A stretch of 64,000 bases of DNA, taken from assembly GCA_965216565.1 (NCBI GenBank), contig OZ244170.1, positions 3,520,001 to 3,584,000 of the forward strand, in the 5' to 3' direction. The DNA comes from Bythopirellula sp. (GTDB lineage Bacteria; Planctomycetota; Planctomycetia; Pirellulales; Lacipirellulaceae). This document shows, piece by piece, positions 1 to 64,000 of the stretch; positions within the stretch are counted from its first letter, which is position 1, and every line of letters begins with the position of its first letter. The translations under genes and the position numbers were made by a program. A model generated the notes under the pieces. The model saw only the letters and a list, made by a program, of their open reading frames with translations, made no database searches and had not been told where the DNA came from.

Positions 1-2
1 AT

Positions 3-203
3 ATGGATGGCGATGTCGACGGCATCGACTTCTTAATCATCCAAAGCACGAACCCGTCCCTCATTCCCCTCTGGGAATCGCAATACGGCTACAGTTCGTC
101 TCATGTCGCGGCAGTCAGCAGCGTGCCAGAGCCCTCGACGATTGTGTTGGCACTCCTCATGACCGTTGCGAGTGGCCTCCGACGCGTACGAACAACCAGC
201 TAA
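3..203 (+). CDS. PEP-CTERM sorting-domain protein, C-terminal fragment (5' end lies outside the window)
   Basis: Ends VPEPSTIVLALLMTVASGLRRVRTTS (PEP motif, TM helix, basic tail), preceded by a DGDVDGIDFL dockerin/EF-hand-like motif. Confidence 0.85.
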   Translation: MDGDVDGIDFLIIQSTNPSLIPLWESQYGYSSSHVAAVSSVPEPSTIVLALLMTVASGLRRVRTTS

Positions 204-659
204 CCGTCCACATGTTCGCATGGCCGATGAATAGGGATACGTAATTCCTAGAGAGCGCTGCATCTCAAGCTTGATCGACAGGTTCTTCGGTGCGATTTCG
301 CGAACGCTCTCTCGTGTGCTACATCTTCCTCGTGCCCTTAGTGTCTTTGTGGTTCGACAATTTTTCCCGCACCATCTCCGCTACCATCACGCCGCTCCGT
401 GTCAAGTTGATTCTTTTCGCTACTACCTAAAAATTGCTAGCAACAAATTGGCCGCTTGAAAGGCCACTTTCGCAATTGTCAAGTGAAGTTTTTTTGACAA
501 AAACTTTCTCGCCCGAATCGCCTTTGTCGCTCTTCATGGTGGCAAGTATAATTGGGAACTGAAACGATCAATCGCCAAGTGAAACGAACACGCAATTTGC
601 GAAGCGAACACCGATTCACGACGCGACTTAAACATAAACAATGTGTGGGTACCGAAGAC

Positions 660-1202
660 GTGCTTTCTGTAAGACCTAAAGTTGCTGAGTTAGTTTTTCA
701 ACTCTACGGGCGCTCCCTGCATCCCGAGCTCTTTGAAATCCATCAATCTCGCTCGATCAAGCGCGCAGGTTACGAGGCCCAGGTGCAGATTACCAGTGCC
801 GGCCATTGTGTGCTTTGGAAGTACGAAGGGATTATTCTCACTGAGGTCGCGACCGCCGCGCATCACCCCCTGCCTACCACACGTCGTTTAATATCTCATA
901 AACTCAAAGGCGACCGCTCCGACCGATTAGAATGTCATGGCGGAGTGCAGTACGAAATGGCATTTTCAGTAGAACCTGCCGACGCCGACAAGTTTCGTGC
1001 CTATCAAAGACAGTTGACTCTGCAGGCCACCCGCAAGGGAATGCTGCAACAGTTCGATGCAAGTGGACGATTAGAAACCGGCGCGATGAGTTATATCAAT
1101 GTCGAGTCGCGCGACAAACTGCTCAAAGTACAGGCGTTCCATACGTTCCCAGACGACTGCGCGATTCTCAAGATTCAATCGTCGTACCGAATCCCGGGTT
1201 AA
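660..1202 (+). CDS. DUF2617-like conserved hypothetical protein
   Basis: Likely GTG start at 660 (VLSVRPKVAELVFQLYGRSLHPELF) and C-terminal QAFHTFPDDCAILKIQS, which resemble DUF2617 as recalled. The ORF track opens at 552. Confidence 0.65.
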   Translation: MLSVRPKVAELVFQLYGRSLHPELFEIHQSRSIKRAGYEAQVQITSAGHCVLWKYEGIILTEVATAAHHPLPTTRRLISHKLKGDRSDRLECHGGVQYEMAFSVEPADADKFRAYQRQLTLQATRKGMLQQFDASGRLETGAMSYINVESRDKLLKVQAFHTFPDDCAILKIQSSYRIPG

Positions 1203-1265
1203 CAGTGTCGGCAATGACACGATGAATACGTCGCGACCGAGCGGAGCAGCTTTGCTCAAAAAGCC

Positions 1266-2084
1266 TTAGCCTGTCAAACCCGCAGCAAAACTCTGAATCG
1301 CTTCGGTCACCGCGTCGGGATTCTCAAGCGTTGTCATATGGCCAGCCGCTGGGATCTCCACAAACTCTGCTTGGGGCATAGCCAGGGCCATCTCTTTCAT
1401 TTCCTGCGGCGTGCTGATTTGATCCTCAGCCCCCACGAGCACTAACGCAGGCCAGTTGAACGTCGCCAATTCCTCACGCATGTCGGGCCGACGTGCCATG
1501 CCTCGCTGTGCGGCCGCAATAGCAGCCGGGTCGCTGCGACGAATCATTTTGTCGATCTCGTCGGCGATCTCGGGTCGATGGGCAGGGGTGCTGGGGGAGA
1601 GCAGTTTCGGCAGCATCGCCTCAGCTGCCGATCCTGCCCCGGCGGTGGCAATTCCGTCTGCCATCTCAATCCGCTTTGCCGCACCCTCGGCCGTATCGGC
1701 CGCGGCCTTGGTGTCGCAAAACACTAATGCGCGTATTCGTGCTGGAAACAGACGGGCGAGGCTCAACAGAACATATCCGCCCATCGAAAAACCACAAAAG
1801 ATGGCAGGCTCGGAGACTCTCGCATGGTCCAGCGCCGCCACCACATCGGCTGCGTAGTCGGCCATGTCGATTCCCACATCGCCATTGTCTTCGTCAAGTG
1901 TACTTCCGCCGAACCCTCGCAGATCTGGCGCAAACACTTTGTGTGTTTCGGCCAGGGCCGCAATCTGTGGACTCCACATCTTGTGGTCGAGCGGAAAGCC
2001 ATGAATCAAGACAAGCGGCGAACCCTGCCCGCTGAGGTAATAGCTCAGCTGATAGTCGTCGCGAGAAAACGTTGTTCGGGGCAT
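1266..2084 (-). CDS. alpha/beta fold hydrolase
   Basis: LVLIHGFP oxyanion motif, GFSMGG nucleophile elbow, GAED acid and AGH histidine. ATG at 2084 preferred because it avoids overlap with the upstream gene. Confidence 0.9.
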   Translation of the reverse strand: MPRTTFSRDDYQLSYYLSGQGSPLVLIHGFPLDHKMWSPQIAALAETHKVFAPDLRGFGGSTLDEDNGDVGIDMADYAADVVAALDHARVSEPAIFCGFSMGGYVLLSLARLFPARIRALVFCDTKAAADTAEGAAKRIEMADGIATAGAGSAAEAMLPKLLSPSTPAHRPEIADEIDKMIRRSDPAAIAAAQRGMARRPDMREELATFNWPALVLVGAEDQISTPQEMKEMALAMPQAEFVEIPAAGHMTTLENPDAVTEAIQSFAAGLTG

Positions 2085-2094
2085 CGACCAATCC

Positions 2095-3921
2095 CTATGG
2101 GACAGAAGCATTTTGTTTTGCAAGTTCCGCTTCGAACATTGCCAACTGCTTTCGCATGACCTGCAAATAGGGATGCATTTCGACGGCTTGGCGTTGGACT
2201 TCCACGGCTTTTTCTAATTCGCCTGCCGCGTAGTAACATCTACCGAGCGTATCCATAAAGCTGGGGCTTTCTGGACTCAGTTCCAGCGAGCGCAAAGAAT
2301 ACTGAACCGCCTTCTTGTAATCCCCTTCGGTGTTACTAATCAACCACGCCCAGTGATTGTAAGACTGAGCATCTTCAGGACGCTCCTTGAGATATCCCTC
2401 CAATTCCTCGGCTGCTTTCTGTATGCGCTGTTGCGTCTTGTTGACGTAGGCCTCATCCGCTTCCGGCGAACGGTACATAGCAATCAACACATCCGCATCC
2501 AAATTCTCGTAACGGAAAGCAGAATCGAGCAACTTACGCTGGAGGTCGTAATCTCCCTCGTCCCGTGCGTGACAAGCTTGGAAATAGTCTCGCTGCGAGA
2601 AAAACAACCTCAACGCGCTATTGCGAAGCACTTGAGCCTTGAGGCGTCCATTCTCGTCAATCGCGGTACACAACTCGGCCAACAGCTCGGCAGCCTGTTG
2701 GTTCTCGCCGCGATCATGCAACCGCAAACTGGCTAGCCAACGTCTGGCATCGGCGGACTGCAGTACGGGCAACTCATCGACCACATATTGCCATTCCCGC
2801 TCTGCCCAGTCGTGCCGACCCATTTCGCCAATCACACTCGCAATCCCGGAACGCTGGCGGACATCGTCGGTGGTTAGATTGTAAGCCTGCTTGGCGATTT
2901 CCTCAGCCGCCTCTGTGTCTTCGATGCGCCAACGTACCAGTGCGGTGAAATAAGTCAGCAGCCGATCTCCTTCGATTTCGTCTGCATACTGCTTCTCTAA
3001 CAGAGGAGAAATATCGAACCGCTTGTGCTCCCAAATCCAATTGAAGGCAAAATAGATACTGGAATCTGAAGTACTCTGATCATTATTGGCAATGCCCGCT
3101 CGCCGCTGCAAAACATCGTAGACGAGCTGCGGATCTGGATTCTCGCTGCAAATTTCTAAAAAGTGGTCGACAAGAGTAGACGTCAGTTTTTGGCTCGTCT
3201 CTGGCGAGTCTTCTGTAAGGAGCTCGATCTCACGATCGATGATGGCAAACCACTGATCGTTACTCGCTGCGTCTGATCTTGAGCGTACCCGTTCCAATGC
3301 CACCTTGATCCACTCCGCAGGAACCCGCAGGCTACCGCCCAACTCCGTCTCAATCATCGCGATTTGGCCGGTGGTAGGATGGGAAGCTTCGACGCTAGAA
3401 ATGACTTTCAAAGCTGCGTAACGGGCGAGCTGAAGCGACGGCTCGAACCGGACGATCCGGCACAACGCACCGATGCCTTGCGCGTTGGGAATTGCTGCCA
3501 GCCCGTCCATCCGACCTTTACGCTCTTCCAACGAGAGTGAATCGTAACGCTTTAGCAGGAGCTTGACGTCGTTTGGGTCCTCGGCATGAACCCATTCGAT
3601 GCGAAGTTTCTGCAAGATGTAGCTGGCACGAACGGCTATTTCCAAATCGGGGTGTTGCTGAACTCCTTGCAAACGATCAAACACATCCGAACCAAGCTCG
3701 ATAAGCTTCTCTTCTGCTGCCTGACGGCTATAGAAATCGTCGTCCCCAAGTTGTTCAATGAGTTTGGCAATCGACTGAGCTTGGCCAGAGGAATCTTTGG
3801 CGGGCGAGGTATCCGTAGTCGCGGCAAAGTTGAGCTGGATGCCTAAAGAGAGCGAAACGATTGCACCACAGGCGAATCGGCTGAGGAGGCGACTCTTGCA
3901 GTTGCATCGGCTAAGGGCCAT
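2095..3921 (-). CDS. exported TPR/HEAT-repeat protein
   Basis: N-terminal hydrophobic stretch, HEAT-like LIEQLGDDDFYSRQAAEEKL, and C-terminal TPRs (YNHWAWL...FMDTLGRCYYAAGELEKAV). Start uncertain (3921 or 3963). Confidence 0.75.
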   Translation of the reverse strand: MALSRCNCKSRLLSRFACGAIVSLSLGIQLNFAATTDTSPAKDSSGQAQSIAKLIEQLGDDDFYSRQAAEEKLIELGSDVFDRLQGVQQHPDLEIAVRASYILQKLRIEWVHAEDPNDVKLLLKRYDSLSLEERKGRMDGLAAIPNAQGIGALCRIVRFEPSLQLARYAALKVISSVEASHPTTGQIAMIETELGGSLRVPAEWIKVALERVRSRSDAASNDQWFAIIDREIELLTEDSPETSQKLTSTLVDHFLEICSENPDPQLVYDVLQRRAGIANNDQSTSDSSIYFAFNWIWEHKRFDISPLLEKQYADEIEGDRLLTYFTALVRWRIEDTEAAEEIAKQAYNLTTDDVRQRSGIASVIGEMGRHDWAEREWQYVVDELPVLQSADARRWLASLRLHDRGENQQAAELLAELCTAIDENGRLKAQVLRNSALRLFFSQRDYFQACHARDEGDYDLQRKLLDSAFRYENLDADVLIAMYRSPEADEAYVNKTQQRIQKAAEELEGYLKERPEDAQSYNHWAWLISNTEGDYKKAVQYSLRSLELSPESPSFMDTLGRCYYAAGELEKAVEVQRQAVEMHPYLQVMRKQLAMFEAELAKQNASVP

Positions 3922-4041
3922 AAGAAACTCTGCACCGCAATTAGTTGGTATGAACGAGCTCAATTGAATCGACTTGATCCCGATGAGGACATCCGGGCTG
4001 AGTCCGAACCAATTTCTCCAAACAATTCTTAGTTGGGGAGC

Positions 4042-4482
4042 TTAGGACTCAGGCTGCTCCATTTGTTCAATATACTGCCTAAGCCGCTCTAGTTCGTCAC
4101 TTACATTGCGGAGTTTCAGCATATTTTCAACTCGTTTTACGAGTTCGACCTTATTTACGGGCTTCGAAAGAAAATCGTCCGTGCCAGCTTCCACAGCTCG
4201 TTCGATATCGCCCAGCTCGTTGAGGGCTGTGATCATCAAGATCATGATGCCGCTTTTCTCCGGATCATCTTTCAGCCGCTGACAGACTTCAAAGCCACTT
4301 AGCTTGGGCATCATGATGTCCAGCAGTATCAAGTCGGGCTTGAATTGCTCGACTTTATCGAGCGTATCTTGACCGTCCACCGCCACGAGCGTCTCAATTT
4401 CCATGCCGGCCACATAGGCCTCGAGCAATTCGACGTTCGCTTCGTTGTCGTCAGCAATCAGTACGCGGGGTTTATCAGCCAT
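4042..4482 (-). CDS. single-domain response regulator (receiver) with short C-terminal helix
   Basis: VLIADD, LILLDIMMP (phospho-Asp), ITA and FLSKP motifs. Confidence 0.92.
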   Translation of the reverse strand: MADKPRVLIADDNEANVELLEAYVAGMEIETLVAVDGQDTLDKVEQFKPDLILLDIMMPKLSGFEVCQRLKDDPEKSGIMILMITALNELGDIERAVEAGTDDFLSKPVNKVELVKRVENMLKLRNVSDELERLRQYIEQMEQPES

Positions 4483-4551
4483 GAGTCTGTATGGTGTCCT
4501 TATTCTAACAACTTGGCGTTGTAGTTTTTCAAGCGGCTAATGTTCGGCAAT

Positions 4552-5826
4552 TTATCCCGAGGCGGATGCCCCAGCCTGTTCCAGCGTTGCCGCGGGCACG
4601 GGAAAATCGCGGCATAGCTCGCGGATTTCGCCTTTGATTTTTTCGTGGACCGACGCCTCTTCCGGAGCCCGTAAGGCTTCGAGAATCCAGCGAGCAATCG
4701 TCCGCATTTCCTCGGTTCCCATGCCGCGGCTCGTTAGGGCTGGCGAGCCAATTCTAATTCCCGAGGGATCGTCTGGCCTGCGCTCGTCGTAAGGAATCAT
4801 GTTTTTATTGACGGTGATTCCGCTGGCATCGAGCACCTGCTCGGCCATTTTGCCGCCAACACCCAGAGGAAGAACATTGACCAACAGCAAATGGTTATCA
4901 GTTCCGCCGCTGACGAGTTTCAAACCACCGCTGGCCAGGGCTTCGGCCAGCACCTGGGCATTGTCGATCACTTGCTGAATGTACGTCTTGAACTCTGGCT
5001 TGAGCGCTTCCCCGAAACAAACCGCTTTGCCGGCAACCACATGCATGAGCGGTCCACCCTGAATTCCCGGGAAGACGCGACTATTGATTGTCTTAGCGTA
5101 TTTCTTTTTTGCCAGACAAAGCCCGGCACGAGGCCCGCGCAGTGTTTTATGAGTAGTCGTGGTCACAAAGTCTGCGACCGGCACCGGATTATCGTGCAAA
5201 CCCGCGGCAACCAATCCCGAATAGTGGGCCATATCGACCATTAGTTTGGCACCCACGTCCGCCGCGATCTCGGCAAATCGGCCATGGGGGATTTCGCGCG
5301 GATAGGCACTCGCCCCGGCGACAATCATTTTTGGCTTATGCTCCCGCGCCAGTTGAGCCACTTGGTCAAAATCGATGCGATGGTCTTCTTCCCGCACGCC
5401 ATAACTGACGAAATTGTACAGCATGCCGGAAATGTTGAGGTGCATGCCGTGGGTGAGGTGACCGCCGTGAGCCAGGTCCAAACCCAGCACCGTATCGCCG
5501 GGCTCGAGCGCGGCTAGATAGATGGCCATGTTGGCTTGCGAGCCCGAGTGTGGCTGCACATTGGCAAACTCGGCACCGAACAATTTCTTGGCTCGATTAC
5601 GGGCAATGTCCTCAACCACGTCGACATACTCGCAACCGCCGTAGTAACGTCGTCCCGGGTACCCTTCGGCGTATTTGTTCGTGAGCACACCACCGACCGC
5701 CTGCATGACTGCGGGACTGGTGTAGTTTTCACTGGCAATCAATTCCAGCCCGTCCTGTTGCCGATCGATTTCATCGGCTACAGCGGACCACACTTCAGGA
5801 TCTTGGGAGGCAAGAATATTAGTCAT
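4552..5826 (-). CDS. glyA: serine hydroxymethyltransferase
   Basis: [22 protein letters not shown] and [12 protein letters not shown] (PLP lysine). ATG at 5826. Confidence 0.98.
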
Positions 5827-5912
5827 CGAATACTCAATCGTTGAATTCAATTTGCAGGCAATGGGGTGAGTTTGGCATCGCGATCGTTCAGGATTGCCGG
5901 TTGAATACTGTT

Positions 5913-5941
5913 ATTGTCAATCCAGTCGGCTGAAGTGTCAA
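5913..5941 (-). promoter_or_regulatory. putative sigma70-type promoter of glyA
   Basis: The minus strand reads TTGACA-N17-GACAAT, ending about 85 nt upstream of the glyA ATG. Confidence 0.5.
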
Positions 5942-6081
5942 TCGTCGCCCGGCGTAGGTAATGTCTTGGGACTGTGTTGCTAAGGAGTCAAGAAAGGAGA
6001 GGAGATAGGGGGATGAATGGGGATGACGGGGATGGCTCGTTCTGCCGCCGGCCACTTTAGTACGACTGCGCAGGACCAGAA

Positions 6082-6168
6082 GTCGAATAAAGGGGACTGG
6101 CTCGACGCACGATAACGGCTTGCGCCTGAGCACACTTCGGGGCGTCGTGCCTGTCCCCTTTATTCGAC
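6082..6168. repeat. intergenic palindromic element (27-bp arms, 2 mismatches)
   Basis: gtcgaataaaggggactggctcgacgc (6082-6108) pairs with gcgtcgtgcctgtcccctttattcgac (6142-6168). Confidence 0.85.
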
Positions 6169-6225
6169 AATATCCAGCATTACCCTATCTCCTGAACGTT
6201 TTAGTGACAGCACCGTTATAGGACA

Positions 6226-7524
6226 CTACTCCAGCGAATTACTTTCAGTTAGAGTCACACGAAGTGTGCCCTTATTATCAGACAAGTTCGCGGCAGATTC
6301 GTTCACCCGTAAATAGAGGACCGAGACCCTGGCAGGTTCGATCGTTGCCTGGCGGCCTAGATCGAGCGGATTGGCAAAGTCAATCGTAGGCCTGACACCC
6401 AGGGGCCTCAGCACGCCGATGAGTTTGCCAAGGGGCTGGCCGTTGTGATAGCGAATGGTCACGCCGTCTGGTTCGCAAGGCCAAGGCTCCGAATCGTGGG
6501 CAACCTGGTAACGTCCGCTAGCCGAGAGATGATACCTGCGACCTGCTTGCAGCTGCCAACCAGTGCTCTGCCAGCCTTGGGTAGCTGAGATCTCGATAGT
6601 GTCGCCCAGAGGCTCTCGAATACTCGGGCCATGCTCAACCATCATCCGCTCTACGTCATACCCATAGTCCAGCGCAGCGATGAATGCCTGCCATTCCATT
6701 TTCAGTTCATGCCAGTGCTGAGCAAACAGGCGTTTGAAATTTCGATTGAATTCTTTTTGGCTGTAATCGCTTTCGGCGAGAAACTCCCAAGCCTTGCGAA
6801 ATTTTTCTTGGTGTCGGGGATGGGAATCGAAGAACTTGCACAAAGCCCAACACCAAGCGTATTGCTCGGTGGTGAGTGCGCGGCCTTGGCGAAGCTCGAT
6901 GACACCGTCCATTGGTAGCGGCTTGCTTTCGCGGATCAACTTGATGCGTCCCCACAAGGGCGTCTCCTCGCGGTTGTTTGGAAAATACCGCAGCACTAGT
7001 TGTCCATCTTCCCAACGATGCGTACCAAGCAGTTCCGCCATGCCTTCCATGTACCAACCGGGTGCCGCCTGGCCGAGAAAGGCGTACATGAAGCCGTGTG
7101 TTCCTTCATGCAGCAAAAGATGTCGCCGGTAATAATCGCTGCTTGGCTCGGCAATCCACAGCTCAGCATCCTGGCAGTAACCATTGGCGAACTTACGATT
7201 TGTTTCTGGCAACAATCCGAGTGCTGCAAACTTCGCACGATCTTCCATGAGGAATGCCTGCATTTGCCAGGTTCCGACTTGCTCCCTTGGAATCCCAAAG
7301 TAATCGGCCCAAAGTGGCACGGCTGCATCGAATACCGCGCCGAGCCCATCCACGGCATCGCTCGGCGGAAGATCGGTGTAGAGCCGCAGATGACGACCTG
7401 CGATTTTACGGATGCCAACTTGAGCTGCGCGGCGCTCGTCGACCTTGCGCTGGGAGACCTGTCCGAAGGTGGTGTCTACACACAGTAGACAAACTGCCAC
7501 GAAGATTAAGAGCAATCGGATCAA
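6226..7524 (-). CDS. secreted HExxH (DUF1570-like/gluzincin) protein with C-terminal beta-sandwich domain
   Basis: Signal peptide, LLLHEGTH followed by WYMEGMAE, and a C-terminal domain with WQSTG...GKLIG...LYLRVNE...DNKG. Confidence 0.65.
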   Translation of the reverse strand: MIRLLLIFVAVCLLCVDTTFGQVSQRKVDERRAAQVGIRKIAGRHLRLYTDLPPSDAVDGLGAVFDAAVPLWADYFGIPREQVGTWQMQAFLMEDRAKFAALGLLPETNRKFANGYCQDAELWIAEPSSDYYRRHLLLHEGTHGFMYAFLGQAAPGWYMEGMAELLGTHRWEDGQLVLRYFPNNREETPLWGRIKLIRESKPLPMDGVIELRQGRALTTEQYAWCWALCKFFDSHPRHQEKFRKAWEFLAESDYSQKEFNRNFKRLFAQHWHELKMEWQAFIAALDYGYDVERMMVEHGPSIREPLGDTIEISATQGWQSTGWQLQAGRRYHLSASGRYQVAHDSEPWPCEPDGVTIRYHNGQPLGKLIGVLRPLGVRPTIDFANPLDLGRQATIEPARVSVLYLRVNESAANLSDNKGTLRVTLTESNSLE

Positions 7525-7589
7525 GCTGGCTCCTGGAGCACCGGCGATCCGTCGGATCGCGGCTACTCTCGAAAAAATTCTGCAACGTT

Positions 7590-10500
7590 TTACTTGAATA
7601 GCTTATCAAAAGCCCGGTTCAATTCATCGCCAATAACTTGCGAGGCGGCACCTTGGAGCAATTGCTGCGACAAGTTGGCTACCGCGCTGCTGTCGAGGCG
7701 TGGGTTATCGAACGTGCCGGTAATGGGGATCTTCAGCACCTGTCCTGCCAGCGACTGAAACGCCCGCTTATCCCCCAGCCATTTTCGCTGGATCGGAACA
7801 TCGAGTTCCATGGCAAGAGTTTGATCGAACCCTACCGATCCATTCGAGCGAACCGGGACATCGTCGATCGTGAATTGCAGGTCACGATGGTACACTCGTC
7901 CCTGTGCAACCTGAAATTGGATTTGTTGGTCCGTCATCGAAAGCAATTTCACTTCGCTGGGGGTGGTTGCCGATTGCAACAGACGGTCGCTCTGGGTGAG
8001 CGATTCTAGTTGACTAATTAACGAAGCCAGATCGTTCAACATAGGCCCTGGGGTCACTCGCAATTGGTGAACTTCCAGCTTTCCGGTGACACGGGCCTGT
8101 TCCGGCACAGCCAGCGGCACTTGGGTGTTTTCTAAGTCGAGAGAGAATTGCCCTTGCGCGCGTGTAGCGCCGGCTAGGATAGGTGCCACGTATTTCAGCA
8201 TCGCCTCACTCACTTCCGGAGAGATCGATACGTTGGAAATCAACGGACCCCGCGGCAACACAATCTGCTCGGCACCGGGCGAAAGGTAAGCGACCGGCTT
8301 GGCGGTGAGTCGGCCTTGCCCCACAGCCACATCGAGCGGTGCAATTTGCAACTGCCCATCGCGAAGCGTACCTTGGAGCTTTCCGCCACCCACCTCCAAG
8401 CCAAAAATGTCGGCCGTGTTCCAGCCGGCTTCCGCCGATGCACTCCACATTTTCGACCAATCCTGAGATTGCCCGCTGCCATCGGCAAGTTGACCTGCTA
8501 CTTGGAACCGAACCTGACGATCGCCCTGCAGTTGCACTTCCGGGCCCAGGTAGGTTGCGAGTAGTTGCGCAAGTGCCTCGGAATCGTATTGCAAAGCACC
8601 GGAGGCCTGCACGAGTCCATCGCTCGTTAGCTTTTCCACCTTGGCGGTACCATCGACGCGGAGCGTTTGCCCTGTGAGTGAAATCTTGTCGACGGCCATG
8701 CGATCGGCGTTTACATTGTAATTCAGATCAACCACTGTCTGAAGTTTGGGTTCGCTCCAGGCAATTTGTGGCTGAACACCTGCTGCCCCGGTGCCGCCCG
8801 CGCGGACAATCGCCAGTTGGTCGACATCAGTGGAGATATTAGCTTTCACAAGGCTACCGTCGCTCGAAAGTTTCATGCGCCCTACGGCATTGCCTCGCGC
8901 CCAACTTGCATCGCGACCGCCGATAAGTCCGAGCGCGGAACTCAGCCGTTCCAGATCGGCCCGAAACGCCATTCCTCCTCGGGCTGTTGGCACCGTGCCC
9001 TCGGCAAGCTTGAGCAAAATATCGGCCGATCGGAATGTCACAGTGCTCGACTGAAAAGTTGCTTCTCGCGAGGCGAGATTTCCCGCCTCTTGGTCCCAGC
9101 GAAAATCGCCCGCAAACTCGACACGGGGTTCGACGATTTGCATCGCTTCTTTGCGGAGCTGAAGATTCGTCAGTCGTCCGGAGGACTCGACAACTTGCAC
9201 ATATCCGGGCGCCGAGATCAGCTTGGCCTGAAGTTGCGCCTCGCCTTCGAGTTGTTCCGGCATGGCATCGACCCAAGGTCGTAACCGACCGGCCCACGAC
9301 GCCAGCGGACCGGCAGCCTCGACGGAGAGGTTCAAAGTTGGCGACGCCGCTTCGAGCGAGATGGGTTGGAGCAGCTCCGCATCAAAACGATCCCGGGCTC
9401 CACGGAGCTCGGCAGTGAACGAGGAAAGTTGACGAGGTTGAGAATCCACGGCCGTTCCGCCCGCGTTGAGCGTGACCTTTAGTTGAGGCTCGGCCCAAAC
9501 CAAATTGTTGCTCTTGGCAACATTCAATTCGGTAAGCTTGAGTTCAGCCCCAGCACGAAACTGATCATCTTTCGTAGGTACAAATTCGAGGGTACCCTCG
9601 CCCCGACCCTGAAAATGCCAGTCGTCGAGATCGACAAACTTGGCCAATTCGTCCGAAAGCTTTTGTAAATCAAATTGAAAACTGCCATCGACTCGTTCGC
9701 GGGTCGATTCGAGATTGGCTTCGGCAAAGGGCGATACCAGCGACACATTCTTGAGCTGTGGACCGCCAGAGCTGTCTGCTAGCGCCATCTTGGCTTCAAT
9801 TGGCTCGGTCCAACGGATTGCCCGCCGGCCGTCGTTGCCTACGACATTGGAGATCGTTGCCGCAAGCGTCCAAGCAAATCCTTCGTCGGCCGAATTGGTG
9901 CCTGCTTGAAATTCCAAATCGCCCGAGTCGATCCATACTCCCTGGCGAAGCTGCAATGTATTGGGCAACATGGCCGCTAGAGTTTGCAGCTGCACTTTGC
10001 CAGCCAGCCCATTCGGACTGCGGGGAAGATGTTGCAGGTCGAGTGTGCCAAGATCTGCCAGGTTGAATGTTCCCTGCAGATTCACCTGGGCCCAGTCACT
10101 GACGATGTTCAATCGCTGAAAATGAATCTCATCATTCTGCAATGACAACTCCCAGGGAGCATTGAGCGTTTGAAACTGAATGCGGTCGCCAGCAATCGCA
10201 TCGGCCTGCAAGCTGATTTGGCTTCCCTCCAATCGACCGGTCGAACTGAGACTCGTCTGCCCTTGATCGTCGGTGCCAATCGTGACTTGGGCATCGGTCG
10301 AAGCACGACCATTCAGCCACGCACCAGGAAGCACTCTGGCGAGCCACGGTTGCAGAGGTTCTAGGGGCAAGTCTTCGGTTAGCAAATTGACTTCGGTTTC
10401 ATTCGGAGAGGACTGCTGCATGCGAAGATTGAGTCGGCCAACTTGCGGTTGGTCGTCGACCGTCAGTTCCCCGGTGCAGGTTGTCGCAACGCCTCCAGGC

Positions 10501-11114
10501 ACATTAGGTCCGACCAGTGCCGACAGATCGAGATTGGCAAGAGTCCAGTTGCGCTTGGTTGCCACGTCATGACCGTGGACCGTGCCGCCGACGACTTCAA
10601 TTTCCATCGAGGGTGTGGACGAGGCATCTACAGTCGCTTGCTCCGACTCTGAAGATTGCCCGCCGGAAAACTGCGTCAGCATGTCTTCTAAATTGCTGCC
10701 TTGGGGGTGCGTGACGAGCGTTGCCGTCGGTTGATGAATAATGATCTTTCCCAGATCAGATTGATTGGTCACGAGCGCTAGCAGCGAGCGATTTAGGGAG
10801 ATGCGCTCCACTGTAGCAAGCGGAGTTCCCTCGGCATCGACAATTCTCAAGTTGCCGAGAGTTTGCGACCCCATCCATGCGAAGCTGGCATCTCCGGAGG
10901 TCACCGACCACGACGGATCGGGCATCGCCCAACCCAGCAGGGTGTCCCGCACCGGGGTTTGCGAAACGATCGTCGGCAAGGCGGCGGCAACAGCCAACAG
11001 CAAGATCGTGAGCACCATGAACCGACGAAAGAATTTTCCCTTCCGGCGGCGGGGTCGTCTGCTGGTTTCGGGTTCGTCGTATTCCTCGCGATTGCGTTTG
11101 CGCTTCCTGGCCAT
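7590..11114 (-). CDS. AsmA/TamB-like envelope-spanning protein
   Basis: Basic N-terminus with a single TM, a long beta-strand-rich body, and an AsmA-like C-terminus (NGSVGFDQTLAMELDVP...IPITGTFDNPRLD, then an amphipathic helix). Confidence 0.7.
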   Translation of the reverse strand: MARKRKRNREEYDEPETSRRPRRRKGKFFRRFMVLTILLLAVAAALPTIVSQTPVRDTLLGWAMPDPSWSVTSGDASFAWMGSQTLGNLRIVDAEGTPLATVERISLNRSLLALVTNQSDLGKIIIHQPTATLVTHPQGSNLEDMLTQFSGGQSSESEQATVDASSTPSMEIEVVGGTVHGHDVATKRNWTLANLDLSALVGPNVPGGVATTCTGELTVDDQPQVGRLNLRMQQSSPNETEVNLLTEDLPLEPLQPWLARVLPGAWLNGRASTDAQVTIGTDDQGQTSLSSTGRLEGSQISLQADAIAGDRIQFQTLNAPWELSLQNDEIHFQRLNIVSDWAQVNLQGTFNLADLGTLDLQHLPRSPNGLAGKVQLQTLAAMLPNTLQLRQGVWIDSGDLEFQAGTNSADEGFAWTLAATISNVVGNDGRRAIRWTEPIEAKMALADSSGGPQLKNVSLVSPFAEANLESTRERVDGSFQFDLQKLSDELAKFVDLDDWHFQGRGEGTLEFVPTKDDQFRAGAELKLTELNVAKSNNLVWAEPQLKVTLNAGGTAVDSQPRQLSSFTAELRGARDRFDAELLQPISLEAASPTLNLSVEAAGPLASWAGRLRPWVDAMPEQLEGEAQLQAKLISAPGYVQVVESSGRLTNLQLRKEAMQIVEPRVEFAGDFRWDQEAGNLASREATFQSSTVTFRSADILLKLAEGTVPTARGGMAFRADLERLSSALGLIGGRDASWARGNAVGRMKLSSDGSLVKANISTDVDQLAIVRAGGTGAAGVQPQIAWSEPKLQTVVDLNYNVNADRMAVDKISLTGQTLRVDGTAKVEKLTSDGLVQASGALQYDSEALAQLLATYLGPEVQLQGDRQVRFQVAGQLADGSGQSQDWSKMWSASAEAGWNTADIFGLEVGGGKLQGTLRDGQLQIAPLDVAVGQGRLTAKPVAYLSPGAEQIVLPRGPLISNVSISPEVSEAMLKYVAPILAGATRAQGQFSLDLENTQVPLAVPEQARVTGKLEVHQLRVTPGPMLNDLASLISQLESLTQSDRLLQSATTPSEVKLLSMTDQQIQFQVAQGRVYHRDLQFTIDDVPVRSNGSVGFDQTLAMELDVPIQRKWLGDKRAFQSLAGQVLKIPITGTFDNPRLDSSAVANLSQQLLQGAASQVIGDELNRAFDKLFK

Positions 11115-11159
11115 CTTGCTACTTCCCTGGTCAAGCTAAAGTTGAGAATCAACGACCCC

Positions 11160-11237
11160 TGAGCCGACGGCGCTAGCCGCGGGTACCCGAGATCAGGCTT
11201 TGCCCTGATGCTACCCGCGGCTAGCGCCGTCGGCTCA
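11160..11237. repeat. REP-like palindrome (perfect 26-bp inverted repeat)
   Basis: tgagccgacggcgctagccgcgggta (11160-11185) and tacccgcggctagcgccgtcggctca (11212-11237). Confidence 0.9.
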
Positions 11238-11370
11238 TTACATTGAATTAGTCATCCCAGATTCTAAGCTCCCGCGTTCCAGGCACCTAGACCGAGTCGG
11301 ACCCTGGGGATTGCTAGCAATATTGGTTCGCTAAGTGGTACGGAGCCTGCACTGGTTCTACAATCGCACT

Positions 11371-12588
11371 ATGGTCTCCCCGCTCTCCCACTTTCCACCT
11401 CCCCTGGTAGTTCTCTCTGCACTGCTCTGCCAGGTACTCTGTTGGGGGGCATTGCCTCTGGCCGCACAGCAGATTCCACCACCAAAGCGAGTTCGGCTGG
11501 TGTTCCAGCTTCATGCACCCGATTTGCCTAGCGAAACGAAAGTCTATCTCGCCGGGAGCCTCAAAGAACTCGGCAACTGGCAACCCGACCAGGTGTTGAT
11601 GAACGCCTGCGGTAACCATCGCTGGGGGTATTGCCTCGAGGTCGAGCCGACGAAGGCCATCGAATACAAATACACTCTGGGAAGTTGGCAGCGAGAGGGA
11701 GCGGATGCCCAAGGCCAGCCGTTGTCAAACTTTGTGCTCCATGCCGATCAAAATGCGACGGCCCAAGACGAGGTTCTGTTTTGGTCCAAGCCACAACCGC
11801 CAAAGATTGTAGGCCAGATCACCGGAGAGCTGCGCTATCATCGGCAATTGGAGTTCGAAGGCCTTCAGCCGCGCGATTTGATCGTTTGGTTGCCGCCCGG
11901 CTATGAGACATCAGAGCAAAGGTATCCGGTGCTCTACATGCACGATGGTCAAAACTTATTCGATCCTCGCACGAGCGCCTTCCGCGTCGATTGGCAAGTG
12001 GACGAAACTTGTACCGAACTGATCGCCGCCGAAAAAATTCCGCCGCTGATTGTCGTGGGCATTTCCAATACCTCCGACCGAACAAAGGAATACTTGCCGA
12101 GTGAACTGGGCAAGAAGTACCAGCAAATGATCTTGGAAGAGATCAAACCGCTGGTGGACCGCGAGTATCGCACCAAATCCACACGCGAACACACTTTTGT
12201 CGGCGGTTCCTCAGCGGGCGGATTGTGCGCGATGATGCTCGCTTGGGAGCATCCCGAGGTTTTCTCCGGAGCCCTTTGCTTTTCCCCGGCACTTCGAATT
12301 GAAAACAAACATCGCAATATTTCGCTCAACTATGTGCAAACGGTCGAAGATTCGCCCCCACCGAAGCATCCCCTCTTCTTTTATTTCGACAACGGCGGCA
12401 TCGGCCTGGAAGCTACGCTCCAACCAGGTATCGAAGCAATGCTCGAAGCGCTCAGCGACAAAGGCTTCCGCAAGAACGAAGATTTCGTCTGGGTGCTTGA
12501 CAAAGACGCCCGTCATACCGAATCGGCCTGGGCGGATCGATTCCCGGCTGCGGTTCAATCTCTATTTGATCACACTCATAGACATTGA
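11371..12588 (+). CDS. secreted esterase (alpha/beta hydrolase) with N-terminal CBM20-like domain
   Basis: Signal peptide, VYLAGSLKELGNW...IEYKYTLGSW (CBM20-like), RYPVLYMHDGQNLF, GSSAGG nucleophile and HTESAW. Confidence 0.85.
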   Translation: MVSPLSHFPPPLVVLSALLCQVLCWGALPLAAQQIPPPKRVRLVFQLHAPDLPSETKVYLAGSLKELGNWQPDQVLMNACGNHRWGYCLEVEPTKAIEYKYTLGSWQREGADAQGQPLSNFVLHADQNATAQDEVLFWSKPQPPKIVGQITGELRYHRQLEFEGLQPRDLIVWLPPGYETSEQRYPVLYMHDGQNLFDPRTSAFRVDWQVDETCTELIAAEKIPPLIVVGISNTSDRTKEYLPSELGKKYQQMILEEIKPLVDREYRTKSTREHTFVGGSSAGGLCAMMLAWEHPEVFSGALCFSPALRIENKHRNISLNYVQTVEDSPPPKHPLFFYFDNGGIGLEATLQPGIEAMLEALSDKGFRKNEDFVWVLDKDARHTESAWADRFPAAVQSLFDHTHRH

Positions 12589-12608
12589 TCACGCCCATAG
12601 ACAATAAA

Positions 12609-12726
12609 TGTCATTCCGAGGTCCGCCGAGGAATCTTCGTCGCCCTAAGGGTGCTAGATCATTTCTACAGTTCCTAGAGCGTGTGTCTGAGATTAGCTAG
12701 ATTCCTCGGCGGACCTCGGAAAGACA
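12609..12726. repeat. palindromic element with GTCATTCC ends (28-bp arms, 1 mismatch)
   Basis: tgtcattccgaggtccgccgaggaatct (12609-12636) and agattcctcggcggacctcggaaagaca (12699-12726). Confidence 0.88.
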
Positions 12727-12857
12727 AATTGCTTCGTGCCCGATTTCGTAAAACGCGTTGTTAGCGCACCGCTTGTCAGTGGGGCAAAATCTGAGAAAAT
12801 GCGTTTTCGCAACTTCAACTCTACGTAGCTTTCTGCCAAGCAAAAGGAACCTCAGCC

Positions 12858-13856
12858 ATGTCGCGTCCCGTTACCCTCTTCACTGGCCAGTGGGCCGACC
12901 TCTCCTTGGACGACTTGGCACGCAAAGCCCAAGAGTTTGGCTATGACGGCTTGGAGCTCGCCTGTTGGGGAGATCATTTTGAAGTCGATCAGGCGATGGC
13001 CGACGAGGGCTACGCCAATTCACGACGTGAACTATTGGGGCGTTACGATCTGGAGTGCCATGCGATTAGCGCGCACTTGGTCGGCCAGGCGGTATGCGAT
13101 CCGATCGATTCCCGTCACCAATCGATCTTGCCCGACTACATCTGGGGCGATGGCGATCCCCAGGGCGTCAACGAGCGGGCCGCCGAGGAACTCAAGAACA
13201 CGGCCCGTGCCGCACAGCAAATGGGGGTCGAAGTAGTGAACGGCTTCACCGGCTCGGGCATTTGGCATTTGCTCTATTCCTTCCCGCCTGTGCCAGAAGA
13301 AACAATCGAACAGGGCTTCGCCGATTTTGCGGATGCATGGAATCCTATTCTCGATGTCTTTGGCGAGTGCGGAATCCGCTTCGCCTTGGAAGTGCATCCT
13401 ACCGAAATCGCCTTCGACATTTATACCGCCGAACGTGCCCTGGAGGCCCTGGGGCATCGCGATGAGTTTGGCTTCAACTTCGACCCCAGCCATCTGATTT
13501 GGCAAGGAGTCGATCCCGTGGAATTCATCCGCGCCTTCCCCGACCGCATTTATCACGTCCATGTGAAAGATGCGATTGTAACCCTCAACGGCAAGTCGGG
13601 TATCTTGGCCAGCCATCTCAATTTTGGTGATTCGCGACGTGGTTGGGATTTTCGTTCGCCGGGACGTGGTGGCGTGAATTTCGAAGAAATGATTCGCGCC
13701 CTCAATGACGTCGGTTATGCAGGCCCCTTGAGTGTCGAGTGGGAAGATGCCCGCATGGATCGCGAACATGGTGCCCGCGAGGCCTGCGAATTCACCCGTC
13801 GGCTCGATTTCACTCCGGCCAACGTGGCATTCGACGCCGCCTTCTCCGAGGGTTAG
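12858..13856 (+). CDS. sugar phosphate isomerase/epimerase (xylose isomerase-like TIM barrel)
   Basis: GYDGLEL, FALEVHP, NFDPSH, HVHVKD and LSVEWED metal-binding motifs; RBS aagga upstream. Confidence 0.9.
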
Positions 13857-13943
13857 CGCTGTCGGCCAACGACACTCCGCCCACAACACGCCCCCGCAGC
13901 TCAACAGCACCTTAAAAGCCCCAAAAAACCGGGCCGTGCTACA

Positions 13944-15281
13944 ATGAAGTGTCCACCCCTTCATCACACCGGCCGGACCCACCCTGTGCGTTCACCACTC
14001 ATTATTGCGCTGCTTCTCTCCGTTGCATTCACTGGAAATGCAAAAGGCCAAAGCCTCAAGCACGGTGAGTTGCTGTTTGTCGCGCCAGACGTCTACTCTC
14101 CATCATCCCAGGATGAAGTGGAATTGAATTCGGCGCAGGCGGACGAACTCTTTGAACAATCCCGCCAGGCAGCCGGCGCGGGAGAGATCGGCACGGCGCT
14201 GCAATTAGCAACGCGAGCGGTCCGCGCCGATCCCAATCACTCCGATGCCCGCCGTGTGCTCGGCTATCGCCGCGTCGCCGGCACGTGGGCGGGCAGCTTC
14301 GCGGCACGCCGATTGGAACGCGGCGAAGTGTGGAACCAGCAATTCGGCTGGGTTAAAGCCGAAGACTTGCCGCGCTGGAAAGCTGGCGAGCGAAAGGTAG
14401 GCAAGCGCTGGATGAGTAGCGACGAAGACCAGCGAAAACATGCCGACATCCGCAGGGGCTGGCAAGTACGGACCGATCACTTCCTGGTCACCACCAACCA
14501 CAGTCGGCAAGCCGCCGCCAAGTTGGCCACGCAACTGGAAGTTCTCCACCAAATTTGGCAACAGATGTTCGGCGGATTTTCTCTGGACCAAAAAGTATTG
14601 CTCCGTCGATTCGAAGGACAGGCCACCAGTGGCTATCGCAGCAAACCGTTCCGCGTGACGTATTACAAATCGCGCGAAGAGTACAACGACGCCTTAGTCC
14701 GCAAGCAACCTCGTATTGGCATGACGCTGGGAATCTACTTCGATTCGGATCGCTCAACACATTTCTTTGCTGGCGAAGATCAAGATGCAGGGACGATCTA
14801 CCACGAGGCGGTGCATCAACTATTTCAAGAATCTGCCCCTGCCGCTCGCAGCGTGGGAGCGCTCGCCAACGCCTGGCTGGTGGAGGGAATCGCCTGCTAT
14901 TTCGAATCGCTGAGTAAACACGACGATCCCGAAATAGGTCCTTTCTACTCTTTGGGGACCCCAACGGCGGGACGACTACCCGCAGCTCGGCATCGTCGAC
15001 TGACTGACGATTACTATGTTCCTCTGGCCGAACTTTGCTCGCTCGGCACGTCCGACTTGCAACGCCGTTCCGACATCGCACGGCTCTATAGTCAATCAGC
15101 AGGGCTGGCGACCTTCCTCGTTCATGGCCAGGAGGGTTCGTATCGCCCAGCACTGGTGAAGCTGCTCCAGCTCATTTACCAAGGTCGCGACCAAGCCGAT
15201 TCGCTTGAGCAACTCACCGGCCAAAGCTTTGCGGAACTCGACCGGCAATACCTGGATTTTCTTCGCGAAATACCGCAGTAG
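13944..15281 (+). CDS. DUF1570-domain protein (HExxH)
   Basis: Signal-like N-terminus (possible GTG start at 13986), IYHEAVHQL, WLVEGIACYFE and LYSQSAGLATFL. Confidence 0.75.
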   Translation: MKCPPLHHTGRTHPVRSPLIIALLLSVAFTGNAKGQSLKHGELLFVAPDVYSPSSQDEVELNSAQADELFEQSRQAAGAGEIGTALQLATRAVRADPNHSDARRVLGYRRVAGTWAGSFAARRLERGEVWNQQFGWVKAEDLPRWKAGERKVGKRWMSSDEDQRKHADIRRGWQVRTDHFLVTTNHSRQAAAKLATQLEVLHQIWQQMFGGFSLDQKVLLRRFEGQATSGYRSKPFRVTYYKSREEYNDALVRKQPRIGMTLGIYFDSDRSTHFFAGEDQDAGTIYHEAVHQLFQESAPAARSVGALANAWLVEGIACYFESLSKHDDPEIGPFYSLGTPTAGRLPAARHRRLTDDYYVPLAELCSLGTSDLQRRSDIARLYSQSAGLATFLVHGQEGSYRPALVKLLQLIYQGRDQADSLEQLTGQSFAELDRQYLDFLREIPQ

Positions 15282-15340
15282 TCGAGAACTTCTCACCGTT
15301 GACCGTAGTCCCTAGTAGCAGTACGATCAGGGCTCTTCTG

Positions 15341-15414
15341 GTGGCTGTAGTTCAGTTGGTTAGAACGTCGGATTGTGATTCCGAAGGTCGTGGGTTCGAA
15401 TCCCATCAGCCACC
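15341..15414 (+). tRNA. tRNA-His (GTG)
   Basis: Acceptor stem GTGGCTG/CAGCCAC, anticodon arm TCGGA-TTGTGAT-TCCGA and T-loop GTTCGAATC. G-1 is encoded at 15340 with a C discriminator; CCA is not encoded. Confidence 0.97.
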
Positions 15415-15622
15415 CTCTCTGATTCGCGGGAAAATCGCTCGTACCTAGCGTAAATCTATTCGGACCTGCGATCCTTGCCTTCCACATAGCAGGCTTACTC
15501 CGATTAAAAGATGATCTGTTCAGGTTTAAGGCTGCCTGACTCGTCATTTCTCGATGCCATAGTCCCGTGGGCGAATTATTATAGAATACTGGCCCTTCTT
15601 CCATTGGCACTTCGAGAACAGC

Positions 15623-16927
15623 ATGCTCCACCACCTACTGGCTGCGAAAAAATTTGCAGTGGCCCGTTTCGGGTGGTTGTTCGACGTGCCATCGAGTGTC
15701 GAGCGCTACGATTATCGAATGTATCTATCGATGATCATTGCCAACTACATCGCTCTGCTACTGCATCTCTCTTGGGTGTTTATTTTCTACGCGCTCGACT
15801 TCATGCCGTTAAGCATTATTAATGTCGTGAGCGTGATCTTTTGGATATTTAGCATCAAGATGCTCCGCGGCTGGGGCGCTATGCTCACTGCCGTAGTGCT
15901 CGGCTCTACTGAGGTGCTGATCCACCAGTTTCTGGCCGTGTACTACTTAGGTTGGGGTTATGGATTCCAGTTCTATCTACTGGTAATCGTTGCCTTCACT
16001 TTCTTAATGAATTTTAAGAAAGTGATGTACATTCCGGTGACGCTCTTTTTTGTTTGCTTAACCTCCTTTCTCGGTTTCTATTACCAAGTGCAATATTGGA
16101 ATATGCCACACGTTGACTTAGGCGACACAGTCCGCGAAACCTTCTTGATGATCAACGTCTCTAGTGCGTTCGCGATTCTCGCAATCATGTCGTATGTCTA
16201 CAGCGACGCGGCCCAAAAGGCCGAGGCGATGCTGGACCTGGAGCGGATCAAATCGGAAACGCTACTGCTCAATATTTTGCCGGTGCCCATCGCCCAGCGG
16301 CTGAAGGAAGGCCATTGCGAAATTGCCGACCACTTCGACTCGGCCACGGTGTTGTTCTCCGATATCGTCGGCTTCACGGCTCTTTCGGAGAAAGTGGCGC
16401 CGAAGGAACTCGTGAGACGTCTTAACAAAATTTTCTGCGCATTCGACGTCCTGGCAGAAAAACACAATTTGGAAAAAATCAAAACCATCGGCGATGCCTA
16501 CATGGTGGCGGGGGGATTCCCGGAAGCTCGCGACGGGCACGTGAGAGACGTCTGCGCCATGGCACTCGATATGCTGGACGCCGTGCAGGAGTGCAATCAA
16601 GACGACGAGTTACCCGTCGACATCCGCATTGGCATTCACACAGGCCCAGCGGTAGCGGGTGTGATTGGCACTAAGAAGTTCGCCTACGACGTCTGGGGCG
16701 ATACGGTCAACACAGCCAGCCGCATGGAATCGAGTGGCGAAACAGGCCGCATTCAAATCTCGGAGCAAGTGGCTACCATGCTAGACATTACCTTCGAAGG
16801 AGAATTCGAAATCGAAGAGCGCGGTACCGTAGAGGTCAAAGGCAAAGGTCGGATGAAAACCTACTGGCTCCTGAGCCGTTGCGAAGAAGCACTGCCGACC
16901 AGGGAGTGCCAGGCATCTGCGCTGTGA
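15623..16927 (+). CDS. membrane-bound class III adenylate cyclase
   Basis: About 6 N-terminal TM helices, LLLNILP linker, VLFSDIVGFT, EKIKTIGDAYM and YDVWGDTVNTASRME (Lys/Asp ATP-specifying residues). Confidence 0.92.
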   Translation: MLHHLLAAKKFAVARFGWLFDVPSSVERYDYRMYLSMIIANYIALLLHLSWVFIFYALDFMPLSIINVVSVIFWIFSIKMLRGWGAMLTAVVLGSTEVLIHQFLAVYYLGWGYGFQFYLLVIVAFTFLMNFKKVMYIPVTLFFVCLTSFLGFYYQVQYWNMPHVDLGDTVRETFLMINVSSAFAILAIMSYVYSDAAQKAEAMLDLERIKSETLLLNILPVPIAQRLKEGHCEIADHFDSATVLFSDIVGFTALSEKVAPKELVRRLNKIFCAFDVLAEKHNLEKIKTIGDAYMVAGGFPEARDGHVRDVCAMALDMLDAVQECNQDDELPVDIRIGIHTGPAVAGVIGTKKFAYDVWGDTVNTASRMESSGETGRIQISEQVATMLDITFEGEFEIEERGTVEVKGKGRMKTYWLLSRCEEALPTRECQASAL

Positions 16928-16974
16928 ACTGTGCATTTTAATTGAGCGGATTTCGCTTCTCTCATTAGAATCAA

Positions 16975-17352
16975 ATGGAACTCATACTCTGGCTCATCAA
17001 TGAATTGCAGGTCACTCGCAAACAAGCCGAGGGCGCTGCCGGTGCCCTGTTGCAATTGGCCCAAACGCGGCTGCCGGGGGAGAAGTTCGTGACGGTCGCC
17101 GATACGATTCCCGCCATTTCCGATGTCATCGGCAAGTCGCCTCGGTTCGAAGTGACTGAAAAACCACGTCTGGACGAGTCGGTAAGCCGTGTCTTTGGCG
17201 GCTTAGGGGGATTACGCCCCCTGGCCGGCCCCTTCGCAAAACTTGGACTCGAGAAAACCTCGATCCGGCCGTTTGCCGAAGCACTCAATCGGTACCTGGA
17301 CGAACGAGGAAACGCCGCCGCGGTGCACCTCCTGCAGCAAGTCTGGAGGTAG
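16975..17352 (+). CDS. DUF2780-like small protein
   Basis: LQVTRKQAEGAAGALLQLAQ...F..VA..IP...F.KLGL pattern resembles DUF2780 as recalled. Confidence 0.55.
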   Translation: MELILWLINELQVTRKQAEGAAGALLQLAQTRLPGEKFVTVADTIPAISDVIGKSPRFEVTEKPRLDESVSRVFGGLGGLRPLAGPFAKLGLEKTSIRPFAEALNRYLDERGNAAAVHLLQQVWR

Positions 17353-17357
17353 ACTTT

Positions 17358-17615
17358 TTATAGCCCTATCAACCGGTCATATTCCGAGTGATGGCCGATC
17401 CAAATCCAAACAAGATCTACACCATCTTCAACTGCAAGTGCTCGAAAATGTAGACCAACTCGCGCCGATCTAAATCGACCCACTTTCTTGAATTGCAGCG
17501 AAGGGTGATTCAAATCTGACTTTAAAAGCGAAAAATTCTTGTCGGCCAATCGCTTAATAGAAGCAGGTAAATCAGAATAGCACTTCCAAAAATTCGATGA
17601 GGCGAAGTGCTTCAT
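17358..17615 (-). CDS. RelE/ParE-superfamily toxin
   Basis: 85 aa with FWKCY..LP, HPSLQFKKV, SARVGLHFRAL and WIGHHSEYD. Overlaps the upstream gene by ATGA. Confidence 0.85.
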   Translation of the reverse strand: MKHFASSNFWKCYSDLPASIKRLADKNFSLLKSDLNHPSLQFKKVGRFRSARVGLHFRALAVEDGVDLVWIWIGHHSEYDRLIGL

Positions 17616-17809
17616 AGCTCGGTGGTCTTACCCTCACGATGCTCATGTAGTGCTTGATCAGCTAGGGCATCAAGTTTGCCATCGGCCACATCCTTCTCAA
17701 GCTGTCGGTCCCACGCATCAGCGTCAAAACCTGCAAACCAAGCGCGGAACCTCTCAAGTTCATTGGCAGAAAGCCCTGCAACAGCGTTTTCTAATTCATC
17801 GAGACTCAT
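17612..17809 (-). CDS. putative antitoxin
   Basis: 65-aa acidic protein (MSLDELENAV...WDRQLEKDVADGKLDALADQAL) translationally coupled upstream of the toxin. Confidence 0.8.
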   Translation of the reverse strand: MSLDELENAVAGLSANELERFRAWFAGFDADAWDRQLEKDVADGKLDALADQALHEHREGKTTEL

Positions 17810-17986
17810 AGTGATTTTCATCATAGAACACCTTTGGTAGACGGTCAAACTTGATTTGAATTACTAATTATATATTCCTGGTACCAGCTACCCGTTGCGA
17901 CGCCTTTCCTACTCTGAGTAGAATCGAGAAACCACAATCTCCTCCGCTCCTCTACCCAAGCCACTCCTCTACTAAAAAAACGTCGC

Positions 17987-20395
17987 ATGGCAGAGTTTGA
18001 ACATCCCGGTTCGTTTTATCTTGGTCGTAAGCACGATCTCTCTGCGGGTGAAACCGGCACCGAACCCATTCTTTACGATAGCAAAGACCTAACCACGCAT
18101 GCGGTTTGCGTTGGTATGACCGGCAGTGGCAAAACGGGACTTTGCCTGTCGCTCATCGAAGAAGCGGCGCTCGACGGCATTCCCGTGATTGCGATCGATC
18201 CCAAGGGCGATCTTGGCAATTTATTGTTGGCCTTTCCTGAACTCCAACCGAGCGACTTCGAGCCGTGGGTCGATCCCACGGTAGCCTCTCAAAAGGGGCT
18301 CACCCAGGCGGAACTTGCCGAGAAAACTGCCGAGTTGTGGAAGAACGGCCTCGCCCAATGGGGCGAAGACGGCGAGCGGATTCGTCGCTTCAATAACTCG
18401 GTTGAAAAAACAATTTACACGCCGGGAAGTTCCGCGGGCATCCCGCTGACGGTTTTGAAATCGTTTGCCGCTCCTGCGAAAGAAATCGTCGCCGATGCCG
18501 ATGCCTTTCGTGAGCGCGTGCAGTCGACCACCTCGGGACTATTGGCGCTGCTGGGCATCGATGCCGATCCGGTGCGGAGTCGCGAACATATCTTCCTCTC
18601 CAACCTGTTGGATAGCGCTTGGCGCAAGGGCCGCAGCCTCGATCTGCCCGGCTTGATCCACGAAATCCAGCAGCCGCCGTTCGACAAGGTGGGCGTCATC
18701 GATCTGGAGAAGTTTTACCCAGCCAAAGAGCGTTTTGAGCTCGGTATGCAATTAAACAATCTGCTGGCCTCCCCCTCGTTTGCCAGTTGGTTGGAAGGCG
18801 AGCCGCTGAATATCAAGAATCTGCTCTACACCGCCGAAGGTCGACCGCGGCTTTCGATCCTTTCGATTGCCCACCTCAGCGAAGCGGAGCGGATGTTCTT
18901 CGTCACCATTCTGCTCGGCGAATTGTTGAGCTGGATGCGCACCCAACCAGGCACCGGCAGTTTGCGGGCACTGCTCTACATGGACGAAGTGTTCGGCTAT
19001 TTTCCACCCGTCGCCAATCCGCCCAGCAAACGCCCCATGCTCACGCTGCTCAAACAAGCGCGGGCTTATGGCGTGGGTGTGATGCTCGCCACTCAAAACC
19101 CTGTGGACCTCGACTACAAAGGTCTCTCCAACGCCGGCACGTGGTTTTTGGGCCGACTGCAAACGGAGCGCGACAAGGCGCGCGTGCTCGAGGGATTGGA
19201 GGGAGCCTCCGCCCAGGCGGGTTCGTTATTCAACCGAGCCGAGATGGAAGCCACCCTGGCCGGCCTCGGCAGCCGCGTTTTTCTTATGAACAATGTCCAC
19301 GACAATCAACCGCAAGTGTTTCACACCCGCTGGGCCATGTCGTACTTGGGCGGTCCGCTCACCCGCGATCAAATCAAGACGTTGATGGCCGATCGAAAAG
19401 CGAGCGAATCCAACGGTCAGGAAACAGCAGATTCTACCGGGACCGTCGTGGAGCCAGAGCCGGTTGTTACCAATCATCGCCCGGTGGTCACCGCGAGCGT
19501 CACACAAAAGTATTGGCCGGTCAGCGATTCACTACCCCGCGAAGTGGAAGTGCAGTACCGCCCTGCCCTGGTCGGCTATGCCCGGATGCACTTTGTGCGC
19601 GCCTCCTACGACGTCGATCTGTGGCGCGACTGCGTAGTGCTGCAAAGTGTGCATGGCAAATTGCGCGAGCCGGTGTGGGATTCGGCCATGGTCTTCGATC
19701 AAACCACCGAACTGCGGGACGATCCGGTAGCGGGTGCCTCCTACGCCGATCTGCCCTCGCCACTTGCCAACGAGAAGAATTACAAATCGTGGGAGAAAGA
19801 GCTTATCGATCATCTCTACCGCGCGGAGCGACTCGTCTGCTGGCGCTCGAAAGATCTCGACGCCTCATCGGAGCCCGACGAATCGGAGGGCGACTTCCGC
19901 ATTCGCATGTCGCAACTCGCCCGCGAAAAGAGGGACGAGCGGAAGGAAAAGGTTCGGGCAAGATACAAGCTTCGCCTGCAACGTGCCGAAGAGGCTGTTC
20001 GTAAAGCGGAAAGCTACTACCAACAACAGCGTTCACAGTTTTGGGGGCGGGTCGTCGGTGTGCTGATGATGATCCTCCAAGTGATATTGGGTGCTTTGGG
20101 GATGGGACGCTCTCGCCAGGTTTCAACATCCTCGGCAAACCAAGCCATGCGAGAACGGGGCGAAGCATCGCGCGCTGAGCAAAAACTAAAAGACAAGCAA
20201 GCCGCTCTCGAAGAACTGAAAGAAAAGATCCAAGGCGAAATCGAGGATCTGGAATTCGATTTCGAGCCGCAGAACATCGAGCTGGAAAAACTGGAGCTGC
20301 CCCCCATCAAAGGCGACCTGCGCGTCGACCGCGTTGTGCTCGCCTGGCTCCCCTGGCAAACCGACGCCGACGGCGTCTCGCACCCGGCCTACTAA
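17987..20395 (+). CDS. HerA/FtsK-superfamily ATPase (DUF87/DUF853-like) with C-terminal coiled coil
   Basis: HAVCVGMTGSGKT (Walker A), IDPKGD, LYMDE (Walker B), ARAYGVGVMLATQNP, and a C-terminal coiled coil interrupted by a hydrophobic segment. Confidence 0.85.
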   Translation: MAEFEHPGSFYLGRKHDLSAGETGTEPILYDSKDLTTHAVCVGMTGSGKTGLCLSLIEEAALDGIPVIAIDPKGDLGNLLLAFPELQPSDFEPWVDPTVASQKGLTQAELAEKTAELWKNGLAQWGEDGERIRRFNNSVEKTIYTPGSSAGIPLTVLKSFAAPAKEIVADADAFRERVQSTTSGLLALLGIDADPVRSREHIFLSNLLDSAWRKGRSLDLPGLIHEIQQPPFDKVGVIDLEKFYPAKERFELGMQLNNLLASPSFASWLEGEPLNIKNLLYTAEGRPRLSILSIAHLSEAERMFFVTILLGELLSWMRTQPGTGSLRALLYMDEVFGYFPPVANPPSKRPMLTLLKQARAYGVGVMLATQNPVDLDYKGLSNAGTWFLGRLQTERDKARVLEGLEGASAQAGSLFNRAEMEATLAGLGSRVFLMNNVHDNQPQVFHTRWAMSYLGGPLTRDQIKTLMADRKASESNGQETADSTGTVVEPEPVVTNHRPVVTASVTQKYWPVSDSLPREVEVQYRPALVGYARMHFVRASYDVDLWRDCVVLQSVHGKLREPVWDSAMVFDQTTELRDDPVAGASYADLPSPLANEKNYKSWEKELIDHLYRAERLVCWRSKDLDASSEPDESEGDFRIRMSQLAREKRDERKEKVRARYKLRLQRAEEAVRKAESYYQQQRSQFWGRVVGVLMMILQVILGALGMGRSRQVSTSSANQAMRERGEASRAEQKLKDKQAALEELKEKIQGEIEDLEFDFEPQNIELEKLELPPIKGDLRVDRVVLAWLPWQTDADGVSHPAY

Positions 20396-20412
20396 TTCGG
20401 CTGTCCCACCGT

Positions 20413-20496
20413 TGGGTGCCAGGCCACGGCGATCTGCCGCTGTGGGCATGCAGTCCTCGCTCCACATGCCCACGCAAGCGTGGAGCATGGCACCCA
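20413..20496. repeat. imperfect nested palindrome (GGGTGCCA...TGGCACCC type)
   Basis: Outer arms tgggtgcca 20413-20421 / tggcaccca 20488-20496; inner arms gtgggcatg 20442-20450 / catgcccac 20465-20473. Confidence 0.7.
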
Positions 20497-20520
20497 CTCC
20501 TCACCGCACTTTGTAGGTCC

Positions 20521-20545
20521 GTCGCTGCGCTGTGGCCCACCCTAC
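20521..20545 (-). repeat. GTAG-type REP copy
   Basis: The minus strand reads gtagggtgggccacagcgcagcgac, similar to the copies at 21894 and 22736. Confidence 0.55.
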
Positions 20546-20728
20546 CTTTTTGGCAGCTAAGCGTTATTCCGACACTCAGAGACACCTTTGGATAAAACTG
20601 AAAAGGGCACTCATAGGTCGGGACAGCAGCCGTTGGTTTGTCGGAAGGTGGCGACTAGAATAGAGCACCTACCACGTCCCCTTGCTGACCCCTATCGGTC
20701 GCCCCCACCAATACAAGGAACACCTCTC

Positions 20729-21223
20729 TTGCGTCCGAACTTCTTGATTCCGATCCTGCTTGGCCTCTGCACCTTCGCGGGCTGCCAACAACGGATCGCC
20801 ACCAGCTTGCTTGGCAAATGGGAAGGTGTCCCCGACACCGCAGCAGCGCGGCAATCGCGGGAAGCAGAGAAATATGGCGACAAATCCGACCCCGGAGCCC
20901 CCGAGTCGAAAGCAAAGCCCCCAACCGATTGGGAAGCTTACGACATACGAGTCGTTCTAGATTTTGTAAGCCGCAGCGATGTGAAGCTATCGCTGGACAA
21001 TGGCTCCCAGCCTGTCGAAGGCACCTGGAATATGGTGCAAGCCGGACCGGTTGCCTGCACCATCGAAATCGAAACACAAACCGCTGAAGATGGTGGCGCG
21101 GAACTTCGCCGTTACAAACTGGAACTCGATGAGCGTGACGGCCAGTTATACGGGTTCATCATGACCGAACTAGGTGCCGATCGCGGCCTCGGCGCACTCT
21201 ACTTTCGCCGCGCCGACAACTAA
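20729..21223 (+). CDS. hypothetical lipoprotein
   Basis: TTG start after aaggaa; LRPNFLIPILLGLCTFAG-C lipobox; LLGKWEG and GTW suggest a lipocalin-like barrel. Confidence 0.65.
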   Translation: MRPNFLIPILLGLCTFAGCQQRIATSLLGKWEGVPDTAAARQSREAEKYGDKSDPGAPESKAKPPTDWEAYDIRVVLDFVSRSDVKLSLDNGSQPVEGTWNMVQAGPVACTIEIETQTAEDGGAELRRYKLELDERDGQLYGFIMTELGADRGLGALYFRRADN

Positions 21224-21322
21224 GAGGTGAACAACTGCGAAGCGAGGACACATAACTTCTCCACAAGTCCCTCGCTCCCCTGCCCACCGCCTACTGCCCA
21301 CTCCCAAACCCAAAGGCCCCCC

Positions 21323-21829
21323 ATGTCTGAACGCGAACGTTGGATCGTTTATCCGTTGATCTTCTTCGCACTCGGCGCAGCGATTCGTGACAAACTCATC
21401 CAACGCGTAGAAACCAAAGAGATGATCTGCGAAAGCCTGCAGATTGTTGATTTGGAAAATCCTACTTATCCACTGGTAGAGCTAACATTCGCACGGCACT
21501 CTGGCAACGACCCCAACCAGCAAGCCGAGCAAGTGGGCTCGCTCCGCATTGTCGATAGCGATGGAAATCTGGTCGGGAGCATCGAAAGAAATGGCTATAT
21601 CGAACGCCTGCTCACCCGGCAGGTCCAAGTCGTCGACCCCCACGACCATCCTTTAGTGAATGTCGGCACCGAACCGGTCCTCGTACCGGGGACGATCAAC
21701 GAAGCAGGCAACGAGGGCACCATCACCCATCAAGGCGTGATCTATCTCAACAACGAAATGGTCGGCACCAGCAAAATAGAAGTGACTCCACCGCCCAGCA
21801 AAGAACCAAAACCAAACGAAACCCCCTAG
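21323..21829 (+). CDS. hypothetical membrane-anchored protein
   Basis: MSERERWIVYPLIFFALGAAIRDK N-terminal TM followed by a beta-rich body. Confidence 0.65.
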   Translation: MSERERWIVYPLIFFALGAAIRDKLIQRVETKEMICESLQIVDLENPTYPLVELTFARHSGNDPNQQAEQVGSLRIVDSDGNLVGSIERNGYIERLLTRQVQVVDPHDHPLVNVGTEPVLVPGTINEAGNEGTITHQGVIYLNNEMVGTSKIEVTPPPSKEPKPNETP

Positions 21830-21893
21830 ACCACAACAAACACCGCTTGCGTCTTCACGAAAAACAATGAACGACACCTACAGTACGTAGGGC

Positions 21894-21955
21894 CGTAGGG
21901 TGTGCCAAAGCAACGCGGCGGCACACCGAATGGGTTGATGTCAAAATCTCACCCT
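21894..21955 (+). repeat. GTAG-type REP, copy 1 of a direct repeat
   Basis: cgtagggtgtgccaaagcaacgcggcggcacaccgaa...gatgtcaaa; the first 37 nt match 22736-22772 at 35 positions. Confidence 0.8.
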
Positions 21956-22172
21956 AAACCACGATCGGAATGGTAGCCAGATTCGAGAGCACAAACGCGA
22001 TGGAGTTCCGTGCATTGCGTTGATTCCCAGACTGCGTCGGCGCTTCACGTTGAGCGCAGCTTAGCCAGCAGCTTGCTTTGACAATAAGCACAAATATAGA
22101 ATGGCGAGTACAACACAATAGCTATGACCGCCAAATCGCACGTTTATATTCTATTCCAACTGAGACCAGGCA

Positions 22173-22733
22173 GTGAATTTAGACAAGCTTCCAGAAAACC
22201 TACCGCAACCAATAGATGACGGTGCAGCAGACCACTTAGTCGGCGAGGGCCTTCCTAGAACTCTGCTTCGTACGACGAACAATGAGACTATCGACCTTAG
22301 CGATTCGACAGGACTGATTGTGCTTTACATCTATCCGATGACGGGACGGCCTGACACGCCGCTACCTGATGGTTGGAATGCCATCGCTGGTGCCAGGGGG
22401 TGCACACCCCAGTCTTGTAGTTTTCGAGACTCATACGAAGAGCTACGGGCACTGGGTGCAAAAATTTTTGGTCTCAGCTCACAGTCTACCGACTTTCAAC
22501 GGGAGGCAAAGAATCGCCTCAATCTTCCTTTCGAGTTGCTTAGCGACTCAGAATTGGCTCTAAAGTTTCAACTTGGTCTCCCCACCTTCAAAGTTAAGGA
22601 GATGGAATTATACAAGCGAGTTACACTTATCATTGTTGACTCTTCTATCCGCAAAGTGTTTTACCCTGTGTTCCCACCGAGTGAAAACGCCAACAAAGTA
22701 CTACTATGGTTACGGTCGAATACCCTAGATTAG
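22173..22733 (+). CDS. peroxiredoxin (BCP/PrxQ-like, AhpC/TSA family)
   Basis: VLYIYP, GARGCTPQSCSFRD (CxxxxC), LPFELLSD and KRVTLII...KVFYPVFPP. Confidence 0.9.
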   Translation: MNLDKLPENLPQPIDDGAADHLVGEGLPRTLLRTTNNETIDLSDSTGLIVLYIYPMTGRPDTPLPDGWNAIAGARGCTPQSCSFRDSYEELRALGAKIFGLSSQSTDFQREAKNRLNLPFELLSDSELALKFQLGLPTFKVKEMELYKRVTLIIVDSSIRKVFYPVFPPSENANKVLLWLRSNTLD

Positions 22734-22735
22734 TA

Positions 22736-22824
22736 CGTAGCGTGTGCCAAAGCAACGCGGCGACACACCGAACAAGACGATGTCAAACTTTCACTCTCGG
22801 TGGGCCTAGCGGCTCCACCCTACG
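22736..22824. repeat. REP doublet (REPIN/BIME-like): direct-repeat copy 2 plus an inverted GTAG REP
   Basis: cgtagcgtgtgccaaagcaacgcggcgacacacc at 22736; the minus strand reads cgtagggtggagccgctaggcccaccg over 22824-22798. Confidence 0.78.
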
Positions 22825-23345
22825 TCAGATAATTCTCGCTCTGAGATTCCGGCGGAAACGTGAACCACCGGGCGGCAAATCGCGAGCGCCTTACCTAACC
22901 TATTCGTGAAAGGCACGAACTAGGATCCCGTTCATCCAACAAATCCTGTCATCCTGTCTAACAAAACTTTCTCGGTACTAAAGAACAAGAAAACCCTCAC
23001 CGACTCCGCGCTACCTAAGAGAAATTGCAACCACCATTCTTGTGCCATTTCAAGCGCGATCGTCATACAACCAGTCGTGGAGGCAGAAATGCGTTCACAC
23101 AAAATAGGCGATCGCACAATTAGCTCGCTTGTATGGCAAAAATCGTGAGACACAAGATGTGCCCCTCATCCCCAGGCAGAGGTAGTGCCTTTTCTCGAGA
23201 GAAACGCGGCTTTCGAAAAAAAACGCGTATTGGGTCGCTTTTTGGGCAGTGGCTAAATCCACTTGCCTTAATCTATCACAAGGCCACGTGGTATCTAAGC
23301 CGTTCTTTTGGTCACTCAACTCGCAAATCGCAATTCGAATCTCTA

Positions 23346-25778
23346 CTACCGCTCAAAGTGAAACTCACCACTTGCGTTCGACGCGGGATTCAATGGCTGC
23401 GGGTGATTTGTGTTCGGTTGAAACGCAGGGACGACTTGCCCCGCACCGGGTTCATTCACGGTCGTGGGAATCGGTTCGGCTTTCGCCTTAGGTTCCCACA
23501 AGGCCGCTGCAGCGGCTTGGATTTGCGCGTTCGTTTGGCCCGGTTGTTCTGGGCTAGGAAAGGCGAACGGAGCGCCGGCAGTAATCGGCTGGGCAGCCAC
23601 TTCGGGAGCCCATTGGCCCGCAGCACGTAGAGCTGCAGTCTCTCCACTCGCTGGGATGGCTTGGAGGCCCGCTGTCTGTTCACCAGATTGCTGAGCGCTT
23701 AGTGACTGGGCATTCGCATGTGAGTCGCCCGCGTCTTCCGGTGCATCGGCGGAAGGCGGAAGCTGCTGGACTTCTTCGAATTCTGTCTCCGTTGGAATCA
23801 GCTCCAACGGCGAGACGTTGTCGAGCTGCTGTTCGTACGGCCCGTAAGCAACACGAGGAGCTTTGGCGGAAGCGTAACTCAGCGGCCGACGCTTGCCCCG
23901 CGATTGCTCTCGCTCGGCGGCATCCCGGTAAGCCATCTGAGGCCAGCCGCCCTCGCTGAGGTACACGCCGTCGTAGTCGAGCAAGGTTCCCTTGGCATAG
24001 TGGACGTTTTTCACTGCCAGCACATATTCCACCAGGCTACGTTGATGCCGGCTCTCGGCATCCGCCAGGCGTCGCTGGGCATCGAGGAACAGATCGAGTG
24101 GTGCTTTATCCGCTTCGAATTCGGCCCGAATTGCTTCTAGCTGCACACGGGCAGCATCTAACCGATTGAACGAAGTTTGCGAAACGACATAGGCCCGATC
24201 CATTTCCGCCACCGCAGCCGCCACGTCGTGAAGCACCTGACGCTCTTGCTCCTGCAGAATGGTACGTTCGCGGGCCAGTTGCAACTGGGCGTTACGAGTC
24301 GCAGCAAAGCCACGGCGGAAGCCGAGCGGCACATTCAACTCCACCCCTGCTTGCCATTCCTGGAAGTCGCCGCCGGTGAGGTTTTCGTAGGCATTGTCGA
24401 ATGCTGGATTGTTGTTGTCCGGATCGAGTAGATCCTGCCCAAATCCCCGCCAACGGTAGCGACCGATGACATCGAACCGAGGCAGGAGGTAATTCTTGCT
24501 GGCAATCCACTCCAGCTCGCGACGTCGCACTTCAAACCGTTGGCGACGGAGTTCGCCACGTCGGATTAGCGATTCGCGAGTAATCTCGCACCAATCGAAG
24601 GCTACCGGCGCCGTTAATGGCTCGTCGGCAGGCCGGACCAGTCGGCCGTCGCTGGGCGGCAAGCCCATCAGCAGCCGTAAACGACGTTCCGCCACGTGCA
24701 CACCTACATTCGCACGGAAAGTACCGCCACCAAAACCGTTGCCAGTCCGTGTACCGTCGATCAGCCGACCTGTGAGGGCGTTTTCCACCTCTTCCTGAAA
24801 GCGGAAATACTGCTCGCGAGCTTGTGCTTCCTTGAACGCCTCGCCACCGCGTCGCCCGGCTTCGAAACGAGCCTGAACGCCCCGCCAGGTTTCCAGAGCG
24901 GCGTCTCGTGCTTTGATCTTCGCATCAAGATCGCGGTAAGCATAGTAAAGGTCCCAGTAGGCGTTTTCCACGTTACTGACGAGGTCGCGAACCGCCAGTT
25001 CGAAATCTGCCAGCTCAACATCTGTGTTCACACGGGCGATCAGCACACCGTTGTAGACGCCCGGGGTCGTGCTCGGCCCGGCAATGCGGTTGAATTCCAT
25101 GCCGCTGCCCTGCAGCAGAGGATGACGGAACTCCGATTCGAAATTCACGTTCCAAGCACTGGGAAACAAGTTGCTGGGGGCGTTGTTTGAATCGTATTCG
25201 ATATTGTGGCGAAAACTGAATTCCGAGCCGGTAACAGCCCGTTTTGAGAGCTGCGACTGAATAACTGCCAGGTCCTGCTGCAGGATCCGAGTGCCGCCGC
25301 CGAAAAACTCGTTGTTGATCGCCTTGTCGTTCTTCTCGCCGAACACGCTGGTACTGAACTGGGCATCGAAGGCACTAAGTGCGGCGTCGATGCCGAACCG
25401 TGGATCGGTCTCTCTCACCGCGGGATCCCAATAGGTTTCTACCGAAGAAGGCGCCCGAAGCACGGCCCCACCCAATTCACGCAATACCTTCGACTGCGAA
25501 AGGGCCAGATGGACGACCTCTTCTAGCGGCAACTCCCAGTATTCAGGTTCTTCGTTGTCGGAAAGAGTGAGCGGCTCGACACATGCCCAACTCGAATCAA
25601 CCGCGCAGCACTGATTGACTTGTGGGTACTCGATCTCCGAGGCCATCGTGCGATAACAATCGGACGATTTACCCGCTTTGAAATCGCAGGCCGAGCGACC
25701 GTGGCAACCTAGAGTGGCTGCCAAGACGCTACTAAGCAGTGCGAAGAGTTGCATTTTTGTGGATGGCTGTCTGTACAT
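23346..25778 (-). CDS. TolC-family outer membrane efflux protein (lipoprotein, long low-complexity C-terminal tail)
   Basis: LAATLG-C lipobox, LPLEEVVHLAL, DLVSNVENAYWDLY, LLPRFDV, LNVPLG and LDLFLDAQRRL OEP motifs. Confidence 0.88.
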   Translation of the reverse strand: MYRQPSTKMQLFALLSSVLAATLGCHGRSACDFKAGKSSDCYRTMASEIEYPQVNQCCAVDSSWACVEPLTLSDNEEPEYWELPLEEVVHLALSQSKVLRELGGAVLRAPSSVETYWDPAVRETDPRFGIDAALSAFDAQFSTSVFGEKNDKAINNEFFGGGTRILQQDLAVIQSQLSKRAVTGSEFSFRHNIEYDSNNAPSNLFPSAWNVNFESEFRHPLLQGSGMEFNRIAGPSTTPGVYNGVLIARVNTDVELADFELAVRDLVSNVENAYWDLYYAYRDLDAKIKARDAALETWRGVQARFEAGRRGGEAFKEAQAREQYFRFQEEVENALTGRLIDGTRTGNGFGGGTFRANVGVHVAERRLRLLMGLPPSDGRLVRPADEPLTAPVAFDWCEITRESLIRRGELRRQRFEVRRRELEWIASKNYLLPRFDVIGRYRWRGFGQDLLDPDNNNPAFDNAYENLTGGDFQEWQAGVELNVPLGFRRGFAATRNAQLQLARERTILQEQERQVLHDVAAAVAEMDRAYVVSQTSFNRLDAARVQLEAIRAEFEADKAPLDLFLDAQRRLADAESRHQRSLVEYVLAVKNVHYAKGTLLDYDGVYLSEGGWPQMAYRDAAEREQSRGKRRPLSYASAKAPRVAYGPYEQQLDNVSPLELIPTETEFEEVQQLPPSADAPEDAGDSHANAQSLSAQQSGEQTAGLQAIPASGETAALRAAGQWAPEVAAQPITAGAPFAFPSPEQPGQTNAQIQAAAAALWEPKAKAEPIPTTVNEPGAGQVVPAFQPNTNHPQPLNPASNASGEFHFER

Positions 25779-26057
25779 GTCAGCAGATCGCTTTGTCGAA
25801 TCCTGGCCACCCCTGGCAGTAACTCAATGACGGTACGCACGGCGATTACGTAAGCCGATGGACCCTCGCTATCGTTTTCGGCGCCCGAGAACCGGAATAA
25901 CCAGAGTTTTCGTGCCGAATTGTTAAAAACATCAAACTTTGCTCGACAGTCAGAGTTTGCGCAAGTTGCCAGCAGCGGCCTCTGGCATCGCTGTTTCCGT
26001 CTATTGTTCGCCGCTAGCAAGAGTGTTTTCTGCGGTCTTGGATATACTGAAACTGTG

Positions 26058-28076
26058 ATGTCCTCGACCGAAAAACCGACGACCGACGGCAATACGTGGG
26101 ACCAACTAGAACAATTGGCCGACGAGTTGCATGATCTTGCGCGCACTCCGATCGATGCTGCTGAGTTCTATCGCGTACTACTTCAAGGCGCGGTGGCAAT
26201 GCTAGCTACGGACGGCGGTGCGGTATGGCAACGGGATGCCCACGGCCTGTGGAGCATCGTCTATCAAGCCAATCTTGCCCGTGTGTTGGACACACAGAAT
26301 CCAGACACCGCTGCGACACATCAACAATTGCTGACGCGGACATCCCAGTCCAGGGAGGTCCAATTGCTATCGCCCGGCAGTGGAACGGCAGACACACTGG
26401 AGAATCCCACAGATGCTCAAGTGTTGATTGGAACCGTACCTGTCGAAAGTGGTCCGGAGCGTTTGATCGAGCTGTTTTTGCCCACCGGTTGCGGCCCGGA
26501 GATTCACCAAGGCTGGCGGGAACTGTTGGAGACGCTTCGCCAGATTGCTGCCGATTATCATGCCTGGGACGAATTTCGTCACCTCCGGAAGGAACAAGGC
26601 TTCCATACCAGTTCACTCGCGATGCTACGGCGGGTACACGGAAACTCCGACCTACAGAGAACCGCGTTCGAGGTAGCGAACGAAGGACGTCAGCTCGTGG
26701 GTGCCGATCGTCTGAGCGTCCTGCTGCGAAGAGGCAATCGCTGGCGGCTCTTGGCTGTGAGTGGCGTCGACCGTGTGGAACCTCGCTCCGATGCTGCGAA
26801 GAGCTTGTGCCAATTGGCGGATTGGACTGCGCGTTGGAACGAACCGCTGGAATATGCCGAACAAAGCGGCCTCGAGAGCCTACCTGATGAATTGGCGGAC
26901 GTATTGGCCCGTCATGCAGACCAATCGCAGGCACGTTCGGTGGTTGCTGTGCCACTAGAATTCGTTCGCGAAACAGAAATACGCAAACCAACAACCGTCC
27001 GACCATCGGCAGTACTCATCGCTGAGCAATTCCAAGGCGACAACACCACGCTGACTCGACAGCATGTGCAAGACCTAGGCGAACTATGCGTCCCCGCTTT
27101 GCAGCAGGCCGATCGGCTCGATCGATTCCCGCTACGGACGATTCTCCGCTGGAGCGACCGCTGGGCCAAGCTGGGTTGGCTACGCGGCATCGCCAGAACG
27201 CTTTTGTACGCGACCGCAGCGGCAGCCTTGGTGGGAGCACTGGTATTTGTGGAGCGCGACTTCGAAGTCGAGGCCTCCGCCAACCTGGTTCCTCTGGTCG
27301 ATCACGATGTCTTTGCGTCGACTGATGGAACGGTTGCTACGGTACTCGTAGACCATGGAGATAGCGTCAATGCGGGAGATGTTCTGGCTACCTTGGACGA
27401 TCCTCAACTAGTGCTCGATTTGCAACGTGTCCGCGGCGAGATTGAGACGACTCGCAAACGGCTGGAAGCCATCGCGGTCGCCCGCACTGATCGGCAAGTG
27501 CGAGAGAACATTGAATCGGAGAGCCTGTCACTCTCCGCGGAAGCCGAGCAGCTTCGGCAACGGATGAACAGCCTGGAACGGCAGACGGAGATTCTCCTTG
27601 CTCGGCAATCAGCGCTAACCGTGAAGAGCCCCATTGACGGCATCGTGCTTACTCTCGACGTGCAGCACCTCTTAGAAACACGCCCCGTTTCTCGGGGGCA
27701 AGTGCTGTTTACAGTGGCCGATCCCAATGTGGGTTGGCAGTTGCTCGCTGAAGTTCCGCAAGACAGGATCGGCCATGTTACCCAGGCTCAGGACGAACAG
27801 GAGTCTGTACCGGTCAGAGTTCGACTGGTGGGCGACATCGATCAAATCTTCTCGGGACATCTTAACGCTATACGGGAAACCGCCGTGCTGGATGTCGATT
27901 CTCTGGCCGAAGACCTGCCTGCCGTTCAGGTGGAGATCTCCCTAGACGACCAATTACCATCGATTGCCCGACCGGGCATGAACGCCGACGTTCGGATTTA
28001 CTGTGGGCGTAAGTCGCTCGGATATGTCTGGCTGCATGACGTTTGGGAAACCGTGCACCGTTGGATAATTTTTTGA
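26058..28076 (+). CDS. GAF-domain-containing HlyD-family membrane fusion protein
   Basis: Two N-terminal GAF-like segments (GGAVW; GADRLSVL...LLAVSG), a TM, biotinyl/lipoyl-like halves (DGTVATVLVDHGDSVNAGDVL; VKSPIDGIV) around a coiled coil, and RPGM near the end. Confidence 0.85.
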   Translation: MSSTEKPTTDGNTWDQLEQLADELHDLARTPIDAAEFYRVLLQGAVAMLATDGGAVWQRDAHGLWSIVYQANLARVLDTQNPDTAATHQQLLTRTSQSREVQLLSPGSGTADTLENPTDAQVLIGTVPVESGPERLIELFLPTGCGPEIHQGWRELLETLRQIAADYHAWDEFRHLRKEQGFHTSSLAMLRRVHGNSDLQRTAFEVANEGRQLVGADRLSVLLRRGNRWRLLAVSGVDRVEPRSDAAKSLCQLADWTARWNEPLEYAEQSGLESLPDELADVLARHADQSQARSVVAVPLEFVRETEIRKPTTVRPSAVLIAEQFQGDNTTLTRQHVQDLGELCVPALQQADRLDRFPLRTILRWSDRWAKLGWLRGIARTLLYATAAAALVGALVFVERDFEVEASANLVPLVDHDVFASTDGTVATVLVDHGDSVNAGDVLATLDDPQLVLDLQRVRGEIETTRKRLEAIAVARTDRQVRENIESESLSLSAEAEQLRQRMNSLERQTEILLARQSALTVKSPIDGIVLTLDVQHLLETRPVSRGQVLFTVADPNVGWQLLAEVPQDRIGHVTQAQDEQESVPVRVRLVGDIDQIFSGHLNAIRETAVLDVDSLAEDLPAVQVEISLDDQLPSIARPGMNADVRIYCGRKSLGYVWLHDVWETVHRWIIF

Positions 28077-28948
28077 TGAACAAGCTCCAAGCAATTTTCT
28101 GCCTAGTGCTGCTGGCCTCGGTGCCTGTAACTAACGCATGCGCTAGCGATGTGGAACCAATTACCATCGAATCCGTCGTGTTGCGGCCGCTGCGTGCTGC
28201 CGAAATCCCAGCTCAGCAAACGGGATTGCTACTGCAGGTTTCTGTAGACGAAGGAGAAGTCGTCAAGAAGAAGCAAATTCTAGCCACGTTAGACCCTCAC
28301 GCAGCCCATCTAGCGGTGAAGCAAGCAATCGCCGAACGCGATCAGGCTCGAAAGGTTGCCGAGAATCGAATCAGCGTTGAATACACGGACAAAGCGATCG
28401 AAGTCGCTGAGGCGGAATTGCGGCGTTCGATGGAATCGATCGAGAAATTCCCGAAGAGCATTTCACAGTCGCAAATTGATGTGGAGCGATTGACGGTGGA
28501 AAAACTTCAACTCGAGCGACAACAGGCAGAGCACCAATTGTTACTGGAATCGTACTCCTTGAAGCTCAAAGAGAACGAACTTGCTGCGGCGAAATTGGCC
28601 TTGGAGAAACATCGCCTGCAGGCACCTTTCTCGGGGACTGTGGTTCTCGTGCGGGGACGCGTCGGTGAGTGGGTCGAAAAAGGCGACCTTGTGTTGCGAC
28701 TGGTAGCCGTGAAGAAGCTTCGTGCAGAAGGGTTCCTGCCCGTCGAACAGGCTTCGGCAGATCTGGTCGGACGAAACGTAACTTTCTCAACTGAACTCGG
28801 CGGCAAACCACTGCAGGCCACTGGCGAACTACGCTTTGTCAGCCCCGAAATGGATCCGGTGACACGACAAGTTCGCGTTTGGGCGGAACTCGATAATAGT
28901 GCTGGCACCCTGCGTTCGGGTGGCCAGGGAACAATGCGCATCGAATAG
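28076..28948 (+). CDS. HlyD/RND-type periplasmic adaptor subunit
   Basis: Signal peptide, IPAQQTG...VDEGEVV, coiled coil, LQAPFSG and VSPEMDPVTRQVRV. Start overlaps the previous stop (TGATG). Confidence 0.88.
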   Translation: MNKLQAIFCLVLLASVPVTNACASDVEPITIESVVLRPLRAAEIPAQQTGLLLQVSVDEGEVVKKKQILATLDPHAAHLAVKQAIAERDQARKVAENRISVEYTDKAIEVAEAELRRSMESIEKFPKSISQSQIDVERLTVEKLQLERQQAEHQLLLESYSLKLKENELAAAKLALEKHRLQAPFSGTVVLVRGRVGEWVEKGDLVLRLVAVKKLRAEGFLPVEQASADLVGRNVTFSTELGGKPLQATGELRFVSPEMDPVTRQVRVWAELDNSAGTLRSGGQGTMRIE

Positions 28949-28967
28949 ACCCAGAATCCAACGTTCC

Positions 28968-31148
28968 ATGGCAAACGCTTCGCACCATCAAATGTCGGCT
29001 ATCGATCGCCCCCTGGCGCTGCGTGCGCGACAAGACATTCAAACGGTAGAGGCTGCTTTCGTAGGCCAAGCTGCCTACGTGCTGAAGGATTCGCTGACAC
29101 TGGAACTCTTCCACCTGACCGCCGAAGAGTTTTTTCTGTTTCAGGCGGTCAAGGTTCGAACCACGCTTGGCCGACTGCGGCGTGAATTTGAACGACGTTT
29201 TGCACCTCGGCGGATCACCGAGCTGGCAATTCAAGAGGGATTGAACCAACTGCATAAACGAGGATTGCTTCTTAGCGAGGCTCCTGCGCAGGGGAAAGAG
29301 CTCTTGGAACGCAGCAGGGAACGTCAGAAACAAGAGTGGCTGCAAAGCTTCGTCAGCCTGCTTTCGTTTCGCCTGGGAAGTATTGATGCCACAGGGTTCA
29401 TTGATGGCATGTACCGTTGTGTTCGCTGGGCATTCTCGCTGCCGTGTTTGCTTATTGTCGCGGCAACGATGTTCTACGCCCTGCGAATTCTGTTTGTGGA
29501 GTTCAGTGAATTGACGGCCTCGCTCCCGGCCATGGCGGAATTAGCCCAGCCCAAATATTGGGCAATCTGGCTCACTACCGTCGCCATGGTGAAGGTTTTT
29601 CACGAACTGGGCCATGCGCTAGCTTGCAAACACTTTGGCGGACGTTGCCACGAAATTGGAGTGATCCTGTTGGCGTTCGTTCCCTGCTTATATTGCGATG
29701 TGTCGGACGTATGGCGGATGCCCAACAAATGGCACAGAATCGCCGTCTCCGCTGCAGGCATGGCGGTGGAATTGTTGATTGCTTCGCTCGCCCTGATTGC
29801 CTGGCATTATGCCGCGCCCGGTATTTTCCAGCTGTGGTGTTTGAGCTTGGTCCTGATCTGTTCGGTCACAACCCTATTTGTGAACGCCAATCCACTGCTC
29901 CGCTACGATGGCTATTACATTCTGTCCGATTTGGTGGAAGTGCCCAATCTCGCGACACGCGCTCAAAGTCTACTTAGCCAGCGGCTTACTGGATGGCTGC
30001 AAAATCAACCGCCTCAGCAAGACCCGTTGTTGAGTCCCGCACGTCGTCGAGCAGTGACACTCTATGCCATTGCCGCCAAAGTCTATCTCACATTGATCGT
30101 TCTGCTGATTTTCGCTGGACTGATTGCAGTAACTAGACCCTATCGCCTGGAAAACCTTATCTACACACTGGCTGCATTGACCCTGTGTGGCATGCTCGTC
30201 GCCCCGCTGATGAGCGTATGGAGACTCTGGAATAACCCCGTTTCGCGCTATCGATTGAGGATACCTCGAGCTCTGCTCCTAATGGTTTTGGTAGGTCTGC
30301 TGGGTGCCGGGGCATTTCTGTTTCCGATCGACCAATCGCTGACTGGGCCTGCCGTATTTGTTCCGCAGCAAGCTCAGACTATTTACGCAGCTACCGGTGG
30401 TCAGTTGGTGTTTGCTCAACCGGCTGGGACCGTCGTTGAGAAGGGAGAGGTTATCGCGCAATTGGTGGACACAGAGATCGATCTTGCAGTGGCTGAGCAG
30501 GAAGGCGAGTATCTGGTGCGTCAGGTCAGTTACGAACAGATCGAGACAATGCGTTCGTGGGATGAAACGGCCAGTGCCCGAGCCCCTACCGCCCGTGCGG
30601 CGTTGGCTGACGCTAAAGCCCAATTGGCGGAGCATCGCGAGCGGCAGGATGCACTAACACTTAGGGCTCCCACAGCGGGTGTGATTGTCGCGCCACCTGC
30701 GATTGAACCCAAAGCGAATACTCAAGGACAGCTGCGAAGTTGGATTGGCTCACCGCTGGAACCGAGAAACCGCGGTTGTTGGATCGAGCCAGGCACTATT
30801 ATTTGCAGTGTGGGTAACTCCAAAGATTTGAATGCCCTGGTGGCCATCGAAGAAACAGACGCGCCGGGAGTTTCGCCTGGAATGCAGGTACGAATTCTAG
30901 TCGAATCCTCACCCGTTCGTGTCGTCGAAGGTGTGGTTATCGACGTGGCCAAGCGCGGGAGTGCTCGATCAAGTGCTGCGTCGACCGGGGATCGGACAAA
31001 GGAACACTTAGCGGAGGTCCGACTAACGACCGACGATCCGCTTCTGATGATCGGCGCACGCGGTACTGCCAAGATCGAAGCGAGCCGTCGCACCCTGTGG
31101 CAGATTGCCTATCACGAAGTGCATGAAATGCTCAAGTTGCCTTGGTAG
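28968..31148 (+). CDS. site-2 protease (peptidase M50) fused to an HlyD-like domain, with a PqqD-like N-terminus
   Basis: KVFHELGH (HExxH in a TM), NANPLLRYDGYY (NPDG-type motif), multiple TMs, and C-terminal lipoyl/coiled-coil HlyD elements (LRAPTAG). Confidence 0.88.
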   Translation: MANASHHQMSAIDRPLALRARQDIQTVEAAFVGQAAYVLKDSLTLELFHLTAEEFFLFQAVKVRTTLGRLRREFERRFAPRRITELAIQEGLNQLHKRGLLLSEAPAQGKELLERSRERQKQEWLQSFVSLLSFRLGSIDATGFIDGMYRCVRWAFSLPCLLIVAATMFYALRILFVEFSELTASLPAMAELAQPKYWAIWLTTVAMVKVFHELGHALACKHFGGRCHEIGVILLAFVPCLYCDVSDVWRMPNKWHRIAVSAAGMAVELLIASLALIAWHYAAPGIFQLWCLSLVLICSVTTLFVNANPLLRYDGYYILSDLVEVPNLATRAQSLLSQRLTGWLQNQPPQQDPLLSPARRRAVTLYAIAAKVYLTLIVLLIFAGLIAVTRPYRLENLIYTLAALTLCGMLVAPLMSVWRLWNNPVSRYRLRIPRALLLMVLVGLLGAGAFLFPIDQSLTGPAVFVPQQAQTIYAATGGQLVFAQPAGTVVEKGEVIAQLVDTEIDLAVAEQEGEYLVRQVSYEQIETMRSWDETASARAPTARAALADAKAQLAEHRERQDALTLRAPTAGVIVAPPAIEPKANTQGQLRSWIGSPLEPRNRGCWIEPGTIICSVGNSKDLNALVAIEETDAPGVSPGMQVRILVESSPVRVVEGVVIDVAKRGSARSSAASTGDRTKEHLAEVRLTTDDPLLMIGARGTAKIEASRRTLWQIAYHEVHEMLKLPW

Positions 31149-31151
31149 TCG

Positions 31152-32015
31152 CTACGGCACGAGCGCCACAAGCCCGACAATGACCGCTGCTTCGAAGACA
31201 CCTGCCGCGACATGACGTGGAGGATGATGCCAACGGTAAGGGACACAATCGCCGGGTCGATAATGCCCCAAGGTGTAGATGCATTCGCAGGGCGGTCGCG
31301 CGACCATCAAATACGGTAGCGCGGGAATTGTGGCTAGGAATCGCCCTGCTGAGATAAAAGGCTGGACGCAATGACCACGTGTGTATCCATAGCGCTCGGC
31401 GTTGACTTCTTCGAAATAGAGCGGTCGATGATGCATACAAGTGGCAGCCCAGTGCTTTTCGTAAACCGCCCAACCGCAAGTAAGACGTGTATCGCCCACC
31501 GGCATGCTGGTGCGTCGACACTGTGCGGCGATGTCTTCCGGTAGTTTGCCAGCTGGGGCGGCAATGCCTACACGCACTGAAGAGATCGGAACGGCAACGA
31601 AACAAGGATCTCGCTGGACCTGTCCGGCTTCGATCTGTTCTTGATTGTTTTCTGCACCCGGCCCCACCGCATCTTGGAGCATCGCCAGATGATGCTGTTC
31701 CTCTAGCGATCCCTGCAGCGAAGTCAATTCAGTGCACCAGCGGGCAGCCATGTGGACAATAGGTTCCCAATCGAGAGCAGGGGTTACACCCAGATTCCGC
31801 AGTTCGCTAGCATGTCGTTGCTGTAGACGACCGGCAGGACTAGCAAGCTGGAATTCGGAATCGCGGCTTACGAAATCATTGGCAGAAGGCTGACTATTGG
31901 CAGTGGCAGGCCATAAGGTAACGCAAGCAAGTGCCAGCGCAATCCCTCGGAGCCATGTGTTTGCCCGACGACCGGAACAGCGGGGTAAGTTGCATGCGGG
32001 GAATGTCGTTTGCAT
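31152..32015 (-). CDS. conserved planctomycete-type hypothetical exported/membrane protein
   Basis: Signal peptide, WAATCMHHRPLYFEEVNAERYG...YTLGHYRPG core, and a hydrophobic C-terminus ending in P. Confidence 0.7.
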   Translation of the reverse strand: MQTTFPACNLPRCSGRRANTWLRGIALALACVTLWPATANSQPSANDFVSRDSEFQLASPAGRLQQRHASELRNLGVTPALDWEPIVHMAARWCTELTSLQGSLEEQHHLAMLQDAVGPGAENNQEQIEAGQVQRDPCFVAVPISSVRVGIAAPAGKLPEDIAAQCRRTSMPVGDTRLTCGWAVYEKHWAATCMHHRPLYFEEVNAERYGYTRGHCVQPFISAGRFLATIPALPYLMVARPPCECIYTLGHYRPGDCVPYRWHHPPRHVAAGVFEAAVIVGLVALVP

Positions 32016-32398
32016 ACGGTCGCTCAGCTTTCAAGGGTAGGAACACGGCAAACAATGCCGTCGCTGTGCGGTGTATTCGTCGCGTTACAACCCTATTCTC
32101 AAGAAGATTCGTTGTGCGCCTTACGATCGTTGTGAGTGGCGCATCCGGCAAAGTTTCTCTAGGCTCGCACCAAAACCAGGCCGAGGACGGCCTAAATGTC
32201 TAATTTCCGGCTGCCAGGCAGTTCCGCGAATGCCTGAATACTGAGGCCCAAATGTTTGCATCTGCATGAGTTTGTCGGGATAATCAGTAATAGCTCGTAT
32301 GGATCACGAATCCGTCGGCATGAAGCAGAGCAAGACGCCCTCCTCGCCACCCTAACTTGCTAGCGAATCACCCTTTTCTGTAGGACACTTCTCGCATC

Positions 32399-35300
32399 AT
32401 GGGTCTGTTCACAATCTTTGCAAGTTGCCTGGGGCTATTTCGCCGTAAACGAACTTCTCATTCGGAGCAATTACAAGCTCGACCACTCGTGCCGCGCACC
32501 CTCGAGCGCCGACGCGTACTCGATGCTTCAGCCGCCGGAGCAGCACTAGCGCCCCTGGCCGAGCTGACCGACACCGTACAAACCGGTTTGTACGATACAG
32601 GCGAAGGCACGGAAAACGAAGAAGAAATTGTCCTATCTGGGGAGTCAGAAAACACGTCGCCCTCCAATCTGCAGATTCAACCACTCGATCCTGTATTGGA
32701 AAACGGTTTCGCTCAGTTATCTTTGTCGTTTGACGACCCCGACTTTGAAGACTCCCACACCGTGGAGATCGATTGGGGTGATGGAACGGTAGAGACCATC
32801 AATCTCAACGAAGACCAGCTATCGCTCGTCACACAGCACCAATATCTTGATGACGATCCAACAGCCACGCCATCGGATCTGACTCCGATCATGGTGACCG
32901 TCACCGACAGCTATGGAGAATCGGTCAGCGAGTCGGCCACTGTTGAAGTGATTAATGTCGATCCCGAGATCACGTTCTTCTCTGTCACTTCTCCCATCAA
33001 TGAAAATGACAGTGTCATTTTGCAGCTGGCGTTCGAAGACGTAGGCTCGCTGGATAACCATACGGTCGAGATCGATTGGGGCGACGGAACTCCGATCGAG
33101 ACGATCATTCTGAGCGACGACCAGTTTTCGCTCGTCACCCAACATAAGTATCTCGACGACAATCCTAGTGGAACTCCAAGTGACGACTACACGGTGACAG
33201 CCACGGTGATTGATGACGACACTGGCAGCGACTCGGCTATGACGGTTGTTACCGTGAATAATGTCAATCCGATACTCATGCTGAATCCACTGGCGGATAT
33301 TAGCGAAAACGACAGCACAACTCTCAGCGGCAATGTGAGTGACGTCGGCACGCTCGATACTTTCACGCTCGATATCGATTGGGGCGATCCCTTGAGTCCC
33401 GACAACGTGCAGTCGTTTAACCTAGGAAATGTTGTTCTAACCGAAGCGGCCGACGGGATTAATTGGAATCCCGTGACGGGAGACTTCTCACTTTCGCATC
33501 AGTATCTCGACGATAATCCCAGCGGCGATCCCAGCAACGACTACACCGTGAGTGTAACGGTCACCGACGACGATACCGGCACCAACATGGCAATGGCAAT
33601 GCTCACCGTGAGCAATGTTGCCCCGATGGTCACCATCAACGATGCGCCGCTCAACAGCCCCGAAGGCACGCAGATTGATCTAACGAGTACAGTCGTCGAC
33701 CCCGGCTCGCTCGACACCTTCACCTATGCTTGGGAAGCCTCTGTGGGCGGCAATGTCGTGGCCACGGGAAGTGATCCAAACTTTAGCTTCACACCGGCTG
33801 ACGATGGAACCTACCTGGTGAAACTGGAAGTAACCGACGACGATGGTGAGTCGGGTATGAATATGGTCTCCATAGAAGTGATGAACGTAGATCCAACTTT
33901 GGCACCCATCGCCAACATCACAGCCAATGAGGGCGAGTTCATCATGCTTCCTCCGGCTACCTTTAGCGATCCCGGATTTGATCTCGTAGCGGCTGGCACC
34001 CAGGAGAACTTCACCGCCACCATCGACTGGGGCGATGGAACCACCGAGCCGGTCGGCGATATCACCCTGGTCGAAGTCCCAGGTAGCGAAGGCGTGCTTA
34101 CCACCGGCACCATCCAGGCCATGCATGCTTATGCCGACAACGGAGTTTACACCGTGACCGTCACCGTGATAGACGACGATGGTGGCAGTGCCTCGCAGAT
34201 GTTTGAGGTCACCGTTAGTAACGTTAATCCCACGCTCGATCCCATCGCTAATATCACAGCCAATGAGGGCGAGTTCATCATGCTCCCCCCCGCTACTTTT
34301 AGCGATCCCGGGTTCGACTTGGCAGCGGCTGGCACCCAGGAGAACTTCACCGCCACCATCGACTGGGGCGATGGCACCACCGAGCCGGTCGGCGATATCA
34401 CCCTGGTCGAAGTCCCAGGTAGCGAAGGCGTGCTTACCACCGGCACCATCCAGGCCATGCATGCTTATGCCGACAACGGAGTTTACACCGTGACCGTCAC
34501 CGTGATAGACGACGATGGTGGAGTCGGGATGGCGGAGTTTACCGTGACAGTGGCCAATGTTGCGCCATCTCTCACCGGCGTGGATGGCTCCGAGATATTG
34601 GACGAAGGCGAAGAGTTCACTCTGGCTGACTTTGGGTTGGGGATTAGTGATCCGGGATTCGACAATCCCCTCAACGTCGGCGGTGAATTGGAAGAGACGT
34701 TTACCGGAGTTTCGATCGACTGGGGCGATGGCACTGCAGCGATTCCAGTAAACGTCGTGAATAGAGTTTCGGGCAGTGAAGGTGTATTGACCACCGCTGA
34801 ATTCGACCATGCAGCCCACGCTTACGCCGATAACGGCACGTACACGGTTACCGTCACATTCTCGGACGATGACGGTGGAGTAACCGCTGCTGAGTTTGAG
34901 GTGATCGTGAACAACGTGGCGCCAACATTGGTGCTCACCGATCGGGTGCTGGTGATCAACGAAGGCGATACGCTCGATTTGTTCGACCTTGGCACATTTA
35001 GCGATCCAGGGTTCGATAACCCAGCCAATCCCAACGGTGCCTCGACAGAGAGTTTCACCTACGAAATCACTTGGGAACAAGGCGTTGCGCCGGAAGGTGG
35101 CTTACTCCCAGCCACAGAAGTGGACGGGATGCAAGGCACGCCTACCACAGGCACATTGGCTGACAGCCACCTCTATATCGACAATGACGACGATAGCTTT
35201 TTCACCATTACGGTCACACTCACTGACGACGACGGCGGCAGTGACACGCAGCAGATTATGGTGCAGGTCAACAACCTCAACCCGGTCCTCGATCCTATCG

Positions 35301-36424
35301 CAGCAACCGATATCAATACCAAAGGCGAGACGGTCCTGACGCTAAGCTTCGATGACATCGGTATCGAAACTGCCTATCTCACCGCGGATGACAGTGCATT
35401 CCGCATTATGATCGATTGGGGTTATGTGGGTGTACCCGGTATGGAAGGGTTTATTGAGCAAGTCGACTACAACGGCGGCACTCCCGAGTCGTTTGTCATT
35501 CAGCATACCTACATGCAACAGCCGAATCCGATGAATCCCGCGGCCGATCTCATTTTGCGCGTCCAAATTCTGGACGATGATAATGGCAACGACCTAGTCA
35601 TGGCCGAAGGTGCGAGCAACATCGAAATCGTAGCTATTTCCAATCCGGGAATCGGTGGGCAACCTGTCAGCATCGATACCACTCCGCAGGTTCCCCGGCT
35701 CACGTTCCAGCGCACATCGGCTACAGCACTCTCGTTCCAGTTTTCCACTACCTCTGAGGCTAACGTTAGCGGCGGCGATATACGCTCTGCCTCTTCTGAT
35801 TCCAAGGCAACGACCGAACAAATCCTGGAACTGCGGGTCATCGACTCCTACGGTGTGGAAAGCGAGGGAATTCCGCTCAAGGCAGAAGTCCTCAACAACT
35901 TGCCTGATTTGTTCTACAAGCTTCCAGACAATCACTACGTGATTTATCTGGTCCGCCAAGAGACTAACAGCGAACGTCTGGTCATCGAGATCTATCTACG
36001 CGGTGGCCGTATCATCGATCCTACCGATGACAGCGAGGGCCTGCGCAATCGTCCGCCCACAGAAGAACAAAATGACCTGCTTGACCAAACGGGCGAACAA
36101 GGTCAGCAGGACTCTGATGTGGACGCCATGCTGGAAGAAGTCAAAGAGACGCTCCAGGATGAAATTGAACCCGAGGGCGAATTGCGGATCGAGCCAGCAC
36201 AACCAATCGCTCCGCCATCAGAACAAGAAGTCGGCCCGGGAATCGACGAGGGAGCGAGCCGCGACAGGTCGACGACGCAGATGCTCGGTCTGGCCACCGG
36301 CCTGGTTGCAACCCGCTCGTTTGGCACCTGGGCTCGCCGTGTCGATCGCACCTTGGCCCAAGCAGACAAGAAAAAATGGCGAGAACTTCGTCGTCGCACC
36401 CGGCATAAGCGAAAAAACCGGTAA
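32399..36424 (+). CDS. large PKD/Ig-like repeat protein with an N-terminal LEPRxLL-like motif (candidate adhesin)
   Basis: PRTLERRRVLDA motif and about 9 repeats of IDWGDG...HxYxD...VTDDD; strongly acidic, with a hydrophobic then basic C-terminal tail. Confidence 0.85.
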   Translation: MGLFTIFASCLGLFRRKRTSHSEQLQARPLVPRTLERRRVLDASAAGAALAPLAELTDTVQTGLYDTGEGTENEEEIVLSGESENTSPSNLQIQPLDPVLENGFAQLSLSFDDPDFEDSHTVEIDWGDGTVETINLNEDQLSLVTQHQYLDDDPTATPSDLTPIMVTVTDSYGESVSESATVEVINVDPEITFFSVTSPINENDSVILQLAFEDVGSLDNHTVEIDWGDGTPIETIILSDDQFSLVTQHKYLDDNPSGTPSDDYTVTATVIDDDTGSDSAMTVVTVNNVNPILMLNPLADISENDSTTLSGNVSDVGTLDTFTLDIDWGDPLSPDNVQSFNLGNVVLTEAADGINWNPVTGDFSLSHQYLDDNPSGDPSNDYTVSVTVTDDDTGTNMAMAMLTVSNVAPMVTINDAPLNSPEGTQIDLTSTVVDPGSLDTFTYAWEASVGGNVVATGSDPNFSFTPADDGTYLVKLEVTDDDGESGMNMVSIEVMNVDPTLAPIANITANEGEFIMLPPATFSDPGFDLVAAGTQENFTATIDWGDGTTEPVGDITLVEVPGSEGVLTTGTIQAMHAYADNGVYTVTVTVIDDDGGSASQMFEVTVSNVNPTLDPIANITANEGEFIMLPPATFSDPGFDLAAAGTQENFTATIDWGDGTTEPVGDITLVEVPGSEGVLTTGTIQAMHAYADNGVYTVTVTVIDDDGGVGMAEFTVTVANVAPSLTGVDGSEILDEGEEFTLADFGLGISDPGFDNPLNVGGELEETFTGVSIDWGDGTAAIPVNVVNRVSGSEGVLTTAEFDHAAHAYADNGTYTVTVTFSDDDGGVTAAEFEVIVNNVAPTLVLTDRVLVINEGDTLDLFDLGTFSDPGFDNPANPNGASTESFTYEITWEQGVAPEGGLLPATEVDGMQGTPTTGTLADSHLYIDNDDDSFFTITVTLTDDDGGSDTQQIMVQVNNLNPVLDPIAATDINTKGETVLTLSFDDIGIETAYLTADDSAFRIMIDWGYVGVPGMEGFIEQVDYNGGTPESFVIQHTYMQQPNPMNPAADLILRVQILDDDNGNDLVMAEGASNIEIVAISNPGIGGQPVSIDTTPQVPRLTFQRTSATALSFQFSTTSEANVSGGDIRSASSDSKATTEQILELRVIDSYGVESEGIPLKAEVLNNLPDLFYKLPDNHYVIYLVRQETNSERLVIEIYLRGGRIIDPTDDSEGLRNRPPTEEQNDLLDQTGEQGQQDSDVDAMLEEVKETLQDEIEPEGELRIEPAQPIAPPSEQEVGPGIDEGASRDRSTTQMLGLATGLVATRSFGTWARRVDRTLAQADKKKWRELRRRTRHKRKNR
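33905..34521 (+). repeat. intragenic tandem duplication, period 336 bp (112 aa)
   Basis: 33905-34185 and 34241-34521 are near-identical at the DNA level. Confidence 0.92.
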
Positions 36425-36528
36425 CAGTCCCTTTTTCTCCGCCGCCGAATTACAATCAATGGTAGGGCTTTTCCGCCATCCGGCTGCCCCTGACTTGGCA
36501 ATTTTCTATTCGGATCTGGGATCGATTT

Positions 36529-39500
36529 ATGGCCGCGTGTCATGTCTGCCACAATTTAGCCGACGAGTCCTCACTTGCCGCTGGAAAGTGTGGCGTGTGT
36601 GGCGCTGTGCTGCGTAAGATGCCACGGCGTAGCATTGATGACCAAACGCAGCCGCTCGATCCCACGAAGACTCCACCTTCGCCAGAACCGCCCGCCCCTC
36701 CCAGTTCTCCCGGCGAACAAACCATCACTCTTGGTGAGGAACAAGCCACGGTCATTAGCCCGATGGATCTCTCCGCCGGTTCACCACCTGCAACAGACAC
36801 AGGCGAGGACTTGGGTCCGGAGCATGATACGAACAGCGGTCAGGAGAATCTCGAAACCCATCGGACTGAGACTCCTGCTGAGCCGACTGATTCAGATCCC
36901 TACAAGACAGTAGCTCCCGAAGAGAAGCTACCAACCGAAGAGGCACCGACTTCGGATCAAGGCTCTTCAGATGAGGGGCAAGGCACCGTTGCCTTCTCGC
37001 CCGATCAAACCGTCGATTTCGCAGCCGGGATCACGGGTCTCGACAGCGATTCGGATGATCCTCCCTCCGACGAAGGCCAAGGAACTGTTGCATTCTCGCC
37101 GGACAAGACCATCGATTTTAAAGGAGACGTCTCTGGCGATGACCTTGATTCTTTGGTCACGGCCAATTGGGACACCAATGTCGAAGGCGATGTGAAGGAT
37201 TCCCGGGGCACAATCAAGCAGAAAGACACCGTGCATGGCCAGATGGCCACTAAAAGTTCGATCGTGGTTAAGTCCCGGCAATTCCATAGTGGGCGATCTG
37301 CCGTCGATCAAATTATTTCTCCTGCCGATGCACCTGACTACGAGTTGCTCGATGTGATCGGTGAAGGCGGCATGGGCGTGGTTTATGCCGCACGCCAATC
37401 GGCGATTGCTCGGACTGTGGCCGTCAAGATGCTGAAAGGCAAAGACACAGAGTCGGTAGAGCAGAGAGAGAAATTCATTTCCGAAGCGGTAGTCACTGGC
37501 GAACTCGACCATCCGAACATCGTGCCTATTTACGATCTAGGCTCAAACGATAGCGGTGCCCTCTTCTATTCCATGAAGCGGGTGAAAGGAACGCCATGGA
37601 ACAAGGTACTTAGCGAGAAATCGCTTGACGAAAATCTGAACATATTGCTAAGGGTCGCCGACGCGGTAGCGTTCGCCCATGCCAATGGCGTGGTGCATCG
37701 CGATCTGAAGCCTGAGAACACCATGCTCGGCGACTTCGGCGAAGTGCTGGTGATGGACTGGGGACTTGCGCGCATCAGCCCCGACTTCCCTAATGCCGAC
37801 TCCGTGAGCCAATCGGACGTGATGGGTGGCACGCCCGCCTATATGGCTCCCGAGATGGCTACCGGACCCATCGAGAAGGTAACAATCGCCAGCGATATTT
37901 ATCTGCTGGGGGCCATGCTCTATGAAATCATCGAGGGTCGCACCCCTCATACTGGCAGCACCGTAATGGCCTGTCTGTTCGCTGCCGCCAAGAACAAGAT
38001 TCCTCCGCCCAAGAATCCCGGCGAGTTGTCTGACATAGCCCTCAAGGCCATGGCAACCGATCCGGCGGATCGTTACGCGTCAGCTCGCGAATTCCAAGAA
38101 GCCTTACGAGTGTACCAATCGCACTCCGAGAGCATTGTACTTACTGATAGTGCTGCTAAGAGTCTGGCCGAAGCGCGTGACAAGGACGACTACGATCTAT
38201 TCAGCCGAGCCATGTACGGTTTTCAGGAAGCGGTCACCATGTGGTCGGGCAACCGACGCGCCAAGGAGTTGCTTTCGGAATCGAAAGTGGCCTATGCCAA
38301 CTCGGCGTTAGGTCGTGGCGACTTTGAATTAGGCCTTTCGCTACTGGACTCGCAAGATGCCGAGCACGCGGAGGTGATTGCCCAACTGGAAGCGGGTCGC
38401 AAAGAGCGCCGGTCGCGGCAACGTCGCATGAATCTCCTGAAAGGTCTCGTGGCAGCGCTCATTGCCGCCGTGATTGGCACGGTTGGCTATGCGTATGTGG
38501 CTGTAAGCCAGCAACGCGACATTGCCGTCAAGGCGCGCGACGAGGCAGTCACTCAGCGCGACCGCGCCGAAGAGCAGGAGAAAATTGCCAAAGAGCAAAC
38601 AAAACGCGCCGTCGCGGCAGAAAAAGACGCCTTAGAGCAAAAAGACGTAGCTCTGGCCGCCGAAGAAGAGGCTGTGAAACAAAAAGTGAAGGCTGACGTC
38701 GCCAGAGACAAGGCTATTGAGCAAGAAAAAATTGCTAAAGAGCAACGCCAGCTAGCCGTAGAAGCCAAGCAGCGAGAAGAGTACGAAGCCTATGTGGCTC
38801 AAATCGGATTGGCGAATGCCAAGATCGAAGAGAACGCGTTCGACCGAGCTCAGCAACTCTTGATGCAATGCAACGAGGAGCTCAGCCGCTGGGAGTGGGG
38901 ACGGCTCGCCTATCTATGCCAACTTAGCGAGGCAACCTGGCAGTTGGACGGGCCAGTGGAAGACATCGCTTACTCTCCCGATGGCAAGTACTACGCTACC
39001 GCTGATCTGGCCGGCAACGCTATCCTCTGGGACGCAGCGAATCACAAGAAACTCAAGACCCTTTCTCACGGGCAGTACGTCCACGCAGTCGCCTTCGATA
39101 ACACGGGCACCAAGTTTGCCTCAGGCAGTAGCGATCGAACGATTCGCATCTACAGTGTCCCCGATGGCAAACAGTTGCGACAACTTGCGGGACATAAAGA
39201 TGGGGTGATTAGCCTGAGCTTTAGTCCAGATGGCCGCCAACTACTAAGCGGTAGTTTTGACAACACCGCAGTTCTGTGGGACGTCCGTTCTGGAAAACCA
39301 GTTCAACAGCTGAAGGGGCATAGTTGGTGGGTCTGGAACGCGGAGTTCTCCAAAGACAATAACCGCATTGTTACCGCCGGTCAGGATGGCAAGGCAATCG
39401 TCTGGAGCCGTCAGGCGAGCCAGGGAGCCTACCGACCTCTAACCGAATTTACAAAGCATCGCGGCCCAATCAACGCAGCGACCTTCTCGCCAGATGGTTC

Positions 39501-41712
39501 TCGAATCGCCACGGCCGGAGCCGACGGACGGATACTGATTTGGAATCCCGATGAAGTCCAGCCTGTGGATATTGCCCGACGCATTGATAACGAAGTCGAT
39601 CCACCCGCCCCCTACGTCGAATTCTTAGGTCACGAAAAACCGGTTTGCTCGATTGCCTTCTCACCCGACGGGTCGCAATTGATTTCTGGTGGCGAAGACA
39701 ATGTCAGTCGAATTTGGCAAGTGGCAACTGGCGAACAATTGTTGAGCTTGCGGGGTCATACAAGCTATGTCCGAGACTGTGTGTTCTCTCCCGATGGCAG
39801 TCGGGTGCTCTCCGCTAGTCGAGATCAACAAGTGAAATTATGGGATCCCTCGTCGTATGGTGAGGCCCTGGCGTTGGGCCGCAACGAAGGTTCGCAACAT
39901 GCTGATGCCGTGCTGTCGGCGCGATTCTCTACCGACGGGAGTCAAATCGTAACCGCCAGCCGCGACCGCACCGCACAACTGTGGGACACGCAATCGCAGA
40001 CTTTAGTCGAGTCGTTCAACGAGGGACATGAATTTCTGGCCTCCTATGCTGTGTTCTTTAGCGGTGGTAGCAAGCTGGCGACTTCCGCTGGGGATGGCAC
40101 GACCCGGATTTGGAACGTCGCCAGTGGTACGGAAATCGATAGTCTCAAGGGCACAGGTCGCACAGCGTCGCTTGATGTCTCTGCAGACGGTCGTTGGCTT
40201 GCCACGGCTGGCAATGAGAACAACGTGAAAGTATGGGATCTAAATTCTAATAAGTTGGTTGCGAATCTAAGGGGACACGAGGAGGCTGTGAGCGCGATTA
40301 GTTTTGCCTCGGATGGCACGGCCTTGGCTTCGGGTGACGAACGAGGGCGTTGCCGGACCTGGATTCTGGAAGACAACCAGTGGCGGGACGGACAAGAGCT
40401 ACGAGGACATAGCCGGGCCATTACGGGACTTGCGTTCACGCCGCAGGGTCGACTAGTTTCGGCCAGTGGCGACAACACATGTGCCCAATGGGATTTGAAA
40501 ACCGGTCGAGAGTTGACCACGCTTGTTCTTAAGCATCCTGGTTGGGTCACCGATCTGGATGTTTCCGAAGACGGTGCAATGGCTCTAACAATTTGCGACG
40601 ATGGTCAGTTGCGGTTGTGGTCTTTGGAAGACGCCCGGCCACTTCGCAAGATTCAGCCCCGTACCAATGTGCTATTCACCTCGGTCGATATTTCGCCTAA
40701 CGGGAAGTTGGCTATCGCTGCCTGTGCGGCTGAGGCTTCTGTGCAAATGTGGAAGTTAGATACGGGCGAAGAGGTCACTGATGGTAATGCAGCTTGGCTC
40801 GACTTGGGCGATCGCAGTGGTATCCTCTGGTCGGCTCAGTTCTCTCCCAGCGGCGATCGCGTGCTAACGATCGGCGGAAATGATGCACAAATGTGGGATA
40901 TCGGCAGCCGCGAACAACTAGTGCGATTTACCCCGCACGGAACCGTGGCGTCGGCCGATCTGTCACCCGATGGCAGACTTTTGGTCACCGGCAGCTGGGA
41001 CCGTTCGGCCAAGATTTGGGATGTCTCTACAGGAAAAGCGATTCGCAAGCTCGACGGCGTTCACCAAGGTTTTGTGAATAGCGTTGAGTTTTCGCCGAAT
41101 GGAAAACTCATTCTCACGGCTAGCGACGATGGTACAGCCCGCGTTTGGGATGTCGCGTCTGGCGAGGTAACCGAACCTATATTCCAGGGTCATTCGGGGC
41201 GTGTCCTCAGTGCCCGCTTTAGCGCCGACGGCTCGAAAGTGCTGACCACCTCCGGTGACAAGACCGCGAAGATTTGGGATGCAAGCACTGGCAAAATCTT
41301 AACAACCTTGTCGGGACATCGATGGGGCGTGCTGTGCGGAGAGTTTTCTGCGGATGCCAACAGAGTTGTCACGGGCAGCGCAGATGACCAGGCGATTGTC
41401 TGGGACGCCCGCTCAGGTGAGATCCTGATGAAGTTGGCCGGCCACACCTCCAGCGTCACTGGGGTTGCCTTCTCGCCCGATGGCAATCGAGTACTAACTG
41501 GGAGCCGAGACAGCCTTTGCAAGCTATGGGATGCCCGCACTGGCAAAGAGATTTTGACACTCGAAGGTCAAAACGCTGAGATCACTTCGGTGAGCTTCTC
41601 CCCGGACGGACTTTCCGTTCTGACGAGTGACCGCGATGGCCAGACAAGACTGTGGCCGGCGCTCGACTGGCGACAACGGCGTCCCCAACAGGCATGGCAC
41701 ACTCCACGCTAG
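36529..41712 (+). CDS. Hanks-type Ser/Thr kinase with TM, coiled coil and 21 WD40 repeats
   Basis: IGEGGMGVVY, VAVK, HRDLKPEN, DWG and GTPAYMAPE; TM LVAALIAAVIGTVGYAYV; 21 GH...WD-type repeats counted; N-terminal CxxC...CxxC. Confidence 0.95.
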   Translation: MAACHVCHNLADESSLAAGKCGVCGAVLRKMPRRSIDDQTQPLDPTKTPPSPEPPAPPSSPGEQTITLGEEQATVISPMDLSAGSPPATDTGEDLGPEHDTNSGQENLETHRTETPAEPTDSDPYKTVAPEEKLPTEEAPTSDQGSSDEGQGTVAFSPDQTVDFAAGITGLDSDSDDPPSDEGQGTVAFSPDKTIDFKGDVSGDDLDSLVTANWDTNVEGDVKDSRGTIKQKDTVHGQMATKSSIVVKSRQFHSGRSAVDQIISPADAPDYELLDVIGEGGMGVVYAARQSAIARTVAVKMLKGKDTESVEQREKFISEAVVTGELDHPNIVPIYDLGSNDSGALFYSMKRVKGTPWNKVLSEKSLDENLNILLRVADAVAFAHANGVVHRDLKPENTMLGDFGEVLVMDWGLARISPDFPNADSVSQSDVMGGTPAYMAPEMATGPIEKVTIASDIYLLGAMLYEIIEGRTPHTGSTVMACLFAAAKNKIPPPKNPGELSDIALKAMATDPADRYASAREFQEALRVYQSHSESIVLTDSAAKSLAEARDKDDYDLFSRAMYGFQEAVTMWSGNRRAKELLSESKVAYANSALGRGDFELGLSLLDSQDAEHAEVIAQLEAGRKERRSRQRRMNLLKGLVAALIAAVIGTVGYAYVAVSQQRDIAVKARDEAVTQRDRAEEQEKIAKEQTKRAVAAEKDALEQKDVALAAEEEAVKQKVKADVARDKAIEQEKIAKEQRQLAVEAKQREEYEAYVAQIGLANAKIEENAFDRAQQLLMQCNEELSRWEWGRLAYLCQLSEATWQLDGPVEDIAYSPDGKYYATADLAGNAILWDAANHKKLKTLSHGQYVHAVAFDNTGTKFASGSSDRTIRIYSVPDGKQLRQLAGHKDGVISLSFSPDGRQLLSGSFDNTAVLWDVRSGKPVQQLKGHSWWVWNAEFSKDNNRIVTAGQDGKAIVWSRQASQGAYRPLTEFTKHRGPINAATFSPDGSRIATAGADGRILIWNPDEVQPVDIARRIDNEVDPPAPYVEFLGHEKPVCSIAFSPDGSQLISGGEDNVSRIWQVATGEQLLSLRGHTSYVRDCVFSPDGSRVLSASRDQQVKLWDPSSYGEALALGRNEGSQHADAVLSARFSTDGSQIVTASRDRTAQLWDTQSQTLVESFNEGHEFLASYAVFFSGGSKLATSAGDGTTRIWNVASGTEIDSLKGTGRTASLDVSADGRWLATAGNENNVKVWDLNSNKLVANLRGHEEAVSAISFASDGTALASGDERGRCRTWILEDNQWRDGQELRGHSRAITGLAFTPQGRLVSASGDNTCAQWDLKTGRELTTLVLKHPGWVTDLDVSEDGAMALTICDDGQLRLWSLEDARPLRKIQPRTNVLFTSVDISPNGKLAIAACAAEASVQMWKLDTGEEVTDGNAAWLDLGDRSGILWSAQFSPSGDRVLTIGGNDAQMWDIGSREQLVRFTPHGTVASADLSPDGRLLVTGSWDRSAKIWDVSTGKAIRKLDGVHQGFVNSVEFSPNGKLILTASDDGTARVWDVASGEVTEPIFQGHSGRVLSARFSADGSKVLTTSGDKTAKIWDASTGKILTTLSGHRWGVLCGEFSADANRVVTGSADDQAIVWDARSGEILMKLAGHTSSVTGVAFSPDGNRVLTGSRDSLCKLWDARTGKEILTLEGQNAEITSVSFSPDGLSVLTSDRDGQTRLWPALDWRQRRPQQAWHTPR

Positions 41713-41896
41713 CAGTCTCAATTACAATACTTCGACTCGCACTTTATCTACGCTAGCACCGTTCACCTGGAAACCTCCTTCAGGTGTATGGCAAGATGAA
41801 CCGATAATGTTGACGAGTACATGCTCTGCGCACAGGGACTGTGCATGCATAGCGACGACTGTCTACCAACTAATTGTCGAACAAGGAAGTGTCGAC

Positions 41897-42904
41897 GTGC
41901 TGAAGCCGTATCGAATTCATGACGCCGAAAATCGGGCTAGCTCTTTCTCGCGCCGGCCTATTGTCTTGGCTCGGCTACCATTCGTTGGTCAGGAAGTAAG
42001 CCCGCCTGGCGAATACCACCCTGAGCATGAGCGCGCGCCTCAGGCAATGCCTCCAGCTCCAGCACAGGTACCACAGCAGCCAAATTTCGAGAGTCTTGCT
42101 GCACCGCATTTGGAGTCGCGCAGCTTCTTGGCAGATGATCAGGTTACGTCCGAATACAATTCGCCCCGGATAGATCCCGGTCACCAAGCTACTGAGATTC
42201 AGGCGCCAGAAGTACAGCAACCAGAGATCCAGGCGCCGGCAAATCATCAGTCCAATAATGAGCAACATTCTTGGACGCGAAGCGCAAAGAACCCCGGCGG
42301 GCTCTATCAGCTACAAAAGCAACTTGCTACCAACTCTGGGCTTATTGTAACCCTGGCACTGGTTGCTTCGGCACTGTTCCTCTACATGGCAATCATTGCT
42401 CCTGTGGAGCCCCCGACCGTGGATTATAGCAATAGCTATGAATTCTACGGTGAAAATCAGGCGGTGCCACAAACGAACCTGCCAGATACCGAGATGTCTT
42501 CTGAAGCTCAGGTGAATTCTCTGGACCTTCCTGCGGATCCCTTTGAAGTCGGTGCGGCGGAGTCGGGTCGAGCCGCGCTGGTGCAGGGCGATAACTCGTC
42601 CATCGGCGGCACACCCACTCGCCCCAAAGACAGGGTTGCTGCTGCTATTGACGAGGAGCTCAAGCTTGCACCTTCACATTCTGGGATTAGCAAACGACCC
42701 GAGGTCGTGCAATTGCCAACCATCGATGAGGATTCGGGGAACGTGGAACTAATCTTCGACGATGCCAGCGCTTTCACATATCCCCATACACCACAACCGA
42801 TTTTCGACTTTGGCCCCTTGAACATTACCGATGATCCGGCAGATGCACCGAGTCGAGAATCCGCAAGCAAGTCGGCCGTGGCCAATCGACCGCAATTCAA
42901 TTAA
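41897..42904 (+). CDS. hypothetical single-TM protein with Pro/Gln-rich disordered regions
   Basis: GTG start after aaggaag preferred because the 41627 start would overlap the kinase; TM GLIVTLALVASALFLYMAII. Confidence 0.6.
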   Translation: MLKPYRIHDAENRASSFSRRPIVLARLPFVGQEVSPPGEYHPEHERAPQAMPPAPAQVPQQPNFESLAAPHLESRSFLADDQVTSEYNSPRIDPGHQATEIQAPEVQQPEIQAPANHQSNNEQHSWTRSAKNPGGLYQLQKQLATNSGLIVTLALVASALFLYMAIIAPVEPPTVDYSNSYEFYGENQAVPQTNLPDTEMSSEAQVNSLDLPADPFEVGAAESGRAALVQGDNSSIGGTPTRPKDRVAAAIDEELKLAPSHSGISKRPEVVQLPTIDEDSGNVELIFDDASAFTYPHTPQPIFDFGPLNITDDPADAPSRESASKSAVANRPQFN

Positions 42905-42962
42905 GCAGACGAAGCTAGACATTGGTATCCTGCGCTCCTCTGCCATATCGGAACAAATTATT

Positions 42963-44000
42963 ATGAGTCAAATCGATCAGGCGTTCATTCAGGCGTACAG
43001 CTCGGAAGCACCGCCGGCCACCCCGGCAAGCCATCCCCATAGCATTAGACAACCGGCACCCAGGCTGTTCCAGGATCAGCCGCCTCCTGCTAACAGCTAT
43101 GAGATGGATGTCCACGCCGGTGTTCGATCTCCACATGTCGATTTTTCCAGCGGCAGCGAAACTGCAGCCCACGATCCTCGGGCAGAGATCGCAGCGCTGC
43201 AGCAGTCGAGCGTGGCACAGGCCATGCCCAGTGGTGTGCAGTCGGCTGAAGCTCCCTCGACGCCAAGACAACCTCTGTCCAGCTTTGCGGCAGCTCAGAA
43301 AGAGAGTACGAACTCGTTTCGTCCTGTGTTTGAGGTCGACGCCTTTCGCTGGCCGGCGGTGACGACCAATTTGCTACAGCAACATGCGTCGATGTTAGCA
43401 CCAATTGCTGAAGAGCTGATCTCGTCTAGTGAGGCGGGGCGTTCGATGGTGGCCATCGCCGGTGCCCGTCATTGCGTAGGTGCGACAACGATTCAGCTAA
43501 GCTTGGCACGAATGCTAGCCGCGGCCGAAAAAGAAGTCGCAATCGTTGACGGCGATTTCGCCACTCGTGCGATGGCGAAAGCACTTGGACTTGAGTTTGA
43601 CACAGGTTGGGAGGACGTCTTAACCGGTCAGGTACCACTGGCCGAAGGGGTCGTTCATTCGATTCAAGACAATATCTCTCTGCTACCTTTAGCGGGTCGA
43701 GACTCGAACCCTGTTGAACTGTTGGCAGGCATCCAGGCTTCGATCAGTGCTGGGGTGCTTCGGTACCATTACGACGTGGTGCTTATCGATTTTGGCGATG
43801 CCGGTCGCCAACCTCAATGGCCAGTTGCCCAGAAATTGTTCGAGCAGTGCCGCATCGATTCGAGCATTATCGTGGCAGACGCCGCCCACTCCAATCAAAC
43901 GATGTATGAGAACATCGACCCGTTGATGAATTTATTTGGGAATACTTGTCTGGGTGTGATTGGCAACTCTACGGTCTCCCCCTCGATCCCCACTCGCTAA
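42963..44000 (+). CDS. MinD/BY-kinase (CpsD/CapB)-like P-loop protein with a degenerate Walker A
   Basis: MSQIDQAF start, VAIAGARHCVGATT (Lys replaced by Ala), VAIVDGD and YDVVLIDFG. Confidence 0.7.
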   Translation: MSQIDQAFIQAYSSEAPPATPASHPHSIRQPAPRLFQDQPPPANSYEMDVHAGVRSPHVDFSSGSETAAHDPRAEIAALQQSSVAQAMPSGVQSAEAPSTPRQPLSSFAAAQKESTNSFRPVFEVDAFRWPAVTTNLLQQHASMLAPIAEELISSSEAGRSMVAIAGARHCVGATTIQLSLARMLAAAEKEVAIVDGDFATRAMAKALGLEFDTGWEDVLTGQVPLAEGVVHSIQDNISLLPLAGRDSNPVELLAGIQASISAGVLRYHYDVVLIDFGDAGRQPQWPVAQKLFEQCRIDSSIIVADAAHSNQTMYENIDPLMNLFGNTCLGVIGNSTVSPSIPTR

Positions 44001-44012
44001 ATCGAACGACGC

Positions 44013-44837
44013 ATGTACACAGAATATTGGCAACTCGAGGCGAAGCCTTTTGAGTCCAACTGCGACGAGCGGTTCCACTTCCCTTGCGCCAGTCAGCAAG
44101 CAGCCCTCAACAAACTACAATATGCTGTCGACAGTGGTCGCGCTGCCGCCATGATTGCCGGTGCTTCCGGCTGCGGCAAGAGCCTGGTGATCAGGCTGCT
44201 CGAGTCGAAACTTCAAGCATCGGTCGGCAATTTCATTCAGTTGGTATTTCCTCTGATGTCGACTCGCGATTTATTAACGTATCTAGCTGAAGAAATTGGT
44301 GCACCGGCTGCCGATCCTCCGCTTAGGACTGTGGAGGAAAGCCTGCGTCGGCTCGAGTTTGCCCTGGAAGAGCGCGATCGAAGGGGGAAACATACCGTGC
44401 TGGTGATCGAGGAAGCCCATTTGCTGGAAGACTCGGGACTCCTGGAAACGCTACGGTTGCTAATCAATCTGCAAGCTGCCGGACGAACCAAACTTACGCT
44501 TCTGCTCGTCGGTCAACCGCCGCTTTTATCAGGACTGCGGAGACACGCGACCCTGGATGAGCGGCTCGACATGAAAGTGCTCCTCAAGCCATTCACGGAG
44601 CAGGAAACAGCCGACTACATAATCCACCGGCTCAATGCCGCCGGTGCCTCGCGACCCATCTTCTCGGCCGCAGCGATGGATGCTGTCCACCGGCTTTCAA
44701 GCGGTATCCCTCGGCAGATTAATCGCCTTTGCGATTTGGCCTTGGTCGTTGGTTTTGCTGCTTCGCAGGAGAGCATCGATCCCGCACATCTGGAGTCGGT
44801 CCACAAAGAGTTGGTCAGCTTTCCCGCTGCCGCCTAG
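44013..44837 (+). CDS. ExeA/GspA-family AAA+ ATPase
   Basis: MY..YWQL...PF N-terminus, GASGCGKS, LVIEEAH, LLVGQP, YIIHRL and GIPRQINRLCD. Confidence 0.9.
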   Translation: MYTEYWQLEAKPFESNCDERFHFPCASQQAALNKLQYAVDSGRAAAMIAGASGCGKSLVIRLLESKLQASVGNFIQLVFPLMSTRDLLTYLAEEIGAPAADPPLRTVEESLRRLEFALEERDRRGKHTVLVIEEAHLLEDSGLLETLRLLINLQAAGRTKLTLLLVGQPPLLSGLRRHATLDERLDMKVLLKPFTEQETADYIIHRLNAAGASRPIFSAAAMDAVHRLSSGIPRQINRLCDLALVVGFAASQESIDPAHLESVHKELVSFPAAA

Positions 44838-44917
44838 TGGTAGCGGGAGCAATGTTCTTTGGTCGCGGACTATTTCGCCAATTGTTCCCAGGTCTGTTTG
44901 CATAGTAGACTGCTGGG

Positions 44918-45688
44918 ATGGATGGCAATCTATTAGTGACCCTAGCAGGTCGTCTGGCAGCACAAGAAATATCGGCCGACGAGTTTCTGCGCCTGGCAGC
45001 AGCAGAGACTCAATCTCTCAACAATCAGGCCTCTGACTTTGCCACGGTTGATCTACAACGGTCTCAACGCTGTGGATTTCCCGAAGTCATTTTTGGGGAA
45101 GGCAAGACGCCGAAGATGATTGCGTCGATCGCCCAAGAGCTGTTGGCCGAGCAGCAACCTGTGCTAGTCACTCGCGTAGAGGAAAGCAAGTCGACACCCT
45201 TGCTGGAACAGCTATCCACAGCGCGTTACAACCGTGTCGGCAGAACGCTGAGAGTCGACCCCGAGGATTGGCAAAAACTCGCGGTCGGACAAGTGGCTGT
45301 GATCACGGCCGGCACTAGTGATTTGCCAGTGGCTGAGGAAGCGCGGGAGACGCTTGACTGGATGGGCATCGCAGCCACCATGGTGCACGACGTGGGAGTT
45401 GCGGGGCCACATCGGTTGCCGGAACGGTTGGCCGAATTTTCCGAAGCCGATGCCATCGTTGTTGTCGCGGGCATGGAAGGAGCGCTGCCCAGTGTTGTTG
45501 GCGGCTACGTGCCCTGCCCTATCTTTGCTGTGCCTACGAGCGTGGGATATGGAGCCAACCTGGGCGGCTTGGCGGCATTGCTGTCCATGCTGAATAGCTG
45601 TGCAAGTAATGTGGCCGTCGTTAATATCGATGCGGGCTTCAAGGCAGGCTACCTTGCGGGGCTCGTTGCCAAGCGACGACATCCGTAA
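44918..45688 (+). CDS. larB: nickel pincer cofactor biosynthesis protein LarB (PurE-like)
   Basis: R.GFPEVIFGEGKT, AGTSDLPVAEE, DVGVAG.HR, AGMEGAL, VPTSVGYG and VVNIDAGF. Confidence 0.9.
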   Translation: MDGNLLVTLAGRLAAQEISADEFLRLAAAETQSLNNQASDFATVDLQRSQRCGFPEVIFGEGKTPKMIASIAQELLAEQQPVLVTRVEESKSTPLLEQLSTARYNRVGRTLRVDPEDWQKLAVGQVAVITAGTSDLPVAEEARETLDWMGIAATMVHDVGVAGPHRLPERLAEFSEADAIVVVAGMEGALPSVVGGYVPCPIFAVPTSVGYGANLGGLAALLSMLNSCASNVAVVNIDAGFKAGYLAGLVAKRRHP

Positions 45689-45703
45689 TTTTCAGGCTTT
45701 GCT

Positions 45704-46582
45704 ATGTCACTAATCAATATCTCTACTGAACCACTACCGTCACTACCGACGCGTGCTGCAGACAGTCACAAGGGCGACTACGGTCGCGTGCTGGTCCTAG
45801 GTGGCTCGCGAGGAATGTCGGGTGCCCCGGCACTCGCGGGAATGGCGGCTTTGCGTAGCGGAGCAGGCCTGGTGACGCTTGCCGTTCCGGCACACATTCA
45901 GTCTACCGTTGCTTCCTTCGAGCCTGCCTATATGACGCTCAGTTGTGGGTCCGAGGAAAGTGCATCGATTACTAGCGGCGAGCGCGAAAGGCTTCTGCGT
46001 GTAGCTGGCAATATGTCGGCAGTCGCATTGGGACCAGGGATGGGAACAGATCCGAGCACTGTCACGCTCGTGCATCGGCTGTTTCAGGAACTCACGGTGC
46101 CAACGATCGTCGATGCGGATGGACTGAATGCATTGTCCAAAGACATCACTCTACTCAGCAATTCACCAGCACCACGAATTCTCACGCCTCATCCAGGCGA
46201 ATTCGCAAGGCTAGCCGGTACACAATGCTCCAATGATGAAGAGGAACGAATCACCCAAGCTGCCGAACTTTGTTGTCGTGATGAATCGGGGAATACAATC
46301 GTTGTCTTGAAAGGGCATCGGACGATCGTGACCGATGGAAATCAGTATTCGCTCAATACAACTGGCAATCCAGGCATGGCGACAGGCGGCACTGGCGATT
46401 GCTTGACGGGCATCATCGTCGCGCTATCGGGCCAAGGACTAGATCCCTTTGAAGCAGCACGATTCGGAGCCCATGTCCATGGCCTGGCCGGCGATTTGGC
46501 AGCAGCTCAAATGGGACAGATATCGATGACGGCTCGTGACCTGATAGAATTCCTACCTCAAGCATTCCTGCAATGCCAATAG
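45704..46582 (+). CDS. nnrD: ADP-dependent NAD(P)H-hydrate dehydratase
   Basis: HKGDYG, GGS..MSGA, GPGMG, DADGL, LTPHPGEF and MATGGTGD; no fused epimerase domain. Confidence 0.93.
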   Translation: MSLINISTEPLPSLPTRAADSHKGDYGRVLVLGGSRGMSGAPALAGMAALRSGAGLVTLAVPAHIQSTVASFEPAYMTLSCGSEESASITSGERERLLRVAGNMSAVALGPGMGTDPSTVTLVHRLFQELTVPTIVDADGLNALSKDITLLSNSPAPRILTPHPGEFARLAGTQCSNDEEERITQAAELCCRDESGNTIVVLKGHRTIVTDGNQYSLNTTGNPGMATGGTGDCLTGIIVALSGQGLDPFEAARFGAHVHGLAGDLAAAQMGQISMTARDLIEFLPQAFLQCQ

Positions 46583-46594
46583 CGATCAGCGAGA

Positions 46595-48178
46595 TCAGTC
46601 CTTTTCCATCGAGACCGATTGGCCATTCCACTGAATGCTAAGTTCCGCGTCGAACACCTGCTCGAACAGCCCGGCACGACGCCTGGCTGCCCAAAGATCG
46701 ACCTCGGGGAACTCGTCTGAAATCACAAGTAGCTCAACTTGATTCTTCGTACACTTCACCATCACAGCATCAATGGTCTGGTTGTGGCTACGGTCGAGTC
46801 CCCCGGCGAGTCGCAAAATGGAGGCTAGGGTAAGCACCCGTTGCTGGTCATTGGACGAGAGGCGGGAAAAATTGTCGTGCTTTTTCTTCGGCAGTGCCCC
46901 ACGGTGATAGCGGGCCACGTTGGCGATAATCTCCAACTCCTCCGGTCGAAAGCCTTCCAAATTGCTATGCAGAATCAAATGGTAAGAATGTTTGTGGTGG
47001 CCATCGTAGTTGATCAGATAGCCCACATCCTGCATGCGGGCGGCGGCATCGAGTAAGCGGCCGTTTTCCGGCTTAAGCTCGTAATGCTCGCTGAGACCCT
47101 CAAATATCTGCCCCGCCAGTTTGGCAACCTGCTGCGAGTGTTCTAGCTCAACTCCACAAGCAACGGCAAAGCGCTCCATTTGAGATATTTCATCCGGTGG
47201 ACTCTGGTTGGCGGCGCCTTGCATTTGCTCGATCATCGTGAGCAGCAAGCCATCTCGAACCCCGTAAGCATGCACTTGCAAAAGGTTCACCCGAAACCGA
47301 GACATGATGCAGTCGATCACCGTTAACCCGGGGACAATGATATCGGCGCGGTCTGGATTTAGTCCCGCAACTTCCCGGCGTTGTTTCACAGAGAGCTTTC
47401 GAAGTCGATCAATCAAGTGGCGAAGTTCTGCCCGAGATACCTGGCAACCCGCAACGGGGAGACGCGACTTGCCTTTCGAAGCCATCACCACGCCAGCAAG
47501 GTTGGTGAACGTGCCGCCCGAGCCGATGAGGAGATGGATTGGTGCTCCCGGCTTGTCGGTAACAGCCTTGAGCTCTTTTATAATCCATTTTTCCATGCGG
47601 TGGAAATCATCGCCGGCCAGCGATTGACCACCGCCGAATTTCTCGCTCAGCCGAACAGCACCGAGACGCGTGGCGAACATCGATTCAATATGTTCGCCAC
47701 TGGCAAGCACAATCTCAGTACTCCCGCCACCAATATCTGCCAGCAATGTATTCTTACCGATAAGATCGAATCGACGCCGAACGCTATGAAATGCCAGGTG
47801 CGCTTCCTTCTCGGCACTGATGACTTCGACGGACTGTCCAATCACATCTTGCGCTAAAGCGCAGAACTCGGCGCCGTTGGTCGCTTCTCGCACAGCACAG
47901 GTGGCAATGGCGCGTAAGCTCTCGACGCCCATGCCATCGGCGATGGCTTTGAAACGCCTCAAGGCGGTGAGTGAGTCGTCAATCGACTGCTGATCCAGTT
48001 TACCCGTGTTGGCCAGCGCCCTTCCAAGCCGAGTCGATTCCCGTTCTTCGTCAAGAATTCGATAGCGACCGCCAGCTTGAGCCTCAGCAATGACAACCCG
48101 GATACTATTACTGCCAATGTCGATGGCACCGAGCCGAGGAACGAGATCGGGGGCAAGATAAGCTTGTTGTTCCGGCAT
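46595..48178 (-). CDS. ppx: Ppx/GppA exopolyphosphatase family protein with C-terminal HD-like domain
   Basis: AIDIGSNS, ATCAVREA, DIGGGSTE, RADII and GVRDG; C-terminal MQDVG...HHKHSY. Confidence 0.92.
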   Translation of the reverse strand: MPEQQAYLAPDLVPRLGAIDIGSNSIRVVIAEAQAGGRYRILDEERESTRLGRALANTGKLDQQSIDDSLTALRRFKAIADGMGVESLRAIATCAVREATNGAEFCALAQDVIGQSVEVISAEKEAHLAFHSVRRRFDLIGKNTLLADIGGGSTEIVLASGEHIESMFATRLGAVRLSEKFGGGQSLAGDDFHRMEKWIIKELKAVTDKPGAPIHLLIGSGGTFTNLAGVVMASKGKSRLPVAGCQVSRAELRHLIDRLRKLSVKQRREVAGLNPDRADIIVPGLTVIDCIMSRFRVNLLQVHAYGVRDGLLLTMIEQMQGAANQSPPDEISQMERFAVACGVELEHSQQVAKLAGQIFEGLSEHYELKPENGRLLDAAARMQDVGYLINYDGHHKHSYHLILHSNLEGFRPEELEIIANVARYHRGALPKKKHDNFSRLSSNDQQRVLTLASILRLAGGLDRSHNQTIDAVMVKCTKNQVELLVISDEFPEVDLWAARRRAGLFEQVFDAELSIQWNGQSVSMEKD

Positions 48179-48348
48179 CCGGGAACCAAAGGGGTAGTGG
48201 TGGTCGTCATCCTAAACGGCTTCTGCGGAGAGCGAAAAGTCAGTCCATTAACTAAGAGTCGTTGACCACTTCGCCTATTGGCAGAATAATCGTGAAACAA
48301 CCACAGGACAAGCGACCCGCTCGATTTAACAACTTTGCGACCCATTCA

Positions 48349-49275
48349 GTGCCCATAATTCGCGATTTAAATGCCCTCTCCGAAACCGCTCGTGGGGGTG
48401 CTGTAGGGATTGGTAATTTCGACGGAGTTCATCGCGGTCACTTGCGCATCGTCGAGCGTTTGCTTCAGAGAGCTAAAGACGTCGGCGGACCTGCGGTCGT
48501 GTTTACCTTTGATCCGCACCCGGTGCGTATTTTGCGACCAGAGCAATGCCCACCCCCACTCACCTGGACCCTCCGCAAGGCCCAACTGCTGGCTGAACAC
48601 GGCGTTGACCAGATCGTTGCCTACCCGACAGACGAAGCACTACTGCAACTCACTGCTAAGCAGTTCTTCGACAAGATCATTCGCGACTCGCTTCAAGCCC
48701 AAGCAATGGTCGAAGGGCCTAACTTTTATTTTGGACACAATCGGGAAGGCAATATTCAGAAGTTGGAAGAGCTAACCTCCGAGGCAGGAATTTCACTAGA
48801 CATCGTCCAACCCTATGCACTCGATGGCACGATGGTTTCCAGCTCGCTGATTCGCCAGCTTGTGGCCCAGGGGGAAGTAGCGCAAGCTGCCAAGATGCTC
48901 TCTGCTCCCTACCGCATCCGAGGAATGGTGACTCATGGAGCGGCACGTGGTGCTAAAATGGGCTTCCCCACTGCAAACCTGGAAGCCGTTGATACTTTAC
49001 TGCCCGGTACTGGTGTCTACGCTGGACGTGCCATCCTTGAAGGGATCGAGTACCCCGCGGCCATCAATCTTGGACCGAACCCCACTTTCGGTGAAGGACT
49101 ACTCAAGGTGGAAGTTCATTTGATTGATTTTGCCGACGCCATTTATGGGCAGACGTTGGAAGTTGAATTTTTGTCGAGACTAAGAGACATTACAAACTTT
49201 GATTCACAAGATGCGTTAGTTGCCCAACTTCAGCAAGACGTCCAGAAATGTCGAGACATTGCTGAGGATAATTAA
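48349..49275 (+). CDS. ribF: bifunctional riboflavin kinase/FAD synthetase
   Basis: [30 protein letters not shown] and EVHL; GTG start at 48349 inferred. Confidence 0.96.
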
Positions 49276-49343
49276 CTGATGGCAATCAAAAGCCTCATGC
49301 TTGCCAGCCACGAGCGAATCGGGTACAAGCGAGACAGAATTTT

Positions 49344-50138
49344 ATGAAGCAGTACCTACAACTTCTCGATCATGTTCTTAAAAGCGGCGTAGCAAAATCG
49401 GACCGCACAGGTACCGGTACGCGCAGTGTATTTGGCTACCAAATGCGATTTGACCTCGGCCAAGGCTTTCCTTTGCTGACCACCAAAAAACTCCACTTGC
49501 GATCGATCATTCACGAATTGTTGTGGTTCTTGCGTGGTGAGACGAATGTTCAATATCTGAAAGAGCAGAAGGTTTCGATCTGGGACGAATGGGCAGACGA
49601 GCAAGGCGAATTGGGGCCCGTCTACGGTAAGCAATGGCGAAGTTGGAGTACGCCAGATGGCCGGTCGATTGATCAGATTTCTGAGGTGGTCGAAATGATT
49701 CGCACGAATCCCGATTCTCGGCGACTCATCGTCAGCGCGTGGAACGTTGGAGACGTACCGCAGATGGCGTTGCCGCCCTGCCACCTGCTTTTTCAGTTCT
49801 ATGTTGCGGAGGGCCGTCTTTCTTGCCAGCTTTATCAGCGCAGTGCCGACATCTTTCTAGGGGTTCCCTTCAACATCGCTTCTTACGCTCTGCTGACCAT
49901 GATGATGGCACAGGTAACTGGCCTCGAGCCAGGTGACTTTGTGCATACCCTCGGCGATGCCCATTTGTACGACAATCATTTGGAGCAAGCGCAGCTACAA
50001 CTTTCGCGAGAACCAGGGGCCTTGCCTACGATGCATCTCAATCAAGAAGTGGGCTCTCTATTCGATTTCACATTCGAAGACTTTCAGCTAAAAGATTACA
50101 ATCCCCAGCCCCATATCTCGGCACCAGTCGCTGTATAA
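49344..50138 (+). CDS. thyA: thymidylate synthase
   Basis: DRTGTGT, LGPVYG, ALPPCH and [14 protein letters not shown]. Confidence 0.99.
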
Positions 50139-50171
50139 TCAAAGCGATTGACCAAGAATACGCGAATCTCT

Positions 50172-50678
50172 ATGCAACTCAGCCTGATTGTCGCACTTGC
50201 AGAGAACGGAATCATTGGTCGCGACGGCGACCTACCCTGGCACCTATCGGCCGACTTGCAGAGGTTCAAGCGATTGACGATGGGGGGCGCAATATTGATG
50301 GGGCGTAAAACCTGGGAATCCATCGGCAGACCATTGCCGGGGCGCAGGTCGATCGTGATCTCACGCCAATCGGACTACCATACTGGGTTCGACGAAGTGA
50401 TCGTAACCGCGAATCTCGACGATGCACTCTCCCATGCGCGTAGTCACGAGTCTGCCGAGGAGGAAGCGTTCGTCATTGGAGGCGCACGGATCTACGAAAT
50501 GTGTCTCCCTCGGACGGATTGGCTCTATGTGACGCGCGTCCACGCCGAAGTGACTGGCGATGTGACGTTTCCCGAGGTCCAGTGGGCCGACTGGCAAATT
50601 GTGAGCGAAGATTCGCATGCCGCAGACGAGAAAAACGATTTCTCACACACTTACCAAGTATGGCAAAGAAAAAACTAA
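50172..50678 (+). CDS. folA: dihydrofolate reductase
   Basis: LIVA..NGIIG..GDLPWHLSADL, MGRKTWES, RPLPGR and IGGA.IY. Confidence 0.97.
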   Translation: MQLSLIVALAENGIIGRDGDLPWHLSADLQRFKRLTMGGAILMGRKTWESIGRPLPGRRSIVISRQSDYHTGFDEVIVTANLDDALSHARSHESAEEEAFVIGGARIYEMCLPRTDWLYVTRVHAEVTGDVTFPEVQWADWQIVSEDSHAADEKNDFSHTYQVWQRKN

Positions 50679-51253
50679 CTCGCTGCCAGTGGACCGAAGC
50701 TCAGGTCGACCCCGCCTACTTGAAATATCATGACGAAGAATGGGGAGTACCGGTCCACGACGACCGTAAGCAATTCGAGTTTCTCACACTCGAAAGTGCC
50801 CAGGCTGGCCTCAGTTGGTGGACGGTACTCAATAAACGGCAAGGTTACCGCAAGGCATTCGCCGAGTTCGATCCCGTGCGAGTTGCACGGTTCACCGACA
50901 AGCGGATCGAACGGCTTCTCAAGGATCCTTCAATCATTCGCAATCGGCTGAAAGTTGCCGCAGCGGTGAATAATGCGAAACGCTTTCTAGAAGTTCAGGA
51001 AGAATTCGGATCCTTCGACGATTACATCTGGCAGTTTGTGGACGGACGTCCAATACAAAACAATTGGCGACGCTTAGAAGAGGTCCCAGCAACTACGAAA
51101 GAATCCGATTCACTAAGCAAAGACCTCAAGCAGCGCGGCTTCAAGTTTGTAGGCAGCACCATCGTTTATGCACACATGCAGGCGGTGGGAATGGTCAACG
51201 ACCACCAAACCAACTGCTTTCGCCACCGTGAATGTGCCAAGCTAAGCCAGTGA
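50660..51253 (+). CDS. tag: DNA-3-methyladenine glycosylase I
   Basis: RCQW...YHDEEWG, LESAQAGLSW, IIRNRLK, FKFVG and NDH...C; ATG at 50660. Confidence 0.96.
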   Translation: MAKKKLTRCQWTEAQVDPAYLKYHDEEWGVPVHDDRKQFEFLTLESAQAGLSWWTVLNKRQGYRKAFAEFDPVRVARFTDKRIERLLKDPSIIRNRLKVAAAVNNAKRFLEVQEEFGSFDDYIWQFVDGRPIQNNWRRLEEVPATTKESDSLSKDLKQRGFKFVGSTIVYAHMQAVGMVNDHQTNCFRHRECAKLSQ

Positions 51254-51256
51254 AGC

Positions 51257-52198
51257 CTAACCATCGCCGAAGGGAATGATTTCATCCAGAGTCTTTTCTC
51301 CGCAGCCCAGCATCGCTAGGCGGTCGAATCCAAGAGCACAGCCCGAACAGGCTGGCAATCCCGTCTCCATGGCCGCCAGTAGCGACTCGGGCAGCGGCAG
51401 GCAGTCCCTGCCGTCAGCCTGACGGGCCTCATTTACGGTGTGAAGCCGAGAGCGGAGTTCCTGGGCATCGGTCAACTCGTGGTAGCCATTGGCTAGTTCG
51501 ACTCCTTGCCAGTACATCTCGAACCGCTCCGCCACCTGATCGCCATCCGGCTCCTCAACAATCTTCGCAAGGGCAGCCTGACTGGCGGGATAGTGGTAGA
51601 GTATCTCGGGTTCTGATTTGCCTAGTTGGGGCTCCACTTTGGTAGCCAACAGAAAATTGAGCCATTCGTCGCGATCGCTCGTACACATGCCTGCAGGCGT
51701 TTCGATATCAAGTGCCCCAAACTCTTTGGCTGTTGACTGATGGGGGTTCACACCGACGAACTTCTGAAATGCCTCCCCATAGCTGGTGCGTTTGGCGGGC
51801 GGTGTCTGCACCAAGGCTTGCAGCAGTTCATCTAAAAGATTCATGCCGCCCTGCATATCGTCCCCCACTCGATACCATTCAACGATCGTAAACTCAGGGC
51901 GATGCAGTGCCCCACGTTCCTCGCCGCGGAATGATCTGGTGACTTGAAACAGGGCCTCCATCCCTGCCGCCACTAGCCGTTTCATATGAAGTTCCGGCGA
52001 GGCCTGGAGCCACTCCGGCATTGAATCGCTCGCGCTCTGAGCACACAAGACGCTTCGCGGTTCGATATGGAGTTCTGGTATCACTTCGTGAGACACCAGC
52101 GGAGTTTCGACCTCAACAAAATCCCTATTAAGAAAGAACTGACGCAGCTTCGCCAAGAGAATGCTTTTTTGCCGCAACAGTTCAAGGTTGATAGCCAT
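51257..52198 (-). CDS. epmA: EF-P lysine aminoacylase EpmA (GenX/PoxA)
   Basis: LysRS catalytic domain only: VEVETP, SPELHMKRL, FRGEE, ERFE..GVELANG and GCALGFDRL. Confidence 0.92.
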   Translation of the reverse strand: MAINLELLRQKSILLAKLRQFFLNRDFVEVETPLVSHEVIPELHIEPRSVLCAQSASDSMPEWLQASPELHMKRLVAAGMEALFQVTRSFRGEERGALHRPEFTIVEWYRVGDDMQGGMNLLDELLQALVQTPPAKRTSYGEAFQKFVGVNPHQSTAKEFGALDIETPAGMCTSDRDEWLNFLLATKVEPQLGKSEPEILYHYPASQAALAKIVEEPDGDQVAERFEMYWQGVELANGYHELTDAQELRSRLHTVNEARQADGRDCLPLPESLLAAMETGLPACSGCALGFDRLAMLGCGEKTLDEIIPFGDG

Positions 52199-52225
52199 AA
52201 CACTTGCTGAAATGAACGCTGCTTC

Positions 52226-54160
52226 TTACTTGACAGGTTGACCGGGCAACAGCGGCGGCATCGGGCAGTCGAGCATATCGCAAATTCCCCGCAACAGTTC
52301 CGCCTCGCGAATTTTCACTTGATCGTCCGCACAAATAGCGGCAGCACAGGCATCGACTAGCCGCTCGCGAAGCTTAGGCGAGACCGAGGCGAGCTCGGTC
52401 AACGCCTGATCGAGTTCAGCAAGTTTGCATTTCTCCTGCGGCAGCAATTCGATGCGGACTTTCGGCAGATGCTGTGCGGCTTCGGCCAGGGCCGCGACTG
52501 CATTGTCTGGTGAATTTCCCGTATAGGCCAAAGTCGAGAGCAGTATCGAACATTCTTCGCCCAGGCGAGTCAATGCATAGTATCGAATCCGCGGTGGGCT
52601 GGCTGTTTCGAACTGCGGACGTAAGTGCCGCAACAACACCCGATGCAAGGTCCACTCGAATAAGGCAACTCGATCGTCGGCACGAACCAGTTCCCTGAAT
52701 GCCAAGGAAAACTCGCGATACTGTGGTTTGGTCATTGCCCGTAACGCAGGAAGTGCCATATCTACTAACGGCAGCCGAGTTCGAGTATCGAGCTCATCCA
52801 CAATCTTGGAGACGGCCTGCGTGAGTTGCACGACGTCTGGGCGAATATTTTTCGCTAACGCTTCGAATTGCTTTTTCCGAACAGAGCCATTCTTGTCTAG
52901 CAGTAGCGAAAAAATTACAGCCCGTGCGCCGTAAGCCTCGTGAACCACGGCTACCAGTTCGTCGGGCAGTTGATCGACTAACTCGTGTGCATAGGTCCGA
53001 TGTTGTTCAGTGGGGCTACCAACCTGATCGGCAGCATCCTCGACCACATCCACAGGCACTTCGTCTCCTTGAAATTGCGAACCGACGAGTCCCGCAGCTC
53101 CTGCAATTTCGACATAGGCCGAGGGTTTGGCAGGCATCGCAGGAAACTTTCCATTCCACTCGGGATCGAGAGCCAGGATTCGCTTGCCTAGTGGCGGATG
53201 CGTTGCCATCAATCCGGTGAAACCCTCCCGAACGCCTTGCCCGAAATACATGTGGCTCATCTCAGCCGCGTTGGCATGTTCGATTCTCGAACCGAAGACG
53301 GCGGCCCCGATACGCTTCAGCGCTCCTGCTATCCCACCAGGGTTGCGCGTGAATTGCACCGCAGAAGCGTCGGCCAGGTACTCTCGCTGCCTGGATACCG
53401 CGGCCTTAATCAAACCACCGATCGTAGTGCCGACAAATCCGAGGATCACCAGCACCAGCCCAACTAGAAATAGGTAGGCCACGCCGCCGTTCTTAGAGTT
53501 GCGGCTGCTTCCGCGACCACTGTGGGCAGCAATCCGGAAGAGGAATCTTCCAATCAGTCCCATCAGCAATATGCCATGAAGAATACCGATCAATCGGATG
53601 TTGAGTCGCATGTCGCCGTTGAGAATATGACTAAACTCGTGGGCCACCACGCCTTGCAGCTGCTCGCGGGTGAGTTGCTCGGCAGTGCCTCGCGTGACGG
53701 CGACAACCGCGTCGCTAGGAGAATAGCCCGCCGCAAAGGCATTAATCCCCTGTTCCTGAGCCAACATATAGACAGGCGGAACAGGAACTCCGGAAGCGAT
53801 CGCCATTTCCTCAACGACGTTTAGCACGCGGCGTTCGATGGGATCGTTCGTATTCGTATGAATCCGCGTCCCACCAACGGCTTCGGCCACGGTTGTGCCA
53901 CCGCCGCTGAGCGCGGCTACCTTGTACGCACTGCCACCCAGAATCAAGACCAGAGTAGCAGCGCCAACTAATAAACAAATAGCAATCTCGTCGGAACCAA
54001 AGTTGACTGCGCTTCCTCGGTCCTGCGCCGAGGCAACCGCCAATGCAGTGGCCGCGACTACCAAACCAACGATAATAACGACGGCCAGCACGAACATGGC
54101 CACCAGCCACTTGGTGCTGCGACGGGCATCGCTTTGGCGCTGAAAAAAATTGGTAGACAT
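52226..54160 (-). CDS. M48-family metallopeptidase (HtpX-like, long C-terminal extension)
   Basis: NFF..Q N-terminus, TMs, INAFAAG, VAHEFSH, SRQREYLAD and THPPL. Confidence 0.9.
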   Translation of the reverse strand: MSTNFFQRQSDARRSTKWLVAMFVLAVVIIVGLVVAATALAVASAQDRGSAVNFGSDEIAICLLVGAATLVLILGGSAYKVAALSGGGTTVAEAVGGTRIHTNTNDPIERRVLNVVEEMAIASGVPVPPVYMLAQEQGINAFAAGYSPSDAVVAVTRGTAEQLTREQLQGVVAHEFSHILNGDMRLNIRLIGILHGILLMGLIGRFLFRIAAHSGRGSSRNSKNGGVAYLFLVGLVLVILGFVGTTIGGLIKAAVSRQREYLADASAVQFTRNPGGIAGALKRIGAAVFGSRIEHANAAEMSHMYFGQGVREGFTGLMATHPPLGKRILALDPEWNGKFPAMPAKPSAYVEIAGAAGLVGSQFQGDEVPVDVVEDAADQVGSPTEQHRTYAHELVDQLPDELVAVVHEAYGARAVIFSLLLDKNGSVRKKQFEALAKNIRPDVVQLTQAVSKIVDELDTRTRLPLVDMALPALRAMTKPQYREFSLAFRELVRADDRVALFEWTLHRVLLRHLRPQFETASPPRIRYYALTRLGEECSILLSTLAYTGNSPDNAVAALAEAAQHLPKVRIELLPQEKCKLAELDQALTELASVSPKLRERLVDACAAAICADDQVKIREAELLRGICDMLDCPMPPLLPGQPVK

Positions 54161-54279
54161 CGGCTAAGAATAGGGGGACAGAGTTCTATGCACGTCGGCT
54201 TGTAGGCCACTTCGTACAGTTTGCATACGGGCAAAGATGCTACTAGCTAGCTCTTCCCCGACTACTCAATCCTGCTCCC

Positions 54280-54879
54280 TCAAAACGATACCTTCGGCGC
54301 TTCGGCGATGGCTTCGCTGTCGAATTGCAGAAGCTCTGCATCCGTCGCATGACCGAGCATATTCGCAAAGACCACAGGAGGAAACGTTTGGCGGTACGTG
54401 TTGTATTCGGTCGCCGAGTCGTTGTACGCTTGCCGGGCGAAGGCAACTCGATTTTCTGTCGACGTCAGTTCCTCGGTAAGTTGGGCCATATTCTGATTGG
54501 CCTTCAAATCGGGATAGGCCTCGGAAAGTGCAAACAGCTTTCCTAACGCGCCAGAGAGCATGTTCTCAGCACCAGCCAATTCCTGCATAGCAGCCGGGGC
54601 GCCTGGGTTGGCCGCCGCTTTTTGCAGCACACCCGCCGCTTGGTTACGGGCATTAATAACAGCTTCGAGCGTATCTTTCTCATGGTCCATATAGCCCTTG
54701 GCCACCTCGACTAAATTGGGAATCAAGTCGTAGCGACGCTTGAGCTGAACTTCAATCTGCGAAAAGGCATTTTCGAATCGATTCTTGAGTGCCACTAGGC
54801 GGTTGTAGACCCCAACACCATACATTGCGAGCAACAACGCTAAGCCACCAATTACTGCCAACATGATCCACGCTGTCAT
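54280..54879 (-). CDS. lemA: LemA family protein
   Basis: N-terminal TM, YN.LV, QLKRRYDLIPNLV, EAYPDLKA and ENRVAFARQAYN. Confidence 0.95.
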   Translation of the reverse strand: MTAWIMLAVIGGLALLLAMYGVGVYNRLVALKNRFENAFSQIEVQLKRRYDLIPNLVEVAKGYMDHEKDTLEAVINARNQAAGVLQKAAANPGAPAAMQELAGAENMLSGALGKLFALSEAYPDLKANQNMAQLTEELTSTENRVAFARQAYNDSATEYNTYRQTFPPVVFANMLGHATDAELLQFDSEAIAEAPKVSF

Positions 54880-55026
54880 GGTTATCTCCAGAAATGAGCC
54901 TAATGGTTTTCAGTTTTCTCAAGGTACACCTTCAGCGCAAAATTGCAAACCCGCAGGCGCACGATTGTTATTCGCAAAGTGTGAGAGAATCTTGCCTGGG
55001 AAATCGAATAGTCTCTAGCAGAGTTA

Positions 55027-55767
55027 CTAAAACTCGATCTCCATGCGATCCGTCGCCAATTCGATCTTAGGGAAGATCTTCTTGGCCGAAGCGATGTCGA
55101 GCTCGTCGCCCGACTCGGAAAGTGGGTTTAGATGGACCAAGACGAGTCGTCCCACATTGGCGGCGGCGGCGACTTCCACAACTGGGGTGATGCAGCTGTG
55201 GCCGGTAAGCTCCGCTTGATCGGGCTGGTCGTCACCGAAGTTGCATTCGTGCAACAGGAGATCGACATCTTTGATTTTTTCGATGTAGTCCGAATCCTTG
55301 GCTGCGGTAGTATCTGTGACATAAGCAAAAGAACGTTCCGGCCAATCGATCCGATAGCCCACGGAGCCTCCCGGGTGTTTCAACGGAAAATGCGTTAGCA
55401 GGCCTCCATCGGAGAGTGTGATTTTTTCCGTCAGGGGCTTGGAATCGAAAGGAGGCTCTACAGGAAAAAGAAACTCCGAGAACAAGTGCTTTTCGACCGC
55501 TTCCAGCTTCTCAGGTTCGCCGTGAACCGCGACCTGTTTCATCTCTTTGCCATTGAGCACGTCCAACAGAAAAGTCAGCCCCACGACATGATCGAGATGG
55601 GCGTGAGTTAAAAAGATGTCGAGAGTATCGGTATGAAGATAATCGGCGATTCGGAAGGCTGCCGTGCCTGCGTCGAATACGACACCCAACTCCGGAATCA
55701 TTAGGCACGCAGTATGCCTATGATCGTTGGGATGGTATCCGACTGTGCCCAAAATAACGAGTTTCAT
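55027..55767 (-). CDS. MBL-fold metallo-hydrolase (RNase Z/BN-like)
   Basis: LGT.G, FDAG, THAHLDH, YVTDT, LLHEC, GHS and LVH. Confidence 0.85.
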   Translation of the reverse strand: MKLVILGTVGYHPNDHRHTACLMIPELGVVFDAGTAAFRIADYLHTDTLDIFLTHAHLDHVVGLTFLLDVLNGKEMKQVAVHGEPEKLEAVEKHLFSEFLFPVEPPFDSKPLTEKITLSDGGLLTHFPLKHPGGSVGYRIDWPERSFAYVTDTTAAKDSDYIEKIKDVDLLLHECNFGDDQPDQAELTGHSCITPVVEVAAAANVGRLVLVHLNPLSESGDELDIASAKKIFPKIELATDRMEIEF

Positions 55768-55915
55768 ATCAGCCCTTGCCAAGGCGGTAACGTAAGGAAA
55801 TTATTGTAGCTCCCACTCTCCAGAGAAGCTACGTGATAGAAGCTGAAATCTGGCCTCTTGTTGAATACAGCTGTCGTCCATTTTACGAGATTATTCGACC
55901 TTATTGGTGAAATTG

Positions 55916-56965
55916 ATGAGCAACCGAAAGTCTTTGCAAACGATGTGCCTCTATGGCTTAACGATATTCGTGCTTGCCGGTTTGCTGCTCCTCGCCTGGC
56001 CGCCAAACAGCACCACCCCAGAGGTCGTGGTCTACACGGCCCTGGACCAGGAATTTAGTGCGCCTATTTTTGAGGAGTTTCAGCAGCAAACGGGGATCCG
56101 TGTCCGGCCAAAGTTCGACACCGAATCGACGAAGACCGTCGGACTTACTCAGGCCATCCTGGCTGAGCGAGAAAGGCCCCGCTGCGATATCTTCTGGAAC
56201 AACGAGATCGTCAATACTTTACGGTTGGAAAAAGAAGGATTGCTTACGAGCTATCCCACGGCAGCCTGTTCGACGTACCCATCTCAATTTTACTCGAAGC
56301 TGGGCCTCTGGCATGGCTTTGCGGCTCGCGCTCGTATCCTGATCGTTAATACGGAACTTGTACCGGAGGAAAAGCGGCCCAGTTCGATCATGGACTTGAT
56401 CGACCCGCAGTGGCAGGGACAAGTGGGGATCGCCAAGCCTTTAGCTGGGACCACTGCCACCCACGCGGCGTGCCTATTTACAGTTTGGGGCGATGAGAAA
56501 GCAAAAGGCTTCTTCACACAACTAAAAGACAATGCTCGCGTGATGGCTGGGAACAAACAGGTGGCCCAAGCGGTGGCCAAGGGCGAACTCGCATTTGGAA
56601 TCACCGATACCGACGACGCCATCATCGAACAAGAGGCGCTCTGGCCCGTGGAAATCGTCTTCCCCGACCAGGGTGACGAGCAAATCGGCACCTTGTTTAT
56701 TCCCAATACCGTCGCGATCATCAACGGCACGAAGCGCGTACGCGAGACAAAAGCACTCGTCGATTTTTTGCTTTCTAGAAAAGTAGAACGCCTGCTTGCC
56801 GAAGGGCCCAGCGCGCAGATTCCACTGAACGCCGAAGTACGAGTCTCGTCGCGAGTCGAGCCTAAACAAGAAGCGCGGGCCATGAAAATCGATTTTCAGG
56901 CGGCTGCCGAAGAGTGGGATACTACCGCTCTATTCCTACGCGATCTATTCGCCACGGCCAAATAA
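55916..56965 (+). CDS. extracellular solute-binding protein (Fe3+/AfuA-like family)
   Basis: N-terminal anchor, VVVYTA.D, CDIFW, RARILIVN and TDTDD; no permease or ATPase adjacent. Confidence 0.8.
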   Translation: MSNRKSLQTMCLYGLTIFVLAGLLLLAWPPNSTTPEVVVYTALDQEFSAPIFEEFQQQTGIRVRPKFDTESTKTVGLTQAILAERERPRCDIFWNNEIVNTLRLEKEGLLTSYPTAACSTYPSQFYSKLGLWHGFAARARILIVNTELVPEEKRPSSIMDLIDPQWQGQVGIAKPLAGTTATHAACLFTVWGDEKAKGFFTQLKDNARVMAGNKQVAQAVAKGELAFGITDTDDAIIEQEALWPVEIVFPDQGDEQIGTLFIPNTVAIINGTKRVRETKALVDFLLSRKVERLLAEGPSAQIPLNAEVRVSSRVEPKQEARAMKIDFQAAAEEWDTTALFLRDLFATAK

Positions 56966-56967
56966 GA

Positions 56968-58239
56968 CTACAACCCGCGACGATGGCGGCGACGAGGCCG
57001 CTGGCCGGGTGCCCTGGGCTTGGGTTCTTTGGGTTGTTCGTCTGCTTCTTGCGGAGGTGCGACTTGAGCTACTGCCTGAAAACCTTCGAGCTCGTCACGC
57101 ACCAGGAGCGTATTGATCAGCATTTCAATTCGCGTCAGCTCGATACCCTGCTCAGGCGTCACAAAGGAGAATGCGATCCCCTCGCGGCCCATGCGGCCTG
57201 TTCGACCAACACGGTGGACATAATCGTCCGAGGACTGCGGAAGATCGTAATTGATGATATGGGAGATGCTGCTCACGTCGATGCCCCGACCCACTACGTC
57301 CGTGGCAACCAAGATTTCCACGTCGCCACCACGAAACTTTCGCATCACTCGATCTCGCACGTTTTGAGCCATATCGCCATGAATGGCATCGACGCCTTCA
57401 ACCTTTTTCGTCAGCTTACGCTGGACGCGGTCGGTTCCCCTTTTAGTCCGACAAAAGATGATCGCCTGCTGAGGCTGTTCGCGCTCGAGTAGTTTCACAA
57501 GGAGATCAAACTTGCGGTCCTCTTCGACGGTGAAGTAACGTTGTTCGATCGTGTCGACGCTCTTGGTCTTCGGCGAGAAGTCCATGATCTCTGGGTCGAC
57601 CATGTAACGCTTTGCAAGTCGTTCGATTCCCGGGCTGACGGTGGCACTCAGCAGCAAAGTTTGTCGCTTCTTGGGACAGCGGCGGAGGATTTTTTCAATA
57701 TCAGGACGAAAGCCAATATCAAGCATGCGATCGGCTTCATCGAGAACAACACAGGCAATTTGTTCTGTGTTTAAAGTTCCCCGGCCTAGATGATCGAGCA
57801 CGCGACCGGGTGTGCCGACCACAATGTCGCTGCCCTTTTGCAATTGATTGATTTGGGAGCGAATCGGTTTGCCACCATAAACTGCAATGCAGCGGGTCTT
57901 TCGGCCTTTCGCAAGTTTGACAATCTCGTCACGGACCTGCACTGCCAATTCTCGGGTGGGGACCAGCACTAGCGCACGAGGTTTGTGACCCTTGGTCAGC
58001 TCGGTGAATTGCTCCAAGATGGGAATGCCAAAGGCGGCTGTCTTGCCAGTACCCGTACGTGCCTGACCTAGCAGGTCGAGGCCCGTCAATGCCTTGGGGA
58101 TCATCCCCGCCTGCACAGGCGACGGATCGTGATAGTGGGCAGCGGCGAGCGCCTTGAGCATCGTTTCCGAGAGTCCAAGTGAATCAAAACTAGGTGTCGC
58201 GGAAGAGTCTGAAGAAGCGTCGATGTTCGGGTCTTTCAC
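56968..58239 (-). CDS. DEAD-box RNA helicase
   Basis: Q motif, ARTGTGKT, PTRELA, GTPGR, DEAD, SAT and HRVGRTGR. Confidence 0.96.
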   Translation of the reverse strand: MKDPNIDASSDSSATPSFDSLGLSETMLKALAAAHYHDPSPVQAGMIPKALTGLDLLGQARTGTGKTAAFGIPILEQFTELTKGHKPRALVLVPTRELAVQVRDEIVKLAKGRKTRCIAVYGGKPIRSQINQLQKGSDIVVGTPGRVLDHLGRGTLNTEQIACVVLDEADRMLDIGFRPDIEKILRRCPKKRQTLLLSATVSPGIERLAKRYMVDPEIMDFSPKTKSVDTIEQRYFTVEEDRKFDLLVKLLEREQPQQAIIFCRTKRGTDRVQRKLTKKVEGVDAIHGDMAQNVRDRVMRKFRGGDVEILVATDVVGRGIDVSSISHIINYDLPQSSDDYVHRVGRTGRMGREGIAFSFVTPEQGIELTRIEMLINTLLVRDELEGFQAVAQVAPPQEADEQPKEPKPRAPGQRPRRRHRRGL

Positions 58240-58428
58240 ACTTGCCGAGGAGGCAAGCTATGGTGATGAAATAATTGGTGAACAGTTCAGGGAGAATTAG
58301 TACGAAGTCTCCCAAGTCACGCGGTAATTAAGGCAATTAGGCTAACATGCGTGATATTGCTGGTCAACGTAGGATCGTCGCATCAGCCAGTTCACTGAAA
58401 GAGCCCAGGTCCCTTGAAACCGCAGACA

Positions 58429-58472
58429 GAAAAAGGGGCCGACCGCGCCATACCTAGCGCCATCGGCCCCTT
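58429..58472 (-). terminator. intrinsic terminator downstream of the histone-like gene
   Basis: The minus strand reads aaggggccga...tcggccccttttt: a 10-bp GC-rich stem running into a U-tract. Confidence 0.7.
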
Positions 58473-58516
58473 CAAGTCTCAATTTCAATCCGCTCCGGTG
58501 GAGCAGATTGGCTCAA

Positions 58517-58810
58517 TTACTTTTTGCGAGAAGACTTCTTACGAGTGGTCTTCCGCTTCTTTGTGGCCTTCTTCTTGGTGCTCTTCTTGGCCTTACGCTT
58601 AGTGGCCTTCTTCTTCGTACTCTTCTTGGCCTTGCGCTTCGTGGACTTCTTCTTAGTCGACTTCTTTTTCGTCGACTTCTTCTTGGCGGCCTTCTTCTTT
58701 GTGGCCTTCTTCTTCGTGCTCTTCTTGGCGGCCTTACGCTTAGTGGCCTTTTTCTTGGTGCTCTTCTTGGCCGGCTTACGCTTCGTGGCCTTCTTCTTAC
58801 GAGTAGCCAT
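58517..58810 (-). CDS. Lys-rich histone H1-like (Hc2/AlgP-type) DNA-binding protein, 97 aa
   Basis: MATRKKKATKRKPAKKSTKKK... pentapeptide repeats, strong RBS (gaaggag) before the ATG at 58810, and a downstream terminator. Confidence 0.8.
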   Translation of the reverse strand: MATRKKKATKRKPAKKSTKKKATKRKAAKKSTKKKATKKKAAKKKSTKKKSTKKKSTKRKAKKSTKKKATKRKAKKSTKKKATKKRKTTRKKSSRKK

Positions 58811-59364
58811 AACTTGCTGGCTCCTTCCCTGACGCGCCATGGTTGTTATGAGGCTCTCTTCCCGGGCGCTACTAGGCAAGAAAAGAACCAACGTAGAACT
58901 GTCCGTCCGGCTCCAATGCTGAATTCAGCTGCCGAACGACAACAACTTTCAATTACGGCCAGTCAATCCGACGTGTAGAAACATGAATAGAATCATGATC
59001 GGAAGTAACAAATAAACTCATGACCGTAAGGTTTACTCCATTGGGTCTATCAAAGGATCGCACTTATTGACGAGCGAGGACAGCTTTCGACTGGTCCCCC
59101 TTCGCATCGCTTGTCTCTTGGCATAGCCAACGACCGTCTGAGTCATAAGAATCAAACAAAACTTAGATCGATTCAAAGCACTGTGCGCGCATTGAACCAA
59201 TATATCGAACCATCAGTCAAGACGAATTTAGAGATAATGAGAAAAAATTATAGCGCCATGGTCTTCGCCACAGTCAACGAAGCCACTGATTTGCATTCCG
59301 CTAGGCAGTTGATCGAGAGCAATCAACTGACTCGAGCATCGTTTCGCAACGACATACTTAGTCG

Positions 59365-60567
59365 TCACTCAACTTGTCCGGCCCAGTCGGCGAGCAGTTG
59401 CGTTTGATCGAAAAATGCCTGTTTTTCTTGCTGCAAAGGGCTCTTGAAGAAACAACTCAGAAAGCCGAGCGACCCGGTTTCGTTACGCTCGTGAGCCAGC
59501 GCAGCAAACCGGGCTAGGTCTAGCACTAGTGGTGCGGCGAGCAGCGAATCGCAACCCTGCCAAGTGAGTTGCAAAGTCATCGGAGTATCCAAAAAACCTC
59601 GGAAGTGGATGTGATCCCAAGCTGTTTTCCAATCTCCAAGGCTCTCGATGTGCTCGATACTGACTAAAGTTTGGGGTGCGTAGCCAAGGATTTCGCCGAG
59701 CAAGTGATCCTTGCTAGTTACTTTGGCCTGCTTGTTCGCAGGATTATCTAAGACTTTGCCATCCATGTTGCCAAAGATGTTGTGGCCCACCCAACTCATC
59801 ACCGGGAGATTTCGTGCGGCAAACATTGGTGCCAGGACACTCTTGAGCAAAGTTTCGCCCGTCTTGCCGTCGCGGCCCGCATGGCACGTCTTTCGTAGCC
59901 GAGCAAGCTCATCGATGCCTGCCGGCGTGGCGCCCAGTGACGGGGTAAAATTGACATAGGGAAGTCCAAGGTCCAATGCGGCGATGGCATAGAGGCTGCT
60001 GGCCGGCAGTGGGCAGTCGGCCGATGCGAGTTGACTCTGGGCCTGCTCCCAAGAATTTGGCCAATCAGACTCAGGCACGGGCGCTTCGGTTGATGCCAAG
60101 TTGACCACCACGACATCGTGCAGGTCGTTGGCTTGCTGAAACTCGGTGAGGTCGGCTTGCAAGCGTTCGATGATTAGTTGAGGAGAAGACTGGTCCTGGT
60201 CGATTTCGTTTCCATTGGCCAATTCGCGAATGGTTTCGCCGACGTTCCAAATGGAACCGGGTCGAATCCGTGCGTCGATACTTTCGAGATCGTCACTGCA
60301 GGAATCGATCAACGATTCGCTAAAGACCCGGCTATCTCGATTTAGCCGCTGCGCCTCGGCCTGGAGCGAACCCGAGCGAATCTCGTGCCCGCCCACCACA
60401 AACTGGTCCCAACCGGGTAACGGTAGATGATCGAAGGTGGGTAGCGCGCTAACCAGTCCGATTGGCTCGGTCAGCTTTTGCTTCAGGGCGGCAAGTCCGA
60501 GAGCAGCAGAAACGGCTACTCCGCCACGAGCCCCAACTAACCACAGTCCAATTTTGTGCGTGCTCAT
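59365..60567 (-). CDS. ino1: myo-inositol-1-phosphate (inositol-3-phosphate) synthase
   Basis: GLWLVGARGGVA Rossmann motif, VNLASTE, SSLYA, NFTPS, GRDGKTGETL, NIFGNMDG and DS.LAAPLVLDL. Confidence 0.9.
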   Translation of the reverse strand: MSTHKIGLWLVGARGGVAVSAALGLAALKQKLTEPIGLVSALPTFDHLPLPGWDQFVVGGHEIRSGSLQAEAQRLNRDSRVFSESLIDSCSDDLESIDARIRPGSIWNVGETIRELANGNEIDQDQSSPQLIIERLQADLTEFQQANDLHDVVVVNLASTEAPVPESDWPNSWEQAQSQLASADCPLPASSLYAIAALDLGLPYVNFTPSLGATPAGIDELARLRKTCHAGRDGKTGETLLKSVLAPMFAARNLPVMSWVGHNIFGNMDGKVLDNPANKQAKVTSKDHLLGEILGYAPQTLVSIEHIESLGDWKTAWDHIHFRGFLDTPMTLQLTWQGCDSLLAAPLVLDLARFAALAHERNETGSLGFLSCFFKSPLQQEKQAFFDQTQLLADWAGQVE

Positions 60568-60799
60568 GGGAAGTCAGATGGCTGGCTTGGCTCTCGTCTC
60601 TAGTTGTTAGTCTCTCCACTCATCAAGATTGTCGCACGATTCTGCGCATAGCGTCAACGGGCCGGTGTCGAGCAACATCGGACAACCGGTTTTAATCGCC
60701 AAGGTCGACGTGTAAACTGAACGCTTCGCTGCTCTCCGGTGTCCGTGAGGCACCCCACTAATAAATCTCTGATATTGAATCTCTAAGGAATCACCTACC

Positions 60800-61990
60800 G
60801 TGCTAGAGAAGCTCGAAGCGGCGCCACGTGACGCCATCCTGGGACTGACTGCTGCCTTCAAAGAAGATAGTCGGCCAGAGAAAATCAACCTGAGCGTTGG
60901 GGTCTACCAAGATGAGACTGGTACGACACCAACTTTAGCGTCCGTGGTAGAAGCCGAAAAACGATTGGCCAGTGCTGGAGGCACGAAGTCGTACCTGCCA
61001 ATTCCAGGCCTGCCTGCCTACGTCGAATCGGTACGAGAGTTAGTGTTTGGCCAAGGTCACGAGGTGATTGAGTCAAATCGGATCGCAACAGCGCAAACTC
61101 CTGGTGGCACCGGGGCGCTGCGTGTGATCGGCGATTTTCTGCATACAAATTTGCTAGGGGCTACCTTGTGGATGACCGATCCCACCTGGCCGAATCATCC
61201 CAATATTTTTAAAGCTGCCGGTGTGCCACTAGAGAGCTTCCCCTACTTCAATGCGGCAACCAATCAATTGGACTTTGCCGGGATGATGGCCGCCATCGAG
61301 AAGATCCCCGCTGGTCACGCGATTTTGCTCCATGGTTGTTGCCACAACCCAACTGGCGTCGATCCCTCTGTCGAACAGTGGAAACAAATTGCCGATACCG
61401 TCTACGATCGTGGCCTGCTGCCGATTTTGGACTTCGCCTATCAAGGCTTTGCCGATGGCATCGAGCAAGACGCGGAAGGACTACGTGCATTCCTCCGACC
61501 CAATTGCGAGTTGCTTGTTTGCAGTTCCTTTTCGAAGAACTTCGGGCTGTACCGAGAACGGGTGGGAGCACTCTCGGTAGTTTCCCCCGACGCCGAGTCA
61601 GCCCAAGCCGTACAGAGCCAACTCAATCGGGTGATCCGCTCAAACTACTCCAATCCCCCCGCTCACGGCGCAGAAGTGGTGACCTGCATACTGCAAGACG
61701 GATCGCTTCGCAAAACCTGGGAAGAAGAGGTTGCCACCATGCGAGCGCGTATTAATGGTATGCGCAAGAGCCTGGTGGACGAACTGGCAGCCAAGGGCGT
61801 ACCGGGGGATTACAGCTTTATCAATCGTCAACGCGGGATGTTCTCATTCACCGGGCTGACCAAGGAGCAAGTCGAGACACTCCGCGAAGAATATGCCATC
61901 TACATCGTCGGCTCGGGACGCATCAATGTCGCGGGGCTCACTCCCAGCAATATCGGTCGCGTGGCAGAGTCGATTGCTAAGGTGGTCTAG
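60800..61990 (+). CDS. aspC: aspartate/aromatic amino acid aminotransferase (class I)
   Basis: KINLSVGVY, QTPGGTGAL, HGCCHNPTG, DFAYQGF, SFSKNFGLY.ERVG and GRIN. Confidence 0.9.
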   Translation: MLEKLEAAPRDAILGLTAAFKEDSRPEKINLSVGVYQDETGTTPTLASVVEAEKRLASAGGTKSYLPIPGLPAYVESVRELVFGQGHEVIESNRIATAQTPGGTGALRVIGDFLHTNLLGATLWMTDPTWPNHPNIFKAAGVPLESFPYFNAATNQLDFAGMMAAIEKIPAGHAILLHGCCHNPTGVDPSVEQWKQIADTVYDRGLLPILDFAYQGFADGIEQDAEGLRAFLRPNCELLVCSSFSKNFGLYRERVGALSVVSPDAESAQAVQSQLNRVIRSNYSNPPAHGAEVVTCILQDGSLRKTWEEEVATMRARINGMRKSLVDELAAKGVPGDYSFINRQRGMFSFTGLTKEQVETLREEYAIYIVGSGRINVAGLTPSNIGRVAESIAKVV

Positions 61991-62129
61991 CAGTCAATTG
62001 CGGTTAGTCTGCTTGTCTACGCATGGTAGACTGCGTCAGTACGCTGAACTCACAGGTATCCTGGAGATAGGCGTTCTGGTACCCTAGTACTAGTGACTTT
62101 CATTCTGATCGCCTTTGGATAAATTGCCG

Positions 62130-63623
62130 GTGAACATTCTTTTTGCCACTTCCGAAGCGGTTCCCTTCTGCAAGACCGGTGGATTGGGCGATGTTTGTGG
62201 AAGCTTGCCGCGGGCGCTTGCTGAACTGGGACATTCTCCCACGCTCGTGCTGCCTGCCTTTCGCCAAGTGCACCAAGCGGGTGTGCCGATCGAACCTACT
62301 GGCGTGGAGTTCGAAATTCCCATTGGGCAGAAGAAAGTCCACGGACGTTTCCTGCGGGGGACGTTGCCCGACTCCGAAGTGCCGGTCTATTTTGTCGATA
62401 ACCCCGACTACTTCGACCGACCAGAGCTCTACTGGGAGAACGGCGAGGACTACCGCGACAACTGCGAGCGCTTCACTTTTTTCTGCCGAGCCGCGCTGCG
62501 TGCGATCACGCTACTCGACTTAGGAACCGATCTTATCCATTGCCACGATTGGCAAACGGGCTTAATTCCTGCCTACTTGAAAACGATGCTCAACGATCGA
62601 GCTCCCTACGATCAAATCGCTAGCCTCTACACAATCCACAATCTTGCCTATCAAGGCAGCTTTTGGCATTGGGACATGGCCCTCACCGGGATCGATTGGA
62701 AGTACTTCAATTGGCAGCAGATGGAGTTCTACGGCAATCTGAACTTTATGAAGACGGCGATCGCTTTTTCAGATGTTATCAACACCGTGAGTCCTACCTA
62801 TGCCGAGGAAATCATGCGGCCGCCGCTCAGTTGCGGGCTTGAAGGAGCCTTGCAACACCGCAGTGCGGACCTGTATGGAATTATCAACGGTGCCGACTAC
62901 TCGGCTTGGAATCCTGCCACCGATCCTCACTTGGGCGACAACACATACGACGTCTCGACGGTAGACGTCGGCAAGCCTGCCTGCAAGGCAGCGCTGCAAC
63001 GGGAGTTGGGACTACCCGAACATGCAGATGTGCCCCTCCTTGCCGCGGTAGGACGACTAGCCGATCAAAAAGGATTCGACCTCATCGCCCGCGTCATGCA
63101 ACAATGGGCCGGCCAACGCGAGTTGCAGTGGGTCATCCTCGGAACGGGAGAGCCCCGGTATCACGAGGCGTTTCGTCAGTTGGCCAAAGAGAATCCCGGA
63201 CGGGTGGCAGTAAGGCTGGAGTTTTCTAACGAACTGGCTCATCGAATTGAAGCCGGGGCCGACATGTTCCTCATGCCTAGCCAATACGAGCCCTGCGGCC
63301 TGAATCAGCTCTACAGCATGAAGTACGGAACGGTACCAGTCGTCCGCAAAACGGGCGGCTTGGCCGATACAGTGGTCGACACCAATGAATCGACGATTGC
63401 CAACGAGGTGGCTACCGGGTTTGCATTCGAGGAATACACTTCGCTGGCCCTGGCCGACACGCTAGAACGTGCGTGCGGATACTATGAAGATAAAGACACC
63501 TGGCGAAACTTGATCCTTCGCGGAATGAATCAAGACTGGTCCTGGAGCCGAAGTGCGGCAGTCTATAGCGATCTCTACCAGCAAGTTTGCTCGCGCCCTC
63601 GCCAGGCAATGTCACCCGCGTAG
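62130..63623 (+). CDS. glgA: glycogen synthase
   Basis: KTGGLGDV, HCHDWQT, TIHNLAYQG, RL..QKG and PSQYEPCGLNQL; GTG at 62130 (TTG at 62115 also possible). Confidence 0.96.
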   Translation: MNILFATSEAVPFCKTGGLGDVCGSLPRALAELGHSPTLVLPAFRQVHQAGVPIEPTGVEFEIPIGQKKVHGRFLRGTLPDSEVPVYFVDNPDYFDRPELYWENGEDYRDNCERFTFFCRAALRAITLLDLGTDLIHCHDWQTGLIPAYLKTMLNDRAPYDQIASLYTIHNLAYQGSFWHWDMALTGIDWKYFNWQQMEFYGNLNFMKTAIAFSDVINTVSPTYAEEIMRPPLSCGLEGALQHRSADLYGIINGADYSAWNPATDPHLGDNTYDVSTVDVGKPACKAALQRELGLPEHADVPLLAAVGRLADQKGFDLIARVMQQWAGQRELQWVILGTGEPRYHEAFRQLAKENPGRVAVRLEFSNELAHRIEAGADMFLMPSQYEPCGLNQLYSMKYGTVPVVRKTGGLADTVVDTNESTIANEVATGFAFEEYTSLALADTLERACGYYEDKDTWRNLILRGMNQDWSWSRSAAVYSDLYQQVCSRPRQAMSPA

Positions 63624-63662
63624 CCCACCGGTGGCCAAGATCGTAGCGGTACTGCTCCAAAT

Positions 63663-64000
63663 ATGATTGATAAGCCAGTTTCCGAACTTCGAACCGATCC
63701 GGTGACCGGTCGCAAAGTCTATATTGCCGAAGATCGTGCCGGACGGCCTTCCGACTATTCCAGCCGTGAGCAAGAGGTCGTCACGCAGGCCTCACGCAAA
63801 ACGAGCGAGTGCCCTTTTTGTGCCGGTCACGAAAAACAGACGCCACCGACGTTGGCCGAAGTGGATGACGCCAACGGAAACTGGCGCGTCCGCGTGATAC
63901 CCAACAAGTACCCTGCAGTGAGTGAAGACCCCTCGGACCCCAGCAACACAGCTCCGCTTCTTGATGCTACCCGTCAGCCAGCCAATGGATCTCACGAGGT
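63663..64000 (+). CDS. galT: galactose-1-phosphate uridylyltransferase family protein, N-terminal part (runs off the window; not in the ORF track)
   Basis: Manual translation from ATG 63663: MIDKPVSELRTDPVTGRKVYIAEDRAGRP...CPFCAGHEKQTPP...WRVRVIPNKYPA. Confidence 0.85.
   Translation, partial: MIDKPVSELRTDPVTGRKVYIAEDRAGRPSDYSSREQEVVTQASRKTSECPFCAGHEKQTPPTLAEVDDANGNWRVRVIPNKYPAVSEDPSDPSNTAPLLDATRQPANGSHE

Follow-up and report, generated by a model that had tools for sequence, protein, structure and literature searches.

Genes at the locus

Six genes were confirmed at positions 23346..36424 of the window, the whole stretch of 64,000 nucleotides of Bythopirellula sp. DNA that was analysed, and they encode a TolC-type protein, a GAF-HlyD protein, an HlyD protein, an M50-HlyD protein, a 287-aa protein, and a PKD-repeat protein. 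The first four had been named in a preliminary description of this DNA, and an ORF check together with Pfam and NCBIfam profile matches bore them out at this position. The TolC-type outer-membrane factor of 810 aa (23346..25778, minus strand) contains two OEP stretches (Pfam OEP, 88 bits) and is encoded divergently from the operon; the LGC at its N-terminus, read as a lipobox, is presumably part of a lipoprotein-like signal. A divergent TolC orthologue exists in 17 of the 20 same-genus loci, and the remaining three loci end at a contig edge. The GAF-HlyD protein has 672 aa from its likely ATG (26058..28076, plus strand; the longest frame begins at 25920), and one hydrophobic helix separates its GAF-like N-terminal region from an HlyD-type adaptor for which HlyD_3 (49 bits), Biotin_lipoyl_2, and HlyD_D23 all match above the Pfam cut-off. 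Its GAF match, at 20.6 bits, is below the cut-off, and GAF was matched in 38/53 homologues. The ATG of the next gene overlaps the TGA stop of GAF-HlyD (TGATG), and this gene (28076..28948, plus strand) encodes a periplasmic adaptor of the HlyD/RND type that stands alone and whose N-terminus is hydrophobic (TIGR01730, 110 bits, above cut-off). It is followed by the gene of a PqqD/RRE-M50-HlyD fusion (28968..31148, plus strand), which matches Peptidase_M50 above the cut-off (27.8 bits).

A small conserved protein and the PKD gene had been placed after the operon. Both are present, but the small gene (31152..32015) is encoded on the minus strand; it converges with the operon on one side and diverges from the PKD gene on the other. 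Its 287-aa product, a planctomycete protein with a hydrophobic C-terminus and an HxPLYFEE..ERYG motif, has no Pfam family and gave only unnamed Planctomycetota clusters in the similarity search, while the gene is syntenic in 15/20 same-genus loci. The cargo candidate (32399..36424, plus strand) is an acidic PKD/Ig-repeat protein of 1341 aa (PKD_4, 94.7 bits). To call it giant, as was done before, is an overstatement because its orthologues have 890–1964 aa and the largest tagged protein of the genome, with 5207 aa, is encoded elsewhere. Comparison of gene neighbourhoods showed that synteny with large repeat proteins is conserved: the PKD cargo is syntenic in 11/20 same-genus loci, and four same-genus 20-kb regions (L028, L029, L032, and L036) contain the operon without a PKD gene. 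A Ser/Thr kinase-WD40 gene (36529..41712, plus strand; Pkinase and WD40 matches) is also linked by synteny, being situated after the cargo gene in eight of the 11 cargo-bearing same-genus loci. A scan for promoters and terminators gave counts below the shuffled means.

The locus thus possesses the HlyD-type adaptor and the TolC-type channel of canonical type I secretion, while no ABC inner-membrane component was found in it. As had been described, a motif scan detected neither a Walker A nor an ABC signature motif in any of the six genes, and no ABC, RND, or MFS family of Pfam or NCBIfam matched these genes or their neighbours, which also separates the locus from tripartite RND/MFS efflux systems. 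An ABC ATPase was found within only three of 95 homologous loci, and the three are of unrelated kinds (MsbA-like, OppD/DppD-like, and LolD-like), so a partner ABC for the module was rejected. These results support the earlier proposal of a non-canonical export locus.

The protease fusion and the leader of its candidate substrate

Two N-terminal features were overlooked in the preliminary description, the PqqD/RRE domain of the protease and the tag of the cargo. In the AlphaFold2 model (pLDDT 85.8), the M50 fusion is composed of three parts: a PqqD/RRE fold at residues ~16–105, an M50 site-2 protease, and an HlyD-type adaptor at residues 454–715. The first part, with ~90 aa, is predicted to form a winged helix in which three strands are followed by three helices, and VIA-align superposed the predicted model on RRE structures that have a leader bound, namely on TbiB1 with a Z-score of 10.2 (rmsd 2.6 over 86 aligned residues) and on TfuB1 with a Z-score of 10.1. 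The fusion is thus predicted to start with a PqqD-type leader-binding fold; a Pfam search with the window's fusion as a single sequence gave no PqqD match, and PqqD was matched in 27/41 members of the M50-fusion family. In the same type of comparison, the protease part agreed with known site-2 proteases (RseP, Z 10.8; SpoIVFB, Z 10.2; the range including MJ0392 being 9.6–10.8) and the modeled adaptor part with MacA (Z 17.2). The motifs HELGH (212–216) and NPLLRYDG (308–315) are placed in a predicted membrane-embedded fold, and HExxH is kept in 91 of the 92 full-length homologues. The best NCBIfam match of the fusion is the daptide intramembrane metalloprotease NF041824, but membership was rejected because the score of 150 bits fell short of the cut-off, which is 300, and daptide enzyme families were not found among the window neighbours.

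The tag of the cargo, LERRRVLDA (residues 35–43; 32501..32527, plus strand), follows a basic stretch and is a variant of the motif called LExRxLL, LEPR-XLL, or Planc_extracel, with the L-E-x-R-x-hydrophobic-hydrophobic core situated in the first 60 residues. L-E-x-R-R is invariant across 14 aligned leaders of the cargo family, and among 81 proteins picked by their C-terminal domain alone, 56 carry the motif within the first 90 aa, compared with only 2 of 1027 internal windows. The core, the basic stretch, and the occurrence in large surface-type proteins are shared with Planc_extracel (PF07595) and LEPR-XLL (NF012209) (PMC8567305), whereas the window's leader scored below both of these library models in profile scans; cargo-family members that read LEPRRMLDA and LEPRLVFNA bridge it to LEPR-XLL. 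The view of the motif as a new kind of export signal goes back to 2004 (PMC8567305, reporting Studholme 2004), and eight of the ten longest proteins in Tuwongella are tagged (PMC8567305). The portions of the literature found assign no export machine to the LEPR-XLL/Planc_extracel motif. In the genome of the window, ~30 tagged proteins are encoded at scattered places, and three tagged proteins contain RTX repeats.

At the other end of the cargo, alignment and a predicted model delimit a C-terminal module (35816..36424, plus strand), in which a compact domain of ~70 aa and a linker are followed by a segment of weak hydrophobicity, by two helices, and by a basic tail with 13 K/R among the last 25 residues. 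The compact domain is modeled with pLDDT >85 throughout. A PDB sequence search gave no match for it, and the best Z-score among 48,161 chains was 4.7, which is no fold match and is not evidence of a new fold either. The basic tail is a candidate retention signal, although its holding the cargo at the cell seems rather doubtful at present.

Distribution of the module, the tag, and SecA2

The same gene set was described by Kamneva, Poudel, and Ward in 2015 as related to SecA_DEAD and T1SS, with M50 proposed as the pore and SecA2 as the ATPase (PMC4452313), which bears out the mention of such a PVC gene set and its second SecA in the preliminary description. The suggestion in that description that the site-2 protease may be the inner-membrane component had thus been put forward already in 2015; its further suggestion is that the three adaptors might form one funnel. 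Their locus has the same GAF-HlyD, HlyD, and M50-HlyD genes and sometimes OEP, has no ABC, and in some genomes has its SecA2 encoded elsewhere, as here (PMC4452313). The main text and 16 of the 19 supplements of that paper name no substrate, leader, or PqqD/RRE domain. The window agrees with their definition in having three adaptor genes together, no ABC in the locus, and a wing-less secondary SecA_DEAD protein encoded outside it; what would be new beyond the 2015 gene set is the cargo, the tag, the RRE fold, and the division of labour among paralogues.

Among 251 Planctomycetota genomes, counted without correction for kinship, the module occurs in 72, an NF012209 match in 35, and both in 33, and 39 of the 72 module-positive genomes have no NF012209 match. 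PF07595 is too insensitive as a genome marker, matching only eight of the 251 genomes, five with the module and three without. RRE-M50 was absent, even by profile, from five tag-positive genomes that are 91–95% complete (G189, G237, G195, G213, and G245). On plasmids, the gene upstream of the module encodes 3,500–16,000 aa in 9/10 informative loci, and the tag was present in all seven N-termini read, the other two being annotated as LEPR-XLL. In Alpha-, Beta-, and Gammaproteobacteria, as well as in several families of planctomycetes, the gene immediately before the module can be a tagged giant gene. Where the tag occurs, the module generally does too.

A search over the genome contigs with a single M50 protein as the query recovered only four loci. 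In a quick version of the M50-fusion tree, which excludes L043 (a duplicate), L074 (no HExxH), and frames of <600 aa, the copy in the window is a paralogue at the level of the genus, and it is paired with a single cargo family that has a conserved basic C-terminal tail. It probably handles the neighbouring PKD protein alone, and most of the ~30 scattered tagged proteins are probably served by another paralogue, which has a short branch and lacks a cargo gene.

No SecA gene is situated in the window, as had been noted, and a genome-wide search for a second secA found the second SecA_DEAD gene elsewhere in the same genome, in a 648-aa frame at 1.706 Mb of G000, 1.8 Mb from the locus. It encodes a wingless SecA2 with the DEAD, cross-linking, and P-loop domains, for which SecA_SW (the wing) gave no match, and which is 60–62% identical to the operon-linked copies of two relatives. 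The gene of SecA2 adjoins the module in 20/95 homologous loci; the two are linked neither at the present locus nor at any of the 20 window-type loci. Because profile E-values separate SecA1 and SecA2 poorly, SecA2 was counted by frame length and by eye, and among the matches listed, short SecA proteins were found in 38 genomes, 36 of which are module-positive. Another ATPase of the window, an AAA ATPase at 44013–44837 that resembles the XrtA-associated ATPase below the NCBIfam cut-off, was set aside as a motor since 7.6 kb, including the kinase gene, separate it from the cargo.

A proposed export route and its alternatives

From the observed gene content, predicted folds, intact catalytic motifs, lack of a linked ABC, conservation of the tag, its co-occurrence with the module, synteny, and presence of SecA2, the reading we favor, with moderate confidence, is that the locus encodes a leader-guided, one-step export machine that works N-terminus first and is likely driven by SecA2. 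In this scheme, the LExRRVLDA tag of the cargo would be the ligand of the RRE domain predicted in the M50 fusion, which we consider likely; the membrane protease would likely cut the leader, a step given slightly better than even chances; and the cargo would travel unfolded, with its N-terminus leading, through an adaptor funnel and TolC, the use of the TolC of this locus being considered as likely as the binding of the tag. The separately encoded wingless SecA2 would probably push the chain, although for the window's copy in particular its role as the motor is given somewhat less than an even chance.

The energy source had been called unexplained. That judgment is overtaken in part by the wingless SecA2 that the genome encodes and that adjoins the module in some homologous loci, and it stands in part because several plasmid copies of the module are without SecA2. 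The same leader-guided exporter might run without SecA2 in the window's copy, on the proton gradient, on co-translational threading or the housekeeping SecA, and on calcium-driven folding outside the cell. The acidic composition of the cargo (17% D+E, one Cys, and 10 DDD-type motifs), the separation of SecA2 from every window-type locus, and proteobacterial plasmid copies, including those on E. coli plasmids, point in this direction: none of the five module-bearing plasmid records tested had a SecA_DEAD gene on the replicon, and E. coli has a single secA. That search, however, covered only the plasmid records themselves, and the linkage of SecA2 to a part of the homologous loci as well as the near restriction of short SecA proteins to module-positive genomes argue for SecA2, so we regard a different energy source as unlikely.

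Somewhat less probable is a two-step route, in which the inner membrane is crossed with the aid of Sec, of Tat, or of a borrowed ABC transporter, and the role of the module is limited to maturing the periplasmic cargo and handing it to TolC. Giant LEPRxLL proteins have been reported in the periplasm before export (preprint 10.64898/2026.03.19.712371), and elsewhere in the genome a T1SS-like ABC-HlyD-TolC trio is encoded at a distance of 2.6 kb from one of the tagged RTX proteins; the ATPase domain of this trio, however, scores weakly at 29.5 bits, and no ABC type is consistently linked to the module. The window's leader reached 14.4 bits on the Tat-signal model, but the cut-off is 16.7, only 1/14 leaders matched, and no hydrophobic segment at the N-terminus exceeded the threshold, by which the cargo was rejected as a Tat substrate. 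The least probable possibility, to which we give little weight, is that the large genes are passengers and that the module handles something else, such as a small ribosomal peptide, or is a signalling device made of a GAF sensor, regulated proteolysis, and the adjacent kinase. The closest characterised architecture is indeed that of RiPP leader proteases, the kinase-WD40 gene is syntenic, and many module copies have no tagged neighbour, but peptide-modifying enzyme families of Pfam were not found among the window neighbours, and the presence of the module in nearly all NF012209-positive genomes and the tagged giant genes directly before it in three proteobacterial classes and several planctomycete families argue against passengers.

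Giant-adhesin type I systems (HlyBD-TolC, LapBCE, and SiiCDF) likewise use a TolC duct and an HlyD-type adaptor for large, acidic, nearly Cys-free repeat cargo; they differ in having an ABC and an uncleaved C-terminal signal, whereas here there is no ABC, the adaptors are three different proteins, and the conserved signal is N-terminal. In the peptidase-containing ABC exporters of the colicin V/bacteriocin type (C39-ABC), a transporter-fused protease reads and cuts an N-terminal leader during export, and the leader logic and the exit via adaptor and TolC proposed here are similar, while C39 is fused to an ABC and the present protease is an intramembrane M50 fused to an adaptor, with proposed substrates of 100–1600 kDa. 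In daptide clusters, an RRE-site-2 protease fusion, MpaP, is described as removing a leader with the ELExMEAP motif (10.1101/2023.03.08.531785). The N-terminal RRE on an M50 protease and the L-E core of the leader motif are common to both, whereas MpaP has no HlyD fusion or TolC and its small peptides are exported by ABC transporters (10.1101/2023.03.08.531785).

We tentatively suggest, at less than even likelihood, that these loci form a distinct and widespread secretion class, in which a leader reader similar to those of RiPP systems, made up of the RRE and the intramembrane protease, is joined to a TolC funnel and exports, without an ABC and starting from the N-terminus, proteins of as many as 16,000 residues. 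Its paralogues might read dialects of the tag, here LExRRVLDA for one PKD family. The basic tail at the C-terminus would keep this family tethered, in mirror image to retention of the LapA type. If this is true, it would join the cassette of 2015, which had no substrate, to the N-terminal export tag proposed in 2004, which had no machine and which marks ~30 proteins in the genome of the window as well as some of the largest proteins known from bacteria. A TolC route that is guided by a leader and independent of an ABC would add to the known range of secretion systems and would account for the display of giant surface proteins by planctomycetes and many proteobacteria.

The locus and its gene neighbourhood

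All six genes claimed in the preliminary description were found where it had placed them: a TolC gene on the minus strand (23346-25778), the GAF-HlyD gene (26058-28076), the HlyD gene (28076-28948), whose start overlaps the stop of the upstream GAF-HlyD gene, the M50-HlyD protease gene (28968-31148), a minus-strand gene for a 287-aa protein, and the gene of the 1341-aa PKD-repeat protein, here termed the cargo (32399-36424). The source is a planctomycete, and the GC content of the locus resembles that of its flanks. The claimed lack of an ABC, RND or MFS component was also borne out, in that a motif check found no Walker A or ABC signature in any of the six genes and profile scans gave none of them an ABC, RND or MFS family match. 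The locus is real and belongs to an already published gene set, not to canonical type I secretion systems. Kamneva, Poudel and Ward (2015; PMC4452313), in the portions accessible to us, described this set beside a wingless SecA_DEAD protein (SecA2), noted the absence of an ABC transporter and proposed SecA2 as the ATPase and the M50 protein as the pore, which agrees with the PVC gene set mentioned in the preliminary description.

The module of three adaptor genes occurs in all 41 relatives. Among 20 window-type loci of the same genus, five of which run out too early, 17 have a divergent TolC gene, the small gene comes next in 15, and, as the proposed neighbourhood analysis showed, a large PKD gene with an N-terminal tag (a variant of the LExRxLL, LEPR-XLL or Planc_extracel type) follows in 11, with a kinase-WD40 gene after it in 8 of these; the PKD gene is missing from four 20-kb regions. 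The window-type proteases form a 21-row clade in a quick tree (support 100, stem 0.79). At each of 10 loci in the genus, a short-branched protease paralogue lacks a tagged neighbour, apart from a single chance match to the pattern that was set aside.

Several further features were observed. The contig carries two more module copies (3.442-3.448 and 4.044-4.049 Mb) and a lone paralogue of the window's TolC gene (4.999 Mb); the third module copy of the genome has a TolC gene of its own, and three tagged genes lie no more than 13 kb away. A 502-aa paralogue of the C-terminal half of the 287-aa protein is encoded at 3396509-3398017 of the contig, and at one homologous locus (L062) the homologue comes immediately after TolC in the same orientation. 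In the window, a Ser/Thr kinase-WD40 gene (36529-41712), syntenic with the cargo and about 80% identical across the genus in its kinase domain, precedes an unannotated gene, a gene for a tyrosine-autokinase-like P-loop protein and an XrtA-associated-ATPase-like AAA gene (41627-44837), all under cut-offs. An 85-aa minus-strand frame (17358-17615) presumably resembles RelE/ParE-type toxins.

The N-terminal tag and the protease

Residues 35-43 of the cargo read LERRRVLDA after a basic stretch, a variant recognised by neither PF07595 nor NF012209. For an unbiased check, 81 proteins, the window's own among them, were gathered solely through the C-terminal domain of the cargo. The motif stands within the first 90 residues of 56 of them, 17 more, counted by eye, start at M/V-L-D-A/G, i.e. 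with the start called inside the motif, and 8 start elsewhere; internal control windows contained it in 2 of 1027 cases. The family has in common a compact domain at the C-terminus, which gave no fold match, and a weakly hydrophobic, basic tail. About 30 proteins of the genome are tagged, of which 4/30 are no more than 13 kb from a module, whereas the remainder are over 110 kb distant. In the 20 kb after the genome's largest frame, a 5207-aa tagged protein (contig 3195599-3211222), there are three further tagged genes and no module. In one relative (L024) the cargo orthologue is broken into three frames by a frameshift or an assembly error.

Among the 251 genomes of a single draw from Planctomycetota, with the tag scored by NF012209, the protease was present in 72, the tag in 35 and both in 33 (Fisher's p 2e-18, own genome excluded, kinship uncorrected). 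Co-occurrence outside the window's class was 27/29, and in one family (f23) the same two of nine genomes were positive for both. Against the link stand 39 module-positive genomes without a tag match and five tag-positive genomes that lack the protease even by profile search. Of 92 matching plasmid records, 12 were viewed and ten were informative: nine have a 3,500-16,000-aa gene upstream of the module and no annotated ABC transporter, all seven N-termini read being tagged and two more genes being annotated LEPR-XLL, while the tenth has a 492-aa gene without the tag. IS-flanked copies on NZ_CP022155.1 and similar E. coli and Citrobacter plasmids comprise a 4457-aa tagged Ig-like gene, TolC and three adaptors, without ABC or SecA2.

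The structure model of M50-HlyD (pLDDT 85.8, 121 sequences) has three parts, predicted to resemble leader-bound RRE structures at residues 16-105 (TbiB1, Z 10.2, rmsd 2.6 over 86; TfuB1, Z 10.1), RseP (Z 10.8) and SpoIVFB (Z 10.2) in the membrane part, and MacA (Z 17.2) at residues 454-715. Pfam PqqD matches 27 of 41 family members and, as a single sequence, not the window's protein. Its HELGH and NPLLRYDG motifs are conserved (HExxH in 91/92 full-length homologues, NPxxxDG in 83/91). Its top NCBIfam match, under the cut-off, is the daptide protease, an RRE-site-2 fusion to which removal of the ELExMEAP leader is ascribed in the accessible text of 10.1101/2023.03.08.531785.

Energy source and proposed export route

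The suggested search for a second secA found a stand-alone 647-aa wingless SecA2 gene 1.8 Mb from the window, its product 60-62% identical to operon-linked copies. SecA2 adjoins the module in 20 of 95 homologous loci, a set that counts the window's own locus, a duplicate and 8 loci on plasmids, and short SecA frames occur in at least 38 genomes, at least 36 of them module-positive, as judged by eye among the matches listed. Many proteobacterial copies (L018, L019, L020, L022) have DUF3467 or SapC genes alongside, and SecA2 is annotated there as "prepilin peptidase" or "DEAD/DEAH box helicase". Perhaps SecA2 is not universal, because all five tested plasmid records with the module but without SecA2 have no SecA_DEAD gene. 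The rival reading, in which the energy comes from another source, is rated unlikely. A consistently linked ABC transporter, which would have spoken against the original proposal, was not seen: ABC ATPases lie inside only 3 of the 95 loci and are of three unrelated kinds.

Each of the genome's three RTX-repeat proteins carries the tag. At a distance of 2.6 kb from one of these there is a T1SS-like ABC-HlyD-TolC trio (contig 957491-962926), a possible alternative export route; its ATPase domain scores weakly with ABC_tran (29.5 bits), and no ABC protein of the genome reaches the TIGR01842 cut-off. A two-step route is judged quite improbable, and a role of the module with peptides or in signalling is a still more distant prospect.

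The main text of PMC4452313 does not mention PqqD, leader, giant or adhesin, nor do 16 of its 19 supplements (the others being image files) contain Planc_extracel, PqqD, LEPR, DUF4347 or PKD. For two giant Chlorobium proteins of the LEPRxLL kind, a 2026 preprint (10.64898/2026.03.19.712371) proposes, in its accessible text, C-terminus-first export by SapC/TolC/HlyD; M50 is never brought up there. Our literature search, in which subscription journals were thinly covered, found no publication that joins the tag with the module or assigns cargo and signal.

We infer that the locus probably acts as a leader-cleaving, N-terminus-first exporter of tagged cargo. On this reading, the tag would be caught in the cytoplasm by the predicted RRE and the leader removed by the membrane protease; the chain, still unfolded, would pass through the adaptor funnel and TolC with its N-terminus leading, probably driven by SecA2. 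The cargo would then fold outside, where, more tentatively, its basic tail might hold it at the cell.
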